Shown here: positions 1-64,000 of the stretch, piece after piece | Position numbering within the stretch: position 1 is the first letter of the stretch | How the letters are laid out: every line of letters begins with the position of its first letter | NCBI GenBank assembly: GCA_964594545.1 | Contig: CAZQNB010000002.1 | Span: 19,993-83,992, forward strand | DNA length: 64,000 nucleotides | From: an uncultured bacterium | GTDB lineage: Bacteria; Chlamydiota; Chlamydiia; Chlamydiales; SM23-39 | Reading direction: 5' to 3' | Made by a program: the position numbers and the translations under genes | Notes under the pieces: model-generated | What the model saw: the letters and a program-made list of their open reading frames with translations, nothing else | What the model was told of the DNA's origin: nothing | Databases searched by the model: none

Positions 1-1641
1 GTTCGGGAGATTGACGCTTTAGGCGGTCTCATGGGCAAAGTTGCCGATCGCACAAGTCTTCAATTTCGGATGCTCAACTCTTCCAAAGGGCCTTCTGTCC
101 GATCGCCTCGTTCGCAGGCGGATAAATCAGCTTACGCCCAAGAGATGAAGCATCGTCTCGAAAAAACCCACAATCTCGAAATTAAGCAAGCCACAACAGA
201 ATCTCTCATTGTTGAAAGTGGAACAGTCGTCGGCGTTATTACCCAGGAAGGGATTCAATATCGAGCGAAAACGGTTATTCTCTCTTCAGGGACATTTATG
301 CGGGGTCTTCTCCATATCGGAGAGACAAATTTCTCAGGTGGCAGGGGCGGGGATAAAGCGGCAACGGGGTTGTCTCCATGTTTAGAAAGTCTTGGCTTTC
401 GTTTGGGGAGACTTAAAACGGGAACGCCTCCGAGAATCAATCGCCGGAGTATTGATTTTGCCGCGTGTGAAGAGCAGGCGGGGGAAGAGGGCGTTTATTT
501 CTCATACGATGAGAGAGAAGAACGAATAACGCAGATCCCATGTCATATTACATATACAACGCCAAAGACGCATGAGATCATCCAGAGAAATCTCCACAGG
601 TCTCCGATGTATTCCGGCACAATTAAAGGCGTGGGGCCAAGATACTGCCCATCGATTGAAGATAAAGTGGTTCGGTTTGCAGATAAAGATCGGCACCAGA
701 TATTTTTAGAACCCGAAGGGCTTACCACGGAAGAGGTGTATGTCAATGGAATTTCTTCATCGCTTCCTTTTGACGTTCAATTAGAGATGATTCGGACGGT
801 GGTTGGTTTAGAAAATGCGGAAGTGATGCGGCCTGCTTACGCCATTGAATATGATTATGTTTTGAGCGATCAAATCTATCCGACGCTGGAAACAAAATTG
901 GTGTCAGGTCTTTTTTTAGCAGGACAAATCAATGGAACCACCGGCTATGAAGAGGCGGCAGGGCAGGGTCTCATTGCCGGGATCAACGCAGCTGCTAAAG
1001 TTTTGGGGAAAGACCCCTTTGTTTTAAAACGGAGCGATGCCTATCTAGGTGTGATGATTGACGATTTGATCCGGTTTGATTTAACGGAGCCCTATCGGAT
1101 GTTCACAAGTAGAGCGGAACATCGCCTTCTCTTGAGGCAAGATAACGCAGATCTTCGACTCAGATTTAAAGCCTATGAGTGGGGGATGGTCAGTTTTGAG
1201 CAATACAGCCGTACGCTCAAGAAGAAAGAGACGATTGATCAAGAAGTCCTCCGCCTTTCAAAGCTGTATAAAACAATCGACGGAAGGGGCTCTTCTTTAG
1301 CGCAAATCATATCGCGGCCCGATTGGACTTATGCATCTGCACTCATTGCCTATCCGGAGCTGATTGTGGATCACGGTTCTGATATAAATACACAGATAGA
1401 GACAGAATTGAAATATGCGGGTTACATCCAAAGACAGCAAAAAGAAGTTGCGAAGTTAGAGAATTTAGATGGAGTCAAGATTCCAAGAGATTTTGATTAC
1501 AAAGGTGTGATTGGTTTTCGTACGGAAGCGAGACAAAAACTTGTTCGATTTAGCCCTGAAAATTTGGGCCAAGCCTCCCGCATTCCCGGCGTGACTCCAT
1601 CAGATGTCTCGGTACTGTTAGTCGCTTTAAGAAAGGGGTAA
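1..1641 (+). CDS. mnmG: tRNA uridine 5-carboxymethylaminomethyl modification enzyme MnmG/GidA (5' end outside window)
   Basis: Frame 1 is open from base 1 ([13 protein letters not shown]...), so the M at 31 is internal. GidA-family blocks are present: [36 protein letters not shown] and C-terminal [12 protein letters not shown]. Confidence 0.95.
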
Positions 1642-1718
1642 GTTTTATTACTCCTCTGAATTTCATCCATTTACAAAATGTTCCTATAGCAGAGCAGCTT
1701 CAATTAGAAGAAAAGCTC

Positions 1719-2282
1719 TTGAGGGAAGAAACGTCTAATTATTGCATCGTGAATCATGGCTCGCCGCGCGCAATTGTGATGGGAATCTCAGGCAAGGAAG
1801 AGGTTTTGCTTCATGGGGATCTTGTCAAGCGAGACGGGATCCCTGTGATCCGGAGATTTAGCGGTGGCGGCACCGTAATTATTGATGAAGAAACTCTCTT
1901 TGTGACCTTTATTTTTTCAAAGCAAAGTATCGATGTTACGCCATTTCCGGAATCGATCATGCGGTGGTCGGCAGATCTTTACGCGCAGGCTTGGAATATC
2001 CCCGGATTTTCTCTAAGAGAGAATGATTATGTAATTTTTGATAAAAAATGTGGCGGGAATGCGCAATACATTCGGAAAGAAAGGTGGCTGCATCACACCT
2101 CATTTCTTTGGAATTTTTCCGGGGAAAACATGGCCTATTTGCAGATTCCGGAAAAGCGACCGAAATATCGATTGGATCGAGACCATCAGGATTTTCTTGT
2201 CCGATTAAAAGATTTTAAGGGGATAAAGGATTTGGTTAGTGAATTGGAGAGAGAGCTTGTAAAGCGGTTTTACATGAATTAA
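1719..2282 (+). CDS. lipoate-protein ligase family protein (LplA-type catalytic domain); true start probably upstream near 1647
   Basis: RRFSGGGTVIIDEETLFVTF matches the LplA-type RRxSGGG motif of the BPL/LplA/LipB fold. The same frame stays open upstream and encodes LplA-like N-terminal residues (FIHLQNVPIAEQLQLEEKLL) before the first TTG at 1719. Confidence 0.75.
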   Translation: MREETSNYCIVNHGSPRAIVMGISGKEEVLLHGDLVKRDGIPVIRRFSGGGTVIIDEETLFVTFIFSKQSIDVTPFPESIMRWSADLYAQAWNIPGFSLRENDYVIFDKKCGGNAQYIRKERWLHHTSFLWNFSGENMAYLQIPEKRPKYRLDRDHQDFLVRLKDFKGIKDLVSELERELVKRFYMN

Positions 2283-3055
2283 GAAGAGTCCTTCTGATCG
2301 GGAAGCCCAAAAAAATCTTTCATCGCTTGTTTAGATGCTTCTTTTCCAATGAGCGCAAGAGATTCTGTGAGGGGGATTTTTTTAGGACATACGCGGACGC
2401 AGTTTTGCGCGTTACCGCAGCCCGCAATGCCTTCTTCGCTTAACGCCGTATGGAGCCTGTCTGACTTTTCGAGTTTGCCAACAGGATGAGCGTTGAAAAG
2501 GCGCAGTTGCGACATCGCAGCCGGGCCTAAAAATTTTGAGTCCGAATTTACTTGCGGACAGCTTTCACTGCAACACCCGCAGGTCATACAAGTTGATAAT
2601 TCGTACATCGCCTCTTGCACTTCGGGGCTGATTTTTGGGCCAAATGAACCGCTATCCCATGATCCATCGACAGAAACCCAAGCTTTGACTTTTTGTAACG
2701 CTTCAAACATCCGCGTTCGATCGACACACAGATCCCGAATCAGAGGAAATTTGGTCAGAGGAGCGAGTGTAATGATGCTTAAGTTTGTAGCTTTAATGTA
2801 AGACTCGATCAATGCCGTGCAAGATTGTCTAGGGGTTCCATTGACAAGCATTGAGCAAGATCCGCACACCTCTTCAAGACACCCTTGTTCCCAGGCAACC
2901 GGCGTTGTTTTATTGCCTTGTTTTGTGATGGGGTTTCTTTGGATTTCCATCAACGCTGCAATCACATTCATGTCTGGGGATCTTGGAAGCTCAAATTCCT
3001 CAAAGTATTGATTATGGAGAGTCCCGCGATAAATTTTTAAGGTGAATGTTGTCAT
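2279..3055 (-). CDS. sdhB: succinate dehydrogenase iron-sulfur subunit
   Basis: Cys clusters CLEEVCGSC, CMTCGCCSESCP and CGNAQNCVRVCP. Overlaps the sdhA stop by 4 nt. Confidence 0.93.
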   Translation of the reverse strand: MTTFTLKIYRGTLHNQYFEEFELPRSPDMNVIAALMEIQRNPITKQGNKTTPVAWEQGCLEEVCGSCSMLVNGTPRQSCTALIESYIKATNLSIITLAPLTKFPLIRDLCVDRTRMFEALQKVKAWVSVDGSWDSGSFGPKISPEVQEAMYELSTCMTCGCCSESCPQVNSDSKFLGPAAMSQLRLFNAHPVGKLEKSDRLHTALSEEGIAGCGNAQNCVRVCPKKIPLTESLALIGKEASKQAMKDFFGLPDQKDSS

Positions 3056-4935
3056 ATGGGAGATGCAATCTGGGTTGGGATGTTTTTGAGCGTAGGAGTT
3101 ACTTTTTTCGCCTGTGTATAATCCCTATTTATGGGATCGAGATGCCGAATGTCAACAGGAACATAGGAAATATCGGGTTCATCCTTTGTCGGATTGTAGG
3201 TGGCGATCGTCGTTTTAAGCCAGTTCTCATCGTCCCTCTTCGGAAATTCCGGTTTATAGTGAGAGCCCCTAAATTCATTGCGAAGCAGCGCCCCCTTCGT
3301 GATCACAAGTGCAATTTCAAGCATCGCTTTGAATTGATGAGCGAAAGCATATGTTTGGTTGAGTTGCAAACCCTTGTCATCCAATGAGATGTGTTTGTAT
3401 CTTTCTTTGATTTCCTTGATTTTCTCAAGGGTCTTCTGAAGATCGGGGTTATCCCTTTTTACCGTGACGAATCGAACCATCCAGTCGGAGAGCTCGTCGT
3501 GGAGTTTGTGGACATTTTCCGGGCCTGTTCTATGGAGGAGTTCTTTTTGGATATCTTCTTCGATGCGGAGCGCGTTTTGGAATAGACTCTCCGGGACTTC
3601 TTTTGTTTTTAGTAAGTCAATGTATCTGGGGACTTCATTGCCGGTGATGAGGCCGCCAAAAATGCAAGAGAGGAGGGAGTTGGCTCCGAGGCGATTGGCC
3701 CCGTGGTAGAGATAATCGGATTCACCCACATTAAAACAGCCGCGCAAATTCGTCATTTGTCTAAAGCGATCTAATCGATCCGGGTCATCAGCAGCCGGCC
3801 AGTCGACCCAGGCGCCTCCCATTGTGTAGTGGACGGCGGGAAAAATTTTCATCGGCTTTTTGCGGGGATCTACACCTGTGAATTTTTGGTAGATGTCGAG
3901 AATCGATGCGAGTTTCCGATGTTTTTCCGGCGGAAGATGGGAGACATCGAGGTGGACTTGCATTTGTCCATCGATTCCAAGGCCAAGCTCACACACTCTT
4001 AAAACTTCTCTCGATCCGATATCGCGCGGCACGAGATTGCCAAATGAAGGGTACATCTCTTCAAGGAAAAACCACGGCTCTCCTGTTTTTCCGCACGAAC
4101 GCATAGTCCCATCGGGAAAGAGGATTTGTTTATCTGAATTGCCATAGACCCAGATTCTTCCCCCTTCGCCGCGGGATGCTTCAGAAATCAGGCGCAGTTT
4201 ATCGGGGCCCGGAATGGCAGTTGGATGGATTTGAATGAATTCACCGTTGGCGTATTTCATCCCTTGGCAATAGAGCCTACCGTTAGCGGCGCCTGTGCAG
4301 AACGTAGAGTTCGTTGATTTTTTGTAGATGAGGCCAAGGCCGCCTGTTGCGATGACAACAGCGTCGCTTTTGATGGCCTGAAGAGAAAGATCGAAAAGAT
4401 CGTGCATGACAATCCCACGAGCGATTCCCTCATCATCTAAAATAAGGCGTAAAAATTCATGGTGTTCAAATTTTTCGACAAGCCCTTTGACTTCATAGCG
4501 CCGCACCTGTTCATCCAGAGCATAGAGGAGTTGTTGCCCCGTGGAAGATCCTGCAAAGGCGGTTCGATCGTAAAGGGTCCCTCCAAATCTGCGAAAGTCG
4601 ATGTTTCCTTCTTTCGTTCGATTGAATGGGCAGCCAAATTTGTCGAGCATCCGCAAAATCGCAGGGCCTGCCATACACATTTCTAAGATGGGGGGTTGAT
4701 CGCCTAAAAAGTCGCCCCCTTTGATCGTGTCGTAGGCGTGGATGAGGGGAGAGTCGCCTTCGCCTTTTAAGTTGACTGCGACATTAATGCCCCCTTGCGC
4801 GCAGACAGAGTGGGATCTCCTCACCTTCGTGACGGAGATGAGTTTTACAGAGCACCCTTTTTCAGCAAGTTTCATCGTAGCGGATAGTCCCGCAAGACCG
4901 CCTCCGACAACAATGACCTCTTTTTTTTGCGCCAT
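3052..4935 (-). CDS. sdhA: succinate dehydrogenase flavoprotein subunit
   Basis: N-terminal VVGGGLAGL dinucleotide fold, HSVCAQGGIN FAD-attachment region and 627 aa length. Lies between sdhC and sdhB. Confidence 0.95.
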   Translation of the reverse strand: MAQKKEVIVVGGGLAGLSATMKLAEKGCSVKLISVTKVRRSHSVCAQGGINVAVNLKGEGDSPLIHAYDTIKGGDFLGDQPPILEMCMAGPAILRMLDKFGCPFNRTKEGNIDFRRFGGTLYDRTAFAGSSTGQQLLYALDEQVRRYEVKGLVEKFEHHEFLRLILDDEGIARGIVMHDLFDLSLQAIKSDAVVIATGGLGLIYKKSTNSTFCTGAANGRLYCQGMKYANGEFIQIHPTAIPGPDKLRLISEASRGEGGRIWVYGNSDKQILFPDGTMRSCGKTGEPWFFLEEMYPSFGNLVPRDIGSREVLRVCELGLGIDGQMQVHLDVSHLPPEKHRKLASILDIYQKFTGVDPRKKPMKIFPAVHYTMGGAWVDWPAADDPDRLDRFRQMTNLRGCFNVGESDYLYHGANRLGANSLLSCIFGGLITGNEVPRYIDLLKTKEVPESLFQNALRIEEDIQKELLHRTGPENVHKLHDELSDWMVRFVTVKRDNPDLQKTLEKIKEIKERYKHISLDDKGLQLNQTYAFAHQFKAMLEIALVITKGALLRNEFRGSHYKPEFPKRDDENWLKTTIATYNPTKDEPDISYVPVDIRHLDPINRDYTQAKKVTPTLKNIPTQIASPI

Positions 4936-4941
4936 AATTCA

Positions 4942-5886
4942 TTAACTCCGAAGGTTGATCCAGTAGCTGCCCCAAATCGCAGCAAATCCGAGGAAGCTAA
5001 GAAGAGCAATCCCAATTACGCTCACAGGAATCATCGATTTTTGAGAGCGGTAAGACAAAATCAGTCCCCAGGTGATCAAAAATGTCCAAAATCCATTGAA
5101 CGCGTGGAAGGCGGCAGCCAAAACAAAGATCGAATACAAAATGGCCATGAGGGGAATTTTAAATGTGTTTCGAACCATGAGCAGCATAGCCACTCCCGGG
5201 GATGGAGAGCTTGCGATGACTTCATTTTCAGACAGAGAAAAAGATCGTAGTTTTTTGATGAACTTTTCTTTTTCTTCTGTTTTTTGCATTTCATTGATGA
5301 GTATGGCCTTACTCGGAGAATATTCGTTTTGAGACGTGTAGGGATTCATCTCAGAAATTGTTTTTGCCGAAAAAAGAGTGACGTGAAGTCTCGGCGCTAA
5401 AGTGTAGAGACCCTCATCAAATGTGATTTTGTTCAGATACCGAATATCATTGCCGATCATTACTTTCTGAGGCGCTTCAATAAAGCGCATCTGCGCCACA
5501 TGGCCGATGATCCCGAAAAGGAGGATCCATGAAGAGAGCCGCTGCCAAGTAAAGGCGTGATTTCGGCCGTAAGATAGATGCGGTTTGGATCCATCTGACG
5601 GAAAAGAATTTGTTTTCGCCTGGAAAATGCGTTTGATGCCCCAAACCGCATGCACGAGAAGAGGAAGGCCGATCAAAGTAATTTCAATCGCTTGCAAATA
5701 GGGGAGCGATTCTAAGAAATTGACAAATTTGATAAAGCCAATGCCGTCATCGCCTATCCAAAGAGCGGCTTGGGAGTTGGTGATGAGGTGCAATATCAGA
5801 TAGATAACAATCCCAAATCCAAGGAGAGAATGGACTCTTCTCCAAATGAACTGAGAGGAAACTGCGGTGGGATTCAACGTTGGCAT
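4942..5886 (-). CDS. sdhC: succinate dehydrogenase cytochrome b membrane anchor subunit
   Basis: Multi-pass hydrophobic 314-aa protein immediately upstream of sdhA on the same strand. Single large anchor type. Confidence 0.8.
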   Translation of the reverse strand: MPTLNPTAVSSQFIWRRVHSLLGFGIVIYLILHLITNSQAALWIGDDGIGFIKFVNFLESLPYLQAIEITLIGLPLLVHAVWGIKRIFQAKTNSFPSDGSKPHLSYGRNHAFTWQRLSSWILLFGIIGHVAQMRFIEAPQKVMIGNDIRYLNKITFDEGLYTLAPRLHVTLFSAKTISEMNPYTSQNEYSPSKAILINEMQKTEEKEKFIKKLRSFSLSENEVIASSPSPGVAMLLMVRNTFKIPLMAILYSIFVLAAAFHAFNGFWTFLITWGLILSYRSQKSMIPVSVIGIALLSFLGFAAIWGSYWINLRS

Positions 5887-6026
5887 AAGAACGTTTTAAA
5901 GCTCTTAAAAATAATTTAGCAACTAGAAAAAAAGTTATGATGCGGACTTCCATCCTTTCCCTGTGTCTTTGACTAATAAGAAAAAACTCGCTAAGATCCA
6001 CGCCCGTTTTGAAATATGAGGGCCAA

Positions 6027-6701
6027 ATGATCAAGCCATGTGATATAGTTGCTTTTTGTAGACACAGTTTAGACACTTCCACGATGGACGCTGTGATTCG
6101 CGCGGATAATGGCGTTGGTTTGTCTGAGCCTACTCTTGGGGCAGACTTACAAGCAGGAAATTACGGGCCTGTGTTGAAATCTCTTTGGTGCGAACGAGAT
6201 AGAACAAGGCGTTTAGACTGGCTTCGGAGCAAAGCAAATGAGCTTCATCCACCTTTAATGTTCGAACAAGCGATTGCAGAATTTGGCGCTGATCCTACAG
6301 CAACGACTGTAAATTTAGTTTCTATTCCTATGATGCAAGGGGCCGCTTTTCGTGTGACTCAAGATTTTGCGTGTGCTGCGGATAGGTCTGTAAGAGTTGA
6401 GGGTGCTGCAGACTGTTTGGTTAAGATTTATATGGAAAGGCTAGAGAAACAAGTACAGTTAAAATTACGCTGCTCTATTAAGGATATTTCAAGTGACGAG
6501 CGCGATCCTGCCTGCCTAGCTAAAATTCGAGAAATAGCTCAGGCTGCTATTGATCAAACCTTACCCTCTCCACGTTGGGTAGGGTGGCATCGCATGGATG
6601 GATCCTTAAAAGGATTTCCTAGTATGTATCCGGAAAGTGAGCATAAACAGCGTCGCGATGCATGTGCCCGTGATGCCATTCAATTTTTTTGTTTTCGTTA
6701 A
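6027..6701 (+). CDS. hypothetical protein (orphan, no recognisable domain)
   Basis: Long ORF between divergent sdhC and convergent tatD. ATG 6027 follows a GAGGG Shine-Dalgarno-like site; the ORF track starts at TTG 6009. I recognise no family motif. Confidence 0.5.
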   Translation: MIKPCDIVAFCRHSLDTSTMDAVIRADNGVGLSEPTLGADLQAGNYGPVLKSLWCERDRTRRLDWLRSKANELHPPLMFEQAIAEFGADPTATTVNLVSIPMMQGAAFRVTQDFACAADRSVRVEGAADCLVKIYMERLEKQVQLKLRCSIKDISSDERDPACLAKIREIAQAAIDQTLPSPRWVGWHRMDGSLKGFPSMYPESEHKQRRDACARDAIQFFCFR

Positions 6702-7492
6702 ATAAGAGGTTCATTGCAAAAAAGGCTCTTTGCATTATTTGTTGTGGCTTCTGCAAGAGCTTCGACTGAAATGTTTTTGGCATAAGCGATACAATGGGCC
6801 GTTTCGGAAAGGTAGGCCGGCTCATTTTGTTTCCCCCGATATTTTTCAGGCGCAAGAAAGGGGGCATCTGTCTCAATGAGAAGTTGAGATAAGGGAACCA
6901 TTTTGGCAACTTCCCTTAAGAGTTCACTTTTTTTGAACGTGACAATTCCGCTTAGCGATAAAAACCATCCTCTTTTGAGAACTTCTTCTGCTTCCTTCAG
7001 CGTTCCGGTAAAGCAATGCAAAATAGCCTTGGCATTTTTGGGATATTCATAATCCACTATCGAAAAAAGATCATCAAACGCCTCCCTGCAATGAAAAATT
7101 ACAGGAAGATTGTTTGCCGCTGCAAGTTCCAGATATTGGCTTAAGAATTTTTTTTGTAGATCGGTGGGAGAGTGTTTGTAGTGGTAGTCAAGGCCTGTTT
7201 CTCCGACAGCTACCAGTTTTTTCTCTTCGGTAGCTTTTTTAAACAGGGGAAAAAATAAATCCCCCTCTTTTTCGACGTCGTGAGGCGTTGTGGCTCCTGC
7301 GTTCAGGATGTGAGGATGTTTTTGATGTAAGGCAAGCCCTTCTTCAAGGCTTGGCTTATCCGTGCAGATATTGAGAACGTGTGCAACGTGAGCGATTTTG
7401 GCTCGCGCTAAAATGGGCTCCAAATGGGGGAGTATCTCCGGAGATGTCAGGTGGGCGTGGGAATCAAAGAAGTTCATAGATCTCTTTTTCAA
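6698..7492 (-). CDS. tatD: TatD-family metal-dependent hydrolase
   Basis: FDSHAHL, GETGLDYHY and IETDAPFL motifs typical of TatD/YcfH. Confidence 0.9.
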   Translation of the reverse strand: MKKRSMNFFDSHAHLTSPEILPHLEPILARAKIAHVAHVLNICTDKPSLEEGLALHQKHPHILNAGATTPHDVEKEGDLFFPLFKKATEEKKLVAVGETGLDYHYKHSPTDLQKKFLSQYLELAAANNLPVIFHCREAFDDLFSIVDYEYPKNAKAILHCFTGTLKEAEEVLKRGWFLSLSGIVTFKKSELLREVAKMVPLSQLLIETDAPFLAPEKYRGKQNEPAYLSETAHCIAYAKNISVEALAEATTNNAKSLFCNEPLI

Positions 7493-8291
7493 ATGCGATT
7501 TTAGGAGTGATTTTTATCACGTTTTTAAGCGGTGCTAGAGCGTCAAAATAAGGAGTTACCGTTTCATATTGATTCATCTCTATCTTTGCTTTTTCCATCC
7601 AAGTAGACCAATTGCACTGATGTTTTTTTCCCCATGTGCTTACTTTTTTTAGCAGCTCGTCTTCCCGCCTTACCCAACTATAGTGATGGATCATCGGCTT
7701 TCCATCAAGACCCTTTATATCAAAACTTTTTGGAGACTCCACTGACGCAAATATCCCAAAGCGCTCCGATGAATTGAGAATTTTTAAGGGCGATAGTGCC
7801 TCTTTCTTGACAAGGAGCGCTGTTTGCTGTGTATGCGGCGCCCGTTTTGATGCTTCAAATCCATAGCAATACGATGAAAACCAGAAGGCATTGTCTTTTG
7901 GCATTTGCTTAAGCCAGGTTTTAAAACGATCCCCTTCGATGATCTCATCTGCATCTAAAAAAAGGACATAATCAATTTCTTTGGAAAGATACAAAAAGGC
8001 GAGATAGCGCGCGGTCGAATGCCAAAGGCAGCCCCAATCTTCATCGGATGAGCGTCTTTGAATATAGGGGGTATAGAGTTTTTCATGGCTATAGGCAAAT
8101 TCAAGAAATTGAACGTTTGGAAACTGAGCATATGTTTGCTCAAGACGTTTGCGATTTTCTTTTGTGCCATCAAAGTAATGATCAGACACGGGAACAATGA
8201 TTTGTTTTGCGAAGACGCTCACCTCTTTGATTGCTCTTCCCAAAAATCGATCGTCGTTCGTGCAATAATTAATGACTGCAGCAATCTCCAT
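7464..8291 (-). CDS. glycosyltransferase-like protein (GT-A fold, DxD)
   Basis: LFLDADEIIEG DxD-type motif. MEIAAVINYC at 8291 is the likely start. The 21-codon N-terminal extension in the ORF track is encoded by the arm of a palindromic repeat. Confidence 0.65.
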   Translation of the reverse strand: MEIAAVINYCTNDDRFLGRAIKEVSVFAKQIIVPVSDHYFDGTKENRKRLEQTYAQFPNVQFLEFAYSHEKLYTPYIQRRSSDEDWGCLWHSTARYLAFLYLSKEIDYVLFLDADEIIEGDRFKTWLKQMPKDNAFWFSSYCYGFEASKRAPHTQQTALLVKKEALSPLKILNSSERFGIFASVESPKSFDIKGLDGKPMIHHYSWVRREDELLKKVSTWGKKHQCNWSTWMEKAKIEMNQYETVTPYFDALAPLKNVIKITPKIAFEKEIYELL

Positions 8292-8311
8292 GAATGTGAT
8301 ATATCTTAGTT

Positions 8312-8478
8312 TATACCGAAGATACCTCAAGAATCGGCTTTTAGGCGAGTTCAAAGCGCCGAAAATCGATTAAAAAAAAGGGAATTGTATTAGTCAATAC
8401 TATGCCCTTTTTTTTAATCGATTTATCGGCAGCTTTCAATCTCGCCTAAAAACCGATTCTTGAGGTATCTTCGGTATA
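8312..8478. repeat. A-type nested palindromic element, full copy (about 167 bp)
   Basis: tataccgaagatacctcaagaatcgg-cttttaggcgag-ttcaaagcgcc-...-ggcagctttcaa-tctcgcctaaaa-accgattcttgaggtatcttcggtata. It fills most of the divergent intergenic region 8292-8499. Confidence 0.9.
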
Positions 8479-8499
8479 AATCATTTTAGGCAAGAACGT

Positions 8500-9249
8500 A
8501 TGTTTATCCTCTCGTCCGGAAACCCATTCATCAACGCATATCTTCAGTCAGACTTGTTTGGAAAAGGAGTTTTTGCAGGCCTTTTTATCCTCTCTGGGAT
8601 TTCATGGACTCTCCTTCTTCATAAAGGTTGGGTCTTGTTTCAGGTGCGGAAATTATCCACTCAATTCATTTCCATTTTTTCTGAAAAAGAGCCTTTGAAC
8701 CTTCAGTTCTCGCGCCCGATGAAAGGCCACTTATTAGAAGTCCCACACCCGTTTTTTGAGATCTATAAGTCATTTAAAATGAAAGCTTTAGCAATCATTA
8801 GTCGGAACCATTTTTTCTTGGCCGGAAATGTCTCCTTTTCAAGAGGGGATTTGGATCTTTTGGAATCTGAGATGTATGTATCTATTGGGTTGCAAATGAA
8901 GAAATTAGAAAAGCATTTGTATATCTTGCCAACGATTGCAACGCTTGGCCCTTTTATTGGGCTTTTGGGAACTGTTTGGGGGATTTTGCTCTCCTTTTCC
9001 CATATGCAGGGGAAATCTCTTGTCGGGGGAACGGAAGGGATGCTCGGCGGTTTGTCACTAGCTCTTGCGACAACGGTGCTCGGATTGTTGATTGCTATCC
9101 CGGCTTTGATTGGGAATAATTATCTTAAAGCTGCTCTTCGGGAACAAAGGCGTGAGATGGAAGGGTTTTCTCATACTCTTTTGTCTGCAATAGAGATTCA
9201 TTACAGGTTAGGTGAACATGCGACGCAGACATCTACCTCCTCCCGATGA
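8500..9249 (+). CDS. tolQ: MotA/TolQ/ExbB proton-channel protein
   Basis: LPTIATLGPFIGLLGTVWGI motif and three TM segments. First gene of the tol-pal block. Confidence 0.88.
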   Translation: MFILSSGNPFINAYLQSDLFGKGVFAGLFILSGISWTLLLHKGWVLFQVRKLSTQFISIFSEKEPLNLQFSRPMKGHLLEVPHPFFEIYKSFKMKALAIISRNHFFLAGNVSFSRGDLDLLESEMYVSIGLQMKKLEKHLYILPTIATLGPFIGLLGTVWGILLSFSHMQGKSLVGGTEGMLGGLSLALATTVLGLLIAIPALIGNNYLKAALREQRREMEGFSHTLLSAIEIHYRLGEHATQTSTSSR

Positions 9250-9628
9250 TGGCGAGGGAGAGGAATCTCCTGTGAATTTAACGCCGCTCATCGACGTTGT
9301 CTTTGTGCTTCTGATCACATTTATGCTCATTGCCCCTATTTTGAATGTGGACCATGTCGATTTGGCGCCCGGTGGAATTTTGAGTAAGCAAGATGTGGAG
9401 GAATCTCCTTTTGCGATTACGCTTCGCTCGGATCAATCGATTTGGTATAGGGGCCGAAAGATCAGTTTAAAAGAGCTCTCTTCGCAATTGAAAGCCGAAA
9501 AGCTCCGCTTTCCCTCTCAACTGCCTCAATTGATCGCCGATAAAAATTGCCATTTCGGCCTCTATCAAGAGGTAAAAAATGTTTTAGAAGAGTGTGGATT
9601 TTTGCAAATGGATGTTGTGTTGCAGTGA
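9218..9628 (+). CDS. tolR: ExbD/TolR biopolymer transport protein
   Basis: NLTPLIDVVFVLLITFM TM motif. ATG 9218 follows a GGTG SD-like site; the ORF track starts at GTG 9212. Confidence 0.88.
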   Translation: MRRRHLPPPDDGEGEESPVNLTPLIDVVFVLLITFMLIAPILNVDHVDLAPGGILSKQDVEESPFAITLRSDQSIWYRGRKISLKELSSQLKAEKLRFPSQLPQLIADKNCHFGLYQEVKNVLEECGFLQMDVVLQ

Positions 9629-10326
9629 AAGAAAAATTTCTTGCCCTTTCCCGTTTTAAGCAAATTGTATTGACTGTCATAGCGCTTCACTTTTTGGCGG
9701 TATTCGTTCTTTGCATACACCATTTTTTTTCGAGAGAAAAACCAAAGCCTAAAATGATTGTTCGAACGGTCTCTTTTCAGCCTAAAATTGTGGCTAAAGA
9801 AGTGTCTCGAGCGCCAAAACCCATCGCAAAATCTCCTCCTGCTAAGAAGGTTGAAAAAGCTCTACCGCAAACAAAACCAGCATCGCTGACACCGCCAAAA
9901 ATCGATTCTTCAAGTTGTTCCGGTATAAAATCTTCTCTCGTCCAAGAGATTAAAAAAGATCTGGCAACCCTGGAAAAGAAAACAGCTGTGGTTCCTAAAG
10001 TAGCGCTATCTTTGCCAAAAGAGCTCTTTCCGACCCAACCAAAAGAAGAAATAGAGATTCCCGATGCAGGCTATGGCGAAATCTTGGTCTCCTATTTGCA
10101 AAATTCTCTCGATCTTCCGGAAATGGGTGAGGTCAAAGTAGATCTTGAACTTGATCCGAGAGGGCAGATTGTCCGTTTTGAAATTCTCGAGGCAAAAAGT
10201 AAAAAAAATAGTGATTTTTTAAAAAAGCGGTTGCCTGAGCTTGCCCTCCCATGCTTTAATAACGATCGAAAATCAGATGAAACCGTTACATTTACGATCA
10301 CTTTTAAGAATCGTCCTCTTTCTTAA
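9625..10326 (+). CDS. TolA-like membrane-anchored protein with Pro/Lys-rich linker
   Basis: GTG 9625 overlaps the tolR stop. Has an N-terminal TM (IVLTVIALHFLAVFVLCI), a PKPIAKSPPAKKVEKALPQTKPASLTPPK linker and a C-terminal domain. Lies between tolR and tolB. Confidence 0.55.
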   Translation: MKEKFLALSRFKQIVLTVIALHFLAVFVLCIHHFFSREKPKPKMIVRTVSFQPKIVAKEVSRAPKPIAKSPPAKKVEKALPQTKPASLTPPKIDSSSCSGIKSSLVQEIKKDLATLEKKTAVVPKVALSLPKELFPTQPKEEIEIPDAGYGEILVSYLQNSLDLPEMGEVKVDLELDPRGQIVRFEILEAKSKKNSDFLKKRLPELALPCFNNDRKSDETVTFTITFKNRPLS

Positions 10327-11674
10327 GTTCTGTCTTCCGCTTGTTTTATTGGGGGAGTCGTTAGAAGTTTCTTTGCCCACAAGGCAAACGACAACACCCC
10401 TTTATTTAACGCAGCTGCATGTCCCATCTTCTGAATTTGATTGGCGCTATTTTGATGAGTTAAGACAGGTGCTTGAATTTGATTTAACTACCAACGGGTC
10501 TGCAACAATTGTTTCCGGCAAAAATACCCTGGAAGAATCTCTTAACTTTCCGGATGTGAGGATGAATTTCAATGTGGCTGTCTGGAAAAAAGAACAGATT
10601 CCTTATGTTTTAGCTGTTCAAGTTTTTCAAAATCGATTCCAACTTGTTGTTTTTGATATTGCCAAAGAGACATCCAAAAAATATCCCGATTTTGTTGTAA
10701 GCGGCAAGTTAGAGAAAGATCGAACAGAGATCCATCGCCTTGCAGACGCAGTGCAAAGGGATGTGTTTAAAATAGATGGCGTAGCCTCTTTAAAAATCAT
10801 TTATTCCAAGAGATGTAAGGCAACGGATGGGTGGAGTTCTGAGATTTGGGTTTGCGATGCAGATGGGTCAAACGCGCGTAGAGTTCTGTCTGAAAAAGGG
10901 TATTGCATGTCTCCTGCCTTTTTTCCGGAGAGTGTCTCTCAAGGGGATGATTTTTTCTACGTCTCTTTTCAAGAGGGGCAATCAAAAATTTACAGATCAA
11001 CGCTGAATAAAACATCCGGAGAGCCGATGATTTCTCTTCGAGGCTCTCAAGCGCTTCCTGCGATTAATAAAAAAGGGGATCAGATCGCGTTCATCACGGA
11101 TGTGTCGGGAAGGCCGGATCTTTTTATTCAAAATCTAGGGCCCGGAGGCAAGCCCATTGGAAAACCAAGACAGCTTTTTTCTATTCCGAGGTCAACGCAA
11201 GCCTCGCCAACGTATAGTCCCGATGGAAAGCACATTGCGTTTGTATCAGATAAAGATGGCGCTCCTAGAATTTATTTAATCGATGTTTTAGGCCCGAAAG
11301 ATACAACGCGGCCGAGTCCAAAACTCATCACTCGGGCCAATCGAGAAAATACATCACCAGCCTGGTCTCCCGATGGGTCAAAACTTGCCTTTAGCGCGAA
11401 GGTAGATGGCGTGCGGCAGATTTGGATCTATGATTTTGCAACGCAGACAGAATCTCCACTTACCTTTGGTGCGGATAATAAAGAAAATCCCTCCTGGTCG
11501 CCGGACAGTATGCATATTGTTTACAATACCGAAAGCGATGATCGGTGTGAATTGTACCGGATTCATATAGGACAAAAAGATCCGATTTTGATTTCAAAGG
11601 GGATAGATCAGAAACGTTTTGCATCTTGGGAAGGGATCGGAGGAAAAACATCTCTCTCGTCAAGAAATCATTAA
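10277..11674 (+). CDS. tolB: Tol-Pal system beta-propeller protein TolB
   Basis: Signal peptide after ATG 10277. Repeated SP(A/T)(W/Y)SPDG(K/S)xxAF propeller blades. Confidence 0.9.
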   Translation: MKPLHLRSLLRIVLFLKFCLPLVLLGESLEVSLPTRQTTTPLYLTQLHVPSSEFDWRYFDELRQVLEFDLTTNGSATIVSGKNTLEESLNFPDVRMNFNVAVWKKEQIPYVLAVQVFQNRFQLVVFDIAKETSKKYPDFVVSGKLEKDRTEIHRLADAVQRDVFKIDGVASLKIIYSKRCKATDGWSSEIWVCDADGSNARRVLSEKGYCMSPAFFPESVSQGDDFFYVSFQEGQSKIYRSTLNKTSGEPMISLRGSQALPAINKKGDQIAFITDVSGRPDLFIQNLGPGGKPIGKPRQLFSIPRSTQASPTYSPDGKHIAFVSDKDGAPRIYLIDVLGPKDTTRPSPKLITRANRENTSPAWSPDGSKLAFSAKVDGVRQIWIYDFATQTESPLTFGADNKENPSWSPDSMHIVYNTESDDRCELYRIHIGQKDPILISKGIDQKRFASWEGIGGKTSLSSRNH

Positions 11675-11713
11675 TGCGCTACATTGAAGAGGATGAGAAT
11701 TAAAGGTGTCAGT

Positions 11714-12388
11714 ATGTATTTCATTCGTATTTTAGCTTGTATCTCTCTTGTTTTTGTAACGGGTTGCATGCGAAGCAGTTCAGAAACTTGGGAAGACCTG
11801 AAAACGGCCGGTCGTTATGTCGGTCGGGGTGTCGATGCTCTTTGGGGCAAAGAGTATGAATCAAAAATGCTGACAACCGGTGAAGAATTCGTAGGCCCTT
11901 ATGATAACGAATTTGTTCCGCTCAAAGACTCCGATCTTCGTAATTCAATGGCATCAACAGATTCTCCTCTTCCTCAACCCAAGGGGATTCCCGGACAAAA
12001 GGGCGTTCCTTCTTTATCTGATTTCTATCTCCCGCCGGACACGCTCCAGGCTTTATTTCATCCCGTCCATTTTGAAACAGACGATCATACCATTCGCGAT
12101 CGAGCAGAATTACAAGCGATGATGGATCTTGCAGCGTATATGAAAAAGAACGGAAATACCTATCTGCTTGTTGCAGGGCATGCAGACGAAAGAGCGTCTG
12201 CAAGCTACAACGTAGCTCTCGGCATGCGACGAGCGAATTATGTCCGATCTTTCCTTGTAAAAAATGGCGTTGATCAAAATCGGATCTTCACCGTTTCTCA
12301 TGGCAAAGAACAGCCCATTGCAATGGGGCATACTCCAGATCAGTGGAAGCTCAATAGACGTTCTGAATTCAAAATCTTTCAAAAATGA
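11714..12388 (+). CDS. pal: peptidoglycan-associated lipoprotein (OmpA-like domain)
   Basis: Lipobox LVFVTGC. OmpA_C motif VAGHADERASASYNVALGMRRA. ATG 11714 follows an AAAGGTG site. Confidence 0.88.
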   Translation: MYFIRILACISLVFVTGCMRSSSETWEDLKTAGRYVGRGVDALWGKEYESKMLTTGEEFVGPYDNEFVPLKDSDLRNSMASTDSPLPQPKGIPGQKGVPSLSDFYLPPDTLQALFHPVHFETDDHTIRDRAELQAMMDLAAYMKKNGNTYLLVAGHADERASASYNVALGMRRANYVRSFLVKNGVDQNRIFTVSHGKEQPIAMGHTPDQWKLNRRSEFKIFQK

Positions 12389-13029
12389 AATCATTAGCTT
12401 TTCTCATTTGTATACTTATTTTTGCGGGATGTTCTCCAATCAAGACATCCCAGCATGACGAGAGATATCAATGGGAATTGACCCTTCACGAAGTTCAGAC
12501 GAATTTAGATGACTTACGCCATGATACCAACTGCTTTGAAACTGAAATTCAAATCTTAGATGGCCGTATTAAGTGTTTTGAAAATGCGCTCGCTTCTTTA
12601 AAAGCCCAAGAAATTGAAAAGCAGCAAAGCCGGATCGAACAAATTGGCGGGCAGCTTCTTTCGTTAGAGAGAAAGTGGTCTGCTTTTGAAAAAAAACAAG
12701 AGGCGAACAAAGATGGATTAGAACATTTGTCTTTGCATGCAAAAGAAACGAGCGTCGCGTTAACTCAATTTAAAGCCCGAATTGAAGAGATAGAATCTGA
12801 AGTTCTCTCTCAAAGCCGAAGACTGGAAACTCTCGCCAAATTAAAAGGCAATATTGAGACGCTCACAAAAGCGTTAAAAGTAGAAGGCGCAAAAATTTAT
12901 AAAGTGCGTCCGGGGGATTCGTTAGAGAAAATTGCAAAAGCGCATAAGACAGATGTCGTTACTTTGAAACAACTCAACGGTTTAATCCAAGATCTGATCG
13001 TCGTAGATCAAGAATTGAAAGTTCCTTAA
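12385..13029 (+). CDS. coiled-coil lipoprotein with C-terminal LysM domain
   Basis: Lipobox LIFAGCS, long heptad-like central region and LysM sequence YKVRPGDSLEKIAKAHKTDVVTLKQLNGL. ATGA overlap with the pal stop. Confidence 0.8.
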   Translation: MKSLAFLICILIFAGCSPIKTSQHDERYQWELTLHEVQTNLDDLRHDTNCFETEIQILDGRIKCFENALASLKAQEIEKQQSRIEQIGGQLLSLERKWSAFEKKQEANKDGLEHLSLHAKETSVALTQFKARIEEIESEVLSQSRRLETLAKLKGNIETLTKALKVEGAKIYKVRPGDSLEKIAKAHKTDVVTLKQLNGLIQDLIVVDQELKVP

Positions 13030-13845
13030 ATGGGTTCCTCTTTTCCGATTGCTGTTTTTGATTCCGGCGTGGGTGGCCTTACAGTTTTTAAGACTCTGAA
13101 GACACTTCTACCTTTTGAAAATTTTATTTATCTTGCTGATAATAAAAGAGTTCCCTACGGAGGTCTTTCTGTAGAAACAATTGTCCAATACACATCAGAG
13201 GCGATCTCCTTTTTAGAACAACAAAAAGTAAAGCTGGTCGTTTTGGGCTGTCATACAGCAAGCGCGAGGTATTTAGGTGGAGATAAAGTCCCCGTAATAG
13301 GAATGATTGAAGGTGCTTTGCAGGCCATTGGAGAGATCCCAAAATTGCAGAAAATAGCGATTTTAGGAACTCTGAGTACGATTGAATCGAGAGTATATGA
13401 ACAATTGGTACTCTCTCAAAATCCATCTCTAGAAGTGATTTCCATTGCGTGTCCGCGACTTGTTCCTAGAATCGAATCGGGACTTTTTTCAGACAGTGAG
13501 ATTTTGGCCATGGTAGAAGAATATGTAAGGCCTTTAAAAGGGAAGAGAGTGGATGCTGCTCTTCTTGCTTGTACTCATTATCCTTTAATTTTGAATGTAT
13601 TTCAAAAGGTGTTGGGATCTGTATTATTGATTGATCCTTCGCATGCAGTTTCTTTAATGGTTAAAGATTATTTAGTAAGGAATGATCTATTGAATAACGA
13701 AAGTTGTTCGAGTCTTCGGTTTTGTGTCACAGGTAATTTAGAAATGTTTGCAAAACAGGCAGCTCATTTCTTGAAAGAAGAAATTATTCCGGAGAAAATT
13801 TTGTTGACCCAAGGGATAAATCTGAGTTTTGATCGCTCTTCATGA
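13030..13845 (+). CDS. murI: glutamate racemase
   Basis: VFDSGVGGLTV and GCHTAS / ACTHYPL active-site regions. Starts 1 nt after the LysM gene stop. Confidence 0.92.
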   Translation: MGSSFPIAVFDSGVGGLTVFKTLKTLLPFENFIYLADNKRVPYGGLSVETIVQYTSEAISFLEQQKVKLVVLGCHTASARYLGGDKVPVIGMIEGALQAIGEIPKLQKIAILGTLSTIESRVYEQLVLSQNPSLEVISIACPRLVPRIESGLFSDSEILAMVEEYVRPLKGKRVDAALLACTHYPLILNVFQKVLGSVLLIDPSHAVSLMVKDYLVRNDLLNNESCSSLRFCVTGNLEMFAKQAAHFLKEEIIPEKILLTQGINLSFDRSS

Positions 13846-14822
13846 AATATCCCAAGCTCAATGAGTTGCTTTTCGAGTGAAAATTTCTCATCTTGAATTT
13901 CATAGGTTTTCTTAGCCATTTCTTGCGCTTGAGAGGGGTGGGCGGCAATCCAATGCATGTGGGTAACAATTTGATCAAATATAGCCTGTCCATCGTTTTG
14001 GGTGTCGATGTATAGAACATTGTCTCCAAAATGCTCTTTCACAAATGGATGGGTATCAGAGATGATCACTGTTGAAGACGCTGCTGCTTCAAAAATGCGG
14101 CCGGAGGGTATGCCGTGAGCATTGTGCTGGACTGAGTGGAGGACAAGGGTGATCCCTTCGTTTGCCGCGATTTCAAAAAGGCTGTTTTCATCAAAGGGGA
14201 TGCTCGATTGAAAACTTTGTGGATAACGTTCTTTGAAAATAGGGTTCCCATAAAAACGCATGAATGGCTGCCCATCGAGCAGATGGAAGCACTCTAAATA
14301 CTTTTCATCTTTAAATCGATCGCCCCAGGTACTGCAAAGATGAAAAAGATGGGTGGGGTTTACTTTTTTATATTCTACCCTTTGGACGGAGGGATACCAC
14401 ATCATGTAGGGACGCTTGCTGCTCCCAAAATTTTTGTCTGGTACAGAGGGGGGAAACGTGAGTAGGTATCCATCGTAATGGGTATATTTTCTCATCAGGT
14501 ACCCACTTTTTTTAAAGAGGCCCTTTGTCGGATGAAAAACAGCGAGGTAATTTTTGCATTTCGGACGTTGATAAACAAAGGGGCCGAGATTGATCGCGAA
14601 ATCGTATTTAGCTTTTTTTAAGTTTTTAGAAGTCTTGACATCGATAATTTCAGCTTTCCACCCCATATTTTGACAGGCTGATTTAAGTCTGTAGGCAAAG
14701 TTTGTTTCCCCTAGAAAGTCGGAGTCGGTAATAATCGCGATATTTTTTGCCTCCGGTTTTATAAGAGTGGGTCTTGCGAACACATAACCGCATATTGTTA
14801 GGCAAATAAAGAGTTTGATCAT
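13764..14822 (-). CDS. secreted or membrane-associated glycosyltransferase-like protein (GT-B/GT1-like C-terminus)
   Basis: N-terminal signal-like segment. C-terminal GIPSGRIFEAAASSTVIISDTHPFVKEHFGDNVLYID resembles the GT1 nucleotide-sugar binding region. Confidence 0.6.
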   Translation of the reverse strand: MIKLFICLTICGYVFARPTLIKPEAKNIAIITDSDFLGETNFAYRLKSACQNMGWKAEIIDVKTSKNLKKAKYDFAINLGPFVYQRPKCKNYLAVFHPTKGLFKKSGYLMRKYTHYDGYLLTFPPSVPDKNFGSSKRPYMMWYPSVQRVEYKKVNPTHLFHLCSTWGDRFKDEKYLECFHLLDGQPFMRFYGNPIFKERYPQSFQSSIPFDENSLFEIAANEGITLVLHSVQHNAHGIPSGRIFEAAASSTVIISDTHPFVKEHFGDNVLYIDTQNDGQAIFDQIVTHMHWIAAHPSQAQEMAKKTYEIQDEKFSLEKQLIELGIFHEERSKLRFIPWVNKIFSGIISSFKK

Positions 14823-14841
14823 TGAGTTAAACTGTGGTTTT

Positions 14842-14849
14842 TGTATAAT
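14842..14849 (+). promoter_or_regulatory. candidate extended -10 element (TGTATAAT) for the response regulator gene
   Basis: TGTATAAT lies 29 nt upstream of ATG 14879. An AGGAG SD lies between them. Confidence 0.35.
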
Positions 14850-14878
14850 GATTATGGCCTTTCAGGAGAAAAAAGTCC

Positions 14879-15577
14879 ATGTCGCAAAAAAAACGAATTG
14901 TCATGATCGAAGATGAAGAAGACATTGCAGCTCTTATCAAGTTACAGGCTGAACTTTCTGGGTATAAGCTTCATGTTGAAGTGGATGGAATCAATGGGTA
15001 TCGAGCAATTGAGAGGGAAAAGCCCGATCTTGTGATTTTAGATGTCATGCTTCCCGGCGAAAATGGGCTCGATGTATGCCGCAAGATCAAAGCAAATCAG
15101 GAAACGAAAAATATTCCGGTGATTATCCTCTCTGCTAAGGGAGACGAGATTGATATTGTTTTAGGTCTTGAGCTTGGCGCTGATGATTATGTTCCAAAGC
15201 CGTTTTCCCCCAAAGTTCTTTTTTCTCGGATCAAAGCCGTTCTTCGGAGAGGAAAAGAACCCGAAAAGTCTGCCCGAATGGTTAAGTTTGGCGAGTTTCT
15301 TCTCGATATTGATCGATATTTGCTTCGCTTAAAAGATAAGAGCTTCCCTTTGACTTTGTCTGAATTTGGCATATTGCGAAGGCTCGTATCGAATAGAGGA
15401 AAAGTGCTCACGCGCAATCAGCTTCTTGAGGACATCAATAACGATGATTCATTTATCGTGGATCGAAATATCGATGTACATATTGCCTCTCTTCGAAAGA
15501 AATTAGGCCCAACCTTTAATTGGATTGAAACGGTTCGAGGCATTGGCTATCGCTTCCGCGAAGAATCAATGTGTTAA
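14879..15577 (+). CDS. OmpR/PhoB-family response regulator
   Basis: Receiver motifs DLVILDVMLPGENG and KPF, plus a winged-helix C-terminus VRGIGYRF. No histidine kinase is adjacent. Confidence 0.9.
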   Translation: MSQKKRIVMIEDEEDIAALIKLQAELSGYKLHVEVDGINGYRAIEREKPDLVILDVMLPGENGLDVCRKIKANQETKNIPVIILSAKGDEIDIVLGLELGADDYVPKPFSPKVLFSRIKAVLRRGKEPEKSARMVKFGEFLLDIDRYLLRLKDKSFPLTLSEFGILRRLVSNRGKVLTRNQLLEDINNDDSFIVDRNIDVHIASLRKKLGPTFNWIETVRGIGYRFREESMC

Positions 15578-16168
15578 TGTACAAATAGGGCATTTTTCTA
15601 ATACATGCCCTCTGGCCGGGCAATACTTTCTTGCGTAGTAGATGATTTGCAAGTGAACTTTTGCCCACGCACTTTTAGGAAAAAACTTTTTCAAGTCTTT
15701 TTCTGTTTGTTCAACCGATTTCCCGTTCGATATGCCCCACCTTTCTGCGCAGCGATGAATATGTGTGTCGACTGGAAAAGCAGATTTTTGAAACGCTTGA
15801 ATCATCACAACAGAGGCCGTTTTATGCCCAACGCCCGGAAGCTCTTCTAATTCCTGCAAAGTTTTAGGGACTTGGGATTTGTGTTTTTCAATTAGATCTT
15901 TTGATAACTGCCAAATCGCTTTTGATTTCGTTGGAGCAAGACCGCAGGGTCGTATGATCTCTTCGATTTCTTGCGGCGTTAAGAGAACCATTTTTGCCGC
16001 AGTGTCAGCAAGCGCAAATAACTTTGGAGTGATTTGGTTGACTCTTATATCTGTGCATTGAGCCGATAAGAGGACTGCGATGAGTAAAGTATAAGGATCT
16101 TTGTGAAGAAGCGGAATTTGTGGATCCGGGAAAAGTTTATCTAAAATAGACTGGATCTTTTTTTTCAT
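15566..16168 (-). CDS. nth: endonuclease III
   Basis: HhH-GPD motif LPGVGHKTASVVM and C-terminal Fe-S cysteines CPARGHVLEKCPIC. Confidence 0.92.
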   Translation of the reverse strand: MKKKIQSILDKLFPDPQIPLLHKDPYTLLIAVLLSAQCTDIRVNQITPKLFALADTAAKMVLLTPQEIEEIIRPCGLAPTKSKAIWQLSKDLIEKHKSQVPKTLQELEELPGVGHKTASVVMIQAFQKSAFPVDTHIHRCAERWGISNGKSVEQTEKDLKKFFPKSAWAKVHLQIIYYARKYCPARGHVLEKCPICTLTH

Positions 16169-17514
16169 TTACCCAGACAAAATTTGCTAAAAATCGCAGA
16201 TAAAATATCTTCCGTAACATTTGTTCCAATAATGGTTCCCAGTTCATTTAAACAGGCCCGAAGATCAGATGTTGTAAATTCCGGGGACATTCCTGATTTA
16301 AGGCCATCAATCACATTGCGGGCGTGGAGAAGGGCGTCTTTGAGTGCTGTATGGTGGCGTAGCTGCGTGATGGTCACTTCTTCTTTTGAGGGAGGCCCTT
16401 TTTTCCAAATGCATTTTTCAATGGCCCTTTTGAGATGATCGATCCCTGTTTTTTCTTTCGCTGAGATTTCGACCGAAGTGTGCCAGCAAATCGAGGTCTT
16501 TGGTTTTGTAAGATCGATCTTATTCCAGACGAGGATTGTTTTTTCTTTGGGAACAGAAGATAGAAGCTCTTGATCACTTTCTGTAAGGGGTCTGCTCGCA
16601 TCTAAAAGCAGCAAGATGAGATCTGCCTCTTTCATTGTTTTTTGCGATCTTCGAATCCCTTCTTGCTCCACAATTTCTGCGGTGTTTCGAATGCCGGCTG
16701 TATCGATGAGGCGGAAATGGAGGACCCCAAGTTTAAAATCCTCTTCTAAAAGATCTCTTGTCGTCCCCGCAATATCGGTCACAATCGCCCGATCTTTCCC
16801 TAAAAGGGCGTTCATGAGAGAGGATTTGCCCACATTGGGAGAGCCTAAAAGACCAAGGGAAATGCCGGAGTGGAGGATTTTTCCTTCAGCAAACGTGGCG
16901 TCGAGATGCTCCATTTTACTGCATATTTTTTCTAATGTTTCGCAAATTTCATCCACAGTTGCAAAGGCAAGACCTTCTTCCGGGAAGTCGACGGACGCCT
17001 CTAAAATAGCTGCAGTCTCTGTCAGCTCTTTTTGAAATTGGAGAATCAGTTTTGATAAAGCGCCATTGAGCTGATGCTCTGCAGCAGAGAGGGCAAGCTC
17101 GTTTTTTGCGTGGATGAGTTCTTGGACAGCTTCTGCTTGAGCAAGATCGATTTTGCCGTTGAGAAAGGCGCGGAGAGAAAATTCGCCGGGTTTTGCAGGT
17201 TTTGCTCCTGCCTCATAAATTCTCTCTAAAACCTTGCGCGTGATGAGGCTTCCTCCGTGACAAAAAATTTCTACAGAATCTTCCCCCGTGTAGGATTTGG
17301 GATTTCGCATGATGAGAAGGAGAACGGAATCGATTGTTTTCCCCTCCCGATCGACAATTTTCCCATAGTGGGCCGTGTGCGTTGCGTAAGAATCAATGGG
17401 CCCTGTAAAAATTTTTTGAGCAACCGCAAATGCCTCATTTCCAGAAATGCGGATAGCGGAAATAGCCCCTTCTCCAGCAGGAGTTGCGATAGCGGCAATG
17501 GTTTCTTGGTTCAT
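16165..17514 (-). CDS. mnmE: tRNA modification GTPase MnmE
   Basis: GSPNVGKSSL P-loop, DTAG, NKIDL and the C-terminal CxGK tail (FCLGK). Confidence 0.95.
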   Translation of the reverse strand: MNQETIAAIATPAGEGAISAIRISGNEAFAVAQKIFTGPIDSYATHTAHYGKIVDREGKTIDSVLLLIMRNPKSYTGEDSVEIFCHGGSLITRKVLERIYEAGAKPAKPGEFSLRAFLNGKIDLAQAEAVQELIHAKNELALSAAEHQLNGALSKLILQFQKELTETAAILEASVDFPEEGLAFATVDEICETLEKICSKMEHLDATFAEGKILHSGISLGLLGSPNVGKSSLMNALLGKDRAIVTDIAGTTRDLLEEDFKLGVLHFRLIDTAGIRNTAEIVEQEGIRRSQKTMKEADLILLLLDASRPLTESDQELLSSVPKEKTILVWNKIDLTKPKTSICWHTSVEISAKEKTGIDHLKRAIEKCIWKKGPPSKEEVTITQLRHHTALKDALLHARNVIDGLKSGMSPEFTTSDLRACLNELGTIIGTNVTEDILSAIFSKFCLGK

Positions 17515-17555
17515 AGGCCTGCTAGTTTACCACGAATGGGCAGAGTGTGGAAGTA

Positions 17556-18152
17556 TCAAATTTTTTTTAGGGACAAGGTGATCAAACGGCCGAGATCATT
17601 TTCATCCTTGGCGTCTAATCTGGCCGCTTGAACCGCTTTTTGGGCCTCTAGCGGGTGGTAGCCTAGATTCATTAAGGCATTCACTGCATCTGCGTGGATC
17701 GTGTCTCCGGATGACGAGGCAAAGGGGACCCCTTTATCTTTTCTATGGAAGGTTTTGAGTTTATCGCGCATTTCTAAAACAAGCCGTTCTGCCGTTTTTT
17801 TCCCAATGCCCGGGATTTTGCTTAAGATCCGGATGTCAGCTGCAACAATTGCGTTTTGGAGCGCATTCATGTCCATGTGGCCAATGATCCCAATTGCGGT
17901 TTTTGGGCCAATGCCGGAAAGGGTGATGAGCACTTCAAAAAGATCCCGTTCTTGTTTTTCTAAAAAGGCATACAAAGTGTTTGAGTCTTCCCGAATGACC
18001 TGGGATAGATGAAGGTGCACGTTTGCATCAATTGAGGGAAGCTTTGTGTACGTATTGAGAGGGATGGTCAATCGATAGCCGATGCCGCCCACTTCAACAA
18101 CAGCTTTGAGGGGCTCTTTTTCTTTCAAAATACCTTTCATGGAGTCAAACAT
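17556..18152 (-). CDS. ruvA: Holliday junction branch migration complex subunit RuvA
   Basis: OB-fold N-terminus, HhH motifs (LSGIGPKTA, IPGIGKKTAERL) and a C-terminal domain III. Confidence 0.93.
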   Translation of the reverse strand: MFDSMKGILKEKEPLKAVVEVGGIGYRLTIPLNTYTKLPSIDANVHLHLSQVIREDSNTLYAFLEKQERDLFEVLITLSGIGPKTAIGIIGHMDMNALQNAIVAADIRILSKIPGIGKKTAERLVLEMRDKLKTFHRKDKGVPFASSSGDTIHADAVNALMNLGYHPLEAQKAVQAARLDAKDENDLGRLITLSLKKI

Positions 18153-18636
18153 AGGGTGTCTTCCTTTGGTGAGAACAACAAATAGCTAAAGCCAGCGCGT
18201 CAGCTGCATCTTCGGGCTCCGGCATAACAGGCAAGCGCAGGAGGGATTGAATCATCTTTTGTACCTGCAATTTGCTCGCTCCGCCAAAGCCCACAACAGC
18301 CAGTTTTGCTTTTTTTGGGGCAAATTCATAGACCGGAATATTTTTTCTTGCGGCTGCGAGTAAAACCATTCCCTTGGCCATGCCGAGTTTAATCGCGCTT
18401 TGCGCATTTTTCAAGACGAATTGTGATTCTACAGCAATTTGCGTGGGCGCGTGTTTCTCAATTAACGTTTCAATGCTCTCGAATATGATTTTGTAGCGCT
18501 GTGCTAGAGGGAGATGTGGCGGGGGGCGGATGCAGCCATAATCGATGGGGATAATGGTCCCTTCCGTTGAAATAATCCCATAGCCGGTAATACGAGTTCC
18601 GGGGTCGATACCGAGAATGATTTCTTTTTTGTGCAT
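18145..18636 (-). CDS. ruvC: crossover junction endodeoxyribonuclease RuvC
   Basis: ILGIDPG start and catalytic acidic residues including ...DAADALA. Overlaps the ruvA start by 8 nt. Confidence 0.93.
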   Translation of the reverse strand: MHKKEIILGIDPGTRITGYGIISTEGTIIPIDYGCIRPPPHLPLAQRYKIIFESIETLIEKHAPTQIAVESQFVLKNAQSAIKLGMAKGMVLLAAARKNIPVYEFAPKKAKLAVVGFGGASKLQVQKMIQSLLRLPVMPEPEDAADALALAICCSHQRKTPYV

Positions 18637-18660
18637 GATCTATTATCCTGGATATTTTGA

Positions 18661-19698
18661 TTGAGGATGTCAATGGAAACTTCTAGGATTATCATTCGTA
18701 TGCCCAACTGGGTCGGAGATCTCGTCATGGCAACGCCCATTCTTGCCGATTTGAGAGAGGCTTTTCCAAAGGCGTCGATCACTGCGATGTGTAAATCTCC
18801 CATCTGTGAATTGTTAAGTACAGATCCCTCAATCGATGAGCTTTTTTGTTTTACAAAGCCTGTGAATAGTTTTGTCAGAAGAGAGGATCAACGGGATATC
18901 ATCTCTAAGATTCAAGCAGGCCACTTTGATCTTGGGATTTTGCTTACGAACTCTTTTTCTTCCGCTTGGTGGTTTTGGCAGGGAAATGTAAAGCGCCGTT
19001 TGGGATATCGAAATGGTCTTCGCAATTTATTGCTTACAGACGCTGTGAAACGATCTAAGACAAAGATGCATCAGGTAGATATCTATAAGAATTTGCTTGA
19101 ATCTGTGGGCGTTTCTCATTCAAACACAGCGCCTCGCCTTTTTGTGACAGATAAGGAGATAGCCGATTCTAAAAGTCTTTTATTTCAAAGAGGATACCAA
19201 AAGGGGAAGCCTCTCATCGGGATGAATCCCGGCGCTGCTTATGGATCCGCAAAGTGTTGGCCTGCGGATCGTTTTCGCTCTTTATGTTTAGAGCTTTTGA
19301 AAGATGACGTGTATATCGTTTTTTTTGGGGATGCATCCGGCGGATCTTTGATCAAGGAGATCTGTCAGGGGCTTCCTCCTCAAGTGATGAATTTAGCAGG
19401 CTCTACAAGTTTAAGAGAGCTTGCGTGTTTGATTAAAGATTGCACCGTTTTTGTAACGAATGATAGCGGGCCTATGCATATCGCATCTGCGTTTAACGTT
19501 CCTCTTGTGGCCCTTTTTGGGTCGACAGACGAGATTGTCACAGGGCCGTTTGGACAAAGTCAATCGGTGATCAATAAACAGGTGAGCTGCTCTCCGTGTT
19601 TGAAGAGAAAGTGTCCCATTGATTTTCGTTGTATGACGCAAATATCTGTTGCTGAAGTGGTTTTGTGTATCCGTAAAAAACTAGGTTCTCATGTTTAA
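18661..19698 (+). CDS. glycosyltransferase family 9 (ADP-heptose:LPS heptosyltransferase-like)
   Basis: IIIRMPNWVGDLVMATP, KCWP and NDSGPMHIA motifs typical of RfaF/WaaC-type GT9. The start is likely ATG 18667 or 18673. Confidence 0.85.
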   Translation: MRMSMETSRIIIRMPNWVGDLVMATPILADLREAFPKASITAMCKSPICELLSTDPSIDELFCFTKPVNSFVRREDQRDIISKIQAGHFDLGILLTNSFSSAWWFWQGNVKRRLGYRNGLRNLLLTDAVKRSKTKMHQVDIYKNLLESVGVSHSNTAPRLFVTDKEIADSKSLLFQRGYQKGKPLIGMNPGAAYGSAKCWPADRFRSLCLELLKDDVYIVFFGDASGGSLIKEICQGLPPQVMNLAGSTSLRELACLIKDCTVFVTNDSGPMHIASAFNVPLVALFGSTDEIVTGPFGQSQSVINKQVSCSPCLKRKCPIDFRCMTQISVAEVVLCIRKKLGSHV

Positions 19699-21445
19699 GA
19701 AAATCCGACGATTGTTATTGCCAAATCCTTTTGATTCGCAATTGAAAAAATGCGTAAAACATGGCGGGAAAAAGGTTCTTCTCGGGTGGAACCGGGGGCT
19801 TGGGGATATTGCGCTTGGCCTTTACGCGATGATTCAAAGGATTCGAGAAAAAGTGCCGGGTGCGGAAATTACGTTTTTGACTCGTCCCAATTTGCAAGAC
19901 GGATTTTCTCTCTTGCGCGGGATTGATGTTTTGATCGATCCCGATCTTAAAAGAGGACAGTGTTGGGACGCTTGCTTTTCCTTAAAAAAACTGGGGATCG
20001 ATCCAAAATCATTTGATCTCATCATTGGAAAGCCGAGTCCCACCGATTGGGTTCCTTGGCAACGGGGGAAGGTAGTGCCTCTTTTAGAATGGGACGCCTC
20101 TTATGAAAATCTATGGCAGAAATTTGGGCTTGAAGAGGGGTTTACCTATATCGGCGTTCAGGTTGTCGTTGAAACAAATTATGGCCCTTGGCGCAATTGG
20201 CCGATTGTTCATTGGAAGCTTCTATTTGCCCGATTAGAAAAACTAAAAAACGTAAAAATCATCTTGCTCGGCGGCGATGAAAAGACCGAATTTCAAGGCG
20301 AGAATCTGATCGACCTTAGAGGGAAAACAACGCTCTTTGAACTTCTATCGATTGCGACGAAATGCTCTCATATGATTCTTCCGGATTCAGGCATTTTATC
20401 GATGGTCTATTATCTCAATTACCCCTTTCCGATCCATCTCATCAGCCTTTGGGGCGATCCAAATCATGGGATTTTAAAACAGGCCGTAAACTCTCCAAAT
20501 CCCCGGTTAAAGCACACCCCGTTGATCGGAGCTCTTCGCGATTTATCAACCGTGACAGTAGATCTAATGATGAATACCCTTTTTCCGGTAAAACCACTTA
20601 AAACATGCCTAAAATCTTCAGAGGTGATTCCGGGCACTCTTGCCCATGTGGGGTGTATTTTATTAGCCGGCGGTCAAGGGACAAGACTTAAAGTTAAAGG
20701 GCCAAAAGGGACTTTTGCAATCCAGGGGAAAAGTCTTTTTGAGTGGGTCGTTGAAAAAGCTCCCAAGGAAAATTTTCCCATTGCCATCATGACATCTCCC
20801 TTAAATCATGAAGAGACGGTTTCGTTTTTTAAGAGAAATGAGAATTTTGGAAGAGAGATCTATTTTTTTTCGCAGGAGATGCTCCCGTTTTTAGATCAGA
20901 AAAAACGGCCCTTGAAAACTCTTGCGCCGAATGGAAACGGCTCGGTGTTTCGCTCATTTTTGCAAAGCGGGCTGTATGATGTTTTCCGAAAAAAGGGGAT
21001 CGATTTATTGACGATTGTCCCTGTTGAAAATCCACTTGCTGATATGGCTGATCTTTCTTTAATTGGGTATGCAAGAGAGACAAAATCGGATGTAACCATC
21101 AAATGCGTGAAGAGAGAATCGCAAGAGGAATCGATGGGAGCCATTGTTGAAAGAGAAGGGAGAATTGAAATTGTGGAGTATATCAATCGAGATCGTTGCC
21201 TTGAGTATGTGTATTCAAATACCGGAATGATGGCGATCTCTATGCCCTTTTTTCATGAGATGTCAAAGCAAGAGCTTCCGCTGCATTGGGTAGAAAAACC
21301 GATTCCGGGAACGAAGAAATTAGGCTGGAAGGGGGAGAAATTCATTTTTGATGCTTTTTGTTTTGGGAATGTGTCAGCTCTTTGCTATGACAAAGGGAGC
21401 TGTTACGCGCCAATCAAATCTATTTATACCATTTATGAGAAATAA
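19691..21445 (+). CDS. fusion protein: GT9-like glycosyltransferase domain plus eukaryotic-type UDP-sugar pyrophosphorylase (UDPGP/UAP) domain
   Basis: N-terminal half has GWNRGLGDIALGLY, WRNWP and LPDSGILSM (GT9-like). C-terminal half has LLAGGQGTRL..GPKG, MTSPLNHEET, PNGNG and GEKFIFD (UDPGP family). Confidence 0.8.
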   Translation: MFKKIRRLLLPNPFDSQLKKCVKHGGKKVLLGWNRGLGDIALGLYAMIQRIREKVPGAEITFLTRPNLQDGFSLLRGIDVLIDPDLKRGQCWDACFSLKKLGIDPKSFDLIIGKPSPTDWVPWQRGKVVPLLEWDASYENLWQKFGLEEGFTYIGVQVVVETNYGPWRNWPIVHWKLLFARLEKLKNVKIILLGGDEKTEFQGENLIDLRGKTTLFELLSIATKCSHMILPDSGILSMVYYLNYPFPIHLISLWGDPNHGILKQAVNSPNPRLKHTPLIGALRDLSTVTVDLMMNTLFPVKPLKTCLKSSEVIPGTLAHVGCILLAGGQGTRLKVKGPKGTFAIQGKSLFEWVVEKAPKENFPIAIMTSPLNHEETVSFFKRNENFGREIYFFSQEMLPFLDQKKRPLKTLAPNGNGSVFRSFLQSGLYDVFRKKGIDLLTIVPVENPLADMADLSLIGYARETKSDVTIKCVKRESQEESMGAIVEREGRIEIVEYINRDRCLEYVYSNTGMMAISMPFFHEMSKQELPLHWVEKPIPGTKKLGWKGEKFIFDAFCFGNVSALCYDKGSCYAPIKSIYTIYEK

Positions 21446-21589
21446 CTTTGAGTTGTAGCGTCGGATAGTGCGTCAGATTTGGACGATCTTTTCGAAGCTG
21501 ATATTCTTGAATATCAGCGAGAAAGGATCGTTCAGAGAGGACGTGCTAGACGATGCTACAACGCAAATCTATTTTTCATAAGTGGTATT
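21425..21589. repeat. B-type palindromic element (about 165 bp), degenerate right arm
   Basis: tataccatttatgagaaataactttgagttgtagcgtcggatagtgcgtca...gacgtgctagacgatgctacaacgcaaatct..cataagtggtat. The left end overlaps the last 21 nt of the preceding CDS. Confidence 0.85.
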
Positions 21590-21645
21590 AATTGCCCATA
21601 AAATCTTTCTTGGATTGGATCGTCTCGTGTGTTAGACTATAGGTC

Positions 21646-22635
21646 ATGAAAATAGCATATTTAGGCGCAGGGACTTGGGGATTTGCCCTAGCTTCCATCT
21701 TAGCTCAAAATGGTCATGAGGTCGTCGTTTGGACGAAAGAAGAGCCTTTTGCTGCGCTTTTACAAAAGACGCGCGCCCACCCTAAATTGCCCGGGATTTT
21801 GATTGATTCTTCGGTTGTTTTCACAAGCGATTTAAAAAAAGCTCTTGATGGGGCAGAAGTGATTGTTGAGAGCGTCACATCCTCAGGAGTGCGTCCCGTT
21901 TTTGAAGCAGTCGGAAAGGTAAATATTCCGATTATCCTCACGTCCAAAGGGATAGAGCAGGGGACAGGTCTTTTATTGCCTGAGGTTGTGTCTGATATTT
22001 TAGGCGTTCCAAATAGTCCTTTAGTGGGGTGTTTAAGTGGACCGAGCCACGCAGAAGAGGTCATCCAAAATATGCCGACGTCGGTTGTTTGCGCAGCTTA
22101 TGACCCTTCTCTTACAAAGCTGATTTGTGAACTTTTTACAACGCCCACATTTCGTATTTATCCGAATGCAGATATCCATGGCGTTTGTTTTGGGGGCGCG
22201 ATGAAAAACATCATTGCGATTGCCTGCGGGATTTCTGATGGTTTGAGCGGGAGCGATAACGCAAAGGCGGCGCTCATGACGCGGGGCCTGCATGAAATTC
22301 GGAAACTTAGTGTTGTGAAAGGAGCTAAGCCGGAAACGCTTAATGGTCTTTCCGGGATGGGAGATCTTTGTGTGACCTGTATGTCCACCCTAAGCCGCAA
22401 TTACCGGTTTGGCAAGTTGATTGCAGAAGGGTTTTCTCCTGAGGGGGCTCGTCAAAAAATCGGGATGGCAGTTGAAGGGGTGTATACTTGCGTTTCCGCT
22501 TATGAACTCGGGCAAAAGTACCACATTCCCATTCCTGTTACAGAAGCTACTTACGGTGTGATTTTCAAGGGGCTCGATCCAAGGGTTGCCGTCAAAGCTC
22601 TTTTAACGCGCGCGATTAAAGAAGAGCATCTCTGA
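21646..22635 (+). CDS. gpsA: NAD(P)H-dependent glycerol-3-phosphate dehydrogenase
   Basis: GAGTWGFALA N-terminus and the GPSHAEEV, GGAMKNIIAIA and GLSGMGDL motifs. Confidence 0.95.
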   Translation: MKIAYLGAGTWGFALASILAQNGHEVVVWTKEEPFAALLQKTRAHPKLPGILIDSSVVFTSDLKKALDGAEVIVESVTSSGVRPVFEAVGKVNIPIILTSKGIEQGTGLLLPEVVSDILGVPNSPLVGCLSGPSHAEEVIQNMPTSVVCAAYDPSLTKLICELFTTPTFRIYPNADIHGVCFGGAMKNIIAIACGISDGLSGSDNAKAALMTRGLHEIRKLSVVKGAKPETLNGLSGMGDLCVTCMSTLSRNYRFGKLIAEGFSPEGARQKIGMAVEGVYTCVSAYELGQKYHIPIPVTEATYGVIFKGLDPRVAVKALLTRAIKEEHL

Positions 22636-22707
22636 GTTGTTTTTGTTGAAATAAAATTGCTGTAATCTGACAATCTTTCCCTTGCGATCGCAAATATATC
22701 TTTGATG

Positions 22708-22877
22708 TAATACCAATCGCAGCAAATAAATTCATATTTAAGCCGCGTGAAAGCTGTCGATAAATCGAAGATCGTAAGTGGCATTGTATTAGGTCAATAC
22801 TATGCCCTTTTTTTAATTGATTTATCGGCAGCTTTCAATCCCGTCCAAACGCCGATTCTTCAAGTTGTTTCGGTATA
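22708..22877. repeat. A-type palindromic element, chimeric copy (left and right arms from different subfamilies)
   Basis: The left arm (taataccaatcgcagcaaataaattcatatttaagccgcg) is not complementary to the right arm (cccgtccaaacgccgattcttcaagttgtttcggtata). The shared core tgaaagctgtcgataaatcga...tgatttatcggcagctttcaa is intact. Confidence 0.85.
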
Positions 22878-22983
22878 TAGGGGTCGTCCAACAATAAATA
22901 TAAAGACGTTCCTGAATTTTAATTGAGTGAAATGCTCGTGCAGTTCATGATTCTCGTCTTTCAATAGACAAAGGAAGGTCAAA

Positions 22984-24165
22984 ATGAGTTCTGTTGTACG
23001 CGTAGACACAGATGGAGTCCCTACATATCGCCCGCCTGCTGTAAATCCTCAATATATCCCGACTGCTGTAAATCCTCAATATATCCCGACTGCTGTAAAT
23101 CCTCAATATATCCCGACTGCCCCACAACACTTTGGAAGGACGCAGGTACAGCTTCAGAGACTGGCTCTCAAAACTCTTGCCGGTGTAGGCGCTTTGGCAG
23201 GAACCTTTGCTGCTATAAAGGGGGATGCAGAAAGAATATTCACTGTCCCGCTTTTATTGGGTTTTGTGGGGGGATGCTTATATGTGGCATCGAATGTAAA
23301 AGACTACGAGGATCCAGACGAACTTCGCGCTATGCAAGAGAATGCGGCAATACAGACTTTTCCTGCCATTATAAAGGAGCATAGCTTAGAAAATACTGTA
23401 AAATATCTTCTGAATGCGGATGTAGTAAAACTCAAATTTAAGGAAGCGTATGGTTTAAGTAAACTTTCTAGACTTCTACAGATCTATCCTTTCGCAATCA
23501 TCCGAAAATATAAATTGGCAGATGACGCTCTCTTGCAAAGATGTTTTTTTAATCAATTGAGAGAGGCCTCTGTTTGGGAGCTTGAAGAATCTTTTGTGAC
23601 AATGTGTAGAATAGAGGGTGTTATTTCTGAGGTTGGAAGCAAGGCGCTGATAGATTTTATTTGTCAAGTAAAGAGCTGTGAGACCAACTACTCAGCCCGT
23701 TGCGCAGATCTGGATACAAAATATCCAGGGCGAACATCAAAACTTCTGAAAGAACTTGATCTGAAAGCAAAAGCACTTCCCGGTGAAGCAGAAAAAATGA
23801 AAAATACGATCCTTCAAAACGGCTATCGGGCAGCAAACGAACAAGCAGAGGTTCGATTAGTCCTAGATACTTTCTTGACGGGTAAATCGGCAATGGAATG
23901 TTTGGGTAATTACGTTGATACTACTGTGCAAGGGAGTGTTGTAGCTCAAGCTACTGCTGCAAAAACTGAACAACAATGGCTTGAGCAACAGTTGACAGCG
24001 ATCGAAACGAAGCGACAGCACATCCTCGAAAAGAACTTTGGGGGTGAGCAAGAAACTTTATATCAGCAGGCCCTTAAGATTCTTGAGTCCGATCGTCGGG
24101 GAACATTATGGCAGTTACAAAGTAAGTTTTACGAGAAAATCTTTGAGCTCTTCGGGGATATTTAG
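22984..24165 (+). CDS. Inc-like protein: N-terminal AVNPQYIPT x3 repeat, bilobed hydrophobic domain, coiled-coil C-terminus
   Basis: AGGAAGG SD before the ATG. Two hydrophobic lobes, LKTLAGVGALAGTFAAI and TVPLLLGFVGGCLYVASNV, are separated by 8 polar residues. Confidence 0.75.
   Translation: MSSVVRVDTDGVPTYRPPAVNPQYIPTAVNPQYIPTAVNPQYIPTAPQHFGRTQVQLQRLALKTLAGVGALAGTFAAIKGDAERIFTVPLLLGFVGGCLYVASNVKDYEDPDELRAMQENAAIQTFPAIIKEHSLENTVKYLLNADVVKLKFKEAYGLSKLSRLLQIYPFAIIRKYKLADDALLQRCFFNQLREASVWELEESFVTMCRIEGVISEVGSKALIDFICQVKSCETNYSARCADLDTKYPGRTSKLLKELDLKAKALPGEAEKMKNTILQNGYRAANEQAEVRLVLDTFLTGKSAMECLGNYVDTTVQGSVVAQATAAKTEQQWLEQQLTAIETKRQHILEKNFGGEQETLYQQALKILESDRRGTLWQLQSKFYEKIFELFGDI
23038..23118 (+). 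repeat. perfect 27-bp tandem repeat x3 inside a CDS
   Basis: gctgtaaatcctcaatatatcccgact repeated three times, in frame (AVNPQYIPT). Confidence 0.95.
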
Positions 24166-24197
24166 GCAGGACGCAGTATATTTCTTTGGGTTAAATC

Positions 24198-25751
24198 TTG
24201 GTTTTTGGCATAGCCAAGATTAGACCCGGAGATCTTGTGTTTTTCCCAGTTGTTACCTCAGTAGAAATGCAAAGGCTTGAAAAGCTCGCCATCAAAGACG
24301 GCTGCAGCGAAGAAGCGTTCATGCTAAGCGCGGGCCAAAAAATCGCAGCGCGGGTCTTGCCGTTTTTAGAAAAAAGGGCTCTCCCAAAACGGGTGGCTAT
24401 CCTCGTTGGCAAAGGGAACAAGGGGGGCGACGCTTTTGCCTCTGGCATTTGTCTTGCGCAAAAGGGGATCCATGTCCGAGTTTTAACATTGTTTCCTCTG
24501 AAAAGTTGCTCTAAGCTCAATCAGAAATTTCAGGCCAAATTTGTCAAGAATTTTGGCACTGTAGAGCTGATTTCTGATTTCGGGAAATGTTCTTTTGAAG
24601 ATGACGGCCTTATCTTAGATGGGTTGCTCGGGACCGGGTTTAAGGGCAAGGTAGATCCTCAAATGTCTGCGCTCATCGCCTTTGCCAATGGATCGGGCAA
24701 GCCCATCATTGCGATCGACATCCCGTCAGGACTTGATGGTTCAACAGGAGAGGTGAGGGGAGCTGCGATTGTCGCTCAAGAAACCATTGCTCTTGGGTGT
24801 TTTAAGATCGGATTTTTCCTGCGCGATGGCTGGAATCATGTGGGCAAGATTTATTTAGAGGATTTTGGCCTTCCTGAAAAGTATTTAAGCAAAGCAAATG
24901 CACTCGCGCGCATTCCCTGTTGCAAAGCGCTAAAAATGCCTCCTATTTTGCGAAATCGGCATAAATACCAGGCGGGCTATGTAGTTGGGCTCTCCGGCTC
25001 AGACATTTATCGAGGGGCTCCCAAATTATCAGGGCTTGCGGCATTGCGATCGGGCGCCGGCATCGTTCGTATATTCTATCCGGGGGACATCGGCTCTGCC
25101 CCCTATTCGCTGATTTGCCAAAAGTGGGATCAAAAATCTTGGGATCAAGAATTGAAAAGAGCTTCCGCGATATTTATCGGTCCGGGGATTGGGAAGAATC
25201 TCAAACTGCTAAAAAAGATGGAAAAGATCACAGTTCCCATTGTCTTTGATGCTGACGCCATTCAAAAAGGGATTTTGTATCCAAAACAGTCTATTTTAAC
25301 GCCTCATCGGGGAGAGGTCCTTCGTCTTTTTGGGCTTGCTCAAGATTTGTCCGAAGAAGATCTGTTGGGAAGGTGCCAAAAATGGGTGAATCGAACCGAT
25401 TGCATTCTCGTTTTGAAGGGAGCCCCGACATGGATTTTTTCAAAGGAGAAATTGCCGATCCTTATCCATCACGGCGATCCCGGTATGGCAAAAGCAGGCA
25501 CAGGCGATGTGTTGACGGGCGTGATTGCGGCCCTCCTGGCTCAGAAAATGAACCCAGTTAATACCGCGATTTTGGGCGTTACTTTGCATGCCTCTGCGGG
25601 AGAAATAGCAACAAAGCTAAAAACTTCTTACGGCATGATCGCAGAAGATCTAATCCAATCTTTACCCCATGCTATACTTGAGCAGGGAAATGGCGTGGTA
25701 CGATTTATACCATTCGGTGAAGCGGACAATCCCCTCTTCCAAAGAGACTGA
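24198..25751 (+). CDS. nnr: bifunctional NAD(P)H-hydrate repair enzyme (epimerase / ADP-dependent dehydratase)
   Basis: YjeF N-terminal domain (GKGNKGGDAF) plus a C-terminal carbohydrate-kinase-like domain (GTGDVLTG). The start is uncertain (TTG 24198 or GTG 24237). Confidence 0.88.
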   Translation: MVFGIAKIRPGDLVFFPVVTSVEMQRLEKLAIKDGCSEEAFMLSAGQKIAARVLPFLEKRALPKRVAILVGKGNKGGDAFASGICLAQKGIHVRVLTLFPLKSCSKLNQKFQAKFVKNFGTVELISDFGKCSFEDDGLILDGLLGTGFKGKVDPQMSALIAFANGSGKPIIAIDIPSGLDGSTGEVRGAAIVAQETIALGCFKIGFFLRDGWNHVGKIYLEDFGLPEKYLSKANALARIPCCKALKMPPILRNRHKYQAGYVVGLSGSDIYRGAPKLSGLAALRSGAGIVRIFYPGDIGSAPYSLICQKWDQKSWDQELKRASAIFIGPGIGKNLKLLKKMEKITVPIVFDADAIQKGILYPKQSILTPHRGEVLRLFGLAQDLSEEDLLGRCQKWVNRTDCILVLKGAPTWIFSKEKLPILIHHGDPGMAKAGTGDVLTGVIAALLAQKMNPVNTAILGVTLHASAGEIATKLKTSYGMIAEDLIQSLPHAILEQGNGVVRFIPFGEADNPLFQRD

Positions 25752-26639
25752 AGGCTTAAAGTTAAGCATCACGCTGCTTTTATCGATGTCAGCATAGGTT
25801 TCTGTCACCTCGCCCGGTTGCATCGGGTGCATCTCTTTAATCGCTTTTTTGCCCAAAGCGTCTTCTAAAAGCTCGATGAGATAAAGAAGGTTGATCGGCC
25901 TGTTATTGCCTAAATTGAAAATTTCGCAAGCAGCGCCTAGGTCAATGGCAGCCGTTGTCCCTTCGACAATGTCATCGATATAAGTAAAATCTCGACGCAT
26001 GAGCCCGTGATTGAACACTTGGATCGGCTCTCCATCGCAGATTTGTCTTGTAAAACGGTAATAGGCCATGTCAGGACGCCCCCATGGACCATAGACAGTG
26101 AAATACCGCAAGGCAGTCACCGGCAGGCCGTACAGATGGTGGTAGGAGTGGGCGAGAACTTCGTTCGCTTTTTTTGTCGCGCCATAGAGATTGGCCGGCT
26201 GATCGGTCTTGTCCTCTTCGCGAAAGGGGATTTTTTGGTTGAGGCCGTAGACAGAAGACGAAGAGGCGTAAATGAGTTTTAAATTGGGGAAATACCTACA
26301 GGCCTCGAGAACGGAGACAAATCCTTGGAGATTTGCTGAAACATAGTCGTCGGGCTCAAAAAGCGAATGGCGAACGCCTGCTTGCGCAGCTAAATGGACG
26401 ACATGGGTAATTCCATAGCGCAGCAAAACGAGCTTGAGAAAGTTTTTCTCGCAGATATCCGATCGAAGCACTTCAATGCCCAATTTCTGCAGTTGAGCCA
26501 CCCGATCTTTTTTGAGATGCGGGTCATAATAGGCGTTAAAGTTATCAATGCCGATGACAAAGTCGCCTCGAGCTTTGAGATGAATGGCTAGATGATATCC
26601 GATGAATCCTGCGGCACCTGTGATTAATATTCGCTTCAT
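25662..26639 (-). CDS. NAD-dependent epimerase, UDP-glucuronate 4-epimerase-like
   Basis: ILITGAAGFIGYHLA Rossmann start, DNFNAYYDPHLKKDR block typical of UDP-GlcA 4-epimerases and a YGATK catalytic motif. ATG 26639 (MKRILITG) is preferred over the ORF-track start. Confidence 0.85.
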   Translation of the reverse strand: MKRILITGAAGFIGYHLAIHLKARGDFVIGIDNFNAYYDPHLKKDRVAQLQKLGIEVLRSDICEKNFLKLVLLRYGITHVVHLAAQAGVRHSLFEPDDYVSANLQGFVSVLEACRYFPNLKLIYASSSSVYGLNQKIPFREEDKTDQPANLYGATKKANEVLAHSYHHLYGLPVTALRYFTVYGPWGRPDMAYYRFTRQICDGEPIQVFNHGLMRRDFTYIDDIVEGTTAAIDLGAACEIFNLGNNRPINLLYLIELLEDALGKKAIKEMHPMQPGEVTETYADIDKSSVMLNFKPSVSLEEGIVRFTEWYKSYHAISLLKYSMG

Positions 26640-26800
26640 AGTTCTCTTTGTTCGAGGTGTATTCGCTACTGCCTCTATCTTAAATCTCTGCATTCTTATT
26701 TTGCATGGGTTTTTTCGAGATATCCGGATTTTTTTGGGGATTTATGTTTTATGGTCTTGCGAATGAAAGGGAAACTCATTAACATTTGCGGTGTTTAGTT

Positions 26801-27790
26801 ATGAGAGAACAGAGAAGAAAACGAATTTTAGTCACAGGCGGAGCCGGTTTCCTCGGCTCTCATCTATGTGAACGCCTACTCAAAGAAGGCAACGAAGTTT
26901 TGTGCGTGGATAATTTCTATACAGGCACGCGCGAAAATATTTTGCATCTTTTGGATCACCCGTATTTTGAAGTCTTGCGGCACGATATTTGTTTCCCTTT
27001 GCATGTCGAAGTGGATGAAATATATAACTTTGCCTGTCCCGCATCTCCGCGCCACTATCAGGCAGATCCGATTCAAACAATTAAGACGAGCGTGTTTGGC
27101 GCTCTCCATTTGCTCGGGTTAGCCAAGAGACTTCGGTGTAAAATTTTTCAAGCATCGACAAGCGAAGTGTATGGAGATCCCCATTTCCACCCCCAGAAAG
27201 AAGAGTATTGGGGGAACGTAAATCCCATCGGCTTTAGATCTTGTTATGATGAGGGGAAGCGGTGCGCGGAGACGTTGTTTTTTGATTATAAAAGAACGAA
27301 TTTAGTCCCGATCAAAGTGGCTCGTATTTTCAATACCTATGGTCCTAGGATGCATCCGAACGATGGACGGGTGGTCTCTAATTTTATCGTCCAGGCATTG
27401 AATAATCAGCCGCTTACGATTTATGGCGATGGAACGCAGACGAGATCGTTTTGCTTTGTTGAAGATCTCATCGATGTGGTGATCCGTTTTATGAACGCGC
27501 CGGAGGCCATTTCAGGTCCGATGAATATTGGAAACCCAGTTGAATATCGGGTTCTTGATTTAGCTCAGGAGATTTTACGGCTGACCGGGTCGAGCTCTCC
27601 GATCATTCATAAACCTCTCCCTTCCGACGATCCAAAGCAAAGGCGGCCCGATATCTCGCTTGCGAGAAATCTTTTGGGGTGGCAGCCGAAAACGCCGTTA
27701 GAAGAGGGTCTTAAAGCGACAATTCTCTACTTTGATAAGGTGTTGGCATTGCCTCACGGAGTCAAGCTTCCCTCATTTTCGACGACATAA
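26801..27790 (+). CDS. UDP-glucuronate decarboxylase (UDP-xylose synthase-like)
   Basis: [41 protein letters not shown] and YDEGKR motifs of the UXS family. Confidence 0.88.
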
Positions 27791-27799
27791 CGCAAAAAT

Positions 27800-27964
27800 A
27801 ATACCATTTATCATAAATAACGTTGAGTTGTAGCGTCGGATAGTGCGTCAGATTTGAAGGATCGTTTCGAAACTGATATTCTTGAATATCAGTGAGAAAG
27901 GATCGTTCAAACATGACGCACTATCCGACGCTACAACTCAATGTTGTTTTTGATAGATGGTATA
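27800..27964. repeat. B-type palindromic element (about 165 bp), near-perfect copy
   Basis: aataccatttatcataaataacgttgagttgtagcgtcggatagtgcgtca...tgacgcactatccgacgctacaactcaatgttgtttttgatagatggtata. Confidence 0.9.
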
Positions 27965-28078
27965 AATGAACAGGATCCGCTTCGCTTGCAGGATCGCCAT
28001 GAAGCATGGCGGCAGGATTTTTTCCTGCCGCGAACGAAGTGAGCGATCCTGCCAGCGAAGCGGATCCTGTTCATTTAT
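27961..28078. repeat. C-type palindromic element (about 118 bp), abuts the B-type copy via a shared TATA
   Basis: tataaatgaacaggatccgcttcgcttgcaggatcgc...gcgatcctgccagcgaagcggatcctgttcatttat with an inner hairpin ggcggcagga-tttttt-cctgccgc. Confidence 0.9.
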
Positions 28079-31000
28079 TTTTGGCTTGGATTTCGCGCCA
28101 TTTGCGAATCATTTGAGCGGCAAGCGGCGCCCCTTCTTTTCCTGCATCTCCGAAGCGAAGAAAAACAACAACGACGAGTTCCGGAGACTCCCAAAGTGTT
28201 TTTGAGGTCATCGCCTCTTCATGGAAGGCAATCGAACCAAACCAAGTGTGTTTATAGATTTGCGCTTTCGAAGATGGGTAGCGCCCCGGATTATAGAGGA
28301 TTTCCGCTGTGCTCGTTTTCCCAATCATTTGATGTTGAAGCAGGAGATAATCGCGCATGAGGAGAGGATTTGCAAGAAGAGATTTAATGGCTGCGGCCCT
28401 TGCGCTCCCCTTGGAGCCCCAAACGCATCGGTCCATCCCTTCAAAGAGAAGATTGCGGATCGATTCAGGGTACCATAGAGTGTGCTTGATGAGAGGTTTT
28501 TGCTCTTCATCGATGACAATCTTCGGTTTTAATAAATGACCCCCATTGGCAAGAGTCGAGAGCATAAGGGCTGATTGCAGCGGCGTGCATAACTGTGTGT
28601 GTTGGCCAATCGAATAGGCGTAAAGCCCCGTTTTATTCGTCCTTAAATCGGTGGGAAGATTTCCTCTTACTTCGCCTGGGAGATCAATGCCTGTTTTCTT
28701 CCCAAAGCCAAAAAGGGAGGCTGCCACATTGAGATCTTCCGGATCTTTGAGGTAGTCGCCGGAGAGAATCGCAAAATAAGGATTACTTGTTCTTTCAATT
28801 GCGCCAACGACATCGATTTTCCCAATTTGAGGGGCGTGGCTTTTGGGAAGCCGTCCCCCTTTATACTGTCTTGGATAGGGGATTTGATTTGCGCTAAACG
28901 CGACGATTTGGTTTTTGCTGGCAGGTGCATTGGGATCTAATTTTTGTTCATCGATGAGGGTGATGTTGTGGCCTTGTCTTAAGCCCTCGTAGGCAGGGAT
29001 GAGTTTAAAAATGGATCCTTGAGGCGCTGATGCCTGATAGGCGTAGGATCTGCAATACCCGAAATTGCCTAAAGGATAAAAAAGAGAGGCGAGATCTTTT
29101 TCGGTTTTGATTTTGGAATGTTTTGTAAAAATTGGGCGATCGAGTGTTTCAAAGAAGCGGAACGTGCGGATGAATTCTTCAGCAAGAGAAGGGGAGAGGG
29201 TAGAGAGCTGTTTTTGAAGGAGCGCCTGATCTTGGTCTGTCTGTTTGGATTCTAAGTGTTTGATGAGAAGAGAAATCCCATGCTCTTCCCAATACTGGGA
29301 AAAAAGCTCTTTTTCTTGCTTGTCGAGATAATCGATATAGGGTTTTGCGTAGGTCTTCTTTTCTTTCTCCTCTGCCCGTTTTTCTGTTAAAAATTCTTTT
29401 TGATGCTTTTCTTTCCAGAGAGAAAATTCGGTGGAATGGAAATTTTTCAACGCCATTTCTCTTATTTTGCTCGAAAATCTGCAAAAAGCTTGATTGAGGT
29501 CGCGGTAGAGAGAGATCTTCATGGATCCGATTTTTGTGAGCAGATCATCGCTAAATCGGGGACTAAAGATGCAGAGTTTGCAAAGATCAATCGCAAAAAG
29601 GCGATCTTGCACTGAAGGGATCAGATGAAAAGCTGCGTCGATTCTTCTTAGGTGGATAGAGGCGTCTTCGCATGTGCGGAGAGTGTCCCAGAGGGGGGTG
29701 TTTTTTGTTGTGATTGCCTCCATGAGAAGCGTTGGATCTAAGCATTTTGAAAAGTAGAGAAGCGCCTGAAAATCTTCTTGGATTTGGACAAATCCTTTAA
29801 TGTCGTCAATTTTTTCAAAAAATAGGCGCAAAGGGCCTGTTTTCGGAAGGATTTGATGGATAAAAAATTCCCAAGTGACAAAGACGTTCTCCTCGGTGAT
29901 TTTTTTCGTCCAATTGAGAGGCCTTTCTCGGGAAAGGGGCTCTCTACCATCCCAAAGCGCTTGGATCATCCTCTCATTTTCCAGATAGCGAAACGTTTTT
30001 GAAGAAAAATCATTCGGATCGAATCTGGGGAAGCTGGCAAGCGCGAGAATTTCCCCCGATGTAGGATCGATCGCCACAATTGAGCCCCCCTTAATCCACG
30101 GTTGCTTTTGCTCTTTTCGGATTTTATCTACCGGGTCAACGCCTAGACTTTTTTTATCTCGATCTTTTTCGCTTTGGATCAGAAGTTCCTCCGCAAATTG
30201 TTGCAACTCAGAGGAAATCGAGAGGGTGATTTTTTTGCCGGGGACAGGCTCTTTGCTATTTGGAAGTTCCCGTAAAGGTTTTCCTTGATTGTCGACTTCA
30301 AGAATTTTTATGCCTAATCTTCCCCGAAGATCTTCTTCAAATTGCCCCTCGATTCCGCTTTTCCCGACTTTGTCGTTGAGAGTATAGGCTTTGTCTTTAA
30401 GCGTTTCGAGCCGTTCATAGACCTCTTCAATGGAATCATACCCCTCTAAAGGGGTGAGCGTGCCCAAGGTTTCGAAAGAGGTCAGGATGTCTTGTAGTTT
30501 GTGGATTTCTTCGGCAATGGTCATATATTGCTTTTCACTCATCGACCCAAGTACCCCAAGGACGTGGCAGCCCACTTTCCCTTGAGGATAATGCCTTTCT
30601 GACCCAATTTCGGCATAAAGACCGGGGAAGTCTTTTTCGAGCATTTTGAGGCGGTAATATTCCTTTTCTTGCAGGTTTGTTTTTAAGATGAAAGGGACGT
30701 GGGGGAAAAGAGAGGCCTTGGCGTGGATGAGATCTTCGGTTCGTTCCGCTTCTAACCCAAGCTCTTTTTCGAGAAGATGGGCGAGTTTTTTTATGTGGTC
30801 GCGTCTAGGGTATGTTCGCACCTTGGCGCCAAGCTCGTTGGTTCCCCATCCTCTGCTTGGAATTTGGGCGATTTGGCTATAATATATTGTTGCATTGTAG
30901 CGGATTTGGTTTGTCGCTAAAGGGAGGCCGAATCGGTCGCAAATTTCTCCCCGGTCTGCCCGGACAAGAAGGGTCCGAAGTTTAGGTTTTTCCGCCTCTT

Positions 31001-31115
31001 TCAGCTTATCTTCCCTTTGGACAACCCCTAAATGGAGAATGCGGACGCCAATAATGAGGAAAGCAACGCAGATGATGAGGAGGGTCCGATTGGTCTTGAG
31101 GCTGACAGGTTTCAT
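28071..31115 (-). CDS. pbp2: penicillin-binding protein 2 (large chlamydial-type transpeptidase)
   Basis: N-terminal TM anchor, SIFK (SxxK), SIGQ and KTS(T) transpeptidase motifs, and long internal insertions giving 1014 aa. Confidence 0.88.
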   Translation of the reverse strand: MKPVSLKTNRTLLIICVAFLIIGVRILHLGVVQREDKLKEAEKPKLRTLLVRADRGEICDRFGLPLATNQIRYNATIYYSQIAQIPSRGWGTNELGAKVRTYPRRDHIKKLAHLLEKELGLEAERTEDLIHAKASLFPHVPFILKTNLQEKEYYRLKMLEKDFPGLYAEIGSERHYPQGKVGCHVLGVLGSMSEKQYMTIAEEIHKLQDILTSFETLGTLTPLEGYDSIEEVYERLETLKDKAYTLNDKVGKSGIEGQFEEDLRGRLGIKILEVDNQGKPLRELPNSKEPVPGKKITLSISSELQQFAEELLIQSEKDRDKKSLGVDPVDKIRKEQKQPWIKGGSIVAIDPTSGEILALASFPRFDPNDFSSKTFRYLENERMIQALWDGREPLSRERPLNWTKKITEENVFVTWEFFIHQILPKTGPLRLFFEKIDDIKGFVQIQEDFQALLYFSKCLDPTLLMEAITTKNTPLWDTLRTCEDASIHLRRIDAAFHLIPSVQDRLFAIDLCKLCIFSPRFSDDLLTKIGSMKISLYRDLNQAFCRFSSKIREMALKNFHSTEFSLWKEKHQKEFLTEKRAEEKEKKTYAKPYIDYLDKQEKELFSQYWEEHGISLLIKHLESKQTDQDQALLQKQLSTLSPSLAEEFIRTFRFFETLDRPIFTKHSKIKTEKDLASLFYPLGNFGYCRSYAYQASAPQGSIFKLIPAYEGLRQGHNITLIDEQKLDPNAPASKNQIVAFSANQIPYPRQYKGGRLPKSHAPQIGKIDVVGAIERTSNPYFAILSGDYLKDPEDLNVAASLFGFGKKTGIDLPGEVRGNLPTDLRTNKTGLYAYSIGQHTQLCTPLQSALMLSTLANGGHLLKPKIVIDEEQKPLIKHTLWYPESIRNLLFEGMDRCVWGSKGSARAAAIKSLLANPLLMRDYLLLQHQMIGKTSTAEILYNPGRYPSSKAQIYKHTWFGSIAFHEEAMTSKTLWESPELVVVVFLRFGDAGKEGAPLAAQMIRKWREIQAKNK

Positions 31116-31300
31116 AAATATTTTATATCACAATAGGGGGATTTGTGAATTTTTCTCTATGAGATTTATCTCCGCAGGCCATCTTTATGCAAGAAAGTCA
31201 AAATTTCTCCTGGAAAAAAAAAGGGGTTTAAGATAAAAATGGTATTTCGTTTTTTCAGTAGTGGTCAATTCGTTGACCTTTACAGTAGAAGACGGAAAAA

Positions 31301-31352
31301 CTTGAGTTGCTAGTCGATCGTCTGCTCAATGCGGATCGACTGGCAGCTTGAG
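31301..31352 (+). promoter_or_regulatory. strand-specific 19-bp stem-loop followed by TTTAT, upstream of tRNA-Gly
   Basis: cttgagttgctagtcgatc pairs with gatcgactggcagcttgag. Four of the pairs are G-U, so pairing is complete only as plus-strand RNA. Confidence 0.4.
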
Positions 31353-31362
31353 TTTATAAGTT

Positions 31363-31433
31363 GCGCCTGTAGTTCAATGGTAGAACAGTAGCCTTCCAAG
31401 CTACGAGTGTCAGTTCAATTCTGTCCAGGCGCT
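31363..31433 (+). tRNA. tRNA-Gly (anticodon UCC)
   Basis: Cloverleaf by hand: acceptor gcgcctg/caggcgc, D arm gttc-aatggta-gaac, anticodon arm gtagc-cttccaa-gctac and T loop ttcaatt. One U-U mismatch in the T stem. No encoded CCA. Confidence 0.85.
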
Positions 31434-31496
31434 ATCCCTAAGAGAGACCAATTTAGGTGCTCCGGGAAGGTAAATTATTATTTTTTTGAGGAACAT

Positions 31497-32276
31497 TTGG
31501 CGACCTTACGAGACGATGCGCAACAAGACGCAAGAGTAACAATTAAGGAATTACTTGAATCCGGAGCTCATTTTGGGCACCAAACCCATCGCTGGAACCC
31601 GAAAATGAAGCGCTTTATTTTCGAAGAGCGCAATGGGATTTATATTATTGATCTTGCAAAGACTTTGCAGCAGATCCGAGCCGCTGTACAAGTGGTGCGC
31701 GATGTGGTTGCGTCTCGCAAGTCTATCCTGTTTGTCGGGACGAAAAAGCAAGCGAAAGTGGTTGTTAAAGAGTGTGCTGAAGAGTGTGGCGAATTTTATG
31801 TTTGCGAACGCTGGCTCGGGGGTTCTCTCACAAATTTGGCGACGATTCGTAATTCTGTGAAAACAATGGAGCGCATTGAAAAACAGATCGCGTCCGGCGG
31901 AGAAGGTCTCAAAAAGAAAGAAGTGGTTCATCTTGGCAAAGAGCTCGTGAAGCTCAATCGCAACTTGGAAGGGATCCGTTCTATGAGAAAACTCCCGGGA
32001 TTGATTGTTTGCGTCGATCCTAGCCGTGAACACATTGCAGTTGCAGAAGCTAATAAGCTGGGCATTCCTGTGATGGCTCTTGTGGATACAAATTGCGATC
32101 CAGATCCAATTGACTACGTCATTGCATGTAACGACGACGCTTTGAAGAGCATTAAGGTGATTTTGTCATCTCTTATGCAAGCGATTATCGATAAAAAGAA
32201 TGACATGAACATCCCTTCTGCTAAGGGCGACGAAACAGAAGACTCATCATCTGATGATGAAGACACCGATAAATAA
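31497..32276 (+). CDS. rpsB: 30S ribosomal protein S2
   Basis: ELLESGAHFGHQTHRWNPKM hallmark. In-frame TTG 31497 follows a GAGGA SD. The ORF-track start at 31407 lies inside tRNA-Gly. Confidence 0.93.
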   Translation: MATLRDDAQQDARVTIKELLESGAHFGHQTHRWNPKMKRFIFEERNGIYIIDLAKTLQQIRAAVQVVRDVVASRKSILFVGTKKQAKVVVKECAEECGEFYVCERWLGGSLTNLATIRNSVKTMERIEKQIASGGEGLKKKEVVHLGKELVKLNRNLEGIRSMRKLPGLIVCVDPSREHIAVAEANKLGIPVMALVDTNCDPDPIDYVIACNDDALKSIKVILSSLMQAIIDKKNDMNIPSAKGDETEDSSSDDEDTDK

Positions 32277-32291
32277 GGGACGATTGTCAAA

Positions 32292-33140
32292 ATGAGCGAG
32301 ATTACTTCTGACATGATTAAGCTCCTTCGTGAGCGAACCGGCGTCGGTATGGGCAAGTGCAAAGAAGCTTTGGTGTTGAGCCAAGGCGACATGGAAAAAG
32401 CGATCGATCATTTGCGTAAAGCGGGAATGGCAGCCGGCGTAAAAAAAGAAGGTCGGGAAACAAAAGAAGGTCTGATTTTAACGGGTGAAGACAAGGGCGC
32501 GCTTGTTCTTGCAGAAGGAAATGTCGAGACAGACTTCGTTGCTCAAAACGATCGGTTCAAGCATTTCTTGCACGATGTTGTGAAGCAAGCTTTAGAGACA
32601 AAGCCTGCAGCTTTAGCTGATTTCATACAGCAGCCTTATTTCAAAGATAAGTCGATCACAATCGACCAATACAGAAATCTCGTCATCCAGGCGCTTGGTG
32701 AAAATATTCAGTTGAGACGCCTCGAGGTGCTCCATAAGCATCCAAATAGTTCCTATGGGATTTACTCTCACATGGGCGGTAAGCTTGTGGTTGTTGTGGA
32801 AGTTCATGGGGCTTCAGATCAAGAAGGGATTGCCAAAGAAATCGCGATGCACATCGCGGCGGAAAATCCTGACTATCTGAAATCGGAAGAAATTCCCGCT
32901 CACGTTCTTGCAAGAGAAGAAGAAATTGCAAGATCCCAAGTACAAGGCAAGCCTGCGAATATCGTAGACAAAATTGTGGCTGGGAAAATCAAGGCGTTCA
33001 CAGATCAAGTTTGCTTGATCCATCAAAAATATGTGAAAGACAACTCTGTGACGATTGAACAGTTTTTGGATGTTTGTTCCAAAAAAATTGGAAAACCTCT
33101 TTCGATCCGTTGTTTCTGGCGCTGGAAAGTGGGCCAATAA
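32292..33140 (+). CDS. tsf: translation elongation factor Ts
   Basis: N-terminal UBA-like LRERTGVGMGKCKEAL. Conserved rpsB-tsf order. Confidence 0.95.
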   Translation: MSEITSDMIKLLRERTGVGMGKCKEALVLSQGDMEKAIDHLRKAGMAAGVKKEGRETKEGLILTGEDKGALVLAEGNVETDFVAQNDRFKHFLHDVVKQALETKPAALADFIQQPYFKDKSITIDQYRNLVIQALGENIQLRRLEVLHKHPNSSYGIYSHMGGKLVVVVEVHGASDQEGIAKEIAMHIAAENPDYLKSEEIPAHVLAREEEIARSQVQGKPANIVDKIVAGKIKAFTDQVCLIHQKYVKDNSVTIEQFLDVCSKKIGKPLSIRCFWRWKVGQ

Positions 33141-33143
33141 AAC

Positions 33144-33863
33144 ATGAAAAAAGCTGCTTATAAGAGAGTATTGCTCAAACTTTCGGGCGAGTCTCTTATG
33201 GGCAGTGAATCTTTTGGAGTCGATCCTGAAGCGTGCTTTAGGATCGCATCTCAAGTCAAGCGTCTTACCCGTTTAGGTGTTCAAGTAGGTGTAGTGATCG
33301 GTGGCGGAAATATTTTCCGCGGTGCTCATGCGGCGAAGCTTTGCATGGAGAGGACACCTGCAGATCACATGGGGATGCTCGCGACGATCATCAATGGAAT
33401 TTCCTTACAGCAAGCGTTTGAGCGCATTGAGTGTGAAAGCCGCATTATGAGCGCGATCGCGTGCGATGTGATGGCTGAGTCCTATTCGTGGAAAAATGCG
33501 ATTCATTATTTAGAAAAAGGGATTGTCCTTATTTTTGTAGGCGGGACGGGAAATCCTTATTTTACGACCGATTCTGCGGCGGCTTTACGCGCATTAGAGA
33601 TTCAGGCGGAAATATTATTTAAAGCGACAAAGGTCGATGGCATTTACGATAAAGACCCGAAAAAATTCAATGACGCCAAGAAATTTGATCGAATAACTTA
33701 TAGCGAAGTGTTAGCATCACAATTACAGGTCATGGATGCGACAGCCATTGCACTATGTAGAGAAAATCATATCCCGATCCGGGTCTTTAATTTATTCTCG
33801 GATGAGGATTTAATAAAGGCTGTTTGTAACGAGCCTGTGGGAACATTAGTGGAGGGGACATGA
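33144..33863 (+). CDS. pyrH: UMP kinase
   Basis: KRVLLKLSGE, GGGNIFRG and GTGNPYFTTDSAAALRA motifs. Confidence 0.95.
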   Translation: MKKAAYKRVLLKLSGESLMGSESFGVDPEACFRIASQVKRLTRLGVQVGVVIGGGNIFRGAHAAKLCMERTPADHMGMLATIINGISLQQAFERIECESRIMSAIACDVMAESYSWKNAIHYLEKGIVLIFVGGTGNPYFTTDSAAALRALEIQAEILFKATKVDGIYDKDPKKFNDAKKFDRITYSEVLASQLQVMDATAIALCRENHIPIRVFNLFSDEDLIKAVCNEPVGTLVEGT

Positions 33864-34414
33864 GTGATGTAGAAAAGCAAGTCAAAACGGCCATGCAAGT
33901 GGCGCTCGATCATTTAAAACAGGAATTGAAGGCGCTGAGAACGGGTAGAGCGAATTCTTCCATGCTCGATAAGGTGATGGTTGAGGTGTATGGATCTCAC
34001 GTCAAATTGAAAGAGGTGGCGAGCATTTCTGTTCCTGAAGCGCGGCAGATTTTGGTAAATCCCTTTGATTTTAATAACGCGCATGCGATTAAGAAGGGGA
34101 TAGAGGCTGCGAATTTAGGTGTCAATCCGATGGTGGATGGAAAAGTGATCCGGATTAATATTCCTCCCATGGATGAAACAGTGAGAAAGCAGATTGCCAA
34201 GCAGTGTAAAGAGCTTGGAGAGAAATCGAAAATTGTAATGCGCGAAGTGCGCCGTAAGTATAACGATATGATCCGCAAGCAGAAATCAGATGGAACGATT
34301 CCTGAAGATATGATGAAGAAACTCGAGAAGACAATTCAAGAGTTAACTGACCGATTTTGCAAGGATATCGATGCGGTGACAGCGGAAAAAGAGAAAGAGG
34401 TTATGAAAATTTAA
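33860..34414 (+). CDS. frr: ribosome recycling factor
   Basis: LRTGRANSSMLD motif. ATGA overlap with pyrH. Conserved tsf-pyrH-frr order. Confidence 0.95.
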   Translation: MSDVEKQVKTAMQVALDHLKQELKALRTGRANSSMLDKVMVEVYGSHVKLKEVASISVPEARQILVNPFDFNNAHAIKKGIEAANLGVNPMVDGKVIRINIPPMDETVRKQIAKQCKELGEKSKIVMREVRRKYNDMIRKQKSDGTIPEDMMKKLEKTIQELTDRFCKDIDAVTAEKEKEVMKI

Positions 34415-34476
34415 TCTCTTTGTTGCACAAAATTAGTGCGATAGGGTAAGATTAACACCGTTTTATTCGATTGAAT

Positions 34477-34551
34477 GGCCCCGTCGTCTAGCCCGGTCTA
34501 GGACACCGGATTTTCATTCCGATAACACGGGTTCGAATCCCGTCGGGGTCA
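34477..34551 (+). tRNA. tRNA-Glu (anticodon UUC)
   Basis: Close to the bacterial tRNA-Glu pattern GTCTAG..GGACA, with anticodon loop ttttcat and T arm cgggttcgaatcccg. Confidence 0.88.
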
Positions 34552-34557
34552 TGTTTT

Positions 34558-34629
34558 GAGACTTTAGCTCAGCGGTAGAGCATCTCACTTTTAATGAGAG
34601 GGTCGATGGTTCGAATCCATCAAGTCTCA
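34558..34629 (+). tRNA. tRNA-Lys (anticodon UUU)
   Basis: Acceptor gagactt/aagtctc, TAGCTCAGCGGTAGAGC D arm, anticodon loop cttttaa and T arm atggttcgaatccat. Confidence 0.9.
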
Positions 34630-34823
34630 AACTTTTCTTTAGATTCAATACATCCAGCCTCCACTTGACTCAAAGAAAATTTGAGTCCATCATTTTAGCC
34701 AAATCGCGCAGTAAAGAAAAAATTTAGAGATCGTATTTCAGAGAGAATTCTCAAAAGAAGTACCCATGAATAAAGAACTTTCAATATTGTCGCAGCGTGA
34801 TGCGACAATCTCTCCTCAAGGCC

Positions 34824-34889
34824 TAATACCAAACGCAGGAAATAGATTCATATTTAAGCTGCGTGAAAGCTGTCGACAAATCGAAGATC
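34824..34889. repeat. A-type palindromic element, left half only
   Basis: taataccaaacgcaggaaatagattcatatttaagctgcgtgaaagctgtcgacaaatcgaagatc closely matches the left half of the copy at 22708. No right half follows. Confidence 0.8.
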
Positions 34890-35016
34890 TTCGTGCAAAT
34901 CTTTTTGGTGTTAAATTTTCCCATTTTATACAATAAACCTGTTTCATTTTATTTTTAATGATTAGATAAAAACTAAAAATTATGTAAAATAATCTGCTTT
35001 TAGAAAGAGGTGGGGT

Positions 35017-35709
35017 ATGGTTTTTATTAAGGCACAAAGCGGTCCTCCGAATTACGGGGATTCGGATAAATTGTTCACAGTTCAGTATTTCGATGAACAA
35101 GGAAATATGATCATTCGAAGTAGAGGTTCGAGGGCCTGGAGATGCAATAACCCAGGAAACCTCCATGCTTCCCCGTATAGTACAAGCGCAACGAGACGCG
35201 CAATAGGCAAAGCCGGCGATGAGGAGGATCAGTATGCAGTCTATCCAGACTATGAAACTGGACATGAAGCCCTTGTAGTGATGCTCAAGGGATCTGTGTA
35301 TTCTCCGAAAACATTACGGGAAGCGATGAAGCGTTATGACAGAAAAAATCCGAATTATATCCACATTATCGCGGATAAGACAGGATTTGATCCTGAGCGT
35401 AAAATCAAGTCATTGAATGATCAAGAATTTGAAAAATTCTGGAGAGCGATTGAAGCGACTGAAAAATGGGAAGTCGGCAGAGAAGACCCTATTCCGAAAT
35501 ATTACATCACAGGTGTTCACAGGAAGAGAGGAGTCATTCAGGAGTATCGTATTTACAAGGATGGGCATGAGGTTTGGATGAGCAAACAAGACGCAATTAC
35601 TCTTGCTCAAGAATGGAAGATTCATGCTATCGTGGTGCATTGTTCCAATGGGAACCTGTATCTGAGGCCTGAATATCATGGGAAACGGTTTAGCGAAATG
35701 GTTTGTTAG
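35017..35709 (+). CDS. two-domain hypothetical protein: N-terminal NNPGN-motif domain plus C-terminal DUF3892-like domain
   Basis: Strong SD (GAGGTGG). AWRCNNPGNL ... YAVYPDYETGHEAL pattern. The C-terminal part, YYITGVHRK...WMSKQDAITLAQ...NLYLRPEYHGK, resembles DUF3892 (from memory). Confidence 0.7.
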   Translation: MVFIKAQSGPPNYGDSDKLFTVQYFDEQGNMIIRSRGSRAWRCNNPGNLHASPYSTSATRRAIGKAGDEEDQYAVYPDYETGHEALVVMLKGSVYSPKTLREAMKRYDRKNPNYIHIIADKTGFDPERKIKSLNDQEFEKFWRAIEATEKWEVGREDPIPKYYITGVHRKRGVIQEYRIYKDGHEVWMSKQDAITLAQEWKIHAIVVHCSNGNLYLRPEYHGKRFSEMVC

Positions 35710-36571
35710 TTTATCTCTGAGTATTTCTTTCGGGCTATTCGCATCTGATGAGTGGAGCGGTGCCTTTCATGCGACTCTTCATGGCAAGTTAGTCAAAAAA
35801 TATTTTCGCGCTCCGAGAGTTGTGCAAGAGCCTCCTTTTGGGTGGTTCGTGCAAGTGGATGAAGATTCGGGGGCAATACTTTCCGAACTTTTTTCGAACC
35901 TTTCTGAACGAGAGAAATCGATTTTCACAGATATTGATCTGCAGTGTGTGCGGCTAATGACTGACAAGTTTGCAGTTCGGGAATGGGCCTCTCTCCATTG
36001 CGGGGCTGAAGTAACGATAGAAGGAGACCTTCGAGAGCCCGACCTATTTGGAGAGTTTTGTTCTTTTTATTTTGCTCCTGAAGACGTCATGCCTATGATT
36101 TCAGAAAGGGAAGTCGCTGTAGCGCAATTTGCTCTTGAGGATGTTGTTTGGGAGCCTCATAGCCTTAATTGGAGCGAGGAAGACTTGGCAGACGAGTCCC
36201 TGGTTTTGCCGGAGAGTGAGCCGGAGCGCCTCGTTGCAATGACGGGAAAATTGACCTTGCGCATCTGCAATAGCGACCCCGATCTGGGGTCTATTGAGAC
36301 CGGTGGTCAGCCTATTTACCGTTGGATCTTAAAATTAAATCCCGAGTCGTTTGAAATCGCCTGCAATACACCGGTTCGAGCCTCTTTTCAAACGCCAGCG
36401 ACCATTCGATCTTTTCGAAACTGCGATGAGATGGAACTGACCGGAGGTTATGATGAGGAGTGGCTCTGTGAGAAAGAGGGGCAGACTGTGACAGTTGAGG
36501 GATATTTGTGGCATGCTCATACGGGCCATCATTCTACTCCTGTTATGTTGGATTCTAAGCCTTGGTTTTAA
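35678..36571 (+). CDS. secreted protein with two DUF4431-like modules
   Basis: Signal peptide MGNGLAKWFVSLSLSISFGLFA. The C-terminal VTVEGYLWHAHTGHHSTPVMLD matches the DUF4431 signature as I recall it. Overlaps the upstream gene by 32 nt. Confidence 0.65.
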   Translation: MGNGLAKWFVSLSLSISFGLFASDEWSGAFHATLHGKLVKKYFRAPRVVQEPPFGWFVQVDEDSGAILSELFSNLSEREKSIFTDIDLQCVRLMTDKFAVREWASLHCGAEVTIEGDLREPDLFGEFCSFYFAPEDVMPMISEREVAVAQFALEDVVWEPHSLNWSEEDLADESLVLPESEPERLVAMTGKLTLRICNSDPDLGSIETGGQPIYRWILKLNPESFEIACNTPVRASFQTPATIRSFRNCDEMELTGGYDEEWLCEKEGQTVTVEGYLWHAHTGHHSTPVMLDSKPWF

Positions 36572-36706
36572 TTCTCCCGGCAGGTAAATGGGCTCTCCAA
36601 GAGCCCCTTATTGTAGCCTTCTCAATCTCAGCGATTACTACATGGAGAGAGACTTAGAAGACGCCATCATTGTTCTATCTATCTTATGACTTTGTTTTTA
36701 GGAAAA

Positions 36707-37306
36707 TCAAAGTATCGCAGCTAAACGGAGGCGTCTTTCTTCTAAAGTCTCTCCTTCGTATGTCCAATAGATCGGTCCCTGTACTTGCGCAGCGTTTCCC
36801 CCGAATTGAGTGAGAACTTCTGACGCCGCAGCGCTTAGGCTTGTGAGCTGTCCTTTAAATTCGATTGATTTGTCGTCTACAACTTTGCAAACGATCTGTT
36901 CATCTCGTATAAAACGCAATTCTGCGCCTACAGGAATCTGCGCAAATGAAAAACGGAAAGGTGGGCGGCGCTCTACAAATTCTTTCATTTCTTGAGTCAC
37001 TTCCGGGTTGGCCTGAGGAGTTGCATCTTCGATGGCAACTAGTTCCAAAATTGTCTTTACTTTCTCCTTGTCAATGCGGAAAAATTCTTTTCCCGTCGGC
37101 ACTCGATGATCGCCGAATGCAAAATGAAGTTTTCTTTCGACCATTTTCCCGTTATTTACAACTGCTGCATAAAAACACTCAAACGGGTAAGGAACGCCAG
37201 TGGTATATAGTTCTTTTCTGCGCTGTTCCACGTCAGTCGTTGTGATTCCGATTTTGACAAGGCCAGGCATGCATTCATTGGTGAAAATATAGATAATTTC
37301 TTTCAT
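36707..37306 (-). CDS. GIY-YIG / T5orf172-type nuclease-domain protein with C-terminal extension
   Basis: IYIFTNECMPGLVKIGITTTDVEQRRKELYTTGVPYPFE is typical of T5orf172/MUG113-type GIY-YIG domains. The C-terminal SLSAAASEVL...GPIYWTYEGETL resembles the DUF4357-like tail. Confidence 0.7.
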   Translation of the reverse strand: MKEIIYIFTNECMPGLVKIGITTTDVEQRRKELYTTGVPYPFECFYAAVVNNGKMVERKLHFAFGDHRVPTGKEFFRIDKEKVKTILELVAIEDATPQANPEVTQEMKEFVERRPPFRFSFAQIPVGAELRFIRDEQIVCKVVDDKSIEFKGQLTSLSAAASEVLTQFGGNAAQVQGPIYWTYEGETLEERRLRLAAIL

Positions 37307-37652
37307 GGTTTATTTTCCCTTATTTTCTGACTGAAGATGAGCGTATTCTTTCATCCAACATAGAGTATAAAAATTAACTTTTTAAAAAGTGCCTCCAATA
37401 AAGAAGGCACAGTAATAGTTCAGTTTCTTGCTTAAAAGGAGATGTCTTCGGGTCTATGCAACGGGGGAATGAGAGAGGTCGGAAAAGCCTCTGAATCTGC
37501 GCATGTCATGGTGATTCCTCAAACAGAAACGGAAGGCATTGTCGGTGGGCATTATTTTTTACAGACAGATTATCAAAATAAGGCAAAATATATTTTTGAG
37601 ACGGAAATCGTCAATAGATATGATGTTTACTAATTTTTATGGTTAATAATTC

Positions 37653-38153
37653 ATGCAAGATAAAGCAAAATTTCCTTTGCTTCTCGGAGAAATAGTATAC
37701 CTTTTGTCGCTCCCTATTTTTGTCTTGGGAGTCTACATGCCACCCTCAATAGCAGCTGACAGTTTCGCTTTCTTTTTGTTTGGGAATATTTTTTTATTCG
37801 CTTATTTTTTGATCCCTGCTATCGCTGCATACTATATGAAGCGGGGGGCGTTACTAGAAGAAAAATCAAATCATTTTAATAAGAAAGCTGAAATCTGTGC
37901 CGTTGTTTTGTCCTGCATATATATGTTGGCCTTTCCATTTTTTTGTTCTATGGGTTTAATCGGTCCGCTTGCTTTTGGTTCTTCTAAAGCGACTGTTCTG
38001 TATGCAGCGTGTATTGTATTGTTGTTGTATTCGATGCCCGTATCCCTAAGCATAAGTGTGTATTTGATGTGGGCTCGTTCCAAGCAACTCTCGTTCTTCT
38101 TTTTTAGCGCGGCTTTGCCTATCGCTGTTTTTTTTCTTATTTTGTTGGTCTGA
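37653..38153 (+). CDS. hypothetical multi-pass membrane protein
   Basis: Four to five hydrophobic segments. No SD and no recognisable family. Confidence 0.4.
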   Translation: MQDKAKFPLLLGEIVYLLSLPIFVLGVYMPPSIAADSFAFFLFGNIFLFAYFLIPAIAAYYMKRGALLEEKSNHFNKKAEICAVVLSCIYMLAFPFFCSMGLIGPLAFGSSKATVLYAACIVLLLYSMPVSLSISVYLMWARSKQLSFFFFSAALPIAVFFLILLV

Positions 38154-38472
38154 GTAGAGAATTGGTTTACCCACTTCGTCTCGCAAAAAGTTCCTTGAAG
38201 TCTTAAGTTGACAGCATTAATGGTTCAATAGAACGGCTTTGTAACTAGTCTCCTTCCACAAAAATTTTTAGAAGTTTTGCTCCTCTTTTCCAGCCCATCT
38301 TTGCGCTCGGTCTCGGAGCTTTGATGGACAGAACACTCCCTAGTTTAGGGGTTGTGTGATATGCCTCATAAATTGAGTTGTTATTAATTCAATTAATCAT
38401 GTGAAATGCGATTTGTGCGCAAACAGCTTTAAATTCGGTTTTCTTGGGTGCGGTTCACTCGGAGCGAGTATA

Positions 38473-38636
38473 TATACCGAAACAACCTCAAAAGTTGGTT
38501 TTTAAGCAGCGTGAAAGCTGCCGAATTTTCTCGATCGCAAGTGCGTTTGTATTTCTAATACTAAGGCACTTGCGATCGAGGAAATTCGGCGCTTTGACGC
38601 GCTTAAAAAATCAGCTTTTGAGGTTGTTTGGGTATA
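38473..38636. repeat. A-type nested palindromic element, full copy, opposite core polarity
   Basis: tataccgaaacaacctcaaaagttgg-tttttaagcagcg-tgaaagctgcc-...-ggcgctttgac-gcgcttaaaaaa-tcagcttttgaggttgtttgggtata. A solo arm fragment follows at 38633-38660. Confidence 0.9.
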
Positions 38637-38680
38637 CCGTTTGTGATTGAAGAAACTTTGTTGGGGGATTTTGTTTTAAT

Positions 38681-41600
38681 ATGAAATTTTTGAAAGCATT
38701 TTTTGTTTTACTTTTCGTTTTGTGTGGTTTTTTTCTACCAAATTGTACCCAAGCAAAACCGTCAGGATTTCAGCTGAGATCTGGCGATGCAAAACCGGTT
38801 ATCCAAAACTCTTCGGACTCTTTCGTTATTGAGAGCTCGAAAAATTCTGTGATTGATTGGGATAGTTTTTCAATTCATACAGGGGAATGTGTCCGCTTTG
38901 AGCAATTGGAAAACACATATGTGCTCAATCGCGTTACAGGCAATGAGGAGAGTGCCATTTTGGGCTCTTTACGCTCGAATGGAGCTGTTTATCTTGTGAA
39001 TCCAAACGGTATTTTGATTGGGAAAGAAGCGTATATTGATACGGCCGGATTTATTGCTTCGACGTTGGATATTTTAGGTTCAGATTTATCTTCGCTTCAG
39101 TTCCTTGGCGATAGCGAAAAAGGGGTTGTCAATCAAGGGAGAATTCATTGCGCAGCGGGGGATGTTTTTCTGATTGGAAAAACAGTCGAAAATAGTGGAA
39201 CAATTGATGCTCCTCAAGGACGGCAGGGCCTTCTCTCCGGTTTTGATGTTCTGATCTTTCCCGAAAAGGCTCCGCAAGTGCGAATTCGGGTAGAAGAATC
39301 GGTCGACGCAGATATTTTAAAAGAAAACCCATATGCACTCGCTATTTGTCATCGTGGGAAAGTTCTGGCTAAAGAAGTGTATCTGATCGCGGAAAATGGC
39401 ATTACAGAAGTCACGGGAACCATTGTCGCTATGAATGGCGAACAAGGAGGGCATGTCCGGGTTCTTGGCGACGAAGTTCTCCTCTTAAATTCAGCTAAGA
39501 TCGATGTATCGGGGAAACAAGGCGGAGGAGAGGCTCTTTTCGGGGGGGATTACCAAGGGAAAAATCCGGAGATCAAAAATGCAAAACATCTTTTCGTTGA
39601 AAAAGATGTTGTTATCAAAGCAAGCGCAAAAGAGGCGGGCAATGGCGGGCGCGTGATTTTCTGGAGCGATGAGGCCACAATTTTTTATGGGTTGGTGGAT
39701 AACAGAGGCGGCGAAGTTCGTGGCGATGGAGGGTTCACCGAGGTGTCCGGTGGGTATTTAAATTTTCAAGGGTTTGTCGATGGGAGCTCTCCGTTTGGAA
39801 GCGCAGGAACGCTCCTGCTCGATCCAACAAATATTACAATTTCGACAGGCGGGGATGCAAACGGATCTTTTTCTGCGGGTATTTGGACTTCAACAGCCTC
39901 TACTGCGACCATCAACACGACCACGCTTCAAACGCAATTAGGATCGAATAATGTCACAATTAATACATCGGGACCTTTTGGGAGTACAGGAACAATTGCA
40001 ATTACTCACCCGATCTCGTGGTCTTCGGCCAATAACTTAACTCTTATTGCCGATGCCTCCATTGCGGTAAGTTCCGGAGCTGCTATTACCTGTTCTTCTA
40101 CAGGTGGAGTGCAGATGACGGCCAAAGGAACCGGCGCTACGGGAACAGGGATATCGTTGGGGTTAAATGCACATATATCTACAACTTCCGGCAATATCAT
40201 TTTGAACGGTACTTCGGGTACGGGGACAAGTGGGTCGGGAATTACCTTCTTAGGAACGATTTCCTCTACAACAGGAACGGTATCTCTTACAGGGACATGT
40301 AGGTCAACTTCTACTGCCCCTATTGGGGTTTCTTTAGGAAATTCTTCTGCCGTAAGAACAACCGGTGGAGGATCTATTGCAATTATAGGAACAGGTTCTG
40401 ATAAAACCGCCGCTAACAGTGCTCACGGTGTTTCGATTGCTGCAGGGGCAGTTGTTAATACAGCAACAGGCAATGGCCCTATTTCGATTACAGGTACTGC
40501 GCGAGCCGGTAATGCCTCTTGTGGGGTGCGTATTTCCAGCGTCACTCCAGGATTGATTGTTAGTGGAACAGGGACGATCACAATCGGCGGAACGAGCAGC
40601 GCAACAACTGCTGGATCTCACGGAGTTTCTATTGCGGCGGCTTGGACGCCCGCAACGACAGGTTTAGTTACTTTATCAGGAACGGGGGGTCCTTCCGGCG
40701 CAAGTCATGGGGTCAATATTGCAGGTACATATACAGGTGCAGGAGATATTGTTTTTGCTAATTGTGTAGGAGGTTCAGGCGGCGGTAATGGAATTAACGT
40801 GGCGGCTGTCTTTACAACAACAGGGACAATTACTGCGACAACAAATATTCGAGGAAACGGGAGCGGAGGGGTTGGGTTTTCCTCCGGCAATACGTTTTCT
40901 ACATCGGGGATAAACAAATCGATTTCGATCACAGCAAGCGCCGGAGGGACCTTAGGCGCTTGTCATGGAATTTCTCTGACAGCGGGCACTTTATCCACAA
41001 CAGGCGGCGGCTCGATCACACTGAATGGAACGGGGGGGGCGAGTAATTTAGCCTCTCACGGAGTGAATATTACAGGGGGAATTCCGTCAGTTTCCACAAC
41101 AACCGGGAATGGCAATATTTCGATCACAGGGACTGCGCAGGGCAGCGCTGCAAGCTTTGGTCTAAATATCGGAGCGAATATCGTAAGCACATCAGGAACC
41201 ATTACAGTGAGCGGAACGAGCAGCGCGACTTTGGGAGGATCTCATGGAGTTTCTATTGCATATTGGACGCCCGCAACGACAGGTTTAGTCACTTTATCAG
41301 GAATGGGGGGACCTACTGGTGCTAGTCATGGGCTTCATATTGGCGGTCAATATATTGGTGTTGGAAATATTGTTTTCATCAATTGTGTAGGCGGAGCAGG
41401 CGGCGGTAATGGAATTAACGTGGGAGCAGGTTTTGTAACGACAGGGTCAATCACCGCAACAACAAACATTCAAGGAAACGGCAGCGGAGGGATTGGGTTT
41501 TTCTGTAACAATTCGTTTTTGTCAACAGCGACACCTCAGCTTGTTTCGATCACAGCGAGCGCCACAGGGAATACGGGCGCTTGTCATGGGATTTCCTTGA

Positions 41601-43150
41601 CAGGAGCCTGCTCTTTAAGAGGCTCAGCGATCACACTCAACGGAACAGGGGGACCGAGTGATTTACTCTCTCATGGAGTCAATATTACAGGCGGAGCTTC
41701 GACAGTGTCCACGACAGTATCAGGCAACGGCCCCATTTCAATTACAGGGACTGCTGCAGGCAGTGCTGCAAGTTTTGGTGTAAATATGGCAGGCAGTGCC
41801 GCGAACTTTGTTGAGAGCGGATCTGGAACCATTACAGTGAGTGGAATAAGCAGCTCTACAGCGGCTGGATCTCACGGAGTTTCTATTTCCTCTGCTTGGG
41901 CGCCGGCAACGACAGGTTTAGTCTCTTTATCGGGAACCGGGGGAGGGACAGGAGCGAGTTGCGGTATTGCAATTGGCGCAAACGTAACCTTTAGCGGCGC
42001 AATTACTATTAACGGCACGGAAGGAGGCGGAGAGGGTTCCTTTGGCAACTCTTTTGGGGGGAATGTAACAACTTCCGCAGGAACTATTGAGGTATTTCAA
42101 AGTTCTACTTTAGCGGCTGCAACAATAATTGATTCGACAAATGGAGGGAGTTTTCCTGGAGGCGCTCTGATTGATTTTTCAGGAGGGACTGCCACGATCG
42201 ATGGCGCGCAAAGTTTGACCTTGGTAGCTGGAACGTCAACAATAAGTTTGGAGGGAGCCGTCGGAGGAACTTCTCCATTAACGAATCTTACATTTACAAG
42301 CGCCAATCTTATTGAGTTGGGAAGCAATATCACTGTAAGCGGCGCAAATCCCCTTACTTTTCCGTTTGCAGTAAGTATTACCGGAACATCAACGATTAAT
42401 ACGAATAATGCGGCTCTCTCCTTTAGTTCAACGATTAATGGCGCGCAAAGTTTGACTCTGAATTCCGGGAGTGCATCTACGACCCTTTCAACAGCAGTTG
42501 GAGGCATCACCGCACTGAATTCTTTTAGCGCAACCTCTGCGACAATTGCGCAAGGGTCAAGTGTAACAACGATAGGGCCGATTACTTACACAGGTTCAAC
42601 AAGCATCAATATCCAAGGTGATTTAACGACAACTGGCGGCGCAATCAGTATGATAGGGCCGGTTTCTTTAACGACATCGCCTTTAAGTTTTGATACAACA
42701 AATGGATCTGCAGACGGCGCTTCTATTTACTTTTCGTCAACGCTCAATGGAGGCTCTAATGTTGCCTTCAGAGCGGGAACTTCGGGAGTGGTCACGTTCA
42801 CCGGTGTTGTCGGAGGGGAGACTCCTCTGGGAACAGTCGTGATTACGAATGCGGCATTAAGTCTTGGAGCGGTCAATATTGGAGGAAATATTACGGCAAA
42901 TTCCTTTGTGCTGTCCTCAGCGTCTCCTGTAACTCTCCTAGGATCTAGCATAATTGATACAAGTGCAGCTGCCGGGTTGGGGATTGTTTTTGGTTCTACA
43001 ATTGACGGAACAACCCCCGGGGGGCAATCTCTTACTTTAATAGCCAATGGAGCGGATACAATCACTCTTCCGGGTAATATTGGGACAAATGTAAGATTAG
43101 GAACATTGACAATTGAAGGGGGGACTGTCGAGGTTCTGATCGGTCCTTAA
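38681..43150 (+). CDS. large two-partner-secretion (TpsA/FhaB-like) exoprotein with beta-helical Gly/Ser/Thr-rich repeats
   Basis: Signal peptide. TPS (haemagglutination activity) domain: SVIDWDSFSIHTGECVRF, VLNRVTG, GAVYLVNPNGILIG. Then about 1300 aa of repeats carrying recurring (S/A/C)HG(V/I)x(I/L) units. Confidence 0.85.
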   Translation: MKFLKAFFVLLFVLCGFFLPNCTQAKPSGFQLRSGDAKPVIQNSSDSFVIESSKNSVIDWDSFSIHTGECVRFEQLENTYVLNRVTGNEESAILGSLRSNGAVYLVNPNGILIGKEAYIDTAGFIASTLDILGSDLSSLQFLGDSEKGVVNQGRIHCAAGDVFLIGKTVENSGTIDAPQGRQGLLSGFDVLIFPEKAPQVRIRVEESVDADILKENPYALAICHRGKVLAKEVYLIAENGITEVTGTIVAMNGEQGGHVRVLGDEVLLLNSAKIDVSGKQGGGEALFGGDYQGKNPEIKNAKHLFVEKDVVIKASAKEAGNGGRVIFWSDEATIFYGLVDNRGGEVRGDGGFTEVSGGYLNFQGFVDGSSPFGSAGTLLLDPTNITISTGGDANGSFSAGIWTSTASTATINTTTLQTQLGSNNVTINTSGPFGSTGTIAITHPISWSSANNLTLIADASIAVSSGAAITCSSTGGVQMTAKGTGATGTGISLGLNAHISTTSGNIILNGTSGTGTSGSGITFLGTISSTTGTVSLTGTCRSTSTAPIGVSLGNSSAVRTTGGGSIAIIGTGSDKTAANSAHGVSIAAGAVVNTATGNGPISITGTARAGNASCGVRISSVTPGLIVSGTGTITIGGTSSATTAGSHGVSIAAAWTPATTGLVTLSGTGGPSGASHGVNIAGTYTGAGDIVFANCVGGSGGGNGINVAAVFTTTGTITATTNIRGNGSGGVGFSSGNTFSTSGINKSISITASAGGTLGACHGISLTAGTLSTTGGGSITLNGTGGASNLASHGVNITGGIPSVSTTTGNGNISITGTAQGSAASFGLNIGANIVSTSGTITVSGTSSATLGGSHGVSIAYWTPATTGLVTLSGMGGPTGASHGLHIGGQYIGVGNIVFINCVGGAGGGNGINVGAGFVTTGSITATTNIQGNGSGGIGFFCNNSFLSTATPQLVSITASATGNTGACHGISLTGACSLRGSAITLNGTGGPSDLLSHGVNITGGASTVSTTVSGNGPISITGTAAGSAASFGVNMAGSAANFVESGSGTITVSGISSSTAAGSHGVSISSAWAPATTGLVSLSGTGGGTGASCGIAIGANVTFSGAITINGTEGGGEGSFGNSFGGNVTTSAGTIEVFQSSTLAAATIIDSTNGGSFPGGALIDFSGGTATIDGAQSLTLVAGTSTISLEGAVGGTSPLTNLTFTSANLIELGSNITVSGANPLTFPFAVSITGTSTINTNNAALSFSSTINGAQSLTLNSGSASTTLSTAVGGITALNSFSATSATIAQGSSVTTIGPITYTGSTSINIQGDLTTTGGAISMIGPVSLTTSPLSFDTTNGSADGASIYFSSTLNGGSNVAFRAGTSGVVTFTGVVGGETPLGTVVITNAALSLGAVNIGGNITANSFVLSSASPVTLLGSSIIDTSAAAGLGIVFGSTIDGTTPGGQSLTLIANGADTITLPGNIGTNVRLGTLTIEGGTVEVLIGP
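40469..42060 (+). repeat. about 2.5 tandem copies of a 618-636-bp (about 208-aa) module inside the TpsA-like gene
   Basis: Module starts at 40469 (GNGPISITGTARAG), 41105 (GNGNISITGTAQGS) and 41723 (GNGPISITGTAAGS). The same internal order ...SHGVSIA..TGLVTLSG..SHGVNI..GGGNGINV.. is seen in each. Confidence 0.85.
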
Positions 43151-43235
43151 GGCGCAAGCATTCTGGCAAAGACGGTCAATGCAGGAGACGCTCTGCGGTA
43201 TCTTCAGTACATAGTCGATTAAATTTAATCGACTA

Positions 43236-43316
43236 TATACCGTTCGTAATTGAACAATCGACGTTTGGACGGGTTCAAAGCGCCCAAACGCCGATTCTTC
43301 AATCACGAGCGGTATA
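43236..43316. repeat. A-type palindromic element, short form (81 bp)
   Basis: tataccgttcgtaattgaacaatcgacgtttggacggg-ttcaaagcg-cccaaacgccgattcttcaatcacgagcggtata. Preceded by a mini-hairpin tagtcgattaaatttaatcgacta at 43212-43235. Confidence 0.88.
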
Positions 43317-43327
43317 CAAGGTGGTTT

Positions 43328-44743
43328 TTAACAGATCACAGTATTGGTATGTACCGCTTTCCGAAATGATCTCCCTAAAAATATAGCAACTAACAGCCAT
43401 AACCCAAGGAGAGGGAAACAGATCAGTCCGCTTAGCATCAGATAGTGTGATTTTCCTACCAACGCTCCAAAAGTATTTTGTAGCGGGGCTAATGACATAT
43501 TAAATACAGATCCCGCCTGTTTCGAAGAACGTGAGCCAAATGTTTCGATCCATGCTTGCGCTTTGAATTTCACATCCGGAGTTGTCGGAATATAGAGCTG
43601 TTTTAATGCAGGACCATTGAGCGCGTAATTGATCGCTTTGGATCCAACCATCAGAATAAAAAGGAAGGAGAGCGAATTTAAGGTCAAAAATCCAAACAAA
43701 GCGCCCGCCACGATCACAGGCATCGCAGCTAACGCAACGCCGATACCAAGAAATCGGGTCACATTACTAATCCCCAGAAGAAGGCAGGCCAGAGAGACAA
43801 TATTGACGCTTGAACCATAAATGCTTAAATAATTAGTGAGCGCCACACCAGAATATTCAGAGCTTGCTGCAAGCTTAAAATTAAAATCAAAGATCGTTAC
43901 GACCACTTCATAGATAAAGTTAGCTGCAAAAATGCCAAGAAGATAACGATGCTTAAGAAGCAATTTCAACCCTTCTAAAAATCCGGGTTCTTGCTTCTTT
44001 TCTACTTCGGTCTCATTCTTGCCATGGAATGAAGCCAGTAGATTGGTGGGCGTCACCCTCAAAAAATAACGAACTAACGGGACGAGAAGAAGAATGAGAA
44101 TGCCTAAGCACACCATAGATAGCGCGTCTGTGGAAAGACCAAGCCGATGGGGAAGCCCTCCAATGCTATAAGGGAAAATAATGCCGCCTACTTGGCCGAT
44201 TGCCACAACAAGAGGAAACCCCTTTTTTGCAGCTGCCGCATTTGTTGTGTCGGTTGCAAATGCCCAAAACAGGGCGATCATTAAAGACCCAAAGCTCTCT
44301 ACAAATACATAAAATAAATAGCCGAGGACTTTCGTTGACGCCAAGAAAAAGAAAGGACGGTTATTGATGATCTCCGAGGGAGCCTGAAACCAGAGGATCA
44401 GCCCACTAAAAATAATCACAGCAATTCCATATCCCGTAGGGAGTATAACAAGCATCCTCTCTCGCGAAGTCTTTTCTAGGAGCTTTGTATAAAACATCAC
44501 TAAGGGTAAAAGACATAGAACTGAAAAAGTCTTTGCAAAGGGGAGTTGTAATTTATCCACAAGCTGAATAAATACGGCGTCTTTCAAAGGACGTAATGTC
44601 CAATACACTCCAATCATCAATGCGAAAATTATACCCATTCTAAGGAACTTTTTGAATTCTTCTCTCTCGAAGTTTCCAAAGTTAAATCGACAAACCCATT
44701 GAAAAAGTCCCAGTACCCCACGTGTATCGCTCATAATTCCCAC
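43328..44743 (-). CDS. nucleotide transporter (TLC/NTT ATP:ADP antiporter family)
   Basis: About 12 TM segments. The N-terminal E(F/L)xKFLxMxxxFxxxxxxYxxLRxLKD pattern (EFKKFLRMGIIFALMIGVYWTLRPLKD) is typical of chlamydial and rickettsial NTTs. ATG 44734 is an alternative start. Confidence 0.85.
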   Translation of the reverse strand: MGIMSDTRGVLGLFQWVCRFNFGNFEREEFKKFLRMGIIFALMIGVYWTLRPLKDAVFIQLVDKLQLPFAKTFSVLCLLPLVMFYTKLLEKTSRERMLVILPTGYGIAVIIFSGLILWFQAPSEIINNRPFFFLASTKVLGYLFYVFVESFGSLMIALFWAFATDTTNAAAAKKGFPLVVAIGQVGGIIFPYSIGGLPHRLGLSTDALSMVCLGILILLLVPLVRYFLRVTPTNLLASFHGKNETEVEKKQEPGFLEGLKLLLKHRYLLGIFAANFIYEVVVTIFDFNFKLAASSEYSGVALTNYLSIYGSSVNIVSLACLLLGISNVTRFLGIGVALAAMPVIVAGALFGFLTLNSLSFLFILMVGSKAINYALNGPALKQLYIPTTPDVKFKAQAWIETFGSRSSKQAGSVFNMSLAPLQNTFGALVGKSHYLMLSGLICFPLLGLWLLVAIFLGRSFRKAVHTNTVIC

Positions 44744-44887
44744 TTATTTTTATCAAAAATAATGCTGCAAATTTTTGATTTGTATTTAAAGTCCACCTAT
44801 TTAATTTTTAATATCAATCATGTGGATTTAAAATAAGATCTTTTCTTTATAGTCGTTTATACTCGTGCATGTTCAATGGCACGAGTA

Positions 44888-45055
44888 TATACCGCTCGTG
44901 ATTGAAGACTCTGCGTTTGGGCGGGATTGAAAGCTGCCGATAAATCGAAGATCGTAAGTGGCATTGTATTGACCTAATACAATGCCCTTTTTTTTAATTG
45001 ATTATCAAAGCTTTGAACCCGTCCAAACGCCGATTGTTCAATTACGAACGGTATA
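44888..45055. repeat. A-type nested palindromic element, full copy
   Basis: tataccgctcgtgattgaagactctgcgtttgggcggg-attgaaagctgccgataaatcga-...-cccgtccaaacgccgattgttcaattacgaacggtata. Preceded by a mini-palindrome tatactcgtgc..gcacgagtata at 44857-44890. Confidence 0.9.
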
Positions 45056-45099
45056 AATTACATTTGATAGCTTCTGACGGGAGCGAAAGCTATCAGAGG

Positions 45100-46389
45100 T
45101 CAAGGAATCTGTGACGGATAGGCTGGTTTGCAATACGTCTCTTTGATCTTCCAAAGCGAAATGAGCGCGATCAGAAGATAAATAGGAAGCGTAAGGAATG
45201 CCGTTTGGTAGGCCTCTACTGAAAATATGCGCGCGCCGTGAGCTGTCATTCCTGTCCATTGGGAGTCGAGAATCTTTCCTGCTAACGGATCTGAAAAGGC
45301 GCCAAATAGGGCGTCAAATGCGTTCATAAAACCAATGGCTGTTGCCGCTAATACTGGCGCGTTGATCTCTCGAATCATCGTAAAGCAAAGCAAAAAGGTG
45401 CTAATGGAAAAACCAAAGGCGAAGAGAAGTGCGGATAGCGTGCAAAGGGAAAACCCGGGCATGTAAATAATGAAAGAAAGGAAAATCATCGAACATAACG
45501 TTCCCCAAAACATGACCCCTTTTCTTTTTTGCAGTCGGTCGGATAAATATCCAAAGGTAGGCGCGCCGATCGCAAACCCGATGAAGATTAGGGAGACTCC
45601 CTTCGCTGCGAGGGGTTCGGAAATTTGGTACGCTTCCGCAAGGAACGAAACGCCCCAAAGCCCTCCAAAGACCATCACGGGAGCAAAAGCAAATCCACTA
45701 TACACGGAGAGCCACCACGACTGGGATGATTTTAAGATTTTTTTCACGCTTTGCACTAGCGTGATTTTCGGCGCTATGATCATTCTTTCGGTTTTGTGAT
45801 CCGGCGCTTTATCGCGGACAACGAGCCAAAAAATACCCGCCAGAACAAGGCCGCCCATGCCGATGAATTTAAGGGCGGGTCTCCACGTGAATACTTCGAT
45901 GAAGTGAGCAAGGGGCGCTTGACCGCCGACTGCTCCAAACATGGCGATCGTCATCATAAGACCCGCCATGAACGCAAACTGCCGGTAGGCAAACCAGTTT
46001 GCTGTCAATTTTAAGCAGTTAACGGCTGCGAAAGCAGCTCCCGCTCCAATCAAAAACCTGCCGATTTCTGCAGTGAAGAATGATCCCGCGCTTGCAAAAA
46101 GAATATTGCCCAGCGCGCAAACGATAATTGCGATCGTGGTCATTTTTCTAGGGCCAAAACGGTCCAGCATGAACCCTGCCGGGATTTGGAGAAGAAGGTA
46201 GGCATAAAAATAAGAGGCTGCCAGATTGCCGAGCTCCACTCCATTGATGTTGAATGCGCTCATGAGAGAGCCCGTCATTACGCTCGGAGACACTTCCAAA
46301 GCGTATTTGTAAAACATGAATAGTGCGCTTAAAAGCCATATAGCCCAAGCGTGCAATGGGTAGGAAAGTTTTTTGGCGTGCTTATGCAT
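45100..46389 (-). CDS. major facilitator superfamily transporter
   Basis: 12 predicted TM segments and an MFS loop 2-3 motif GFMLDRFGPRKM. Confidence 0.85.
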   Translation of the reverse strand: MHKHAKKLSYPLHAWAIWLLSALFMFYKYALEVSPSVMTGSLMSAFNINGVELGNLAASYFYAYLLLQIPAGFMLDRFGPRKMTTIAIIVCALGNILFASAGSFFTAEIGRFLIGAGAAFAAVNCLKLTANWFAYRQFAFMAGLMMTIAMFGAVGGQAPLAHFIEVFTWRPALKFIGMGGLVLAGIFWLVVRDKAPDHKTERMIIAPKITLVQSVKKILKSSQSWWLSVYSGFAFAPVMVFGGLWGVSFLAEAYQISEPLAAKGVSLIFIGFAIGAPTFGYLSDRLQKRKGVMFWGTLCSMIFLSFIIYMPGFSLCTLSALLFAFGFSISTFLLCFTMIREINAPVLAATAIGFMNAFDALFGAFSDPLAGKILDSQWTGMTAHGARIFSVEAYQTAFLTLPIYLLIALISLWKIKETYCKPAYPSQIP

Positions 46390-46425
46390 AACTTATACGA
46401 CTTTAAACTTTATTTATGACATTTG

Positions 46426-47268
46426 TCAATGCACACTTTGTATGAGGTGGGTCAAAGATTTAAACCACAGAAGAGCTTCTTTGCTCATCACCTGGATGAT
46501 TAACCCCCAAGCGGCAGCTAAGAGCGCAAGGCCGACCCAAGATTTCAGCGGGATGCCGAGGAACACGATTTGCACTTGCGGAGCTAAACGGTTAGCAATC
46601 CCTAAAAACATATCCATCAATAAAATTCCAATCAGCGAGGGCGCTGCAAGCTGGATGCAGAGGTTGAACATTTTTTGCAGCGTCTTCACCATCGTCACCC
46701 AAAACGGGTTCTTTAGATGGAAAAGGTCCGGGCTGATGAGACCGTCGACGGGGATCATTTCGTAGGATGTCGCAACGCCATTGAAAAAATAAATCGGCCC
46801 TCCAAGGGAAAAAAAGAGGGCGATCAGGACTAAGTTAAAGAGAATCCCAATCGAGCCTGTTTGCGATTTTGTGGTCGGATCTGTCACCTGAAGAGAGGAG
46901 GCTCCTCGCTGAAAATCGATTAAGCTTCCCGACATTTGCGCTATGTAGAAGGGAACAGACGCGAGAAATCCAATCACCGCCCCGATGATGAGCTCTTTGA
47001 TGAGAAGCCCCACAAAAGGCATGGCAAAAGGGATGCTTCCGTGGACATGCATGAGATTTTGAGGAAGGAAAATGGCTGTGAGTGAAACGCCAAACATGAC
47101 GCGGATGGTCATGGGAACGTTTTGCGAGCCTAAAAATGGGGCGAGCGCAAGGATGGGGAGCAGTCTTGCCATTGTGAGAAAAAAAACGGAAAGAACGGTG
47201 TAGGGATCAAGATGGGGAAGGTCTAGAAGGAGCGAAAGATACCCGTCTAATGCAGCAGCTGAGTTCAT
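46426..47268 (-). CDS. sctT: type III secretion export apparatus protein SctT (YscT/FliR family)
   Basis: Polytopic 280-aa protein directly downstream of sctS with a 4-nt overlap. Confidence 0.88.
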   Translation of the reverse strand: MNSAAALDGYLSLLLDLPHLDPYTVLSVFFLTMARLLPILALAPFLGSQNVPMTIRVMFGVSLTAIFLPQNLMHVHGSIPFAMPFVGLLIKELIIGAVIGFLASVPFYIAQMSGSLIDFQRGASSLQVTDPTTKSQTGSIGILFNLVLIALFFSLGGPIYFFNGVATSYEMIPVDGLISPDLFHLKNPFWVTMVKTLQKMFNLCIQLAAPSLIGILLMDMFLGIANRLAPQVQIVFLGIPLKSWVGLALLAAAWGLIIQVMSKEALLWFKSLTHLIQSVH

Positions 47269-47537
47269 ACAGCGCTATATTTTTGGATCGCGGCAAATAT
47301 TGTATTTGTATACTGGAGCACTTGCGCGCCTAACCATCCGCTCATAAAAATAATTGTAAACACGACCGCAAATAACTTGACTGTGAAGGAAAGTGTTTGC
47401 TCTTGAATTTGAGTGGCCGCTTGAAAAATCGCAACCAAAAGCCCCAAAATCATACTCACAATGATCGGAGGTCCTGATAAAATCAGGATCAGGATCAGCG
47501 CTTGGTAGGTCAGTTCATAGATTTCATTTGCAAACAT
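47265..47537 (-). CDS. sctS: type III secretion export apparatus protein SctS (YscS/FliQ family)
   Basis: MFANEIYELTYQALILILILSGPPI...AATQIQEQTLSF aligns with YscS from its own N-terminus. The 14 upstream codons in the ORF track are repeat-encoded. Confidence 0.9.
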   Translation of the reverse strand: MFANEIYELTYQALILILILSGPPIIVSMILGLLVAIFQAATQIQEQTLSFTVKLFAVVFTIIFMSGWLGAQVLQYTNTIFAAIQKYSAV

Positions 47538-47703
47538 ATACCGACGATACCTCAATAATTGGTTTTTAGGCGAGTTCAAAGCGCCTATTTTCCAGTTTCG
47601 GAAGAGGGTTCATATTGAAACAAATATGGACCCTCTTCCGAAGCTGAAAAATAGGCAGCTTTCAATCTCGCCTAAAAGCCAATTCTTGAGGTATCTTCGG
47701 TAT
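47537..47703. repeat. A-type nested palindromic element, full copy, filling the sctR-sctS intergenic gap
   Basis: tataccgacgatacctcaataattgg-tttttaggcgag-ttcaaagcgcc-...-ggcagctttcaa-tctcgcctaaaa-gccaattcttgaggtatcttcggtat. Confidence 0.9.
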
Positions 47704-47711
47704 CAACCTTT

Positions 47712-48467
47712 TTATTTAAACGAGATGGCAAGTCCCTGGATTAATACAGTCCACCCATCAACGAGAACCAGCAGGAGTAGTTTGATCGGAAGGGCAATGG
47801 TGAGCGGAGAGAGCATCATCATCCCCATCGCAAGGAGAATGTTGGAAACGACAAGGTCGATCACGAAAAAGGGGAGATAAATGAGGACGCCAATTTCAAA
47901 AGCGGTTTTCAGCTGGCTTGTGATGAATGACGGAATCAAAATAATAAAATCATTTGCTTTGAGCTGCGACTTATACGGCTCCGGGAAAAGGCGGTAGGCG
48001 AGCTTATAGAAACTGGCCATGTTTTTTGTCGTACAGTTGCGCTCTAAAAATCCTTTGAGAGGCTCTTTTGCTTTGTCTACCACGTTAACGATGAACGTTG
48101 CGGCCTCTGACGAAATCACCGTTTGGGGCGCTTGCGTTCGAATCGTCTCTTCAGACGCTTTATACATCGCAAGTCCCGTTGGGAACATCACATAAATGGT
48201 GATGAGAAGCGCAATCCCGTTTAACACTTGGTTTGGTGGCGTTTGTTGGACGCCAAGCGCTTGTCTAAGCAAAGAGAGGACAACCACGATCTTCATGAAA
48301 GAGGTGAGGAGCATGATCGCGAAGGGCAAAAGGGAAAGCCCTGCGAGGACGGCAAGTTTTGTCACCATGCTCGGATTTAAACTGCCGTCTGTGGCTCCCG
48401 CAATCGCTGTTTGCGCCATCAAATGGCTTGTAGAAAAAAGGAGGAAAAAGAGGATGATGTATTTCAT
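47712..48467 (-). CDS. sctR: type III secretion export apparatus protein SctR (YscR/FliP family)
   Basis: FMKIVVVLSLLRQALGVQQTPPNQVLNGIALLITIYVM block typical of the FliP/YscR family. Confidence 0.92.
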   Translation of the reverse strand: MKYIILFFLLFSTSHLMAQTAIAGATDGSLNPSMVTKLAVLAGLSLLPFAIMLLTSFMKIVVVLSLLRQALGVQQTPPNQVLNGIALLITIYVMFPTGLAMYKASEETIRTQAPQTVISSEAATFIVNVVDKAKEPLKGFLERNCTTKNMASFYKLAYRLFPEPYKSQLKANDFIILIPSFITSQLKTAFEIGVLIYLPFFVIDLVVSNILLAMGMMMLSPLTIALPIKLLLLVLVDGWTVLIQGLAISFK

Positions 48468-49096
48468 TTTGAACTGCTTCTAAAGGATTCAAACGCTGAT
48501 TCTAGCGCGCGCCATTGGTTTTCAAGTTGAGCATTGATGATGCCGGCTTCCGTTTCAATCATACATCCTCCGGGTTCGATATCGTCGCGCTCTTGGATGG
48601 AGAGATTTTCCAGATGCTCAAAAATATGTTTGATTTTTGGCCGGTTTGTTTCGATGGCTTCCAGATCCACTCGATTGACATAGATGACAACTTTTTTGTG
48701 TTGCGTCACAGGCTTTAGCGATGTGAGCACAATGTCTACGATCCGATCCGGATGCATTTTGAGCTCTTCGCCGATCAGTTTACGGGCGGCTGTGAGCGCA
48801 AGCGGAAGGATTTTTTGTTGGATGTCTGATCGTAATTTGGAAAGTTCGTGGTCGAGCTCTAAAAGGTGTTTATTGAGAGAAACAAGCCCCTCTTGAAACC
48901 CTTCTTCGAACGCCTGCTCTTTTATTTTTTCTGCTTCCTTCGCATTTTCCTGTTTAAAGTTTTCAGCTTCCTCTTGCACTGTTTCGAGAAGTGTTTTTGC
49001 ATCCAGGAGAGTTGAAAATTCAGCTGCGGGAACAATTTTTTTTCCGGGAGCCATATGAACTTCTTTAGAAGTGAGAAGAGAGAAAAATTTCGCCAT
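48464..49096 (-). CDS. sctL: type III secretion stator protein SctL (YscL/FliH family)
   Basis: Glu/Lys-rich coiled-coil N-terminal half and a FliH-like C-terminal half. ATGA overlap with sctR. Same position as CdsL in Chlamydia. Confidence 0.8.
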   Translation of the reverse strand: MAKFFSLLTSKEVHMAPGKKIVPAAEFSTLLDAKTLLETVQEEAENFKQENAKEAEKIKEQAFEEGFQEGLVSLNKHLLELDHELSKLRSDIQQKILPLALTAARKLIGEELKMHPDRIVDIVLTSLKPVTQHKKVVIYVNRVDLEAIETNRPKIKHIFEHLENLSIQERDDIEPGGCMIETEAGIINAQLENQWRALESAFESFRSSSK

Positions 49097-49106
49097 CTAA
49101 ATATCC

Positions 49107-49934
49107 TTACAAAAGTTCTTTCAGTTGCTCGGCAAGCCAAAGAGCAACGCCCGGAATCGCCTCATTCTTGCAGAGCTTTTCTAACGCTTTGCCTCTTCCG
49201 CTATCAAGCGCATGGCATACATACCAAATCAGATCGGGATCTTGTCCTGATAGCGCATTGCCAAGTCTTGCAAGTCCAATTTTATGAAGCGTAAGCCGCA
49301 GGCTCTCTTTTGTTCCATCCCATTTGTCAAGACGGATTTGCGCTGCCGGATACGGTTCTTTATGGCCTGCGATAGATTTTAAGAACTCTCTTTCGTCATC
49401 TGTTAGGAAACTGTAGATTTTCTTTAGGATTTTTGTCTCTACAATTTGACGAATTTCTGAGGAAAGATCGTAGAGCGAGAGAAGATCGATCAGTTGGGTG
49501 AGCTTTTTTTTTTCTACTTGGAGCAATAGATTCAGCGGAGAGGGAGGGAGGTGATCTATCGGGAGAAGCTCTTCTTTTTGAATGCTGAAATAGAGAGTTT
49601 TTCGTAAAAAATCTGCCGCCACCGGCTTTATTTTTTCCGTTGTGGGGGAGGATCCAAGCGCTTTGCTTAACGCTTTTTGAGAGTTTGCATTAAAAACGCG
49701 TAAAAAGAGTTTTTGCTCTCTTTCAGGGTAGCTTTCTAAAATAGGAAGAAACCAAGACCAGTGAATGGAGTCTAAAAAGTGATAAGACGCCCCCTCTTCT
49801 TGTAGAGGAATATCAGGGAGGGTAGAGAGGGATTCTCTTTCAGATGCGGATAGATGTGAGACAAGGGAGTCTCTTTTTTCGGGAGAAGAGAGGGCGAGAA
49901 ATGCTTTGAGGATGATGCCTCGTCGATTTCTCAT
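49107..49934 (-). CDS. T3SS-cluster protein in the sctK position (positional equivalent of C. trachomatis CT560)
   Basis: Lies between sctJ and sctL, 10 nt from sctL. The call rests on position only; I see no family motif. Confidence 0.55.
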   Translation of the reverse strand: MRNRRGIILKAFLALSSPEKRDSLVSHLSASERESLSTLPDIPLQEEGASYHFLDSIHWSWFLPILESYPEREQKLFLRVFNANSQKALSKALGSSPTTEKIKPVAADFLRKTLYFSIQKEELLPIDHLPPSPLNLLLQVEKKKLTQLIDLLSLYDLSSEIRQIVETKILKKIYSFLTDDEREFLKSIAGHKEPYPAAQIRLDKWDGTKESLRLTLHKIGLARLGNALSGQDPDLIWYVCHALDSGRGKALEKLCKNEAIPGVALWLAEQLKELL

Positions 49935-49943
49935 AAAAATTCC

Positions 49944-50831
49944 TTATGTTGCCGGAGGTTCTTCAGGTTCTGAAGAGGCCTCGTTTTTCTTGAGCAGTTC
50001 TTTCCGGATTTGGGGATAAAATTTGTAGATCGTCCATCCGATGGCAGCGCAAAGGAACGCAATAAATAAAATGAACAGGAAGAAAATCACGCGGAATCGA
50101 GTGAGAGAGCTCTTTGTCAGGATAAGACCCCAGATGCTGACGTGGGTCTCTTGCATCATGCGACCCCCGATGGGCTCTCCCTCGGCCGTTAACGTAATAT
50201 CGGTAAAGCGAGATCTGTCGGAAACAACAATCACATTGTCGTAAGTAAGTCCGTTGACGCTGCCGGCCATGAGTCGTTTGATTTTTGTTTCTAGGTGGCT
50301 ATTTGGATCGTCTAGGATTCCTTGGTGTTTTACGTAGACCGACGCGGTAGTTTTAGGTTGAACGGCTCCCGGAGTTGCGATTGTCTCGGAAGAGGGAAAA
50401 GAGAGTTGTATATCGGCATCGATGACACCGTCGATTTTTCGGATTGTGTTTTTAAGCTCTTCTGCAAGGCCTGCTTGATAGCGGATCGTCTCTTCTCTTT
50501 CTGACGACATCAGACCTGATTTCGCAAAGAGTTCGAGTAAATTGGTCCCCATGCGTCTGGGAAGTCCTACTTTATTCAAGATAGACATGGCGTCGACAGA
50601 GCGATTGGATTCGACCATGATGTTGTATTGGGTGGAAGCTGACGCGGCAGCAAGCTCGCTTACGGCTACTTGAACCTTTTGCGCTGCAATTCCTTTGGAG
50701 GCGAGGTAAACGACGATTTCATTGGCCTCTTTTTCGTCGATATTCGTGACAATCGACTGGTTGCTTTCGCAACTGGTCAAAATCAGCAGTGTTAACAGAG
50801 GAAGGAGGAAGGAAAAGCAGCGTTTCATCAT
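49944..50831 (-). CDS. sctJ: type III secretion inner-membrane ring lipoprotein SctJ (YscJ/PrgK family)
   Basis: Lipobox LILTSCES, EANEIVVYLASKGI start of the YscJ/FliF-like domain and a C-terminal TM segment. Confidence 0.88.
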   Translation of the reverse strand: MMKRCFSFLLPLLTLLILTSCESNQSIVTNIDEKEANEIVVYLASKGIAAQKVQVAVSELAAASASTQYNIMVESNRSVDAMSILNKVGLPRRMGTNLLELFAKSGLMSSEREETIRYQAGLAEELKNTIRKIDGVIDADIQLSFPSSETIATPGAVQPKTTASVYVKHQGILDDPNSHLETKIKRLMAGSVNGLTYDNVIVVSDRSRFTDITLTAEGEPIGGRMMQETHVSIWGLILTKSSLTRFRVIFFLFILFIAFLCAAIGWTIYKFYPQIRKELLKKNEASSEPEEPPAT

Positions 50832-50930
50832 AAAATATATCCCTGCCTTTTTTATAACATGAGATGGTTACTCATTGCAAATAGATAGTTAGAGCGGGGT
50901 GTAATTAAAACTGTTAGTCGCGTAGAAAAA

Positions 50931-51040
50931 ATGAATGAACAGGATCCGCTTCGCTTGCAGGATCGCTCACTTCGTTCGCGGCAGGAAAAAAGAAAGAATC
51001 CATCCTGCCGCCATGCTTCATGGCGATCCTGTTCATTTTT
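50931..51040. repeat. C-type palindromic element, copy with truncated right arm and expanded loop
   Basis: atgaatgaacaggatccgcttcgcttgcaggatcgc-tcacttcgttcgcggcagg...cctgccgccatgcttcatg-gcgatcctgttcatt. It lacks the ccagcgaagcggatcctg segment present at 28040-28067. Confidence 0.85.
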
Positions 51041-51043
51041 AAT

Positions 51044-51118
51044 TATACCGTTCGTAATTGAACAATCGGCAGCTTTGAATCCCGTCCAAACGCCGATTCT
51101 TCAATCACGAGCGGTATA
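51044..51118. repeat. A-type palindromic element, short form (75 bp)
   Basis: tataccgttcgtaattgaacaatcg-gcagctttgaa-tcccgtccaaacgccgattcttcaatcacgagcggtata. Confidence 0.88.
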
Positions 51119-51124
51119 TACCTG

Positions 51125-51652
51125 TTAGATCATATTCCATTTGTCGAACATGCGGACGACAGAACGGCTTTGGGTGGGAAGATTTTTGCTTGATTTGTCT
51201 ATCCAAAGAAGCGCTTTGGATTCGTGGTTCTTTTTTATTTTTTCATCGCTGGTAACTTGAAGAAGAAAGCGGATGTCATAGTGGAAATGGGATTTTATAT
51301 TTTTGATCGCAGGAATTGTATGGATATCGAGATCAAAAATCTGTTCGGAGACCGGCTTGATGTTCTCGATGCCCGATTCTTCTTGCGCTTCTTTGATGGC
51401 GACAGAGAGCGTATCGGGATTTCCATCGCAGTGGCCTCCGGGTTGAACCCACATATCGAGCTTTGCGTGATGCATTAAAAGCGCTTTTGTCCCATCAAAA
51501 TTGAGAAGCCAGGCGGAAGCTGTGATATGCCCAATTTCCAAAGATCTCTCAAAACAATTCGGGTAGTCTTTAACGAACTTGCAGATTCGCTCCTTATATT
51601 CAGCTTCTTCATCTGTTGGATGGTAGGCTTCTAATAAGTCGAGAAGGTTCAT
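51125..51652 (-). CDS. NUDIX hydrolase
   Basis: Nudix box-like GGHCDGNPDTLSVAIKEAQEESGIE. Confidence 0.8.
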   Translation of the reverse strand: MNLLDLLEAYHPTDEEAEYKERICKFVKDYPNCFERSLEIGHITASAWLLNFDGTKALLMHHAKLDMWVQPGGHCDGNPDTLSVAIKEAQEESGIENIKPVSEQIFDLDIHTIPAIKNIKSHFHYDIRFLLQVTSDEKIKKNHESKALLWIDKSSKNLPTQSRSVVRMFDKWNMI

Positions 51653-53241
51653 TTCTTTTTTGCGACTTGAGTTGTTTTAAGGTACTCATCAAGAGGACCT
51701 TGGAAGAAGCGTATTCCGTTTTCTTCAAATGCGATGATTTTTGTAGCAAACCCGTTGATCAGTTCTCGGTCGTGTGTTGCGACAATGGTTGTCCCTTTAA
51801 AGTTTTCAAGGCCCCACGCAAGAGCGGAGACCGCTTCGAGATCTAGATGGTTATTGGGCTCATCCATGATGAGGACGTTTGGGCCTGTGAGTAAAAGAGA
51901 GCCGATGATGAGTCTGGCTGCTTCTCCACCGGACAGATTCTTGAGCGGTTTAAATGCGTCATCGCCGGCAAAAAGCATGCGGCCTAAAATTCCCCGCACA
52001 TCTTGGTCATAAGCTCCGCTTTTGTGGTTTTTTAGCCAATCAAACGCGTTGATGTCGGAGTGTTTATTGAGAACTTCTCCGTGATTTTGCGGGAAATAGC
52101 CCACTTCAAGACCGTGGCCTCGGGTGATGGATCCGGAGTCGGGGGAGAGGACTGCAGCTAAAAGTTTGCACAGTGTTGTTTTCCCTTTTCCGTTATTCCC
52201 AATGATGGCGATTTTGTCTCCTCGATGGATTTCCGCGGTGAAATTTCGGAAGACAGGGTTATCCCCATAGCTTTTGGAAAGAGCGTCGATTTTAAAGACA
52301 ACTTGGCCCGATTGTTTTTCGGCAGGAAAACGGATATAGGGCCTTTGGATATTTGATTTTTTAAGTTCCATGGGTTGGAGACGATCGATCTCTCGTACGC
52401 GCGATTGTACTTGGCTGGCTCTTGTTCCGGCGCCAAATTTAGCGACAAATTCTTTCAGTTGAGAGATTTTTTTGTCTTTGGCTTTATTTTCGTCTTCAGC
52501 GCGCGCGCGAACGGCTGTTTTTGTGACGAGCATGGCGTCGTAGTTGCCGGGATAGGTGATGATTGTTTCATAGTCGAGATCCGCGATATCTGTACAAACA
52601 GAATTGAGGAAGTGGCGGTCATGGCTCACCACGACGAGCGTTCCCTTGTAGTGGAGGAGAAATTCTTCCAGCCAGGAGATCGATTCGAGATCCAAGTGGT
52701 TTGTCGGTTCGTCGAGAAGAAGAGCGTCGGGATTTCCAAAGAGGGCCTGGCAAAGCAAGGCTCTAAATTGCCGATCCGTTGGGATTTCATGCATTTTCTT
52801 GCGATGCAATGTCTCAGGGATCCCCATTCCGATAAGAAGCACTTCGGCCTCAGATTCTGCTGCATATCCGTCTTCTTCTGCGATGATCTCTTCGAGTTCG
52901 CCAAGGCGAATGCCGACATCATCGGTCATTTCAACGTCATAGAGCCTATCTCTTTCCTGCATTGCATTCCAAAGGCGGGTATTTCCCATGATGACGGTAT
53001 CGATGATCAGCATGTCTTTAAAGTCTTCGATCCTCTGCTTTAAAAAGCCCACCTTTTGAGGGAGAGATACAGTGCCTGTGGTTTGCGGTTCGACCCCCAT
53101 GACGATTTTGAGGAGTGTGGATTTGCCGGAACCGTTGGGGCCTGTAAGGCCATAACGACATCCATCGTTGAATGTAAACGTCACGTTTTCAAAAAGAGTG
53201 CGGCCGCCGATCCGCTTGGAGATGTTTTCTAGGGTGATCAT
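51649..53241 (-). CDS. ABC-F family ATPase (two ABC domains, no TM domain)
   Basis: Walker A GPNGSGKST and GNNGKGKTT, signatures LSGG in both halves and a charged inter-domain linker. MITLENISK at 53241 is the likely start. Confidence 0.9.
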   Translation of the reverse strand: MITLENISKRIGGRTLFENVTFTFNDGCRYGLTGPNGSGKSTLLKIVMGVEPQTTGTVSLPQKVGFLKQRIEDFKDMLIIDTVIMGNTRLWNAMQERDRLYDVEMTDDVGIRLGELEEIIAEEDGYAAESEAEVLLIGMGIPETLHRKKMHEIPTDRQFRALLCQALFGNPDALLLDEPTNHLDLESISWLEEFLLHYKGTLVVVSHDRHFLNSVCTDIADLDYETIITYPGNYDAMLVTKTAVRARAEDENKAKDKKISQLKEFVAKFGAGTRASQVQSRVREIDRLQPMELKKSNIQRPYIRFPAEKQSGQVVFKIDALSKSYGDNPVFRNFTAEIHRGDKIAIIGNNGKGKTTLCKLLAAVLSPDSGSITRGHGLEVGYFPQNHGEVLNKHSDINAFDWLKNHKSGAYDQDVRGILGRMLFAGDDAFKPLKNLSGGEAARLIIGSLLLTGPNVLIMDEPNNHLDLEAVSALAWGLENFKGTTIVATHDRELINGFATKIIAFEENGIRFFQGPLDEYLKTTQVAKKK

Positions 53242-53295
53242 AATGCGGGCATTGTAGCAGAAAAATTTAGAGGATTCAACACCGTTTTTTGGAAG

Positions 53296-53455
53296 CTCGA
53301 CTTTGTACATTTTTCGGTAGCGAGTTTTGCAAGATTTTGATCTACAATCGGTTACAGCTCCCTTCAGTCGGCTTGAACACGCCATTGAAGGGAGCTGTAA
53401 CCGATTGTAGATCAAAAGATTGTGAAAATCGCTCCGAAAAATGTACAAAGTCGAG
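53296..53455. mobile_element. D-type 160-bp palindromic element flanked by a 5-bp direct repeat GGAAG (MITE-like)
   Basis: ctcgactttgtacatttttcgg...ccgaaaaatgtacaaagtcgag. GGAAG is found at 53291-53295 and 53456-53460 and is not part of the palindrome. Confidence 0.8.
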
Positions 53456-53491
53456 GGAAGGGGAGAAAAATAGTAACCGCTCACAAAGCCT

Positions 53492-53535
53492 GAGGTAGGC
53501 GCCCCGAAACGGGGCCCCGCCCACCTCATTTTTAT
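53492..53535 (+). terminator. GC-rich imperfect hairpin plus T-run (intrinsic-terminator-like) with no upstream plus-strand gene
   Basis: gaggtaggcgccccg-aaa-cggggccccgcccacctc followed by atttttat. Confidence 0.4.
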
Positions 53536-53580
53536 GGGCACGTGTGAAAAATAAAATTTTTACAAATCGTAAATAATATT

Positions 53581-53610
53581 TTGACAGAAAAATAGCCAAA
53601 TCTGTAGATT
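53581..53610 (+). promoter_or_regulatory. sigma-70-type promoter candidate (TTGACA - 18 nt - TAGATT)
   Basis: ttgaca at 53581-53586 and tagatt at 53605-53610, upstream of the small ORF at 53644. Confidence 0.5.
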
Positions 53611-53643
53611 CTCGGACTCTTTAAAAAACCACAGGAGGTATTT

Positions 53644-53877
53644 ATGAAAATAGGTAATGTAGGACTTAATACAGGTACATGGAATGCAGTGGCTCCGGTC
53701 GTAGCAGGGGGAGCTGCAGCAAAAACTGGATTTACGTATGCTCTCGCTAACTGGCGTAGCGCAGACGGTAAAGAGAGAAACGTTAGGTTGCTGAACGCAG
53801 TTGGCGGGGCAGTCCTGAGCGCAGCTGGCGTCACTGTGGCTTGTGGTGCATTAAGAAATTTGGCATCCGGTAAGTAG
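53644..53877 (+). CDS. small Gly/Ala-rich hydrophobic protein (77 aa)
   Basis: GGAGG SD 7 nt before the ATG, a consensus-like promoter upstream and a perfect hairpin terminator downstream. Two hydrophobic Gly/Ala segments. Confidence 0.6.
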   Translation: MKIGNVGLNTGTWNAVAPVVAGGAAAKTGFTYALANWRSADGKERNVRLLNAVGGAVLSAAGVTVACGALRNLASGK

Positions 53878-53887
53878 TTTGAGTTTT

Positions 53888-64000: not shown

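Follow-up and report, generated by a model that had tools for sequence, protein, structure and literature searches.

The window, that is, the whole stretch of 64 kb of DNA analyzed here, comes from an uncultured chlamydia and has a GC content of about 44%; its genes include those for a TLC ATP/ADP transporter and an operon for type III secretion (sctJ, sctL, sctR, sctS, sctT). The nearest named proteins to its SctR belong to Chlamydiales MAGs (87% identity), and the nearest other ones are 87–91% identical; Waddlia chondrophila, a candidate source by its 44% GC and repeat-rich genome, was discarded in favor of an uncultured relative. The window contains ten A-type palindromic copies and two arm fragments of the same type, as well as two B-type, two C-type and one D-type palindromes (Table 1). 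The A-type elements carry no gene and range from 60 to 169 bp. Five of them are full copies of 164–169 bp, marked as full in Table 1, and the three short ones belong to one arm subfamily with three distinct internal deletions. The original prediction, made from the sequence alone, had placed A-, B-, C- and D-type copies in the window, and all of them hold sequence as described there; the solo arm 9895–9927 and the partial arm 38633–38673 had been overlooked.

Table 1. Palindromic elements and element arms in the 64-kb window.
Position	Element	Strand	Remarks
8312..8478	full A-type element	+ (core polarity)	167 bp counting both TA; divergent neighbors, a glycosyltransferase-like gene (-) and exbB (+)
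9895..9927	solo right-hand arm	-	TATACCGGAACAACTTGAAGAATCGA on the - strand; in frame within ORF 9547-10326
21425..21589	B-type palindrome		165 bp; ends TATACCA...TGGTAT
22708..22877	chimeric copy		left arm of ATACCAATCGCAGC type; right arm A-type
27800..27964	B-type element		165 bp
27961..28078	C-type GC-rich palindrome		ends AAATGAACAGGATCC...GGATCCTGTTCATTT; adjoins B copy 27800..27964
34824..34889	half copy, truncated		92% identity to the left half of 22708
38473..38636	full A-type element	- (core polarity)	164 bp; upstream of TPS-domain gene 38681-43150
38633..38673	partial A-type arm	+	adjoins copy 38473..38636 via common TATA
43236..43316	short A copy		81 bp; internal deletion
44888..45055	full-length A copy	-	168 bp; inner stem chimeric, pairs poorly
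47537..47704	full A copy	+	168 bp; between sctR and sctS
50931..51040	C-type palindrome		110 bp
51044..51118	short A copy		75 bp; internal deletion unlike 43236..43316
53296..53455	D-type palindrome		160 bp; ends CTCGACTTTGTACA; 5-bp direct repeat GGAAG at flanks
63003..63171	full A copy	+	169 bp; inserted in terminal TA of copy 63168..63227
63168..63227	short A copy		60 bp; third internal deletion

With up to two mismatches allowed, the window contains the 26-nt arm motif TATACCG-N8-TSAANAATYGG 17 times, compared with 0.07 expected from shuffled sequences. The shorter terminal motifs TATACCG and CGGTATA occur nine and eight times, respectively, across the 64 kb, and TA is present at the flank of 16 of the 18 arms. 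A search of the window against Rfam at gathering thresholds returned three tRNAs only and no match to the elements. As predicted, no transposase of the IS630 type is encoded in the 64-kb window according to tblastn.

Copy 8312–8478 folds into a single hairpin (DNA dG of -74.9 kcal/mol, z = -20.9), and a scan of this copy for promoters and terminators revealed no promoter-like or terminator-like site. The predicted layout of end, arm, box, core, inner stem and small capped loop was found as described. The conserved features were derived from a core-A alignment of 16 copies, five from the window and 11 from at least eight other genomes. These copies have in common the termini, a portion of the inner block, an asymmetric core and the A+T-rich loop GTATT..AATAC. 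The terminus is a two-part signal of 26 bp, TA-TACC(G/C)-N8-T(C/G)AA(A/G)A(A/T)T(C/T)GG, where the first TA is the flanking dinucleotide. The left core is TCAAAGC in 16/16 aligned copies and the right core is AGCTTTC in 15/16. The irregularities of the core are shared as well: a C·C mismatch is present in 16/16 and a bulged A in 15/16 copies, which come from at least eight genomes. The near-invariant asymmetric core has no counterpart in the IS ends described below and may be a protein-binding site.

The polarity that had been predicted from the imperfect complementarity of the two cores is seen in all five full copies, one strand of which scores 19–35 bits higher than the other with a covariance model. 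The scores are 172.5 (+) versus 141.2 (-) bits for copy 8312–8478, 133.9 (-) versus 115.1 (+) for 38473–38636, 120 (-) versus 87.4 (+) for 44888–45055, and 173.3 (+) versus 139.9 (-) for 63003–63171. The model was built from the core-A alignment and detects all A copies, but also long hairpins in general, including those of the B, C and D types; thus, it is not family-specific and was left out of the counts in other genomes.

Copy 8312–8478 is missing from contig L001, which derives from a different sequencing run and matches the window at 99.1% identity across 9 kb. The empty site on L001 reads ...CTTAGTT-TA-AATCATT..., and the filled site in the window reads ...CTTAGTT-TA-[TACCG...CGGTA]-TA-AATCATT.... 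The gain of 165 bp consists of the 163-bp element and one additional TA, and hence the check for TA duplication at orthologous sites that accompanied the original prediction has a positive outcome. This is the one clean same-species empty site (n = 1); for the neighborhoods of the other copies the strain contigs are absent from the record or broken off inside the repeats. A second comparison concerns the type III secretion operon. In a relative with the same gene order and an 87% identical SctR (L132/L133), the spacer between sctR and sctS is 6 nt long, whereas in the window it is 174 nt long and is occupied by the 168-bp copy 47537–47704. Here the duplicated TA restores the ATG start codon of sctS, and the element provides a GAGG sequence 12 nt upstream. 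The junctions of the adjacent copies 63003 and 63168 are GG-TA-TA-TACCG on the left and CGG-TA-TA-CCG in the middle, and their arithmetic is consistent with the long copy having inserted at the terminal TA of its short neighbor. The A-type elements insert into TA, duplicate it, and are polymorphic between near-identical strains.

The window lacks an IS630-type transposase, but the search for an IS630/Tc1-mariner-like transposase bounded by the same termini, another check proposed at the outset, succeeded on other chlamydial contigs. The first such unit, of 1,689 bp, occupies positions 278–1966 of a contig labeled 'Patescibacteria' (L007) and has TATACCG-type ends with TA at the flanks. It encodes a 347-aa protein with DDE_3 (3e-34), HTH_33 and HTH_23 domains, and also holds a PD-(D/E)XK passenger gene. 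The homologs of this transposase number in the thousands; those with a named organism are annotated as the IS630 family transposase of a 'Chlamydiales bacterium' or a 'Simkaniaceae bacterium', and the best plasmid match is on the megaplasmid of Protochlamydia naegleriophila. The contig carries a chlamydial-type IS in spite of its label and is probably mis-binned. Copy 8312 itself has no blastn match among plasmid records.

Four complete TA-flanked IS copies, each of 1,121 bp including both flanking TA, were found on chlamydial metagenome contigs other than the window (L124, L125, L127, L128); among such contigs this IS is abundant. Their ends have the form TATACCC-N8-TCAAAA(T/G)TT(T/G)G. The left end, 62 nt ahead of the ATG codon, reads TA followed by TACCCTTCGTGAATCAAAATTTTGA, and the right end, 15 nt past the stop codon, reads TA followed by TACCCAAGTAATCTCAAAAGTTGG in reverse complement. 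Common to the IS ends and the MITE arms are the blocks TATACC(C/G) and T(C/G)AA(A/G)A.T..G, 8 nt apart, as well as exact 13–16-mers. One contig from an organism different from that of the window (L126) carries an A-type MITE that adjoins the IS.

The similarity between the IS and the MITEs covers only the terminal 26–30 bp or so, at about 70–80% identity. As it ends within 30 bp, the MITEs do not derive from the sampled IS copies by deletion, and this candidate reading was rejected, the interiors being unrelated to the sampled IS ends. The original prediction had considered that all copies could turn out to be simple deletion derivatives of an IS and therefore ordinary MITEs; they are indeed MITEs with a partner IS, but have no more than the terminal 30 bp in common with it. 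Within the IS, the left and right ends have unlike N8 spacers, whereas in the MITE arms the spacer matches at 86%. Since the spacer is free in the IS but matched in the MITEs, recognition by the transposase alone does not account for the symmetry of the elements.

Four properties of IS630-type MITEs were considered, and the A-type copies show a TA duplication, terminal inverted repeats shared with an IS, the small size, lack of genes and multiple copies, and presence/absence polymorphism. Given the TA duplication and the two-part terminus of IS630 type, the A-type copies are MITEs of the IS630/Tc1-mariner type and not REPINs. The suggestion of MITE-like subfamilies with common TA-flanked termini was therefore correct. 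For ISY100, a member of the IS630 family, transposition into TA, TA duplication and end binding by two HTH motifs have been demonstrated (PMC2170065). The two-block layout common to the IS ends and the MITE arms fits the two-HTH DNA-binding domain of the ISY100 transposase (PMC2170065).

Scanning one genome per species with the arm motif yielded at least 116 stretches (loci L007–L122). About nine in ten of the stretches listed come from Chlamydiota, from records named 'uncultured bacterium' or 'bacterium', or from MAGs labeled as Verrucomicrobia, and several unlabeled stretches among the matches listed hold typical full elements. Twelve of the listed pattern matches, including L007, are labeled as other phyla; apart from L007, these (e.g. 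Maribacter, Tolypothrix and Ruminococcus) are presumed to be chance matches to the pattern. At least 55 full elements with paired arms were identified, of which 52 are non-redundant; 49 elements come from genomes other than that of the window. They span at least about 28 species-level assemblies, and their hosts among the matches listed include Parachlamydiales, Parachlamydiaceae, a Waddlia sp. MAG and some Verrucomicrobia-labeled MAGs. For MAGs of Simkaniaceae and Rhabdochlamydiaceae, the matches are to arms that are not part of a full paired element.

The length of the full elements among the matches listed is 157–178 bp in all subfamilies, with the mode at 164–167 bp. By BLAST, the interiors fall into four multi-member clusters and three singletons that are mutually unrelated. 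Nearly all listed elements form one long hairpin, with 46–78 symmetric pairs and two exceptions. Only 6 of the 55 elements are located inside ORFs, compared with 74% of random positions, and the neighboring genes are divergent in 11 cases, co-directional in 15 and convergent in two.

The other palindromes predicted in the window, B (21425, 27800), C (27961, 50931) and D (53296), are genuine long palindromes as well. The B copies, of 165 bp and with TA-flanked TACCA ends, are probably a sister IS630-type family. One of them, 21425–21589, provides the stop codon and the last six codons of ORF 19691–21445. The ATACCAATCGCAGC left arm found in copies 22708 and 34824 represents a further terminus type, which also forms a 50-bp mini-palindrome on contig L126. 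Both C copies are GC-rich palindromes of 110–118 bp that adjoin A or B copies. The D element, with its length of 160 bp and 5-bp direct repeat, is a family apart from A; it has a relative of 83% identity on another contig (L014), flanked by GTTAA, and the inner stems of these two D copies differ in a matched fashion. The D element of the window sits directly upstream of an ABC-F gene.

In the 16 core-A copies, RNAalifold finds one 71-pair hairpin, in which 48 of the 71 pairs are changed on both sides with pairing kept. Overall, 93.2% of the cells are paired, compared with 76.2 ± 0.7% in shuffled alignments and 34–50% when the partners are slid by 1–3 columns. The number of pairs with two-sided changes (48) exceeds that in the shuffles (28.2 ± 2.6) and with slid partners (18–23), and so does the covariation score, 0.49 against 0.16 ± 0.01 and at most 0.125, respectively. 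None of the 500 shuffles attained any of the observed covariation values. A simple comparison of left- and right-arm identity over the 55 elements is uninformative since global alignment of short A+T-rich arms inflates the identity between elements, and for this reason the column-wise analysis of homologous copies was used instead. The compensatory variation of the arms is real. Ends and cores are conserved and the arms differ together with a largely complementary partner arm, so that the hairpin is kept while its primary sequence drifts, as had been proposed; the contrary outcome, arm differences without a match on the partner arm, disagrees with a covariation far above both the shuffles and the slid controls.

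The pattern of changes depends on the distance between the copies. In pairs of copies with at least 90% identity, one-sided differences are observed at 45 stem pairs and two-sided ones at eight. In pairs with less than 70% identity, about 70% of the differing pairs are two-sided and 87% of those pair still; for independent arms about 30% two-sided differences, about 38% of them remaining paired, would be expected. As close copies differ on one side and distant copies on both, individual copies decay while the spreading lineages remain palindromic. The compensatory variation is at the DNA level. The 1,135 cells comprise 1,023 Watson–Crick pairs, 35 G·T and 29 A·C combinations, and 48 transversion mismatches, and both strands of each element fold about alike, with 0–8 G·U per 55–78 pairs. 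The near-equal numbers of G·T and A·C and the equal folding of the strands give no sign of a selected transcribed strand, and thus the symmetry belongs to the DNA. When assessed as an RNA family by tolerance to G·U and strand specificity, the elements have covariation but lack strand specificity. The structure-level selection suggested earlier is not supported if it is read as selection on RNA.

We consider it probable that the A-type elements are IS630-type MITEs moved in trans and that their complementarity is selected at the level of propagation. The IS630 transposase, acting in trans, would supply cut-and-paste transposition, and its two HTH motifs probably read the two conserved blocks of the terminus. 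After insertion, single copies would decay via one-sided mutations, and new subfamilies would be founded only by lineages that keep both arms complementary. The reading to which we commit ourselves is that a cruciform or hairpin form of the DNA could bring the ends of the short element together for the transposase. A duplex of 165 bp would be too stiff for looping, and a cruciform or hairpin would set the two element–flank junctions side by side; the conserved A+T-rich center would favor its extrusion. Template switching from arm to arm may add to the matching of the arms, and effects on host transcripts, e.g. in the sctR-sctS operon, would be secondary. The invariant asymmetric core TCAAAGC/AGCTTTC falls outside what this model explains. 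Also against this reading stand the lack of an IS630-type transposase in the window, the origin of every complete IS copy from other contigs, the short stretch of IS–MITE similarity and the single same-species empty site. IS630/Tc1-mariner elements are known to transpose in the form of double-stranded DNA, with no requirement for a palindromic interior. Moreover, the chimeric copy 22708–22877 has a non-complementary inner stem in common with copy 44888; as both have this one stem, an imperfect interior did not block at least one duplication.

A stronger form of the propagation model, in which the fold-back form is the substrate or a required cofactor of chlamydial IS630 transposition, the transposases prefer palindromes of about 165 bp that are extruded as a cruciform or hairpin, and the core, with its fixed C·C mismatch and bulged A, is a site for a structure-specific protein, seems doubtful to us. 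If the stronger form were true, it would represent structure-dependent transposition, a variant of the Tc1/mariner type, and it would explain the convergence of the unrelated A, B and D families on a full-length hairpin of about 160 bp.

A serious alternative, possible though on balance unlikely, is that complementarity is kept without selection through arm-to-arm correction by intramolecular template switching; under this explanation the elements remain IS630-type MITEs. Template switching in quasi-palindromes is a known mutational process in bacteria, and the strand-symmetric, almost wholly Watson–Crick complementarity is what a DNA-level process should produce. Short repeats bound three internal deletions of independent origin (43236, 51044, 63168), which demonstrate that the palindromes are subject to hairpin-associated replication errors, and the B and D types follow the same design with other ends and target duplications. 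However, unchecked correction should erase the C·C mismatch and the bulged A of the core, and the TTCGTAAT/CTCGTGAT subfamily has passed on three arm mismatches unchanged in four copies. The predominance of uncorrected one-sided changes between close copies also speaks against it.

Much less probable is selection of the hairpins as RNA in host transcripts, where they could serve as a stabilizer, a processing site or a translational element. Host-level selection for RNA folding has been proposed for the ERIC and Correia elements. The strong covariation agrees with it, as do the depletion of elements from coding sequence and the copies in transcribed spacers such as sctR-sctS, where GAGG lies upstream of sctS. 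On the other hand, G·U pairs are scarce and neither strand is favored, the elements occur in both orientations relative to genes and more often between divergent than convergent ones, and copy 8312 has neither a terminator-like or promoter-like site nor an Rfam match. Furthermore, host selection at single loci cannot yield covariation between non-orthologous copies of different genomes.

We also regard as very unlikely that each subfamily has arisen anew by fold-back duplication of a transposon end with adjacent DNA, the arms being young inverted duplicates. Such an origin would agree with subfamily interiors that are unrelated by BLAST and yet each palindromic, but the core-A columns are homologous, and the stems change pair by pair with the termini, core and loop staying the same, which indicates gradual turnover rather than replacement. 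The near-constant length over the subfamilies and the fact that the interiors do not derive from sampled IS ends are further evidence against it. Finally, the REPIN-like label of the original prediction, i.e. REP doublets moved by RAYT, an IS200/IS605-like tyrosine transposase, accounts for palindromic, intergenic and multicopy elements but is extremely improbable, as it conflicts with the TA duplication seen at the empty site, the 26-bp terminal inverted repeats of IS630 type, the TACCG termini without GTAG/CGTC heads, and one 80-bp stem (71 pairs in the alignment) in place of two short REP hairpins.

The A-type repeats belong to a well-known kind of element but apparently form a family that has not been described before; it is present in many genomes across the chlamydial phylum. 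Descriptions of mobile elements and of genetic tools are scarce for the environmental chlamydiae, which live as obligate intracellular bacteria. A literature search found no reports of MITEs in chlamydiae; the repeat count in the Waddlia genome paper was limited to repeats longer than 200 bp. The family moves on the timescale at which strains diverge, and its copies lie inside essential operons (sctR-sctS), where they rebuild start codons and gene ends. Short-read assemblies break at every copy, which explains fragmented chlamydial MAGs and mis-binned contigs. The copies can be used as markers for strain typing, and a native TA-targeting transposase together with its pair of ends is a candidate mutagenesis tool. 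Two features of the family stand out: at the level of lineages the palindrome is maintained over the whole element, and the asymmetric core does not vary. As the turnover is dense and proceeds pair by pair, these elements provide a clean natural data set on why MITEs remain palindromic.

Bacterial MITEs derived from IS630/Tc1-mariner elements include RUP (Streptococcus pneumoniae) and Nezha (cyanobacteria). In kind, the A-type elements resemble RUP, Nezha, Correia, ERIC and Stowaway, which are short, duplicate TA, can fold back and have nothing but their ends in common with a Tc1/mariner/IS630 partner. Like RUP and Nezha, the A-type elements are gene-less, about 100–200 bp long and intergenic, form multicopy subfamilies, have terminal inverted repeats of the IS630 family and duplicate TA. 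In contrast to them, they reside in Chlamydiota, have a terminus that is not known from these families, and are near-perfect palindromes throughout, with a conserved asymmetric core and an interior that does not come from the partner IS.

The Correia elements (CREE/NEMIS) of Neisseria have a 26-bp inverted repeat and a central IHF site. The A-type elements resemble them in the TA-flanked ends starting with TATA, the length of about 100–160 bp, the 26-bp inverted repeats, the coexistence of long forms with internally deleted short ones, and the frequent co-transcription with neighboring genes. Beyond the initial TATA, the termini have no known similarity to the Correia sequence, and for the A-type elements a partner IS630 is identifiable. 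ERIC/IRU of enterobacteria and yersiniae are likewise imperfect, TA-inserted palindromes (about 127 bp in ERIC) that fold into hairpins, and the conservation of structure discussed for ERIC has been attributed to RNA-level effects. The A-type elements differ from ERIC in lengths, sequences and hosts, and show neither a strand preference nor a use of G·U that would indicate selection on RNA. The plant Stowaway MITEs, moved by mariner-like transposases, share with the A-type elements the TA duplication, the fold-back of the whole element and a similarity to the partner that is confined to the terminal repeats; Stowaway elements are eukaryotic, and no homology is claimed.

REPINs consist of two short REP hairpins, depend on a tyrosine transposase and generate no target duplication (PMC3337134, PMC3733652), and GTAG/CGTC heads serve to classify most REPs (PMC3733652). 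The A-type elements are similar to REPs and REPINs as intergenic multicopy palindromic repeats without a gene of their own, but differ from REPINs by the TA duplication, the single stem and the TACCG/CGGTA termini.

The A-type elements, palindromic IS630-type MITEs, and the other long palindromes of the window are found at several sites close to genes. In the type III secretion operon, the gap between sctR and sctS contains an A-type copy; in a syntenic relative (L132) the same gap consists of TAAACT only. The TA duplication at the window copy rebuilds the sctS start codon. The older AGG-type ribosome-binding site of sctS has been pushed 165 bp upstream by the insertion, and a GAGG within the element replaces it. 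The NUDIX-sctJ spacer includes a short A copy (75 bp) and a C copy in the window, and a two-arm mini-element of 48 bp (TATACCCAAACAAGCTCAAAAATCGG/TTTTTGAGTTTGTTTGGGTATA) in the relative. Either both genomes share an old insertion in this spacer, or the spacer is a hot spot. Downstream of the penicillin-binding-protein gene, B and C copies occupy the spacer in the window, and A-type arms lie at the matching position in two other species, which may mark it as a hot spot for repeated insertion. Both GC-rich C-type palindromes directly adjoin A or B copies.

Two ORFs contain parts of these elements. The ORF located between exbD and a TolB-like gene, which has no Pfam match, includes an in-frame solo A-type arm; either the arm has been exapted as part of the coding region, or the start of the gene is wrongly placed. 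The last six codons and the TAA stop of an ORF with a UDPGP-like domain come from a B-type copy that overlaps its 3' end. Among other repeats in the window are tandem repeats of 27 bp within an ORF, and internal repeats of ~620 bp (75–82% identical) in a 1,489-aa TPS-domain (two-partner-secretion type) gene.

Coordinates of the elements, genes and repeats
Feature	Record	Positions
sctR-sctS region with A-type copy	window	47537-47712
sctR-sctS region	L132	3271-3278
NUDIX-sctJ spacer	window	50832-51124
NUDIX-sctJ spacer	L132	22-179
ORF with solo A-type arm	window	9547-10326
Solo A-type arm	window	9895-9927
B + C copies, penicillin-binding-protein gene	window	27800-28078
A-type arm, matching spacer	L030	28-53
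A-type arm, matching spacer	L080	3197-3222
C-type palindromes	window	27961-28078; 50931-51040
ORF with UDPGP-like domain	window	19691-21445
B-type overlap	window	21425-21445
ORF with 27-bp repeats	window	22984-24165
27-bp repeats	window	23020-23120
TPS-domain gene	window	38681-43150
~620-bp repeats	window	40556-41943
D-type copy	window	53296-53455
D-type copy	L014	1121-1280
Contig end, L002	window	8339
Contig end, L130	window	53322
IS630 passenger gene	L007	388-813
IS630 passenger gene	L126	about 2600-3100

The D-type palindrome is a mobile family of its own. Its copies are flanked by 5-bp direct repeats, GGAAG in the window and GTTAA in another contig (L014). Identity between these two copies is 83%, and the differences between their inner stems are matched.

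The A, B, C and D palindromes fragment assemblies: short-read contigs of related strains (L002, L003, L004, L130) end within copies of these types. Short chlamydial contigs bounded by repeats are probably mis-binned in public MAGs. A contig with a chlamydial-type IS630 (L007) sits in a 'Patescibacteria' bin, and the label 'Minisyncoccia' is attached to a chlamydial SctR (P0236).

Two IS630 copies of ~1.7 kb, in L007 and L126, carry a passenger gene 3' of the transposase and within the terminal repeats. Its product belongs to the PD-(D/E)XK nuclease superfamily (Pfam PDDEXK_3, 4e-39).

Follow-up and report, generated by a model that had tools for sequence, protein, structure and literature searches.

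Recurrent apex inversions in a family of whole-length palindromic repeats from an environmental Chlamydiota genome

Introduction

In plastid non-coding DNA, the small loops that separate short inverted repeats are inverted time and again, and such inversions lead alignments astray. Among bacterial repeats, the Correia elements of Neisseria duplicate a TA target and carry their repeats in alpha and beta variants. In yeast genes (PMC8604942) and in rRNA and microRNA hairpins (PMC8794818), inversion of the spacer together with homogenisation of the arms has been attributed to template switching.

Here we analyse a repeat family in a 64-kb stretch of DNA from an uncultured Chlamydiota bacterium (contig CAZQNB010000002.1; the whole stretch of 64,000 nucleotides is called the window, and all positions refer to it unless a locus is named). 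A sequence-only reading of the window had taken two copies of this repeat for flip-flop isomers of a terminal hairpin loop, and we compare these and other copies after orienting them by their asymmetric markers.

Results

A multicopy family of palindromic elements

The repeats are MITE-like, non-coding elements of ∼170-200 bp that are palindromic over their full length and occur in an environmental Chlamydiota genome and its relatives. They are short and multicopy and have terminal inverted repeats, lengths range from 60 to 200 bp, and the window holds 11 copies or fragments. The reference Y-type element at 8312-8478 (plus strand) has the usual polarity, that is an a core, the apex TTGTATT-AGTC-AATACTA and a b* core, and its segment 8351-8438 folds at -33.4 kcal/mol (z = -11.9). 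Another Y-type element (63003-63171, plus strand) combines the usual core polarity with an inverted apex, TAGTATT-GAGTT-AATACAA, at 63077-63095, and the element at 38473-38636 (minus strand) likewise carries an apex inverted relative to its cores, TAGTATT-AGA-AATACAA in canonical orientation. The member at 47537-47704 (plus strand) has a different inner stem, with the apex TCATATT-GAAACA-AATATGG, and the same core-to-core spacing as the other members. A short member at 43236-43316 (plus strand), composed of terminal-repeat variant 1, an a core and terminal-repeat variant 2, served to set the polarity of the terminal-repeat variants. A truncated copy (34824-34889), copies or fragments at 51044-51118 and 63168-63227, a fragment at 9895-9927 and the two elements at 22708-22877 and 44888-45055, to which we return below, make up the remainder.

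In most copies TACC...GGTA or ATACC...GGTAT is bordered by TA at each end, a putative target-site duplication for which no empty site was found; in one copy the flanks are TA/TC. At 63166-63174 two abutting members share TATA (…CGGTATACCG…), the bases shared by the tandem pair being 63168-63171, and this common TATA is a misfit with a simple duplication of TA at each insertion. Over the repeat, contig depth in run X1 exceeds that of unique sequence (14.6) by a factor of tens to hundreds, from which it follows that the family has many copies, tens being implied. Summed over contigs, the depth of the TAATACC-type terminus at 22710-22751 comes to ∼4000 in X1, where unique sequence has 14.6; this is far above the inner modules, and the terminus type may be common to other organisms in the sample.

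The window is present in four wastewater metagenome runs and encodes type III secretion genes, an NTP/NDP-exchange-type transporter, a large PBP2 and, at 17556-18636, RuvA and RuvC; among its ORFs scanned with Pfam or NCBIfam there is no transposase, invertase, HUH Rep or Y1 transposase. An independent Logan contig (L001) has 11 differences from the window, none of them within the element at 47537-47704. Scanning genome contigs for the Y-arm pattern returned one related copy ('MAG: Chlamydiota bacterium') and one probable chance match, and a scan of viral contigs found nothing. A scan of metagenomes for the Z-arm pattern gave 52 loci, ∼40 of which are clear family members. The apex GATCG[CT]AAGTGGCATTGTATT...AATACTATGCCACTTGCGATC is near-identical in ∼40 JGI contigs from many metagenomes, with differing outer arms (loci L006-L057). 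Of these loci L026 alone is linked to Chlamydiota, through its PBP2 homologue, the protein of which is 60% identical to PBP2 of the window. At the Rfam gathering score only three tRNAs of the window pass and the elements match no family, and at E-value thresholds they give only sub-threshold chance matches to miRNA hairpin models. Nor did the literature searched describe a chlamydial MITE or palindromic repeat; it is thus the repeat family for which we found no description in either source, inversion of an apex being in itself a known kind of event.

One hairpin with conserved asymmetric markers

A consensus built from the alignment of 15 distinct copies forms one hairpin of 76 pairs, with compensatory changes in 51 of the 76 and Watson-Crick pairing in 93% of cells. 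Mismatches of the G.T type (25) are about as frequent as those of the A.C type (26), which indicates the absence of strand bias, so that the constraint looks to act on DNA rather than on RNA; selection at the RNA level as the main constraint was rejected on these counts. Promoter-like sites were absent from the four elements scanned, and a terminator scan of four elements singled out only the hairpin at 44960-44986 as terminator-like (T8 tail), on the strand opposite the neighbouring genes.

Several irregularities give the hairpin a polarity. The 'a' core TCAAAGCG of the left arm (TCAAA[AG]CG) faces the 'b*' core CAGCTTTCA of the right arm (CAG[CT]TTTCA), and together they leave a C.C mismatch and a one-base bulge. 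A sub-core, GAAAATC, lies opposite GATAAATC; a T.T mismatch near the tip (TTGTATT / AATACTA), set two bases away from the inner stem, is referred to below as the stem marker; and the loop, being itself asymmetric, also serves as a marker of polarity. The spacing from core to core is 69-73 nt even where inner stems are unrelated (for example at 47576-47664).

Copies found by their apex alone, with no selection on the cores, are nearly all a...b*. The exceptions are the hybrid cores of L043 and L052 and the b/b* copies L015 and window 22708-22877. In L015 (1700-1800) b cores stand on both sides and the arms match perfectly, and the hybrids of L043 and L052 have the G of b without the bulge. To judge from these three loci, it looks as if single markers had been copied between arms. 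The strong conservation of the C.C mismatch, bulge and T.T mismatch is left unexplained by a purely mutational process, which counts against the origin of the inversions favoured below, and it hints at a function of a folded strand.

Two chimeras of the same inner modules

The pair of copies that had been read as loop isomers is formed by two hairpin apices. Apex 1 (22781-22805) consists of the stem arm GCATTGTATT (22781-22790), the loop AGGTC (22791-22795) and the stem arm AATACTATGC (22796-22805), with one T.T mismatch in the stem; folded as single-stranded DNA, 22748-22837 gives -25 kcal/mol (z = -10.3). Apex 2 (44961-44985) has the same left arm GCATTGTATT (44961-44970), the loop GACCT (44971-44975) and the right arm AATACAATGC (44976-44985), and its stem is perfect. 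As the sequence-only reading had noted, each loop is the exact reverse complement of the other, and 5 of 5 loop positions differ; in the 43 nt to the left of the loop, TGAAAGCTG[T/C]CGATAAATCGAAGATCGTAAGTGGCATTGTATT, the two copies differ at one position. The calculated chance of a random reverse-complement match is 4^-5, or ∼0.001 per pair of 5-nt loops, and the window contains only three comparable loop pairs; the reverse complementarity of this pair is not a chance pattern. An origin of the loop differences in coincidence or in independent point substitutions could appeal to the shortness of the loops and to pairs such as AGTC and GAGTT, which are only roughly reverse complementary, but it has to contend with an exact match at 5 of 5 differing positions within arms that differ at 1 of 43, and with two further loop pairs (GCATT/AATGC and TCT/AGA, see below) that flip along with the stem marker, and we regard it as hardly credible.

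The flanks had been described as identical in the two copies. This holds for the left arm and for the symmetric stretch CCCTTTTTTT(T)AATTGATT to the right of the loop, and fails for everything farther right. Beyond the symmetric stretch, the element at 22708-22877 continues as GATTTATCGGCAGCTTTCAATCCCG. This is b*, and reverse-complementing the outer part of the left arm of the element at 44888-45055 gives the same sequence, with 25 of 25 positions matching; the right side of that element reads GATTATCAAAGCTTTGAACCCG, an a*-like core followed by terminal-repeat variant 1. The right stem arms also differ in step with the loop, AATACTA going with AGGTC and AATACAA with GACCT. The T/A marker of the right arm, the asymmetric core and the terminal-repeat variant thus all invert together with the loop; the flank had looked identical because the symmetric part of Y reads alike in both orientations. 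A loop flipped within fixed flanks is not what this pair displays, since every polarity marker on the right side is flipped as well: loop orientation co-varies with the polarity of the element, the very pattern that the sequence-only reading had set against its own proposal.

The two flanks belong to different inner modules. The left flank, AGATCGTAAGTGG, is part of the 'Z' module, and the right flank, CCCTTTTTTT(T)AATTGATT, is part of the 'Y' module, which is found as a full palindrome at 8363-8424 and whose ordinary form in Logan contigs is a-core...AAAAAAAAGGGCATTGTATT-AGGTC-AATACTATGCCCTTTTTTTT...b*-core. The Z arm beside a b core amounts to ∼23 copy-equivalents by Logan contig depth, and in these contigs both modules occur as abundant ordinary elements of the host genome. 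The element at 22708-22877 is a composite of two head-to-head b halves, the only b...b* pair in the window. Its left half comprises the TAATACC-type terminus, the b core TGAAAGCTG and the Z arm AGATCGTAAGTGG, and is matched exactly by Logan contigs of ∼339 depth as opposed to 14.6 for unique sequence; its right half comprises the loop, the Y arm CCCTTTTTTTAATTGATT, the b* core CAGCTTTCA and a CGGTATA terminus, and from 22780 onwards is found exactly in Logan contigs of ordinary Y-type copies that have an a core on the left. By its cores and terminal repeats, the element at 44888-45055 is an ordinary a...b* element in minus orientation: as read, terminal-repeat variant 2 and a b core stand on the left, an a*-like core and variant 1 on the right, and this pairing agrees with the short member at 43236-43316, where variant 1 lies beside the a core. 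Its inner arms are chimeric, with the Z arm on the b side and the Y arm on the a side.

Read in this way, the pair is two different chimeras of the inner modules Y and Z, and the element at 44888-45055 reads as a canonically oriented a...b* element with the loop AGGTC in its usual orientation. In both copies the loop is normally oriented relative to the Y half and its core; the two have their Z arm attached to the palindromic tip in opposite registers.

The Logan contigs of the four runs X1-X4 lacked the exact junction words of 22770-22810 and 44957-44990, and contigs matched to the window at 80-100% similarity included neither alternative isomers nor junction-bridging contigs. We therefore weighed an artefact in which the assembler crossed between repeat copies inside the common palindromic tip, in either orientation. 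That both copies are chimeras of two high-copy modules, that these modules have only ∼21 identical bases in common at the tip, and that the bridging words are missing from the contigs would all suit such an error. However, words of only 24-31 bases are needed to bridge the junctions, well below usual assembly word sizes, and De Bruijn unitigs break at such branches rather than cross them; moreover, a 14x link that joins nodes of 90-340x should not survive the Logan clean-up, and these contigs document presence and not absence. Clean apex inversions also appear in independent JGI assemblies (L030 and L024), and those at 63077 and 38547 in the window need no chimeric join. We consider an artefact quite unlikely.

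The apex inverts as a unit of stem and loop

Copies were oriented by core polarity, stem marker and loop were then tabulated, and the ancestral state was judged by majority rule across copies. In most copies the apex is TTGTATT-loop-AATACTA, and in four (L030, L024 and window positions 38547 and 63077) it is TAGTATT-rc(loop)-AATACAA, where rc denotes the reverse complement. A tabulation by asymmetric cores had been proposed in the sequence-only reading as the check on loop flipping, and its yield is these four inverted apices, the ∼20 further metagenome rows being in the usual orientation. L030 has TAGTATT-AATGC-AATACAA where L020 and about ten others have GCATT, and L024 has TAGTATT-AGA-AATACAA where L026, L029 and L035 have TCT. 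The window copy at 38547 shows the same inverted apex, TAGTATT-AGA-AATACAA, compared to TTGTATT-TCT-AATACTA in L026, L029 and L035, and the copy at 63077 shows TAGTATT-GAGTT-AATACAA compared to TTGTATT-AGTC-AATACTA at 8385. Inversions of the apex relative to asymmetric outer markers are thus real and recurrent in the family.

In all four clear inversions the stem marker flips with the loop, and the inverted unit is accordingly stem plus loop rather than the loop alone. This modifies what had been said of the second pair (8385 and 63077), for which an inverted centre between cores of the same polarity had been claimed: the inversion is real, and the unit is again stem and loop. The two copies have the same core polarity, TTCAAAGCG...CAGCTTTCA, and a swapped stem marker (TTGTATT/AATACTA as opposed to TAGTATT/AATACAA), and their loops, AGTC and GAGTT, are only roughly reverse complements. 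L030 and L020 are near-identical otherwise; their outer arms are exact reverse complements while the orientation of the centre is kept, which places the breakpoints inside the perfect 14-nt GATCGCAAGTGGCA stem. With the marker in the same orientation, L034 has GACT and L052 has GACTT, the reverse complements of the window loops AGTC and AGGTC, and these 4-5 bases hint, weakly, at an older inversion of the loop only.

The orientations across copies are biased roughly 4:1 towards the usual state, a rough ratio in that several of the 'usual' rows represent the same locus in several samples. Six loci were seen in 2-3 samples (L008/L043/L054, L010/L018/L020, L017/L057, L032/L037, L052/L055 and L006/L023/L046), each with one isomer in the assembled consensus contigs, and among the loci present in several samples no orthologous locus with two orientation states was found.

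A site-specific invertase that flips a segment between inverted repeats would make the apex an inverton, a programmed DNA switch. The inverted segment is indeed flanked by inverted repeats, and reports of Correia elements inverting in Neisseria are reviewed in PMC10969869. Yet the window has no recombinase gene, the elements scanned have no promoter-like site, the breakpoints differ between cases and the inverted segments measure only 5 to ∼35 bp. Segments of 5 to ∼35 bp are too short for synapsis of flanking sites. We hold a programmed switch to be extremely improbable.

Alternatively, flip and flop forms could be generated when a folded single strand is moved or copied, by rolling-hairpin-like synthesis, hairpin resolution or a single-strand transposition intermediate. 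The architecture of the family lends itself to this explanation: the element folds from end to end into a single hairpin in which 51 pairs covary, its spacing stays constant at 69-73 nt despite unrelated inner sequences, the conserved mismatches and the bulge mark one strand, and the nested inversions occur at more than one depth of the stem. Against it, the elements are inserted between genes in the interior of the chromosome, most of them with TA on either side, as is expected of cut-and-paste MITEs; there is no Rep, HUH or Y1 transposase gene in the window; one orientation strongly predominates; the same locus assembled from 2-3 samples always has a single isomer; and the pair at 22708-22877 and 44888-45055 is explained without any flip. 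We therefore think that a folded intermediate is an unlikely source of the inversions. There is a similarly slim chance that the repeats represent an undescribed superfamily of whole-length hairpin elements in environmental Chlamydiota that is moved or copied through a folded single strand recognised by a protein. If so, the C.C mismatch, the bulge, the T.T mismatch and the 69-73-nt spacing would mark that folded strand, and the nested apex inversions and near-perfect arms would be by-products of the life cycle of the element instead of ordinary replication errors.

Other palindromes and the genes around the elements

A third pair, of C-type palindromes, had been cited for an inverted middle within fixed arms. 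Copy 1 (27962-28078) has 36-nt arms and a 45-nt middle, and copy 2 (50931-51036) is its reverse complement: the alignment scores 164.5 in reverse complement and 101 directly, the differences being an 18-bp deletion in an arm, an 11-bp central insertion and one base. The arms are without any other polarity marker. This case is an inversion of the whole element, and the one base on which the fixed orientation had been based cannot decide otherwise.

A second palindromic family has two copies (21426-21592 and 27801-27967) that are 85% alike with 68-nt arms; its termini (ATACCATTTATG...) resemble the L011 element, and the central loop has the same orientation in both copies. Directly downstream of PBP2, at 27801-28078, two unrelated palindromes lie back to back, and L026 carries an element of the first family (3290-3470) at the matching position; the site may be a hot spot of insertion. 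A 160-bp palindrome at 53296-53455, with arms of 56 and 22 nt, falls in the 5' part of the ORF 51649-53541, an ABC-F-type ATPase, upstream of its first ABC domain. This leaves two readings, an in-frame insertion of the palindrome or a start codon placed too far upstream in the gene call.

The element at 47537-47704 fills the gap between sctR (47712-48467) and sctS (47265-47537), which are expected to form a single type III secretion operon, and it is without the T-run present in Y-type copies. A 27-nt unit recurs in tandem, in three and a half copies (23020-23120), within the ORF 22984-24165, which has no Pfam or NCBIfam match. The 1489-aa protein encoded at 38681-43150 has a filamentous-haemagglutinin N-terminal domain, and three internal repeats of ∼621-630 bp in its gene are 75-81% alike. 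In a gene-poor stretch near tRNA genes and the truncated copy at 34824-34889, a small T5orf172/MUG113-domain protein is encoded at 36707-37306; this domain is often found in mobile DNA.

Discussion

Taken together, these results lead us to regard arm-to-arm template switching, or antiparallel recombination between copies, as the probable origin of both the apex inversions and the two chimeras. Because the segments between markers are self-complementary, pairing in the opposite register is open to a strand being copied and to a recombination partner alike. If replication switched template twice from arm to arm, the sequence between the switch points would be inverted and the arms would become more perfect, and an exchange with another copy aligned antiparallel would invert the same stretch. 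The apices at 63077 and 38547 and those of L030 and L024, in which stem marker and loop are inverted relative to both cores, could be such products. The elements at 22708-22877 and 44888-45055 may be a different product of the same self-complementarity: joining the Z arm AGATCGTAAGTGG at the tip to a Y module in one register would yield a normal a...b* element (44888-45055), and joining it in the opposite register would yield the head-to-head b/b* composite (22708-22877).

Several details of the copies are in keeping with this origin. The inverted loops AGGTC/GACCT, GCATT/AATGC and TCT/AGA are exact reverse complements of equal length bounded by inverted repeats, with stems of 10-14 or more nt. 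One double switch on the 22784 form predicts the 44964 form exactly, with the loop inverted, the right-arm T changed to A and the stem perfect. The arms appear homogenised as well: the stem at 44964 is perfect where that at 22784 has T.T, which is compatible with template switching and is not unique proof of it. Other traces of copying from arm to arm are the perfect stems of L017/L057, L025 and L040, the homogenised b/b* of L015, the hybrid cores of L043 and L052, and the compensatory changes in 51 of 76 pairs with 93% Watson-Crick cells and no strand bias. The lack of an invertase, transposase or HUH Rep among the window ORFs scanned also speaks for this origin. The product sequences would fit switching within an element and antiparallel conversion or crossover between copies equally well. 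We infer not only this mechanism but also that the events were rare and historical rather than ongoing.

Of the mechanisms that had been put forward for the loop, template switching is the one that fits best, whereas flip-flop of the parvovirus type finds no counterpart in elements that are internal and chromosomal, with no Rep-like gene in the window and with orientations biased across copies. The further claim, that these DNAs really adopt hairpin or cruciform form in vivo, does not follow from the inversions, since the products of template switching or recombination need no extruded cruciform. Consensus sequences by themselves would support neither ongoing flip-flop nor cruciforms in the living cell.

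The result reveals no new mechanism. It illustrates how a palindromic repeat can feign an 'inverted loop in identical flanks': where the flank is symmetric it reads alike both ways, so polarity has to be taken from asymmetric markers farther out. The family provides many natural replicates of apex inversion and arm homogenisation in an intracellular bacterial lineage, with nested markers that give the depth of each event, and its conserved mismatches deserve a look of their own.

Four known systems bear comparison with the family. The minute inversions of plastid DNA concern single-copy loci compared between species, unlike the paralogous repeat copies considered here. Akin to parvovirus flip/flop, a hairpin tip occurs in two reverse-complement orientations and the stem has conserved mismatches ('bubbles'). 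However, the chlamydial copies lie between housekeeping genes inside a 64-kb chromosomal stretch and not at the end of a linear replicon, no HUH nickase of the Rep/NS1 type was found among the window ORFs scanned (Pfam, NCBIfam), the orientations tallied across copies stand at roughly 4:1, where flip/flop would give about 1:1 at a single site, and the pair that prompted the analogy contains no flip.

With the Correia elements (CREE/NEMIS) the family has in common a size of ∼100-200 bp, many intergenic copies, long terminal inverted repeats in two variants that give polarity, and element inversion, as reported for the former (review PMC10969869). The likeness noted is one of architecture. For their part, the chlamydial elements form a palindrome from end to end, in which the apex hairpin and the mismatches are conserved, their host is a member of the Chlamydiota, and the copies scanned have no promoter-like sites.

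There is also a correspondence with quasipalindrome template switching of the Ripley type (PMC8604942, PMC8794818), in which likewise the spacer is swapped for its exact reverse complement with its length kept, mismatches of the arms are perfected in the same step (as from the 22784 form to the 44964 form), and events are recurrent and reversible with breakpoints anywhere in the matching stem. The chlamydial repeat differs from that system in being a multicopy, mobile-looking element, so that exchange between copies is an equally good source of the inversions, and in carrying several nested markers from which the depth of an inversion can be read.

Follow-up and report, generated by a model that had tools for sequence, protein, structure and literature searches.

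A palindromic repeat element inserted between sctR and sctS in a type III secretion gene string of an uncultured chlamydial bacterium

MITEs inside operons are already known (Correia, Chunjie, ERIC). Correia elements pair via terminal repeats of about 26 bp (a Neisseria-specific TIR) and contain an IHF site; REPINs, or REP doublets, are mobilised by RAYT transposases; Rickettsia palindromic elements (RPEs) typically lie in frame within protein-coding genes; a TA target duplication is a trait of IS630/mariner-type elements. In Neisseria operons, RNase III cuts transcribed Correia copies at the inverted repeats, and expression is altered as a result; a Chunjie MITE lies inside an operon of Geobacter uraniireducens, the structure of which is not destroyed; and RPEs, about 100-150 nt long, are palindromic repeats whose host is an obligate intracellular bacterium (PMC10969869). 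The heads of REP sequences carry a GTAG or CGTC tetranucleotide (PMC3733652). On a smaller scale, hairpins in the mRNAs of T4 genes 38 and 25 shorten the distance between SD and AUG (22 to 5 nt and 27 to 11 nt, respectively) and are needed for efficient initiation (PMC3014915). A described MITE or palindromic repeat in Chlamydiae was not found in the searchable literature; repeats of 200 bp or less were left out of the count in the Waddlia genome paper, so that the family described below lies under the repeat threshold of at least one chlamydial genome paper (PMC2878342).

The sctR-sctS junction and its relatives

The DNA analysed here, hereafter the window, is a stretch of 64 kb from an uncultured member of the Chlamydiae. 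Its GC content is ~44-45%; the value of 43.8% for Waddlia chondrophila (PMC2878342) is close to this, as a resemblance only. A T3SS gene string is encoded on the minus strand, with sctJ (49944-50831; NCBIfam SctJ score above the cut-off), a 275-aa ORF (49107-49934), sctL (48464-49096; NCBIfam SctL score above the cut-off), sctR (47712-48467; export-gate subunit of the FliP/YscR family; TIGR01102 SctR, 233 bits against a cut-off of 208.6), sctS (47265-47537; FliQ/YscS family, 90 aa, intact; TIGR01403 SctS, 91 bits against 76.5), and sctT (46426-47268; FliR/YscT family, 280 aa), followed by an MFS transporter gene (45100-46389). The sctT assignment (TIGR01401 SctT, 155.9 bits, slightly under the cut-off of 163) is also backed by a Pfam Bac_export_1 match on an identical protein. 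Both sctS and sctT are full length and free of frameshifts and stops, and they overlap by 4 nt. The sctR stop codon TAA occupies 47714-47712, and the C-terminus of SctR (ending in SFK) agrees with that of relatives; the positions given in an earlier note on this DNA for the sctR stop (47712) and the sctS ATG (47537) are upheld by the ORFs and the NCBIfam gene calls.

The junctions sctJ/orf/sctL/sctR/sctS/sctT/MFS measure, in this order, 9, 10, -4, 174, -4, and 36 nt, the sctR-sctS gap (47538-47711) being the sole outlier in a string of which the remaining junctions, from sctJ to sctT, range from -4 to 10 nt; the pattern TAAGGA-N6-7-ATG recurs at further junctions of the string. Read on the coding strand, the gap is 5'-TAA aaaggttg (ATACCGAAG...CGTCGGTAT) ATG, where the part in parentheses is a palindrome of 166 nt. 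As the earlier note had stated, the gap is filled by this element, which takes up 166 of its 174 nt (47538-47703) and abuts the ATG. The palindrome is near-perfect and two-tier, with outer arms at 47538-47574 and 47667-47703 (37 nt, 92% complementarity) and inner arms at 47583-47616 and 47623-47656 (34 nt, 91% complementarity). The family profile, the inverted-repeat arms, and the fold identify it as a full-length member of a palindromic repeat family of ~167 nt. Positions 1-166 of the 167 in the family profile are aligned (96 bits; span 47537-47703), so the copy is complete, as claimed before, and the terminal base of the element doubles as the A of the sctS ATG. The palindrome proper is one nucleotide shorter than the 167 bp given earlier, so that the earlier description is correct to one base.

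On the sctR side, the flank of this copy is GA, where the family has TA, and its arms are diverged by about four mismatched pairs and indels. The eight bases next to the sctR stop, aaaggttg (47704-47711, minus strand), are left over from the ancestral spacer and contain an SD-like AAGG (47707-47710) that stands 3 nt 5' of the hairpin base. A GAGG, also seen by the earlier note, lies in the sctS-proximal arm at 47550-47553 (minus strand), 12 nt upstream of the ATG. As RNA, the element is predicted to fold into one hairpin of about 75 bp (-108.2 kcal/mol), the final base pair of which touches the sctS ATG; folds of shuffled sequences average -40.9 kcal/mol (z = -16.2), and 0 of 200 shuffles were as stable. 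The expectation that a polycistronic transcript would carry a hairpin of ~80 bp is thereby supported in silico (about 75-80 bp).

ORFs in the element are chance frames that run out of it. An N-terminally extended sctS ORF from a TTG at 47579 was rejected, as it begins inside the element and SctS of relatives starts with MF; an antisense ORF (47626-47880) was rejected because it also begins inside the element; and read-through from sctR into sctS was rejected since, in spite of a common reading frame, stop codons lie between the two.

The junction was compared with 80 Chlamydiae loci in which SctR is 57-83% identical to the protein of the window, none of them from the same species. The gene order sctR-sctS is present in all 80; the longer order sctJ-orf-sctL-sctR-sctS-sctT was seen solely in contigs of the source organism. 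SctS identity is 52-84% over the 80 loci and about 75-84% for the closest ten. In these relatives the sctR-sctS gap has a median of 9 nt and lies between -1 and 30 nt in 77/80 (exceptions: 42, 62, and 581 nt), in line with the spacer of a few nucleotides that had been predicted for related Chlamydiae. The start of SctS in the window, MFANE, aligns with residue 1 of the orthologue in 73/80 relatives, 67 of which have ATG as the codon there (for instance ATGTTTGCCAATGAA); the start codon at 47537 is therefore the ancestral one. Excision of 47538-47703 gives TAAaaaggttgATG, with an 8-nt spacer that contains the SD-like AAGG and resembles the junctions of relatives. A family search of the T3SS loci gave no copy within 3 kb of sctR in the 80 relatives. 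The closest SctR relative (L001, genome SRR22302347_binner123) has a gap of 7 nt, though its genome carries the family (L088). Because the gaps of relatives are short and excision restores TAA-aaaggttg-ATG, the sctR-sctS element is shown to be a derived insertion. Three contigs from independent sequencing runs (Logan), 99.6-99.9% identical to the window, carry it unchanged over 206 nt; it is fixed, with no sequence difference, in three samples sequenced independently of one another.

The relative with the gap of 581 nt, Chlamydiae bacterium Ga0074140 (L020), has an unrelated GC-rich palindrome of about 450 nt between sctR and sctS (arms of 146 nt, 79% complementarity; RNA fold z = -14.4), and its sctS has its own GGGAG upstream. 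Since this bacterium and the source lineage both carry a large palindrome there, the sctR-sctS junction tolerates such inserts. Tight intercistronic copies of the family are otherwise rare among the copies examined; one, in Parachlamydiales SW_40 (L111), is separated by 50 nt from the co-directional ORF that precedes it and by 1 nt from a putative ATG that follows it.

The repeat family

The window contains at least nine copies (five full-length, one truncated, and three short) plus fragments. Apart from the copy at sctR-sctS, the full-length ones are that at 8312-8478, which lies between divergent genes and is most similar to the sctR-sctS copy (same outer arms; 137 bits); a diverged copy at 38473-38636, 44 nt upstream of a 1489-aa TPS-domain ORF; a decayed copy with 19 non-Watson-Crick pairs at 44888-45055, 44 nt downstream of the MFS gene next to sctT; and a copy with a perfect stem (0 mismatched pairs) at 63003-63171. 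The truncated copy is at 22745-22877. Short derivatives (about 65-80 nt) are found at 43236-43316, at 51044-51118 (~75 nt, intergenic, upstream of sctJ), and at 63168-63228, where the derivative abuts the perfect-stem copy.

A 22-nt terminal motif occurs four times in the window (0.00 expected), and the exact 22-mer of the terminus has no match in 185,579 species-representative genomes. With the degenerate signature TATACCG-N30-32-TTCAAAGCGCC, the genome scan gave, among the matches listed, more than 102 matching loci, mostly in at least 11 MAGs of Chlamydiae. The single MAG BP7.bin23 has at least 50 family loci among the matches listed; the others are SRP287051_co2_217, VAR_78_metabat_106, Parachlamydiales SW_40, SRP302895_co1_246, CTOTU1218, OFTM30, MFD06092, MFD09495, MaH-04nov19-293, and SRR22302347_binner123. 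Signature matches in other phyla were rejected by a family profile built from 50 full copies, as were two in viral contigs, which are put down to chance. The family is thus abundant in the source genome and widespread in environmental Chlamydiae MAGs, and it breaks short-read assemblies; Logan contigs of near-identical strains end inside the repeats at other copies.

Copies are 163-170 nt long and have no coding capacity of their own. Their termini, TATACCG...CGGTATA, are conserved in 53/53 aligned copies, and the arms are complementary over the whole length. Outside TACC...GGTA, a TA is present in 72/76 flanks on each side among the matches listed, with no longer direct repeat. This TA is readable as a target duplication or as part of the terminal repeat, and junctions of abutting elements conflict on the point (CGGTATACCG in the window, CGGTATATACC in L124). 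As to genomic context, 64 of 90 full copies were classifiable among the matches listed: 33 lie between co-directional, 18 between convergent, and 11 between divergent genes, and two lie inside long ORFs. Relative to flanking transcription, 14 copies have the same and 19 the opposite orientation among the matches listed; the family is without orientation bias.

Of the stem cells in an alignment of 53 copies, 95.1% are paired, as against 78.7% in shuffled alignments and 34-47% with slid partners, and compensatory double changes are found in 50 of 68 stem pairs. By this alignment the hairpin is a property of the family as a whole. GU/UG mismatches (85) and AC/CA mismatches (78) are balanced, so the pairing constraint is symmetric between strands. 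A palindrome acting as DNA, or single-stranded DNA in which either strand can fold, should show such symmetry; an RNA acting in one orientation should not. About 40 nt from each end there is a conserved asymmetry (GGTTCAAAGC-GCC against GGCAGCTTTCAATCC), which yields one C.C or G.G mismatch plus bulges. The REPIN-like upkeep of the hairpin by compensatory change suggests recognition as a folded single strand.

The earlier note had compared the element with REP/BIME and Correia elements, and REP, Correia, and other MITEs are indeed the right class for comparison. What is found in common with MITEs is small non-coding size, terminal inverted repeats, many dispersed copies, and presence or absence at an orthologous site (174 nt here, at most 30 nt in 77/80 relatives). 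A cognate autonomous IS with the same termini was not found among terminal pairs 300-5000 bp apart in the ~1.2 Mb examined; matching pairs enclose ordinary genes alone (e.g., RluA-like, MFS, ATPase), and a partner may lie elsewhere. The GTAG or CGTC head of REP sequences is absent from the family termini, which have TATACCG instead. Rfam gave no family at the gathering threshold, the best being rox1 (34.5 against 58 bits) and miRNA precursors, as generic hairpin matches. The family is therefore put forward as a MITE/REPIN-like mobile hairpin, whose mobility we infer from distribution alone.

Transcription and translation across the element

A consensus scan of the coding strand in and beside the element (47538-47711) gave no sigma-70-like promoter and no intrinsic terminator, with the reservation that chlamydial promoters can be atypical. 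Given this and the absence of an Rfam family, a single transcript carrying the hairpin is the simplest expectation, and the sctJ...sctT string is most likely still one RNA.

Access to the sctS start was predicted from the structural ensemble of a 341-nt mRNA segment. The earlier note had held that any ribosome-binding site of sctS must lie in the element arm and had pointed to the GAGG there; as stated, this is not supported by the prediction, in which the GAGG is fully paired (P(unpaired) 0.00) and its opening would take 14.8 kcal/mol. For the region -18..+13, the predicted cost of opening is 26.2 kcal/mol with the element and 5.9 kcal/mol after its excision. The sctS AUG itself has a predicted P(unpaired) of 0.64-0.72 and the AAGG of the old spacer one of 0.24-0.65. 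In silico, the geometry is accordingly that of a split RBS: AAGG and AUG, both for the most part unpaired, flank the stem at 3 nt on its 5' side and 0 nt on its 3' side, respectively. AAGG is a weak SD of 4 nt, and the ancestral junction may have used termination-reinitiation instead.

With moderate confidence, we read the sctR-sctS element as a tolerated selfish MITE/REPIN-like insertion that is co-transcribed as a hairpin and whose palindromic nature limits the damage. Its target would have been the TA that the final base of the spacer makes with the A of the sctS start; the insertion would have split an ancestral 8-nt junction, TAA-AAAGGTTx-ATG, that was probably translationally coupled, and left the sctS start codon and the C-terminus of SctR unharmed. 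In the sctJ...sctT RNA it would fold as a hairpin of about 75 bp and, being fully palindromic, would extrude from the message with its two ends adjoining once folded. The sctR stop and the old AAGG would then precede the stem base by 3-8 nt, with the AUG directly 3' of it, and sctS is probably still translated from this re-juxtaposed junction, as from the split RBS of T4 genes 38 and 25. By an alternative route, sctS would be translated after RNase III cuts the long duplex, which would free GAGG and AUG on the downstream fragment. For sctS-sctT output, the net effect would probably lie between neutral and mildly harmful, a change that is tolerated and not an evolved regulatory device. The earlier note had suggested that the copy could uncouple or tune sctS-sctT expression. 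At the level of the family, the missing orientation bias, the presence of copies in every intergenic context, and the absence of the insertion from 80/80 relatives point to selfish insertion over an evolved regulator.

The same cleavage could have been recruited as an adaptive post-transcriptional regulator, in which processing by RNase III or another double-strand-specific nuclease sets the output of SctR against that of SctS and SctT; the upstream sctJ-sctR fragment would end in a protective 3' stem, and the downstream fragment would expose GAGG and AUG. Near-perfect RNA duplexes, such as this one of about 75 bp, are classic RNase III substrates, GAGG and AUG are predicted to be usable solely after loss of the 5' arm, three samples show the copy to be fixed, and Correia elements in Neisseria operons set a precedent for cleavage at inverted repeats that affects expression (PMC10969869). 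Changes after insertion may also bear on it. The sctR-sctS locus is the only one of 76 among the matches listed with GA in place of the TA flank, and the change (T>G) affects the base with which the A of the AUG would pair; reversion of G to T is predicted to lower the P(unpaired) of this A from 0.72 to 0.09. Two non-wobble mismatches in the outer stem of the copy jointly save a predicted 7.4 kcal/mol on opening -18..+13. The three derived substitutions near the AUG thus lessen sequestration in the model and could, weakly, mean selection on the copy, which would then not be simply neutral, but outer-stem positions are variable family-wide and three substitutions are too few for statistics. Against regulation stand, further, the confinement of the insertion to the source species, the lack of an operon preference or orientation bias in the family, and a stem conservation that is strand-symmetric, as for a constraint at the DNA level; cleavage is equally explicable as a tolerated side effect. 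Regulation by processing is, on balance, unlikely.

A further reading makes the GAGG in the arm a new ribosome-binding site, supplied by the element and driving sctS. The motif is a closer anti-SD match than AAGG and has a fixed distance from the terminus in its arm type (CTTGAGGTATCTTCGGTATA). It is missing from the other arm types of the family, however, its spacing of 12 nt from the AUG exceeds the usual optimum, and it is buried by the full pairing reported above (P(unpaired) 0.00, 14.8 kcal/mol, predicted). Nor would the stem be melted by a translating ribosome: the sctR stop lies 8 nt before it, so no ribosome passes through. Translation from the buried GAGG is, in the folding model, less likely than from the re-joined junction, and we regard a binding site supplied by the element as decidedly doubtful.

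Still more improbable is an uncoupling of transcription, by a partial terminator or pause after sctR or by an outward promoter for sctS-sctT. The hairpin is very stable, the sequence after it runs AUGUUUG (4 U within 8 nt), and MITEs such as Correia can bear promoter elements (PMC10969869); yet no terminator-like or sigma-70-like site came out of the consensus scan of the coding strand (47538-47711), the stem base is AU-rich and lacks a true U-tract after it, and the intact, highly conserved sctS and sctT would be left with no recognisable promoter.

That the insertion silenced sctS-sctT, in a cluster that is decaying or backed up by another copy, is extremely improbable: opening of a standard ribosome footprint is predicted to cost about 20 kcal/mol more with the element, but both genes lack frameshifts and stops (sctS above its NCBIfam cut-off, sctT slightly under), SctS retains the identity to relatives given above (52-84%; about 75-84% in the closest ten), the diverged arms of the copy indicate that the insertion is not brand new, and Chlamydiae, as obligate intracellular bacteria, depend on the T3SS.

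Significance and comparison with known systems

The locus is a natural experiment. Export-gate genes sctR/sctS/sctT are normally joined by junctions of 0-10 nt, and here a duplex of ~75 bp is placed exactly between the stop and the next start of essential genes. The locus can reveal whether translational coupling is dispensable at sctR-sctS, whether a complete palindrome is structurally invisible through the re-joining of its own flanks, and how important RNase III processing is in chlamydial operons.

Tentatively, and with a probability that we consider low, the hairpin could instead be a working part of the operon and no passive passenger, either as a large-scale shunt or split RBS or as an RNase III switch that sets the SctR:SctS:SctT ratio. 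In the case of a shunt or split RBS, ribosomes ending sctR, or 30S subunits at AAGG, would reach the sctS AUG across a duplex of 166 nt, at a scale unprecedented for a bacterial shunt or split RBS. In both cases, the T>G change in the flank and the stem mismatches that free the AUG would have tuned the copy once it was in place. More generally, no MITE/REPIN-like mobile hairpin would have been described in Chlamydiae before this family, and the conserved asymmetric mismatch would point to its recognition as folded single-stranded DNA.

Among the known systems, Correia elements (CREE/NEMIS) resemble the chlamydial family in being small and non-coding, in their many copies, in their inverted termini with a TA at either end, and in that they can lie between or before genes and be co-transcribed in operons. 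They differ in host phylum and in their pairing via ~26-bp terminal repeats with an IHF site, whereas the chlamydial family is palindromic over its whole ~167 nt; the two are set beside each other by description. REPIN/RAYT systems resemble the family in their long hairpins from two inverted halves, their many intergenic copies, and their compensatory change, but REP sequences have GTAG/CGTC heads and the chlamydial family has TATACCG, TA-flanked ends. RPEs are placed within coding genes, in contrast to the chlamydial copies, which are nearly all intergenic (two of 64 classifiable copies in a long ORF). The hairpins of T4 genes 38 and 25 lie between SD and AUG and bring the two together, as would be the case here with AAGG 3 nt 5' and AUG 0 nt 3' of the stem; those of T4 are a few base pairs long and evolved for the role, while the present one is a transposon-derived duplex of ~75 bp for which the role is a prediction only. 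Chunjie, ERIC, BOX, and RUP are likewise repeats inside operons, of unrelated families and hosts; what sets the chlamydial copy apart from them is that it touches a start codon at an otherwise tight junction.

Palindromes at the sctR-sctS junction and beside a second start codon

The sctR-side flank of the TATACCG-family copy at the sctR-sctS junction (window 47704) is G, while T occupies this position in 72 of 76 family flanks. A T at 47704 would form a base pair with the first nucleotide (A) of the sctS start codon. In a different Chlamydiae lineage, Ga0074140 (LNES01000006; L020:3700-4280), the sctR-sctS gap measures 581 nt and contains a GC-rich palindrome unrelated to the TATACCG family, with arms of 146 nt, 79% complementarity and an RNA fold z of -14. 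This palindrome looks like an independent insertion event at the same junction.

A second intercistronic family copy abutting a start codon, here a putative ATG, is found in Parachlamydiales SW_40 (L111:2677-2845). It ends 1 nt upstream of the ATG of a 220-aa ORF, and the preceding co-directional 404-aa ORF ends 50 nt upstream of the copy.

Asymmetric interruption of the stem

The same asymmetric stem break is kept by all family copies (columns 39-52 and 129-146 of alignment A3, the alignment of family copies; one window example is at 8347-8360 and 8428-8443). One arm reads GGTTCAAAGC-GCC and the opposite arm GGCAGCTTTCAATCC, yielding a single C.C or G.G mismatch and bulged bases. The break stays constant in a stem where free co-variation is seen at 50 of 68 other pairs, and it may be a recognition feature for the factor moving the element.

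Assembly breaks and other repeats

Short-read contigs of the window's own organism (L083, L186-L188) terminate within family elements; L083 stops at window ~47630, the centre of the sctR-sctS palindrome. Because family repeats break assemblies, copies are possibly under-counted in MAGs.

The window also contains other families of palindromic repeats that have no relation to the TATACCG family (21426-21592 and 27801-27967; 27962-28078 and 50931-50966; 53311-53441); one of these also occurs in the intergenic stretch that precedes sctJ. A 27-nt tandem repeat, CCTCAATATATCCCGACTGCTGTAAAT, is found at 23020-23120 in at least three units of 89-100% identity. A 1489-aa ORF (38681-43150) with an N-terminal TPS secretion domain (two-partner-secretion exoprotein) contains internal tandem repeats (40556-41943), each ~621-630 nt long, and 44 nt upstream of its start there is a family element.

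Abutting and paired elements

Family elements lie end to end at window 63165-63228 and 38634-38660, and also, outside the window, at L124:380-410. The junctions differ, with CGGTATACCG in the window versus CGGTATATACC in L124. The arrangement suggests that one element inserted into the terminal TA of a copy already in place.

At window 43236-45055 two family members, one short (43236-43316) and one long (44888-45055), flank a gene for a TLC ATP/ADP transporter (Pfam PF03219; 43328-44743). The outward 40-nt ends of the two elements are identical at 39 of 40 positions in inverted orientation. The layout may be coincidence, or it may be that of a composite transposon, which it resembles.
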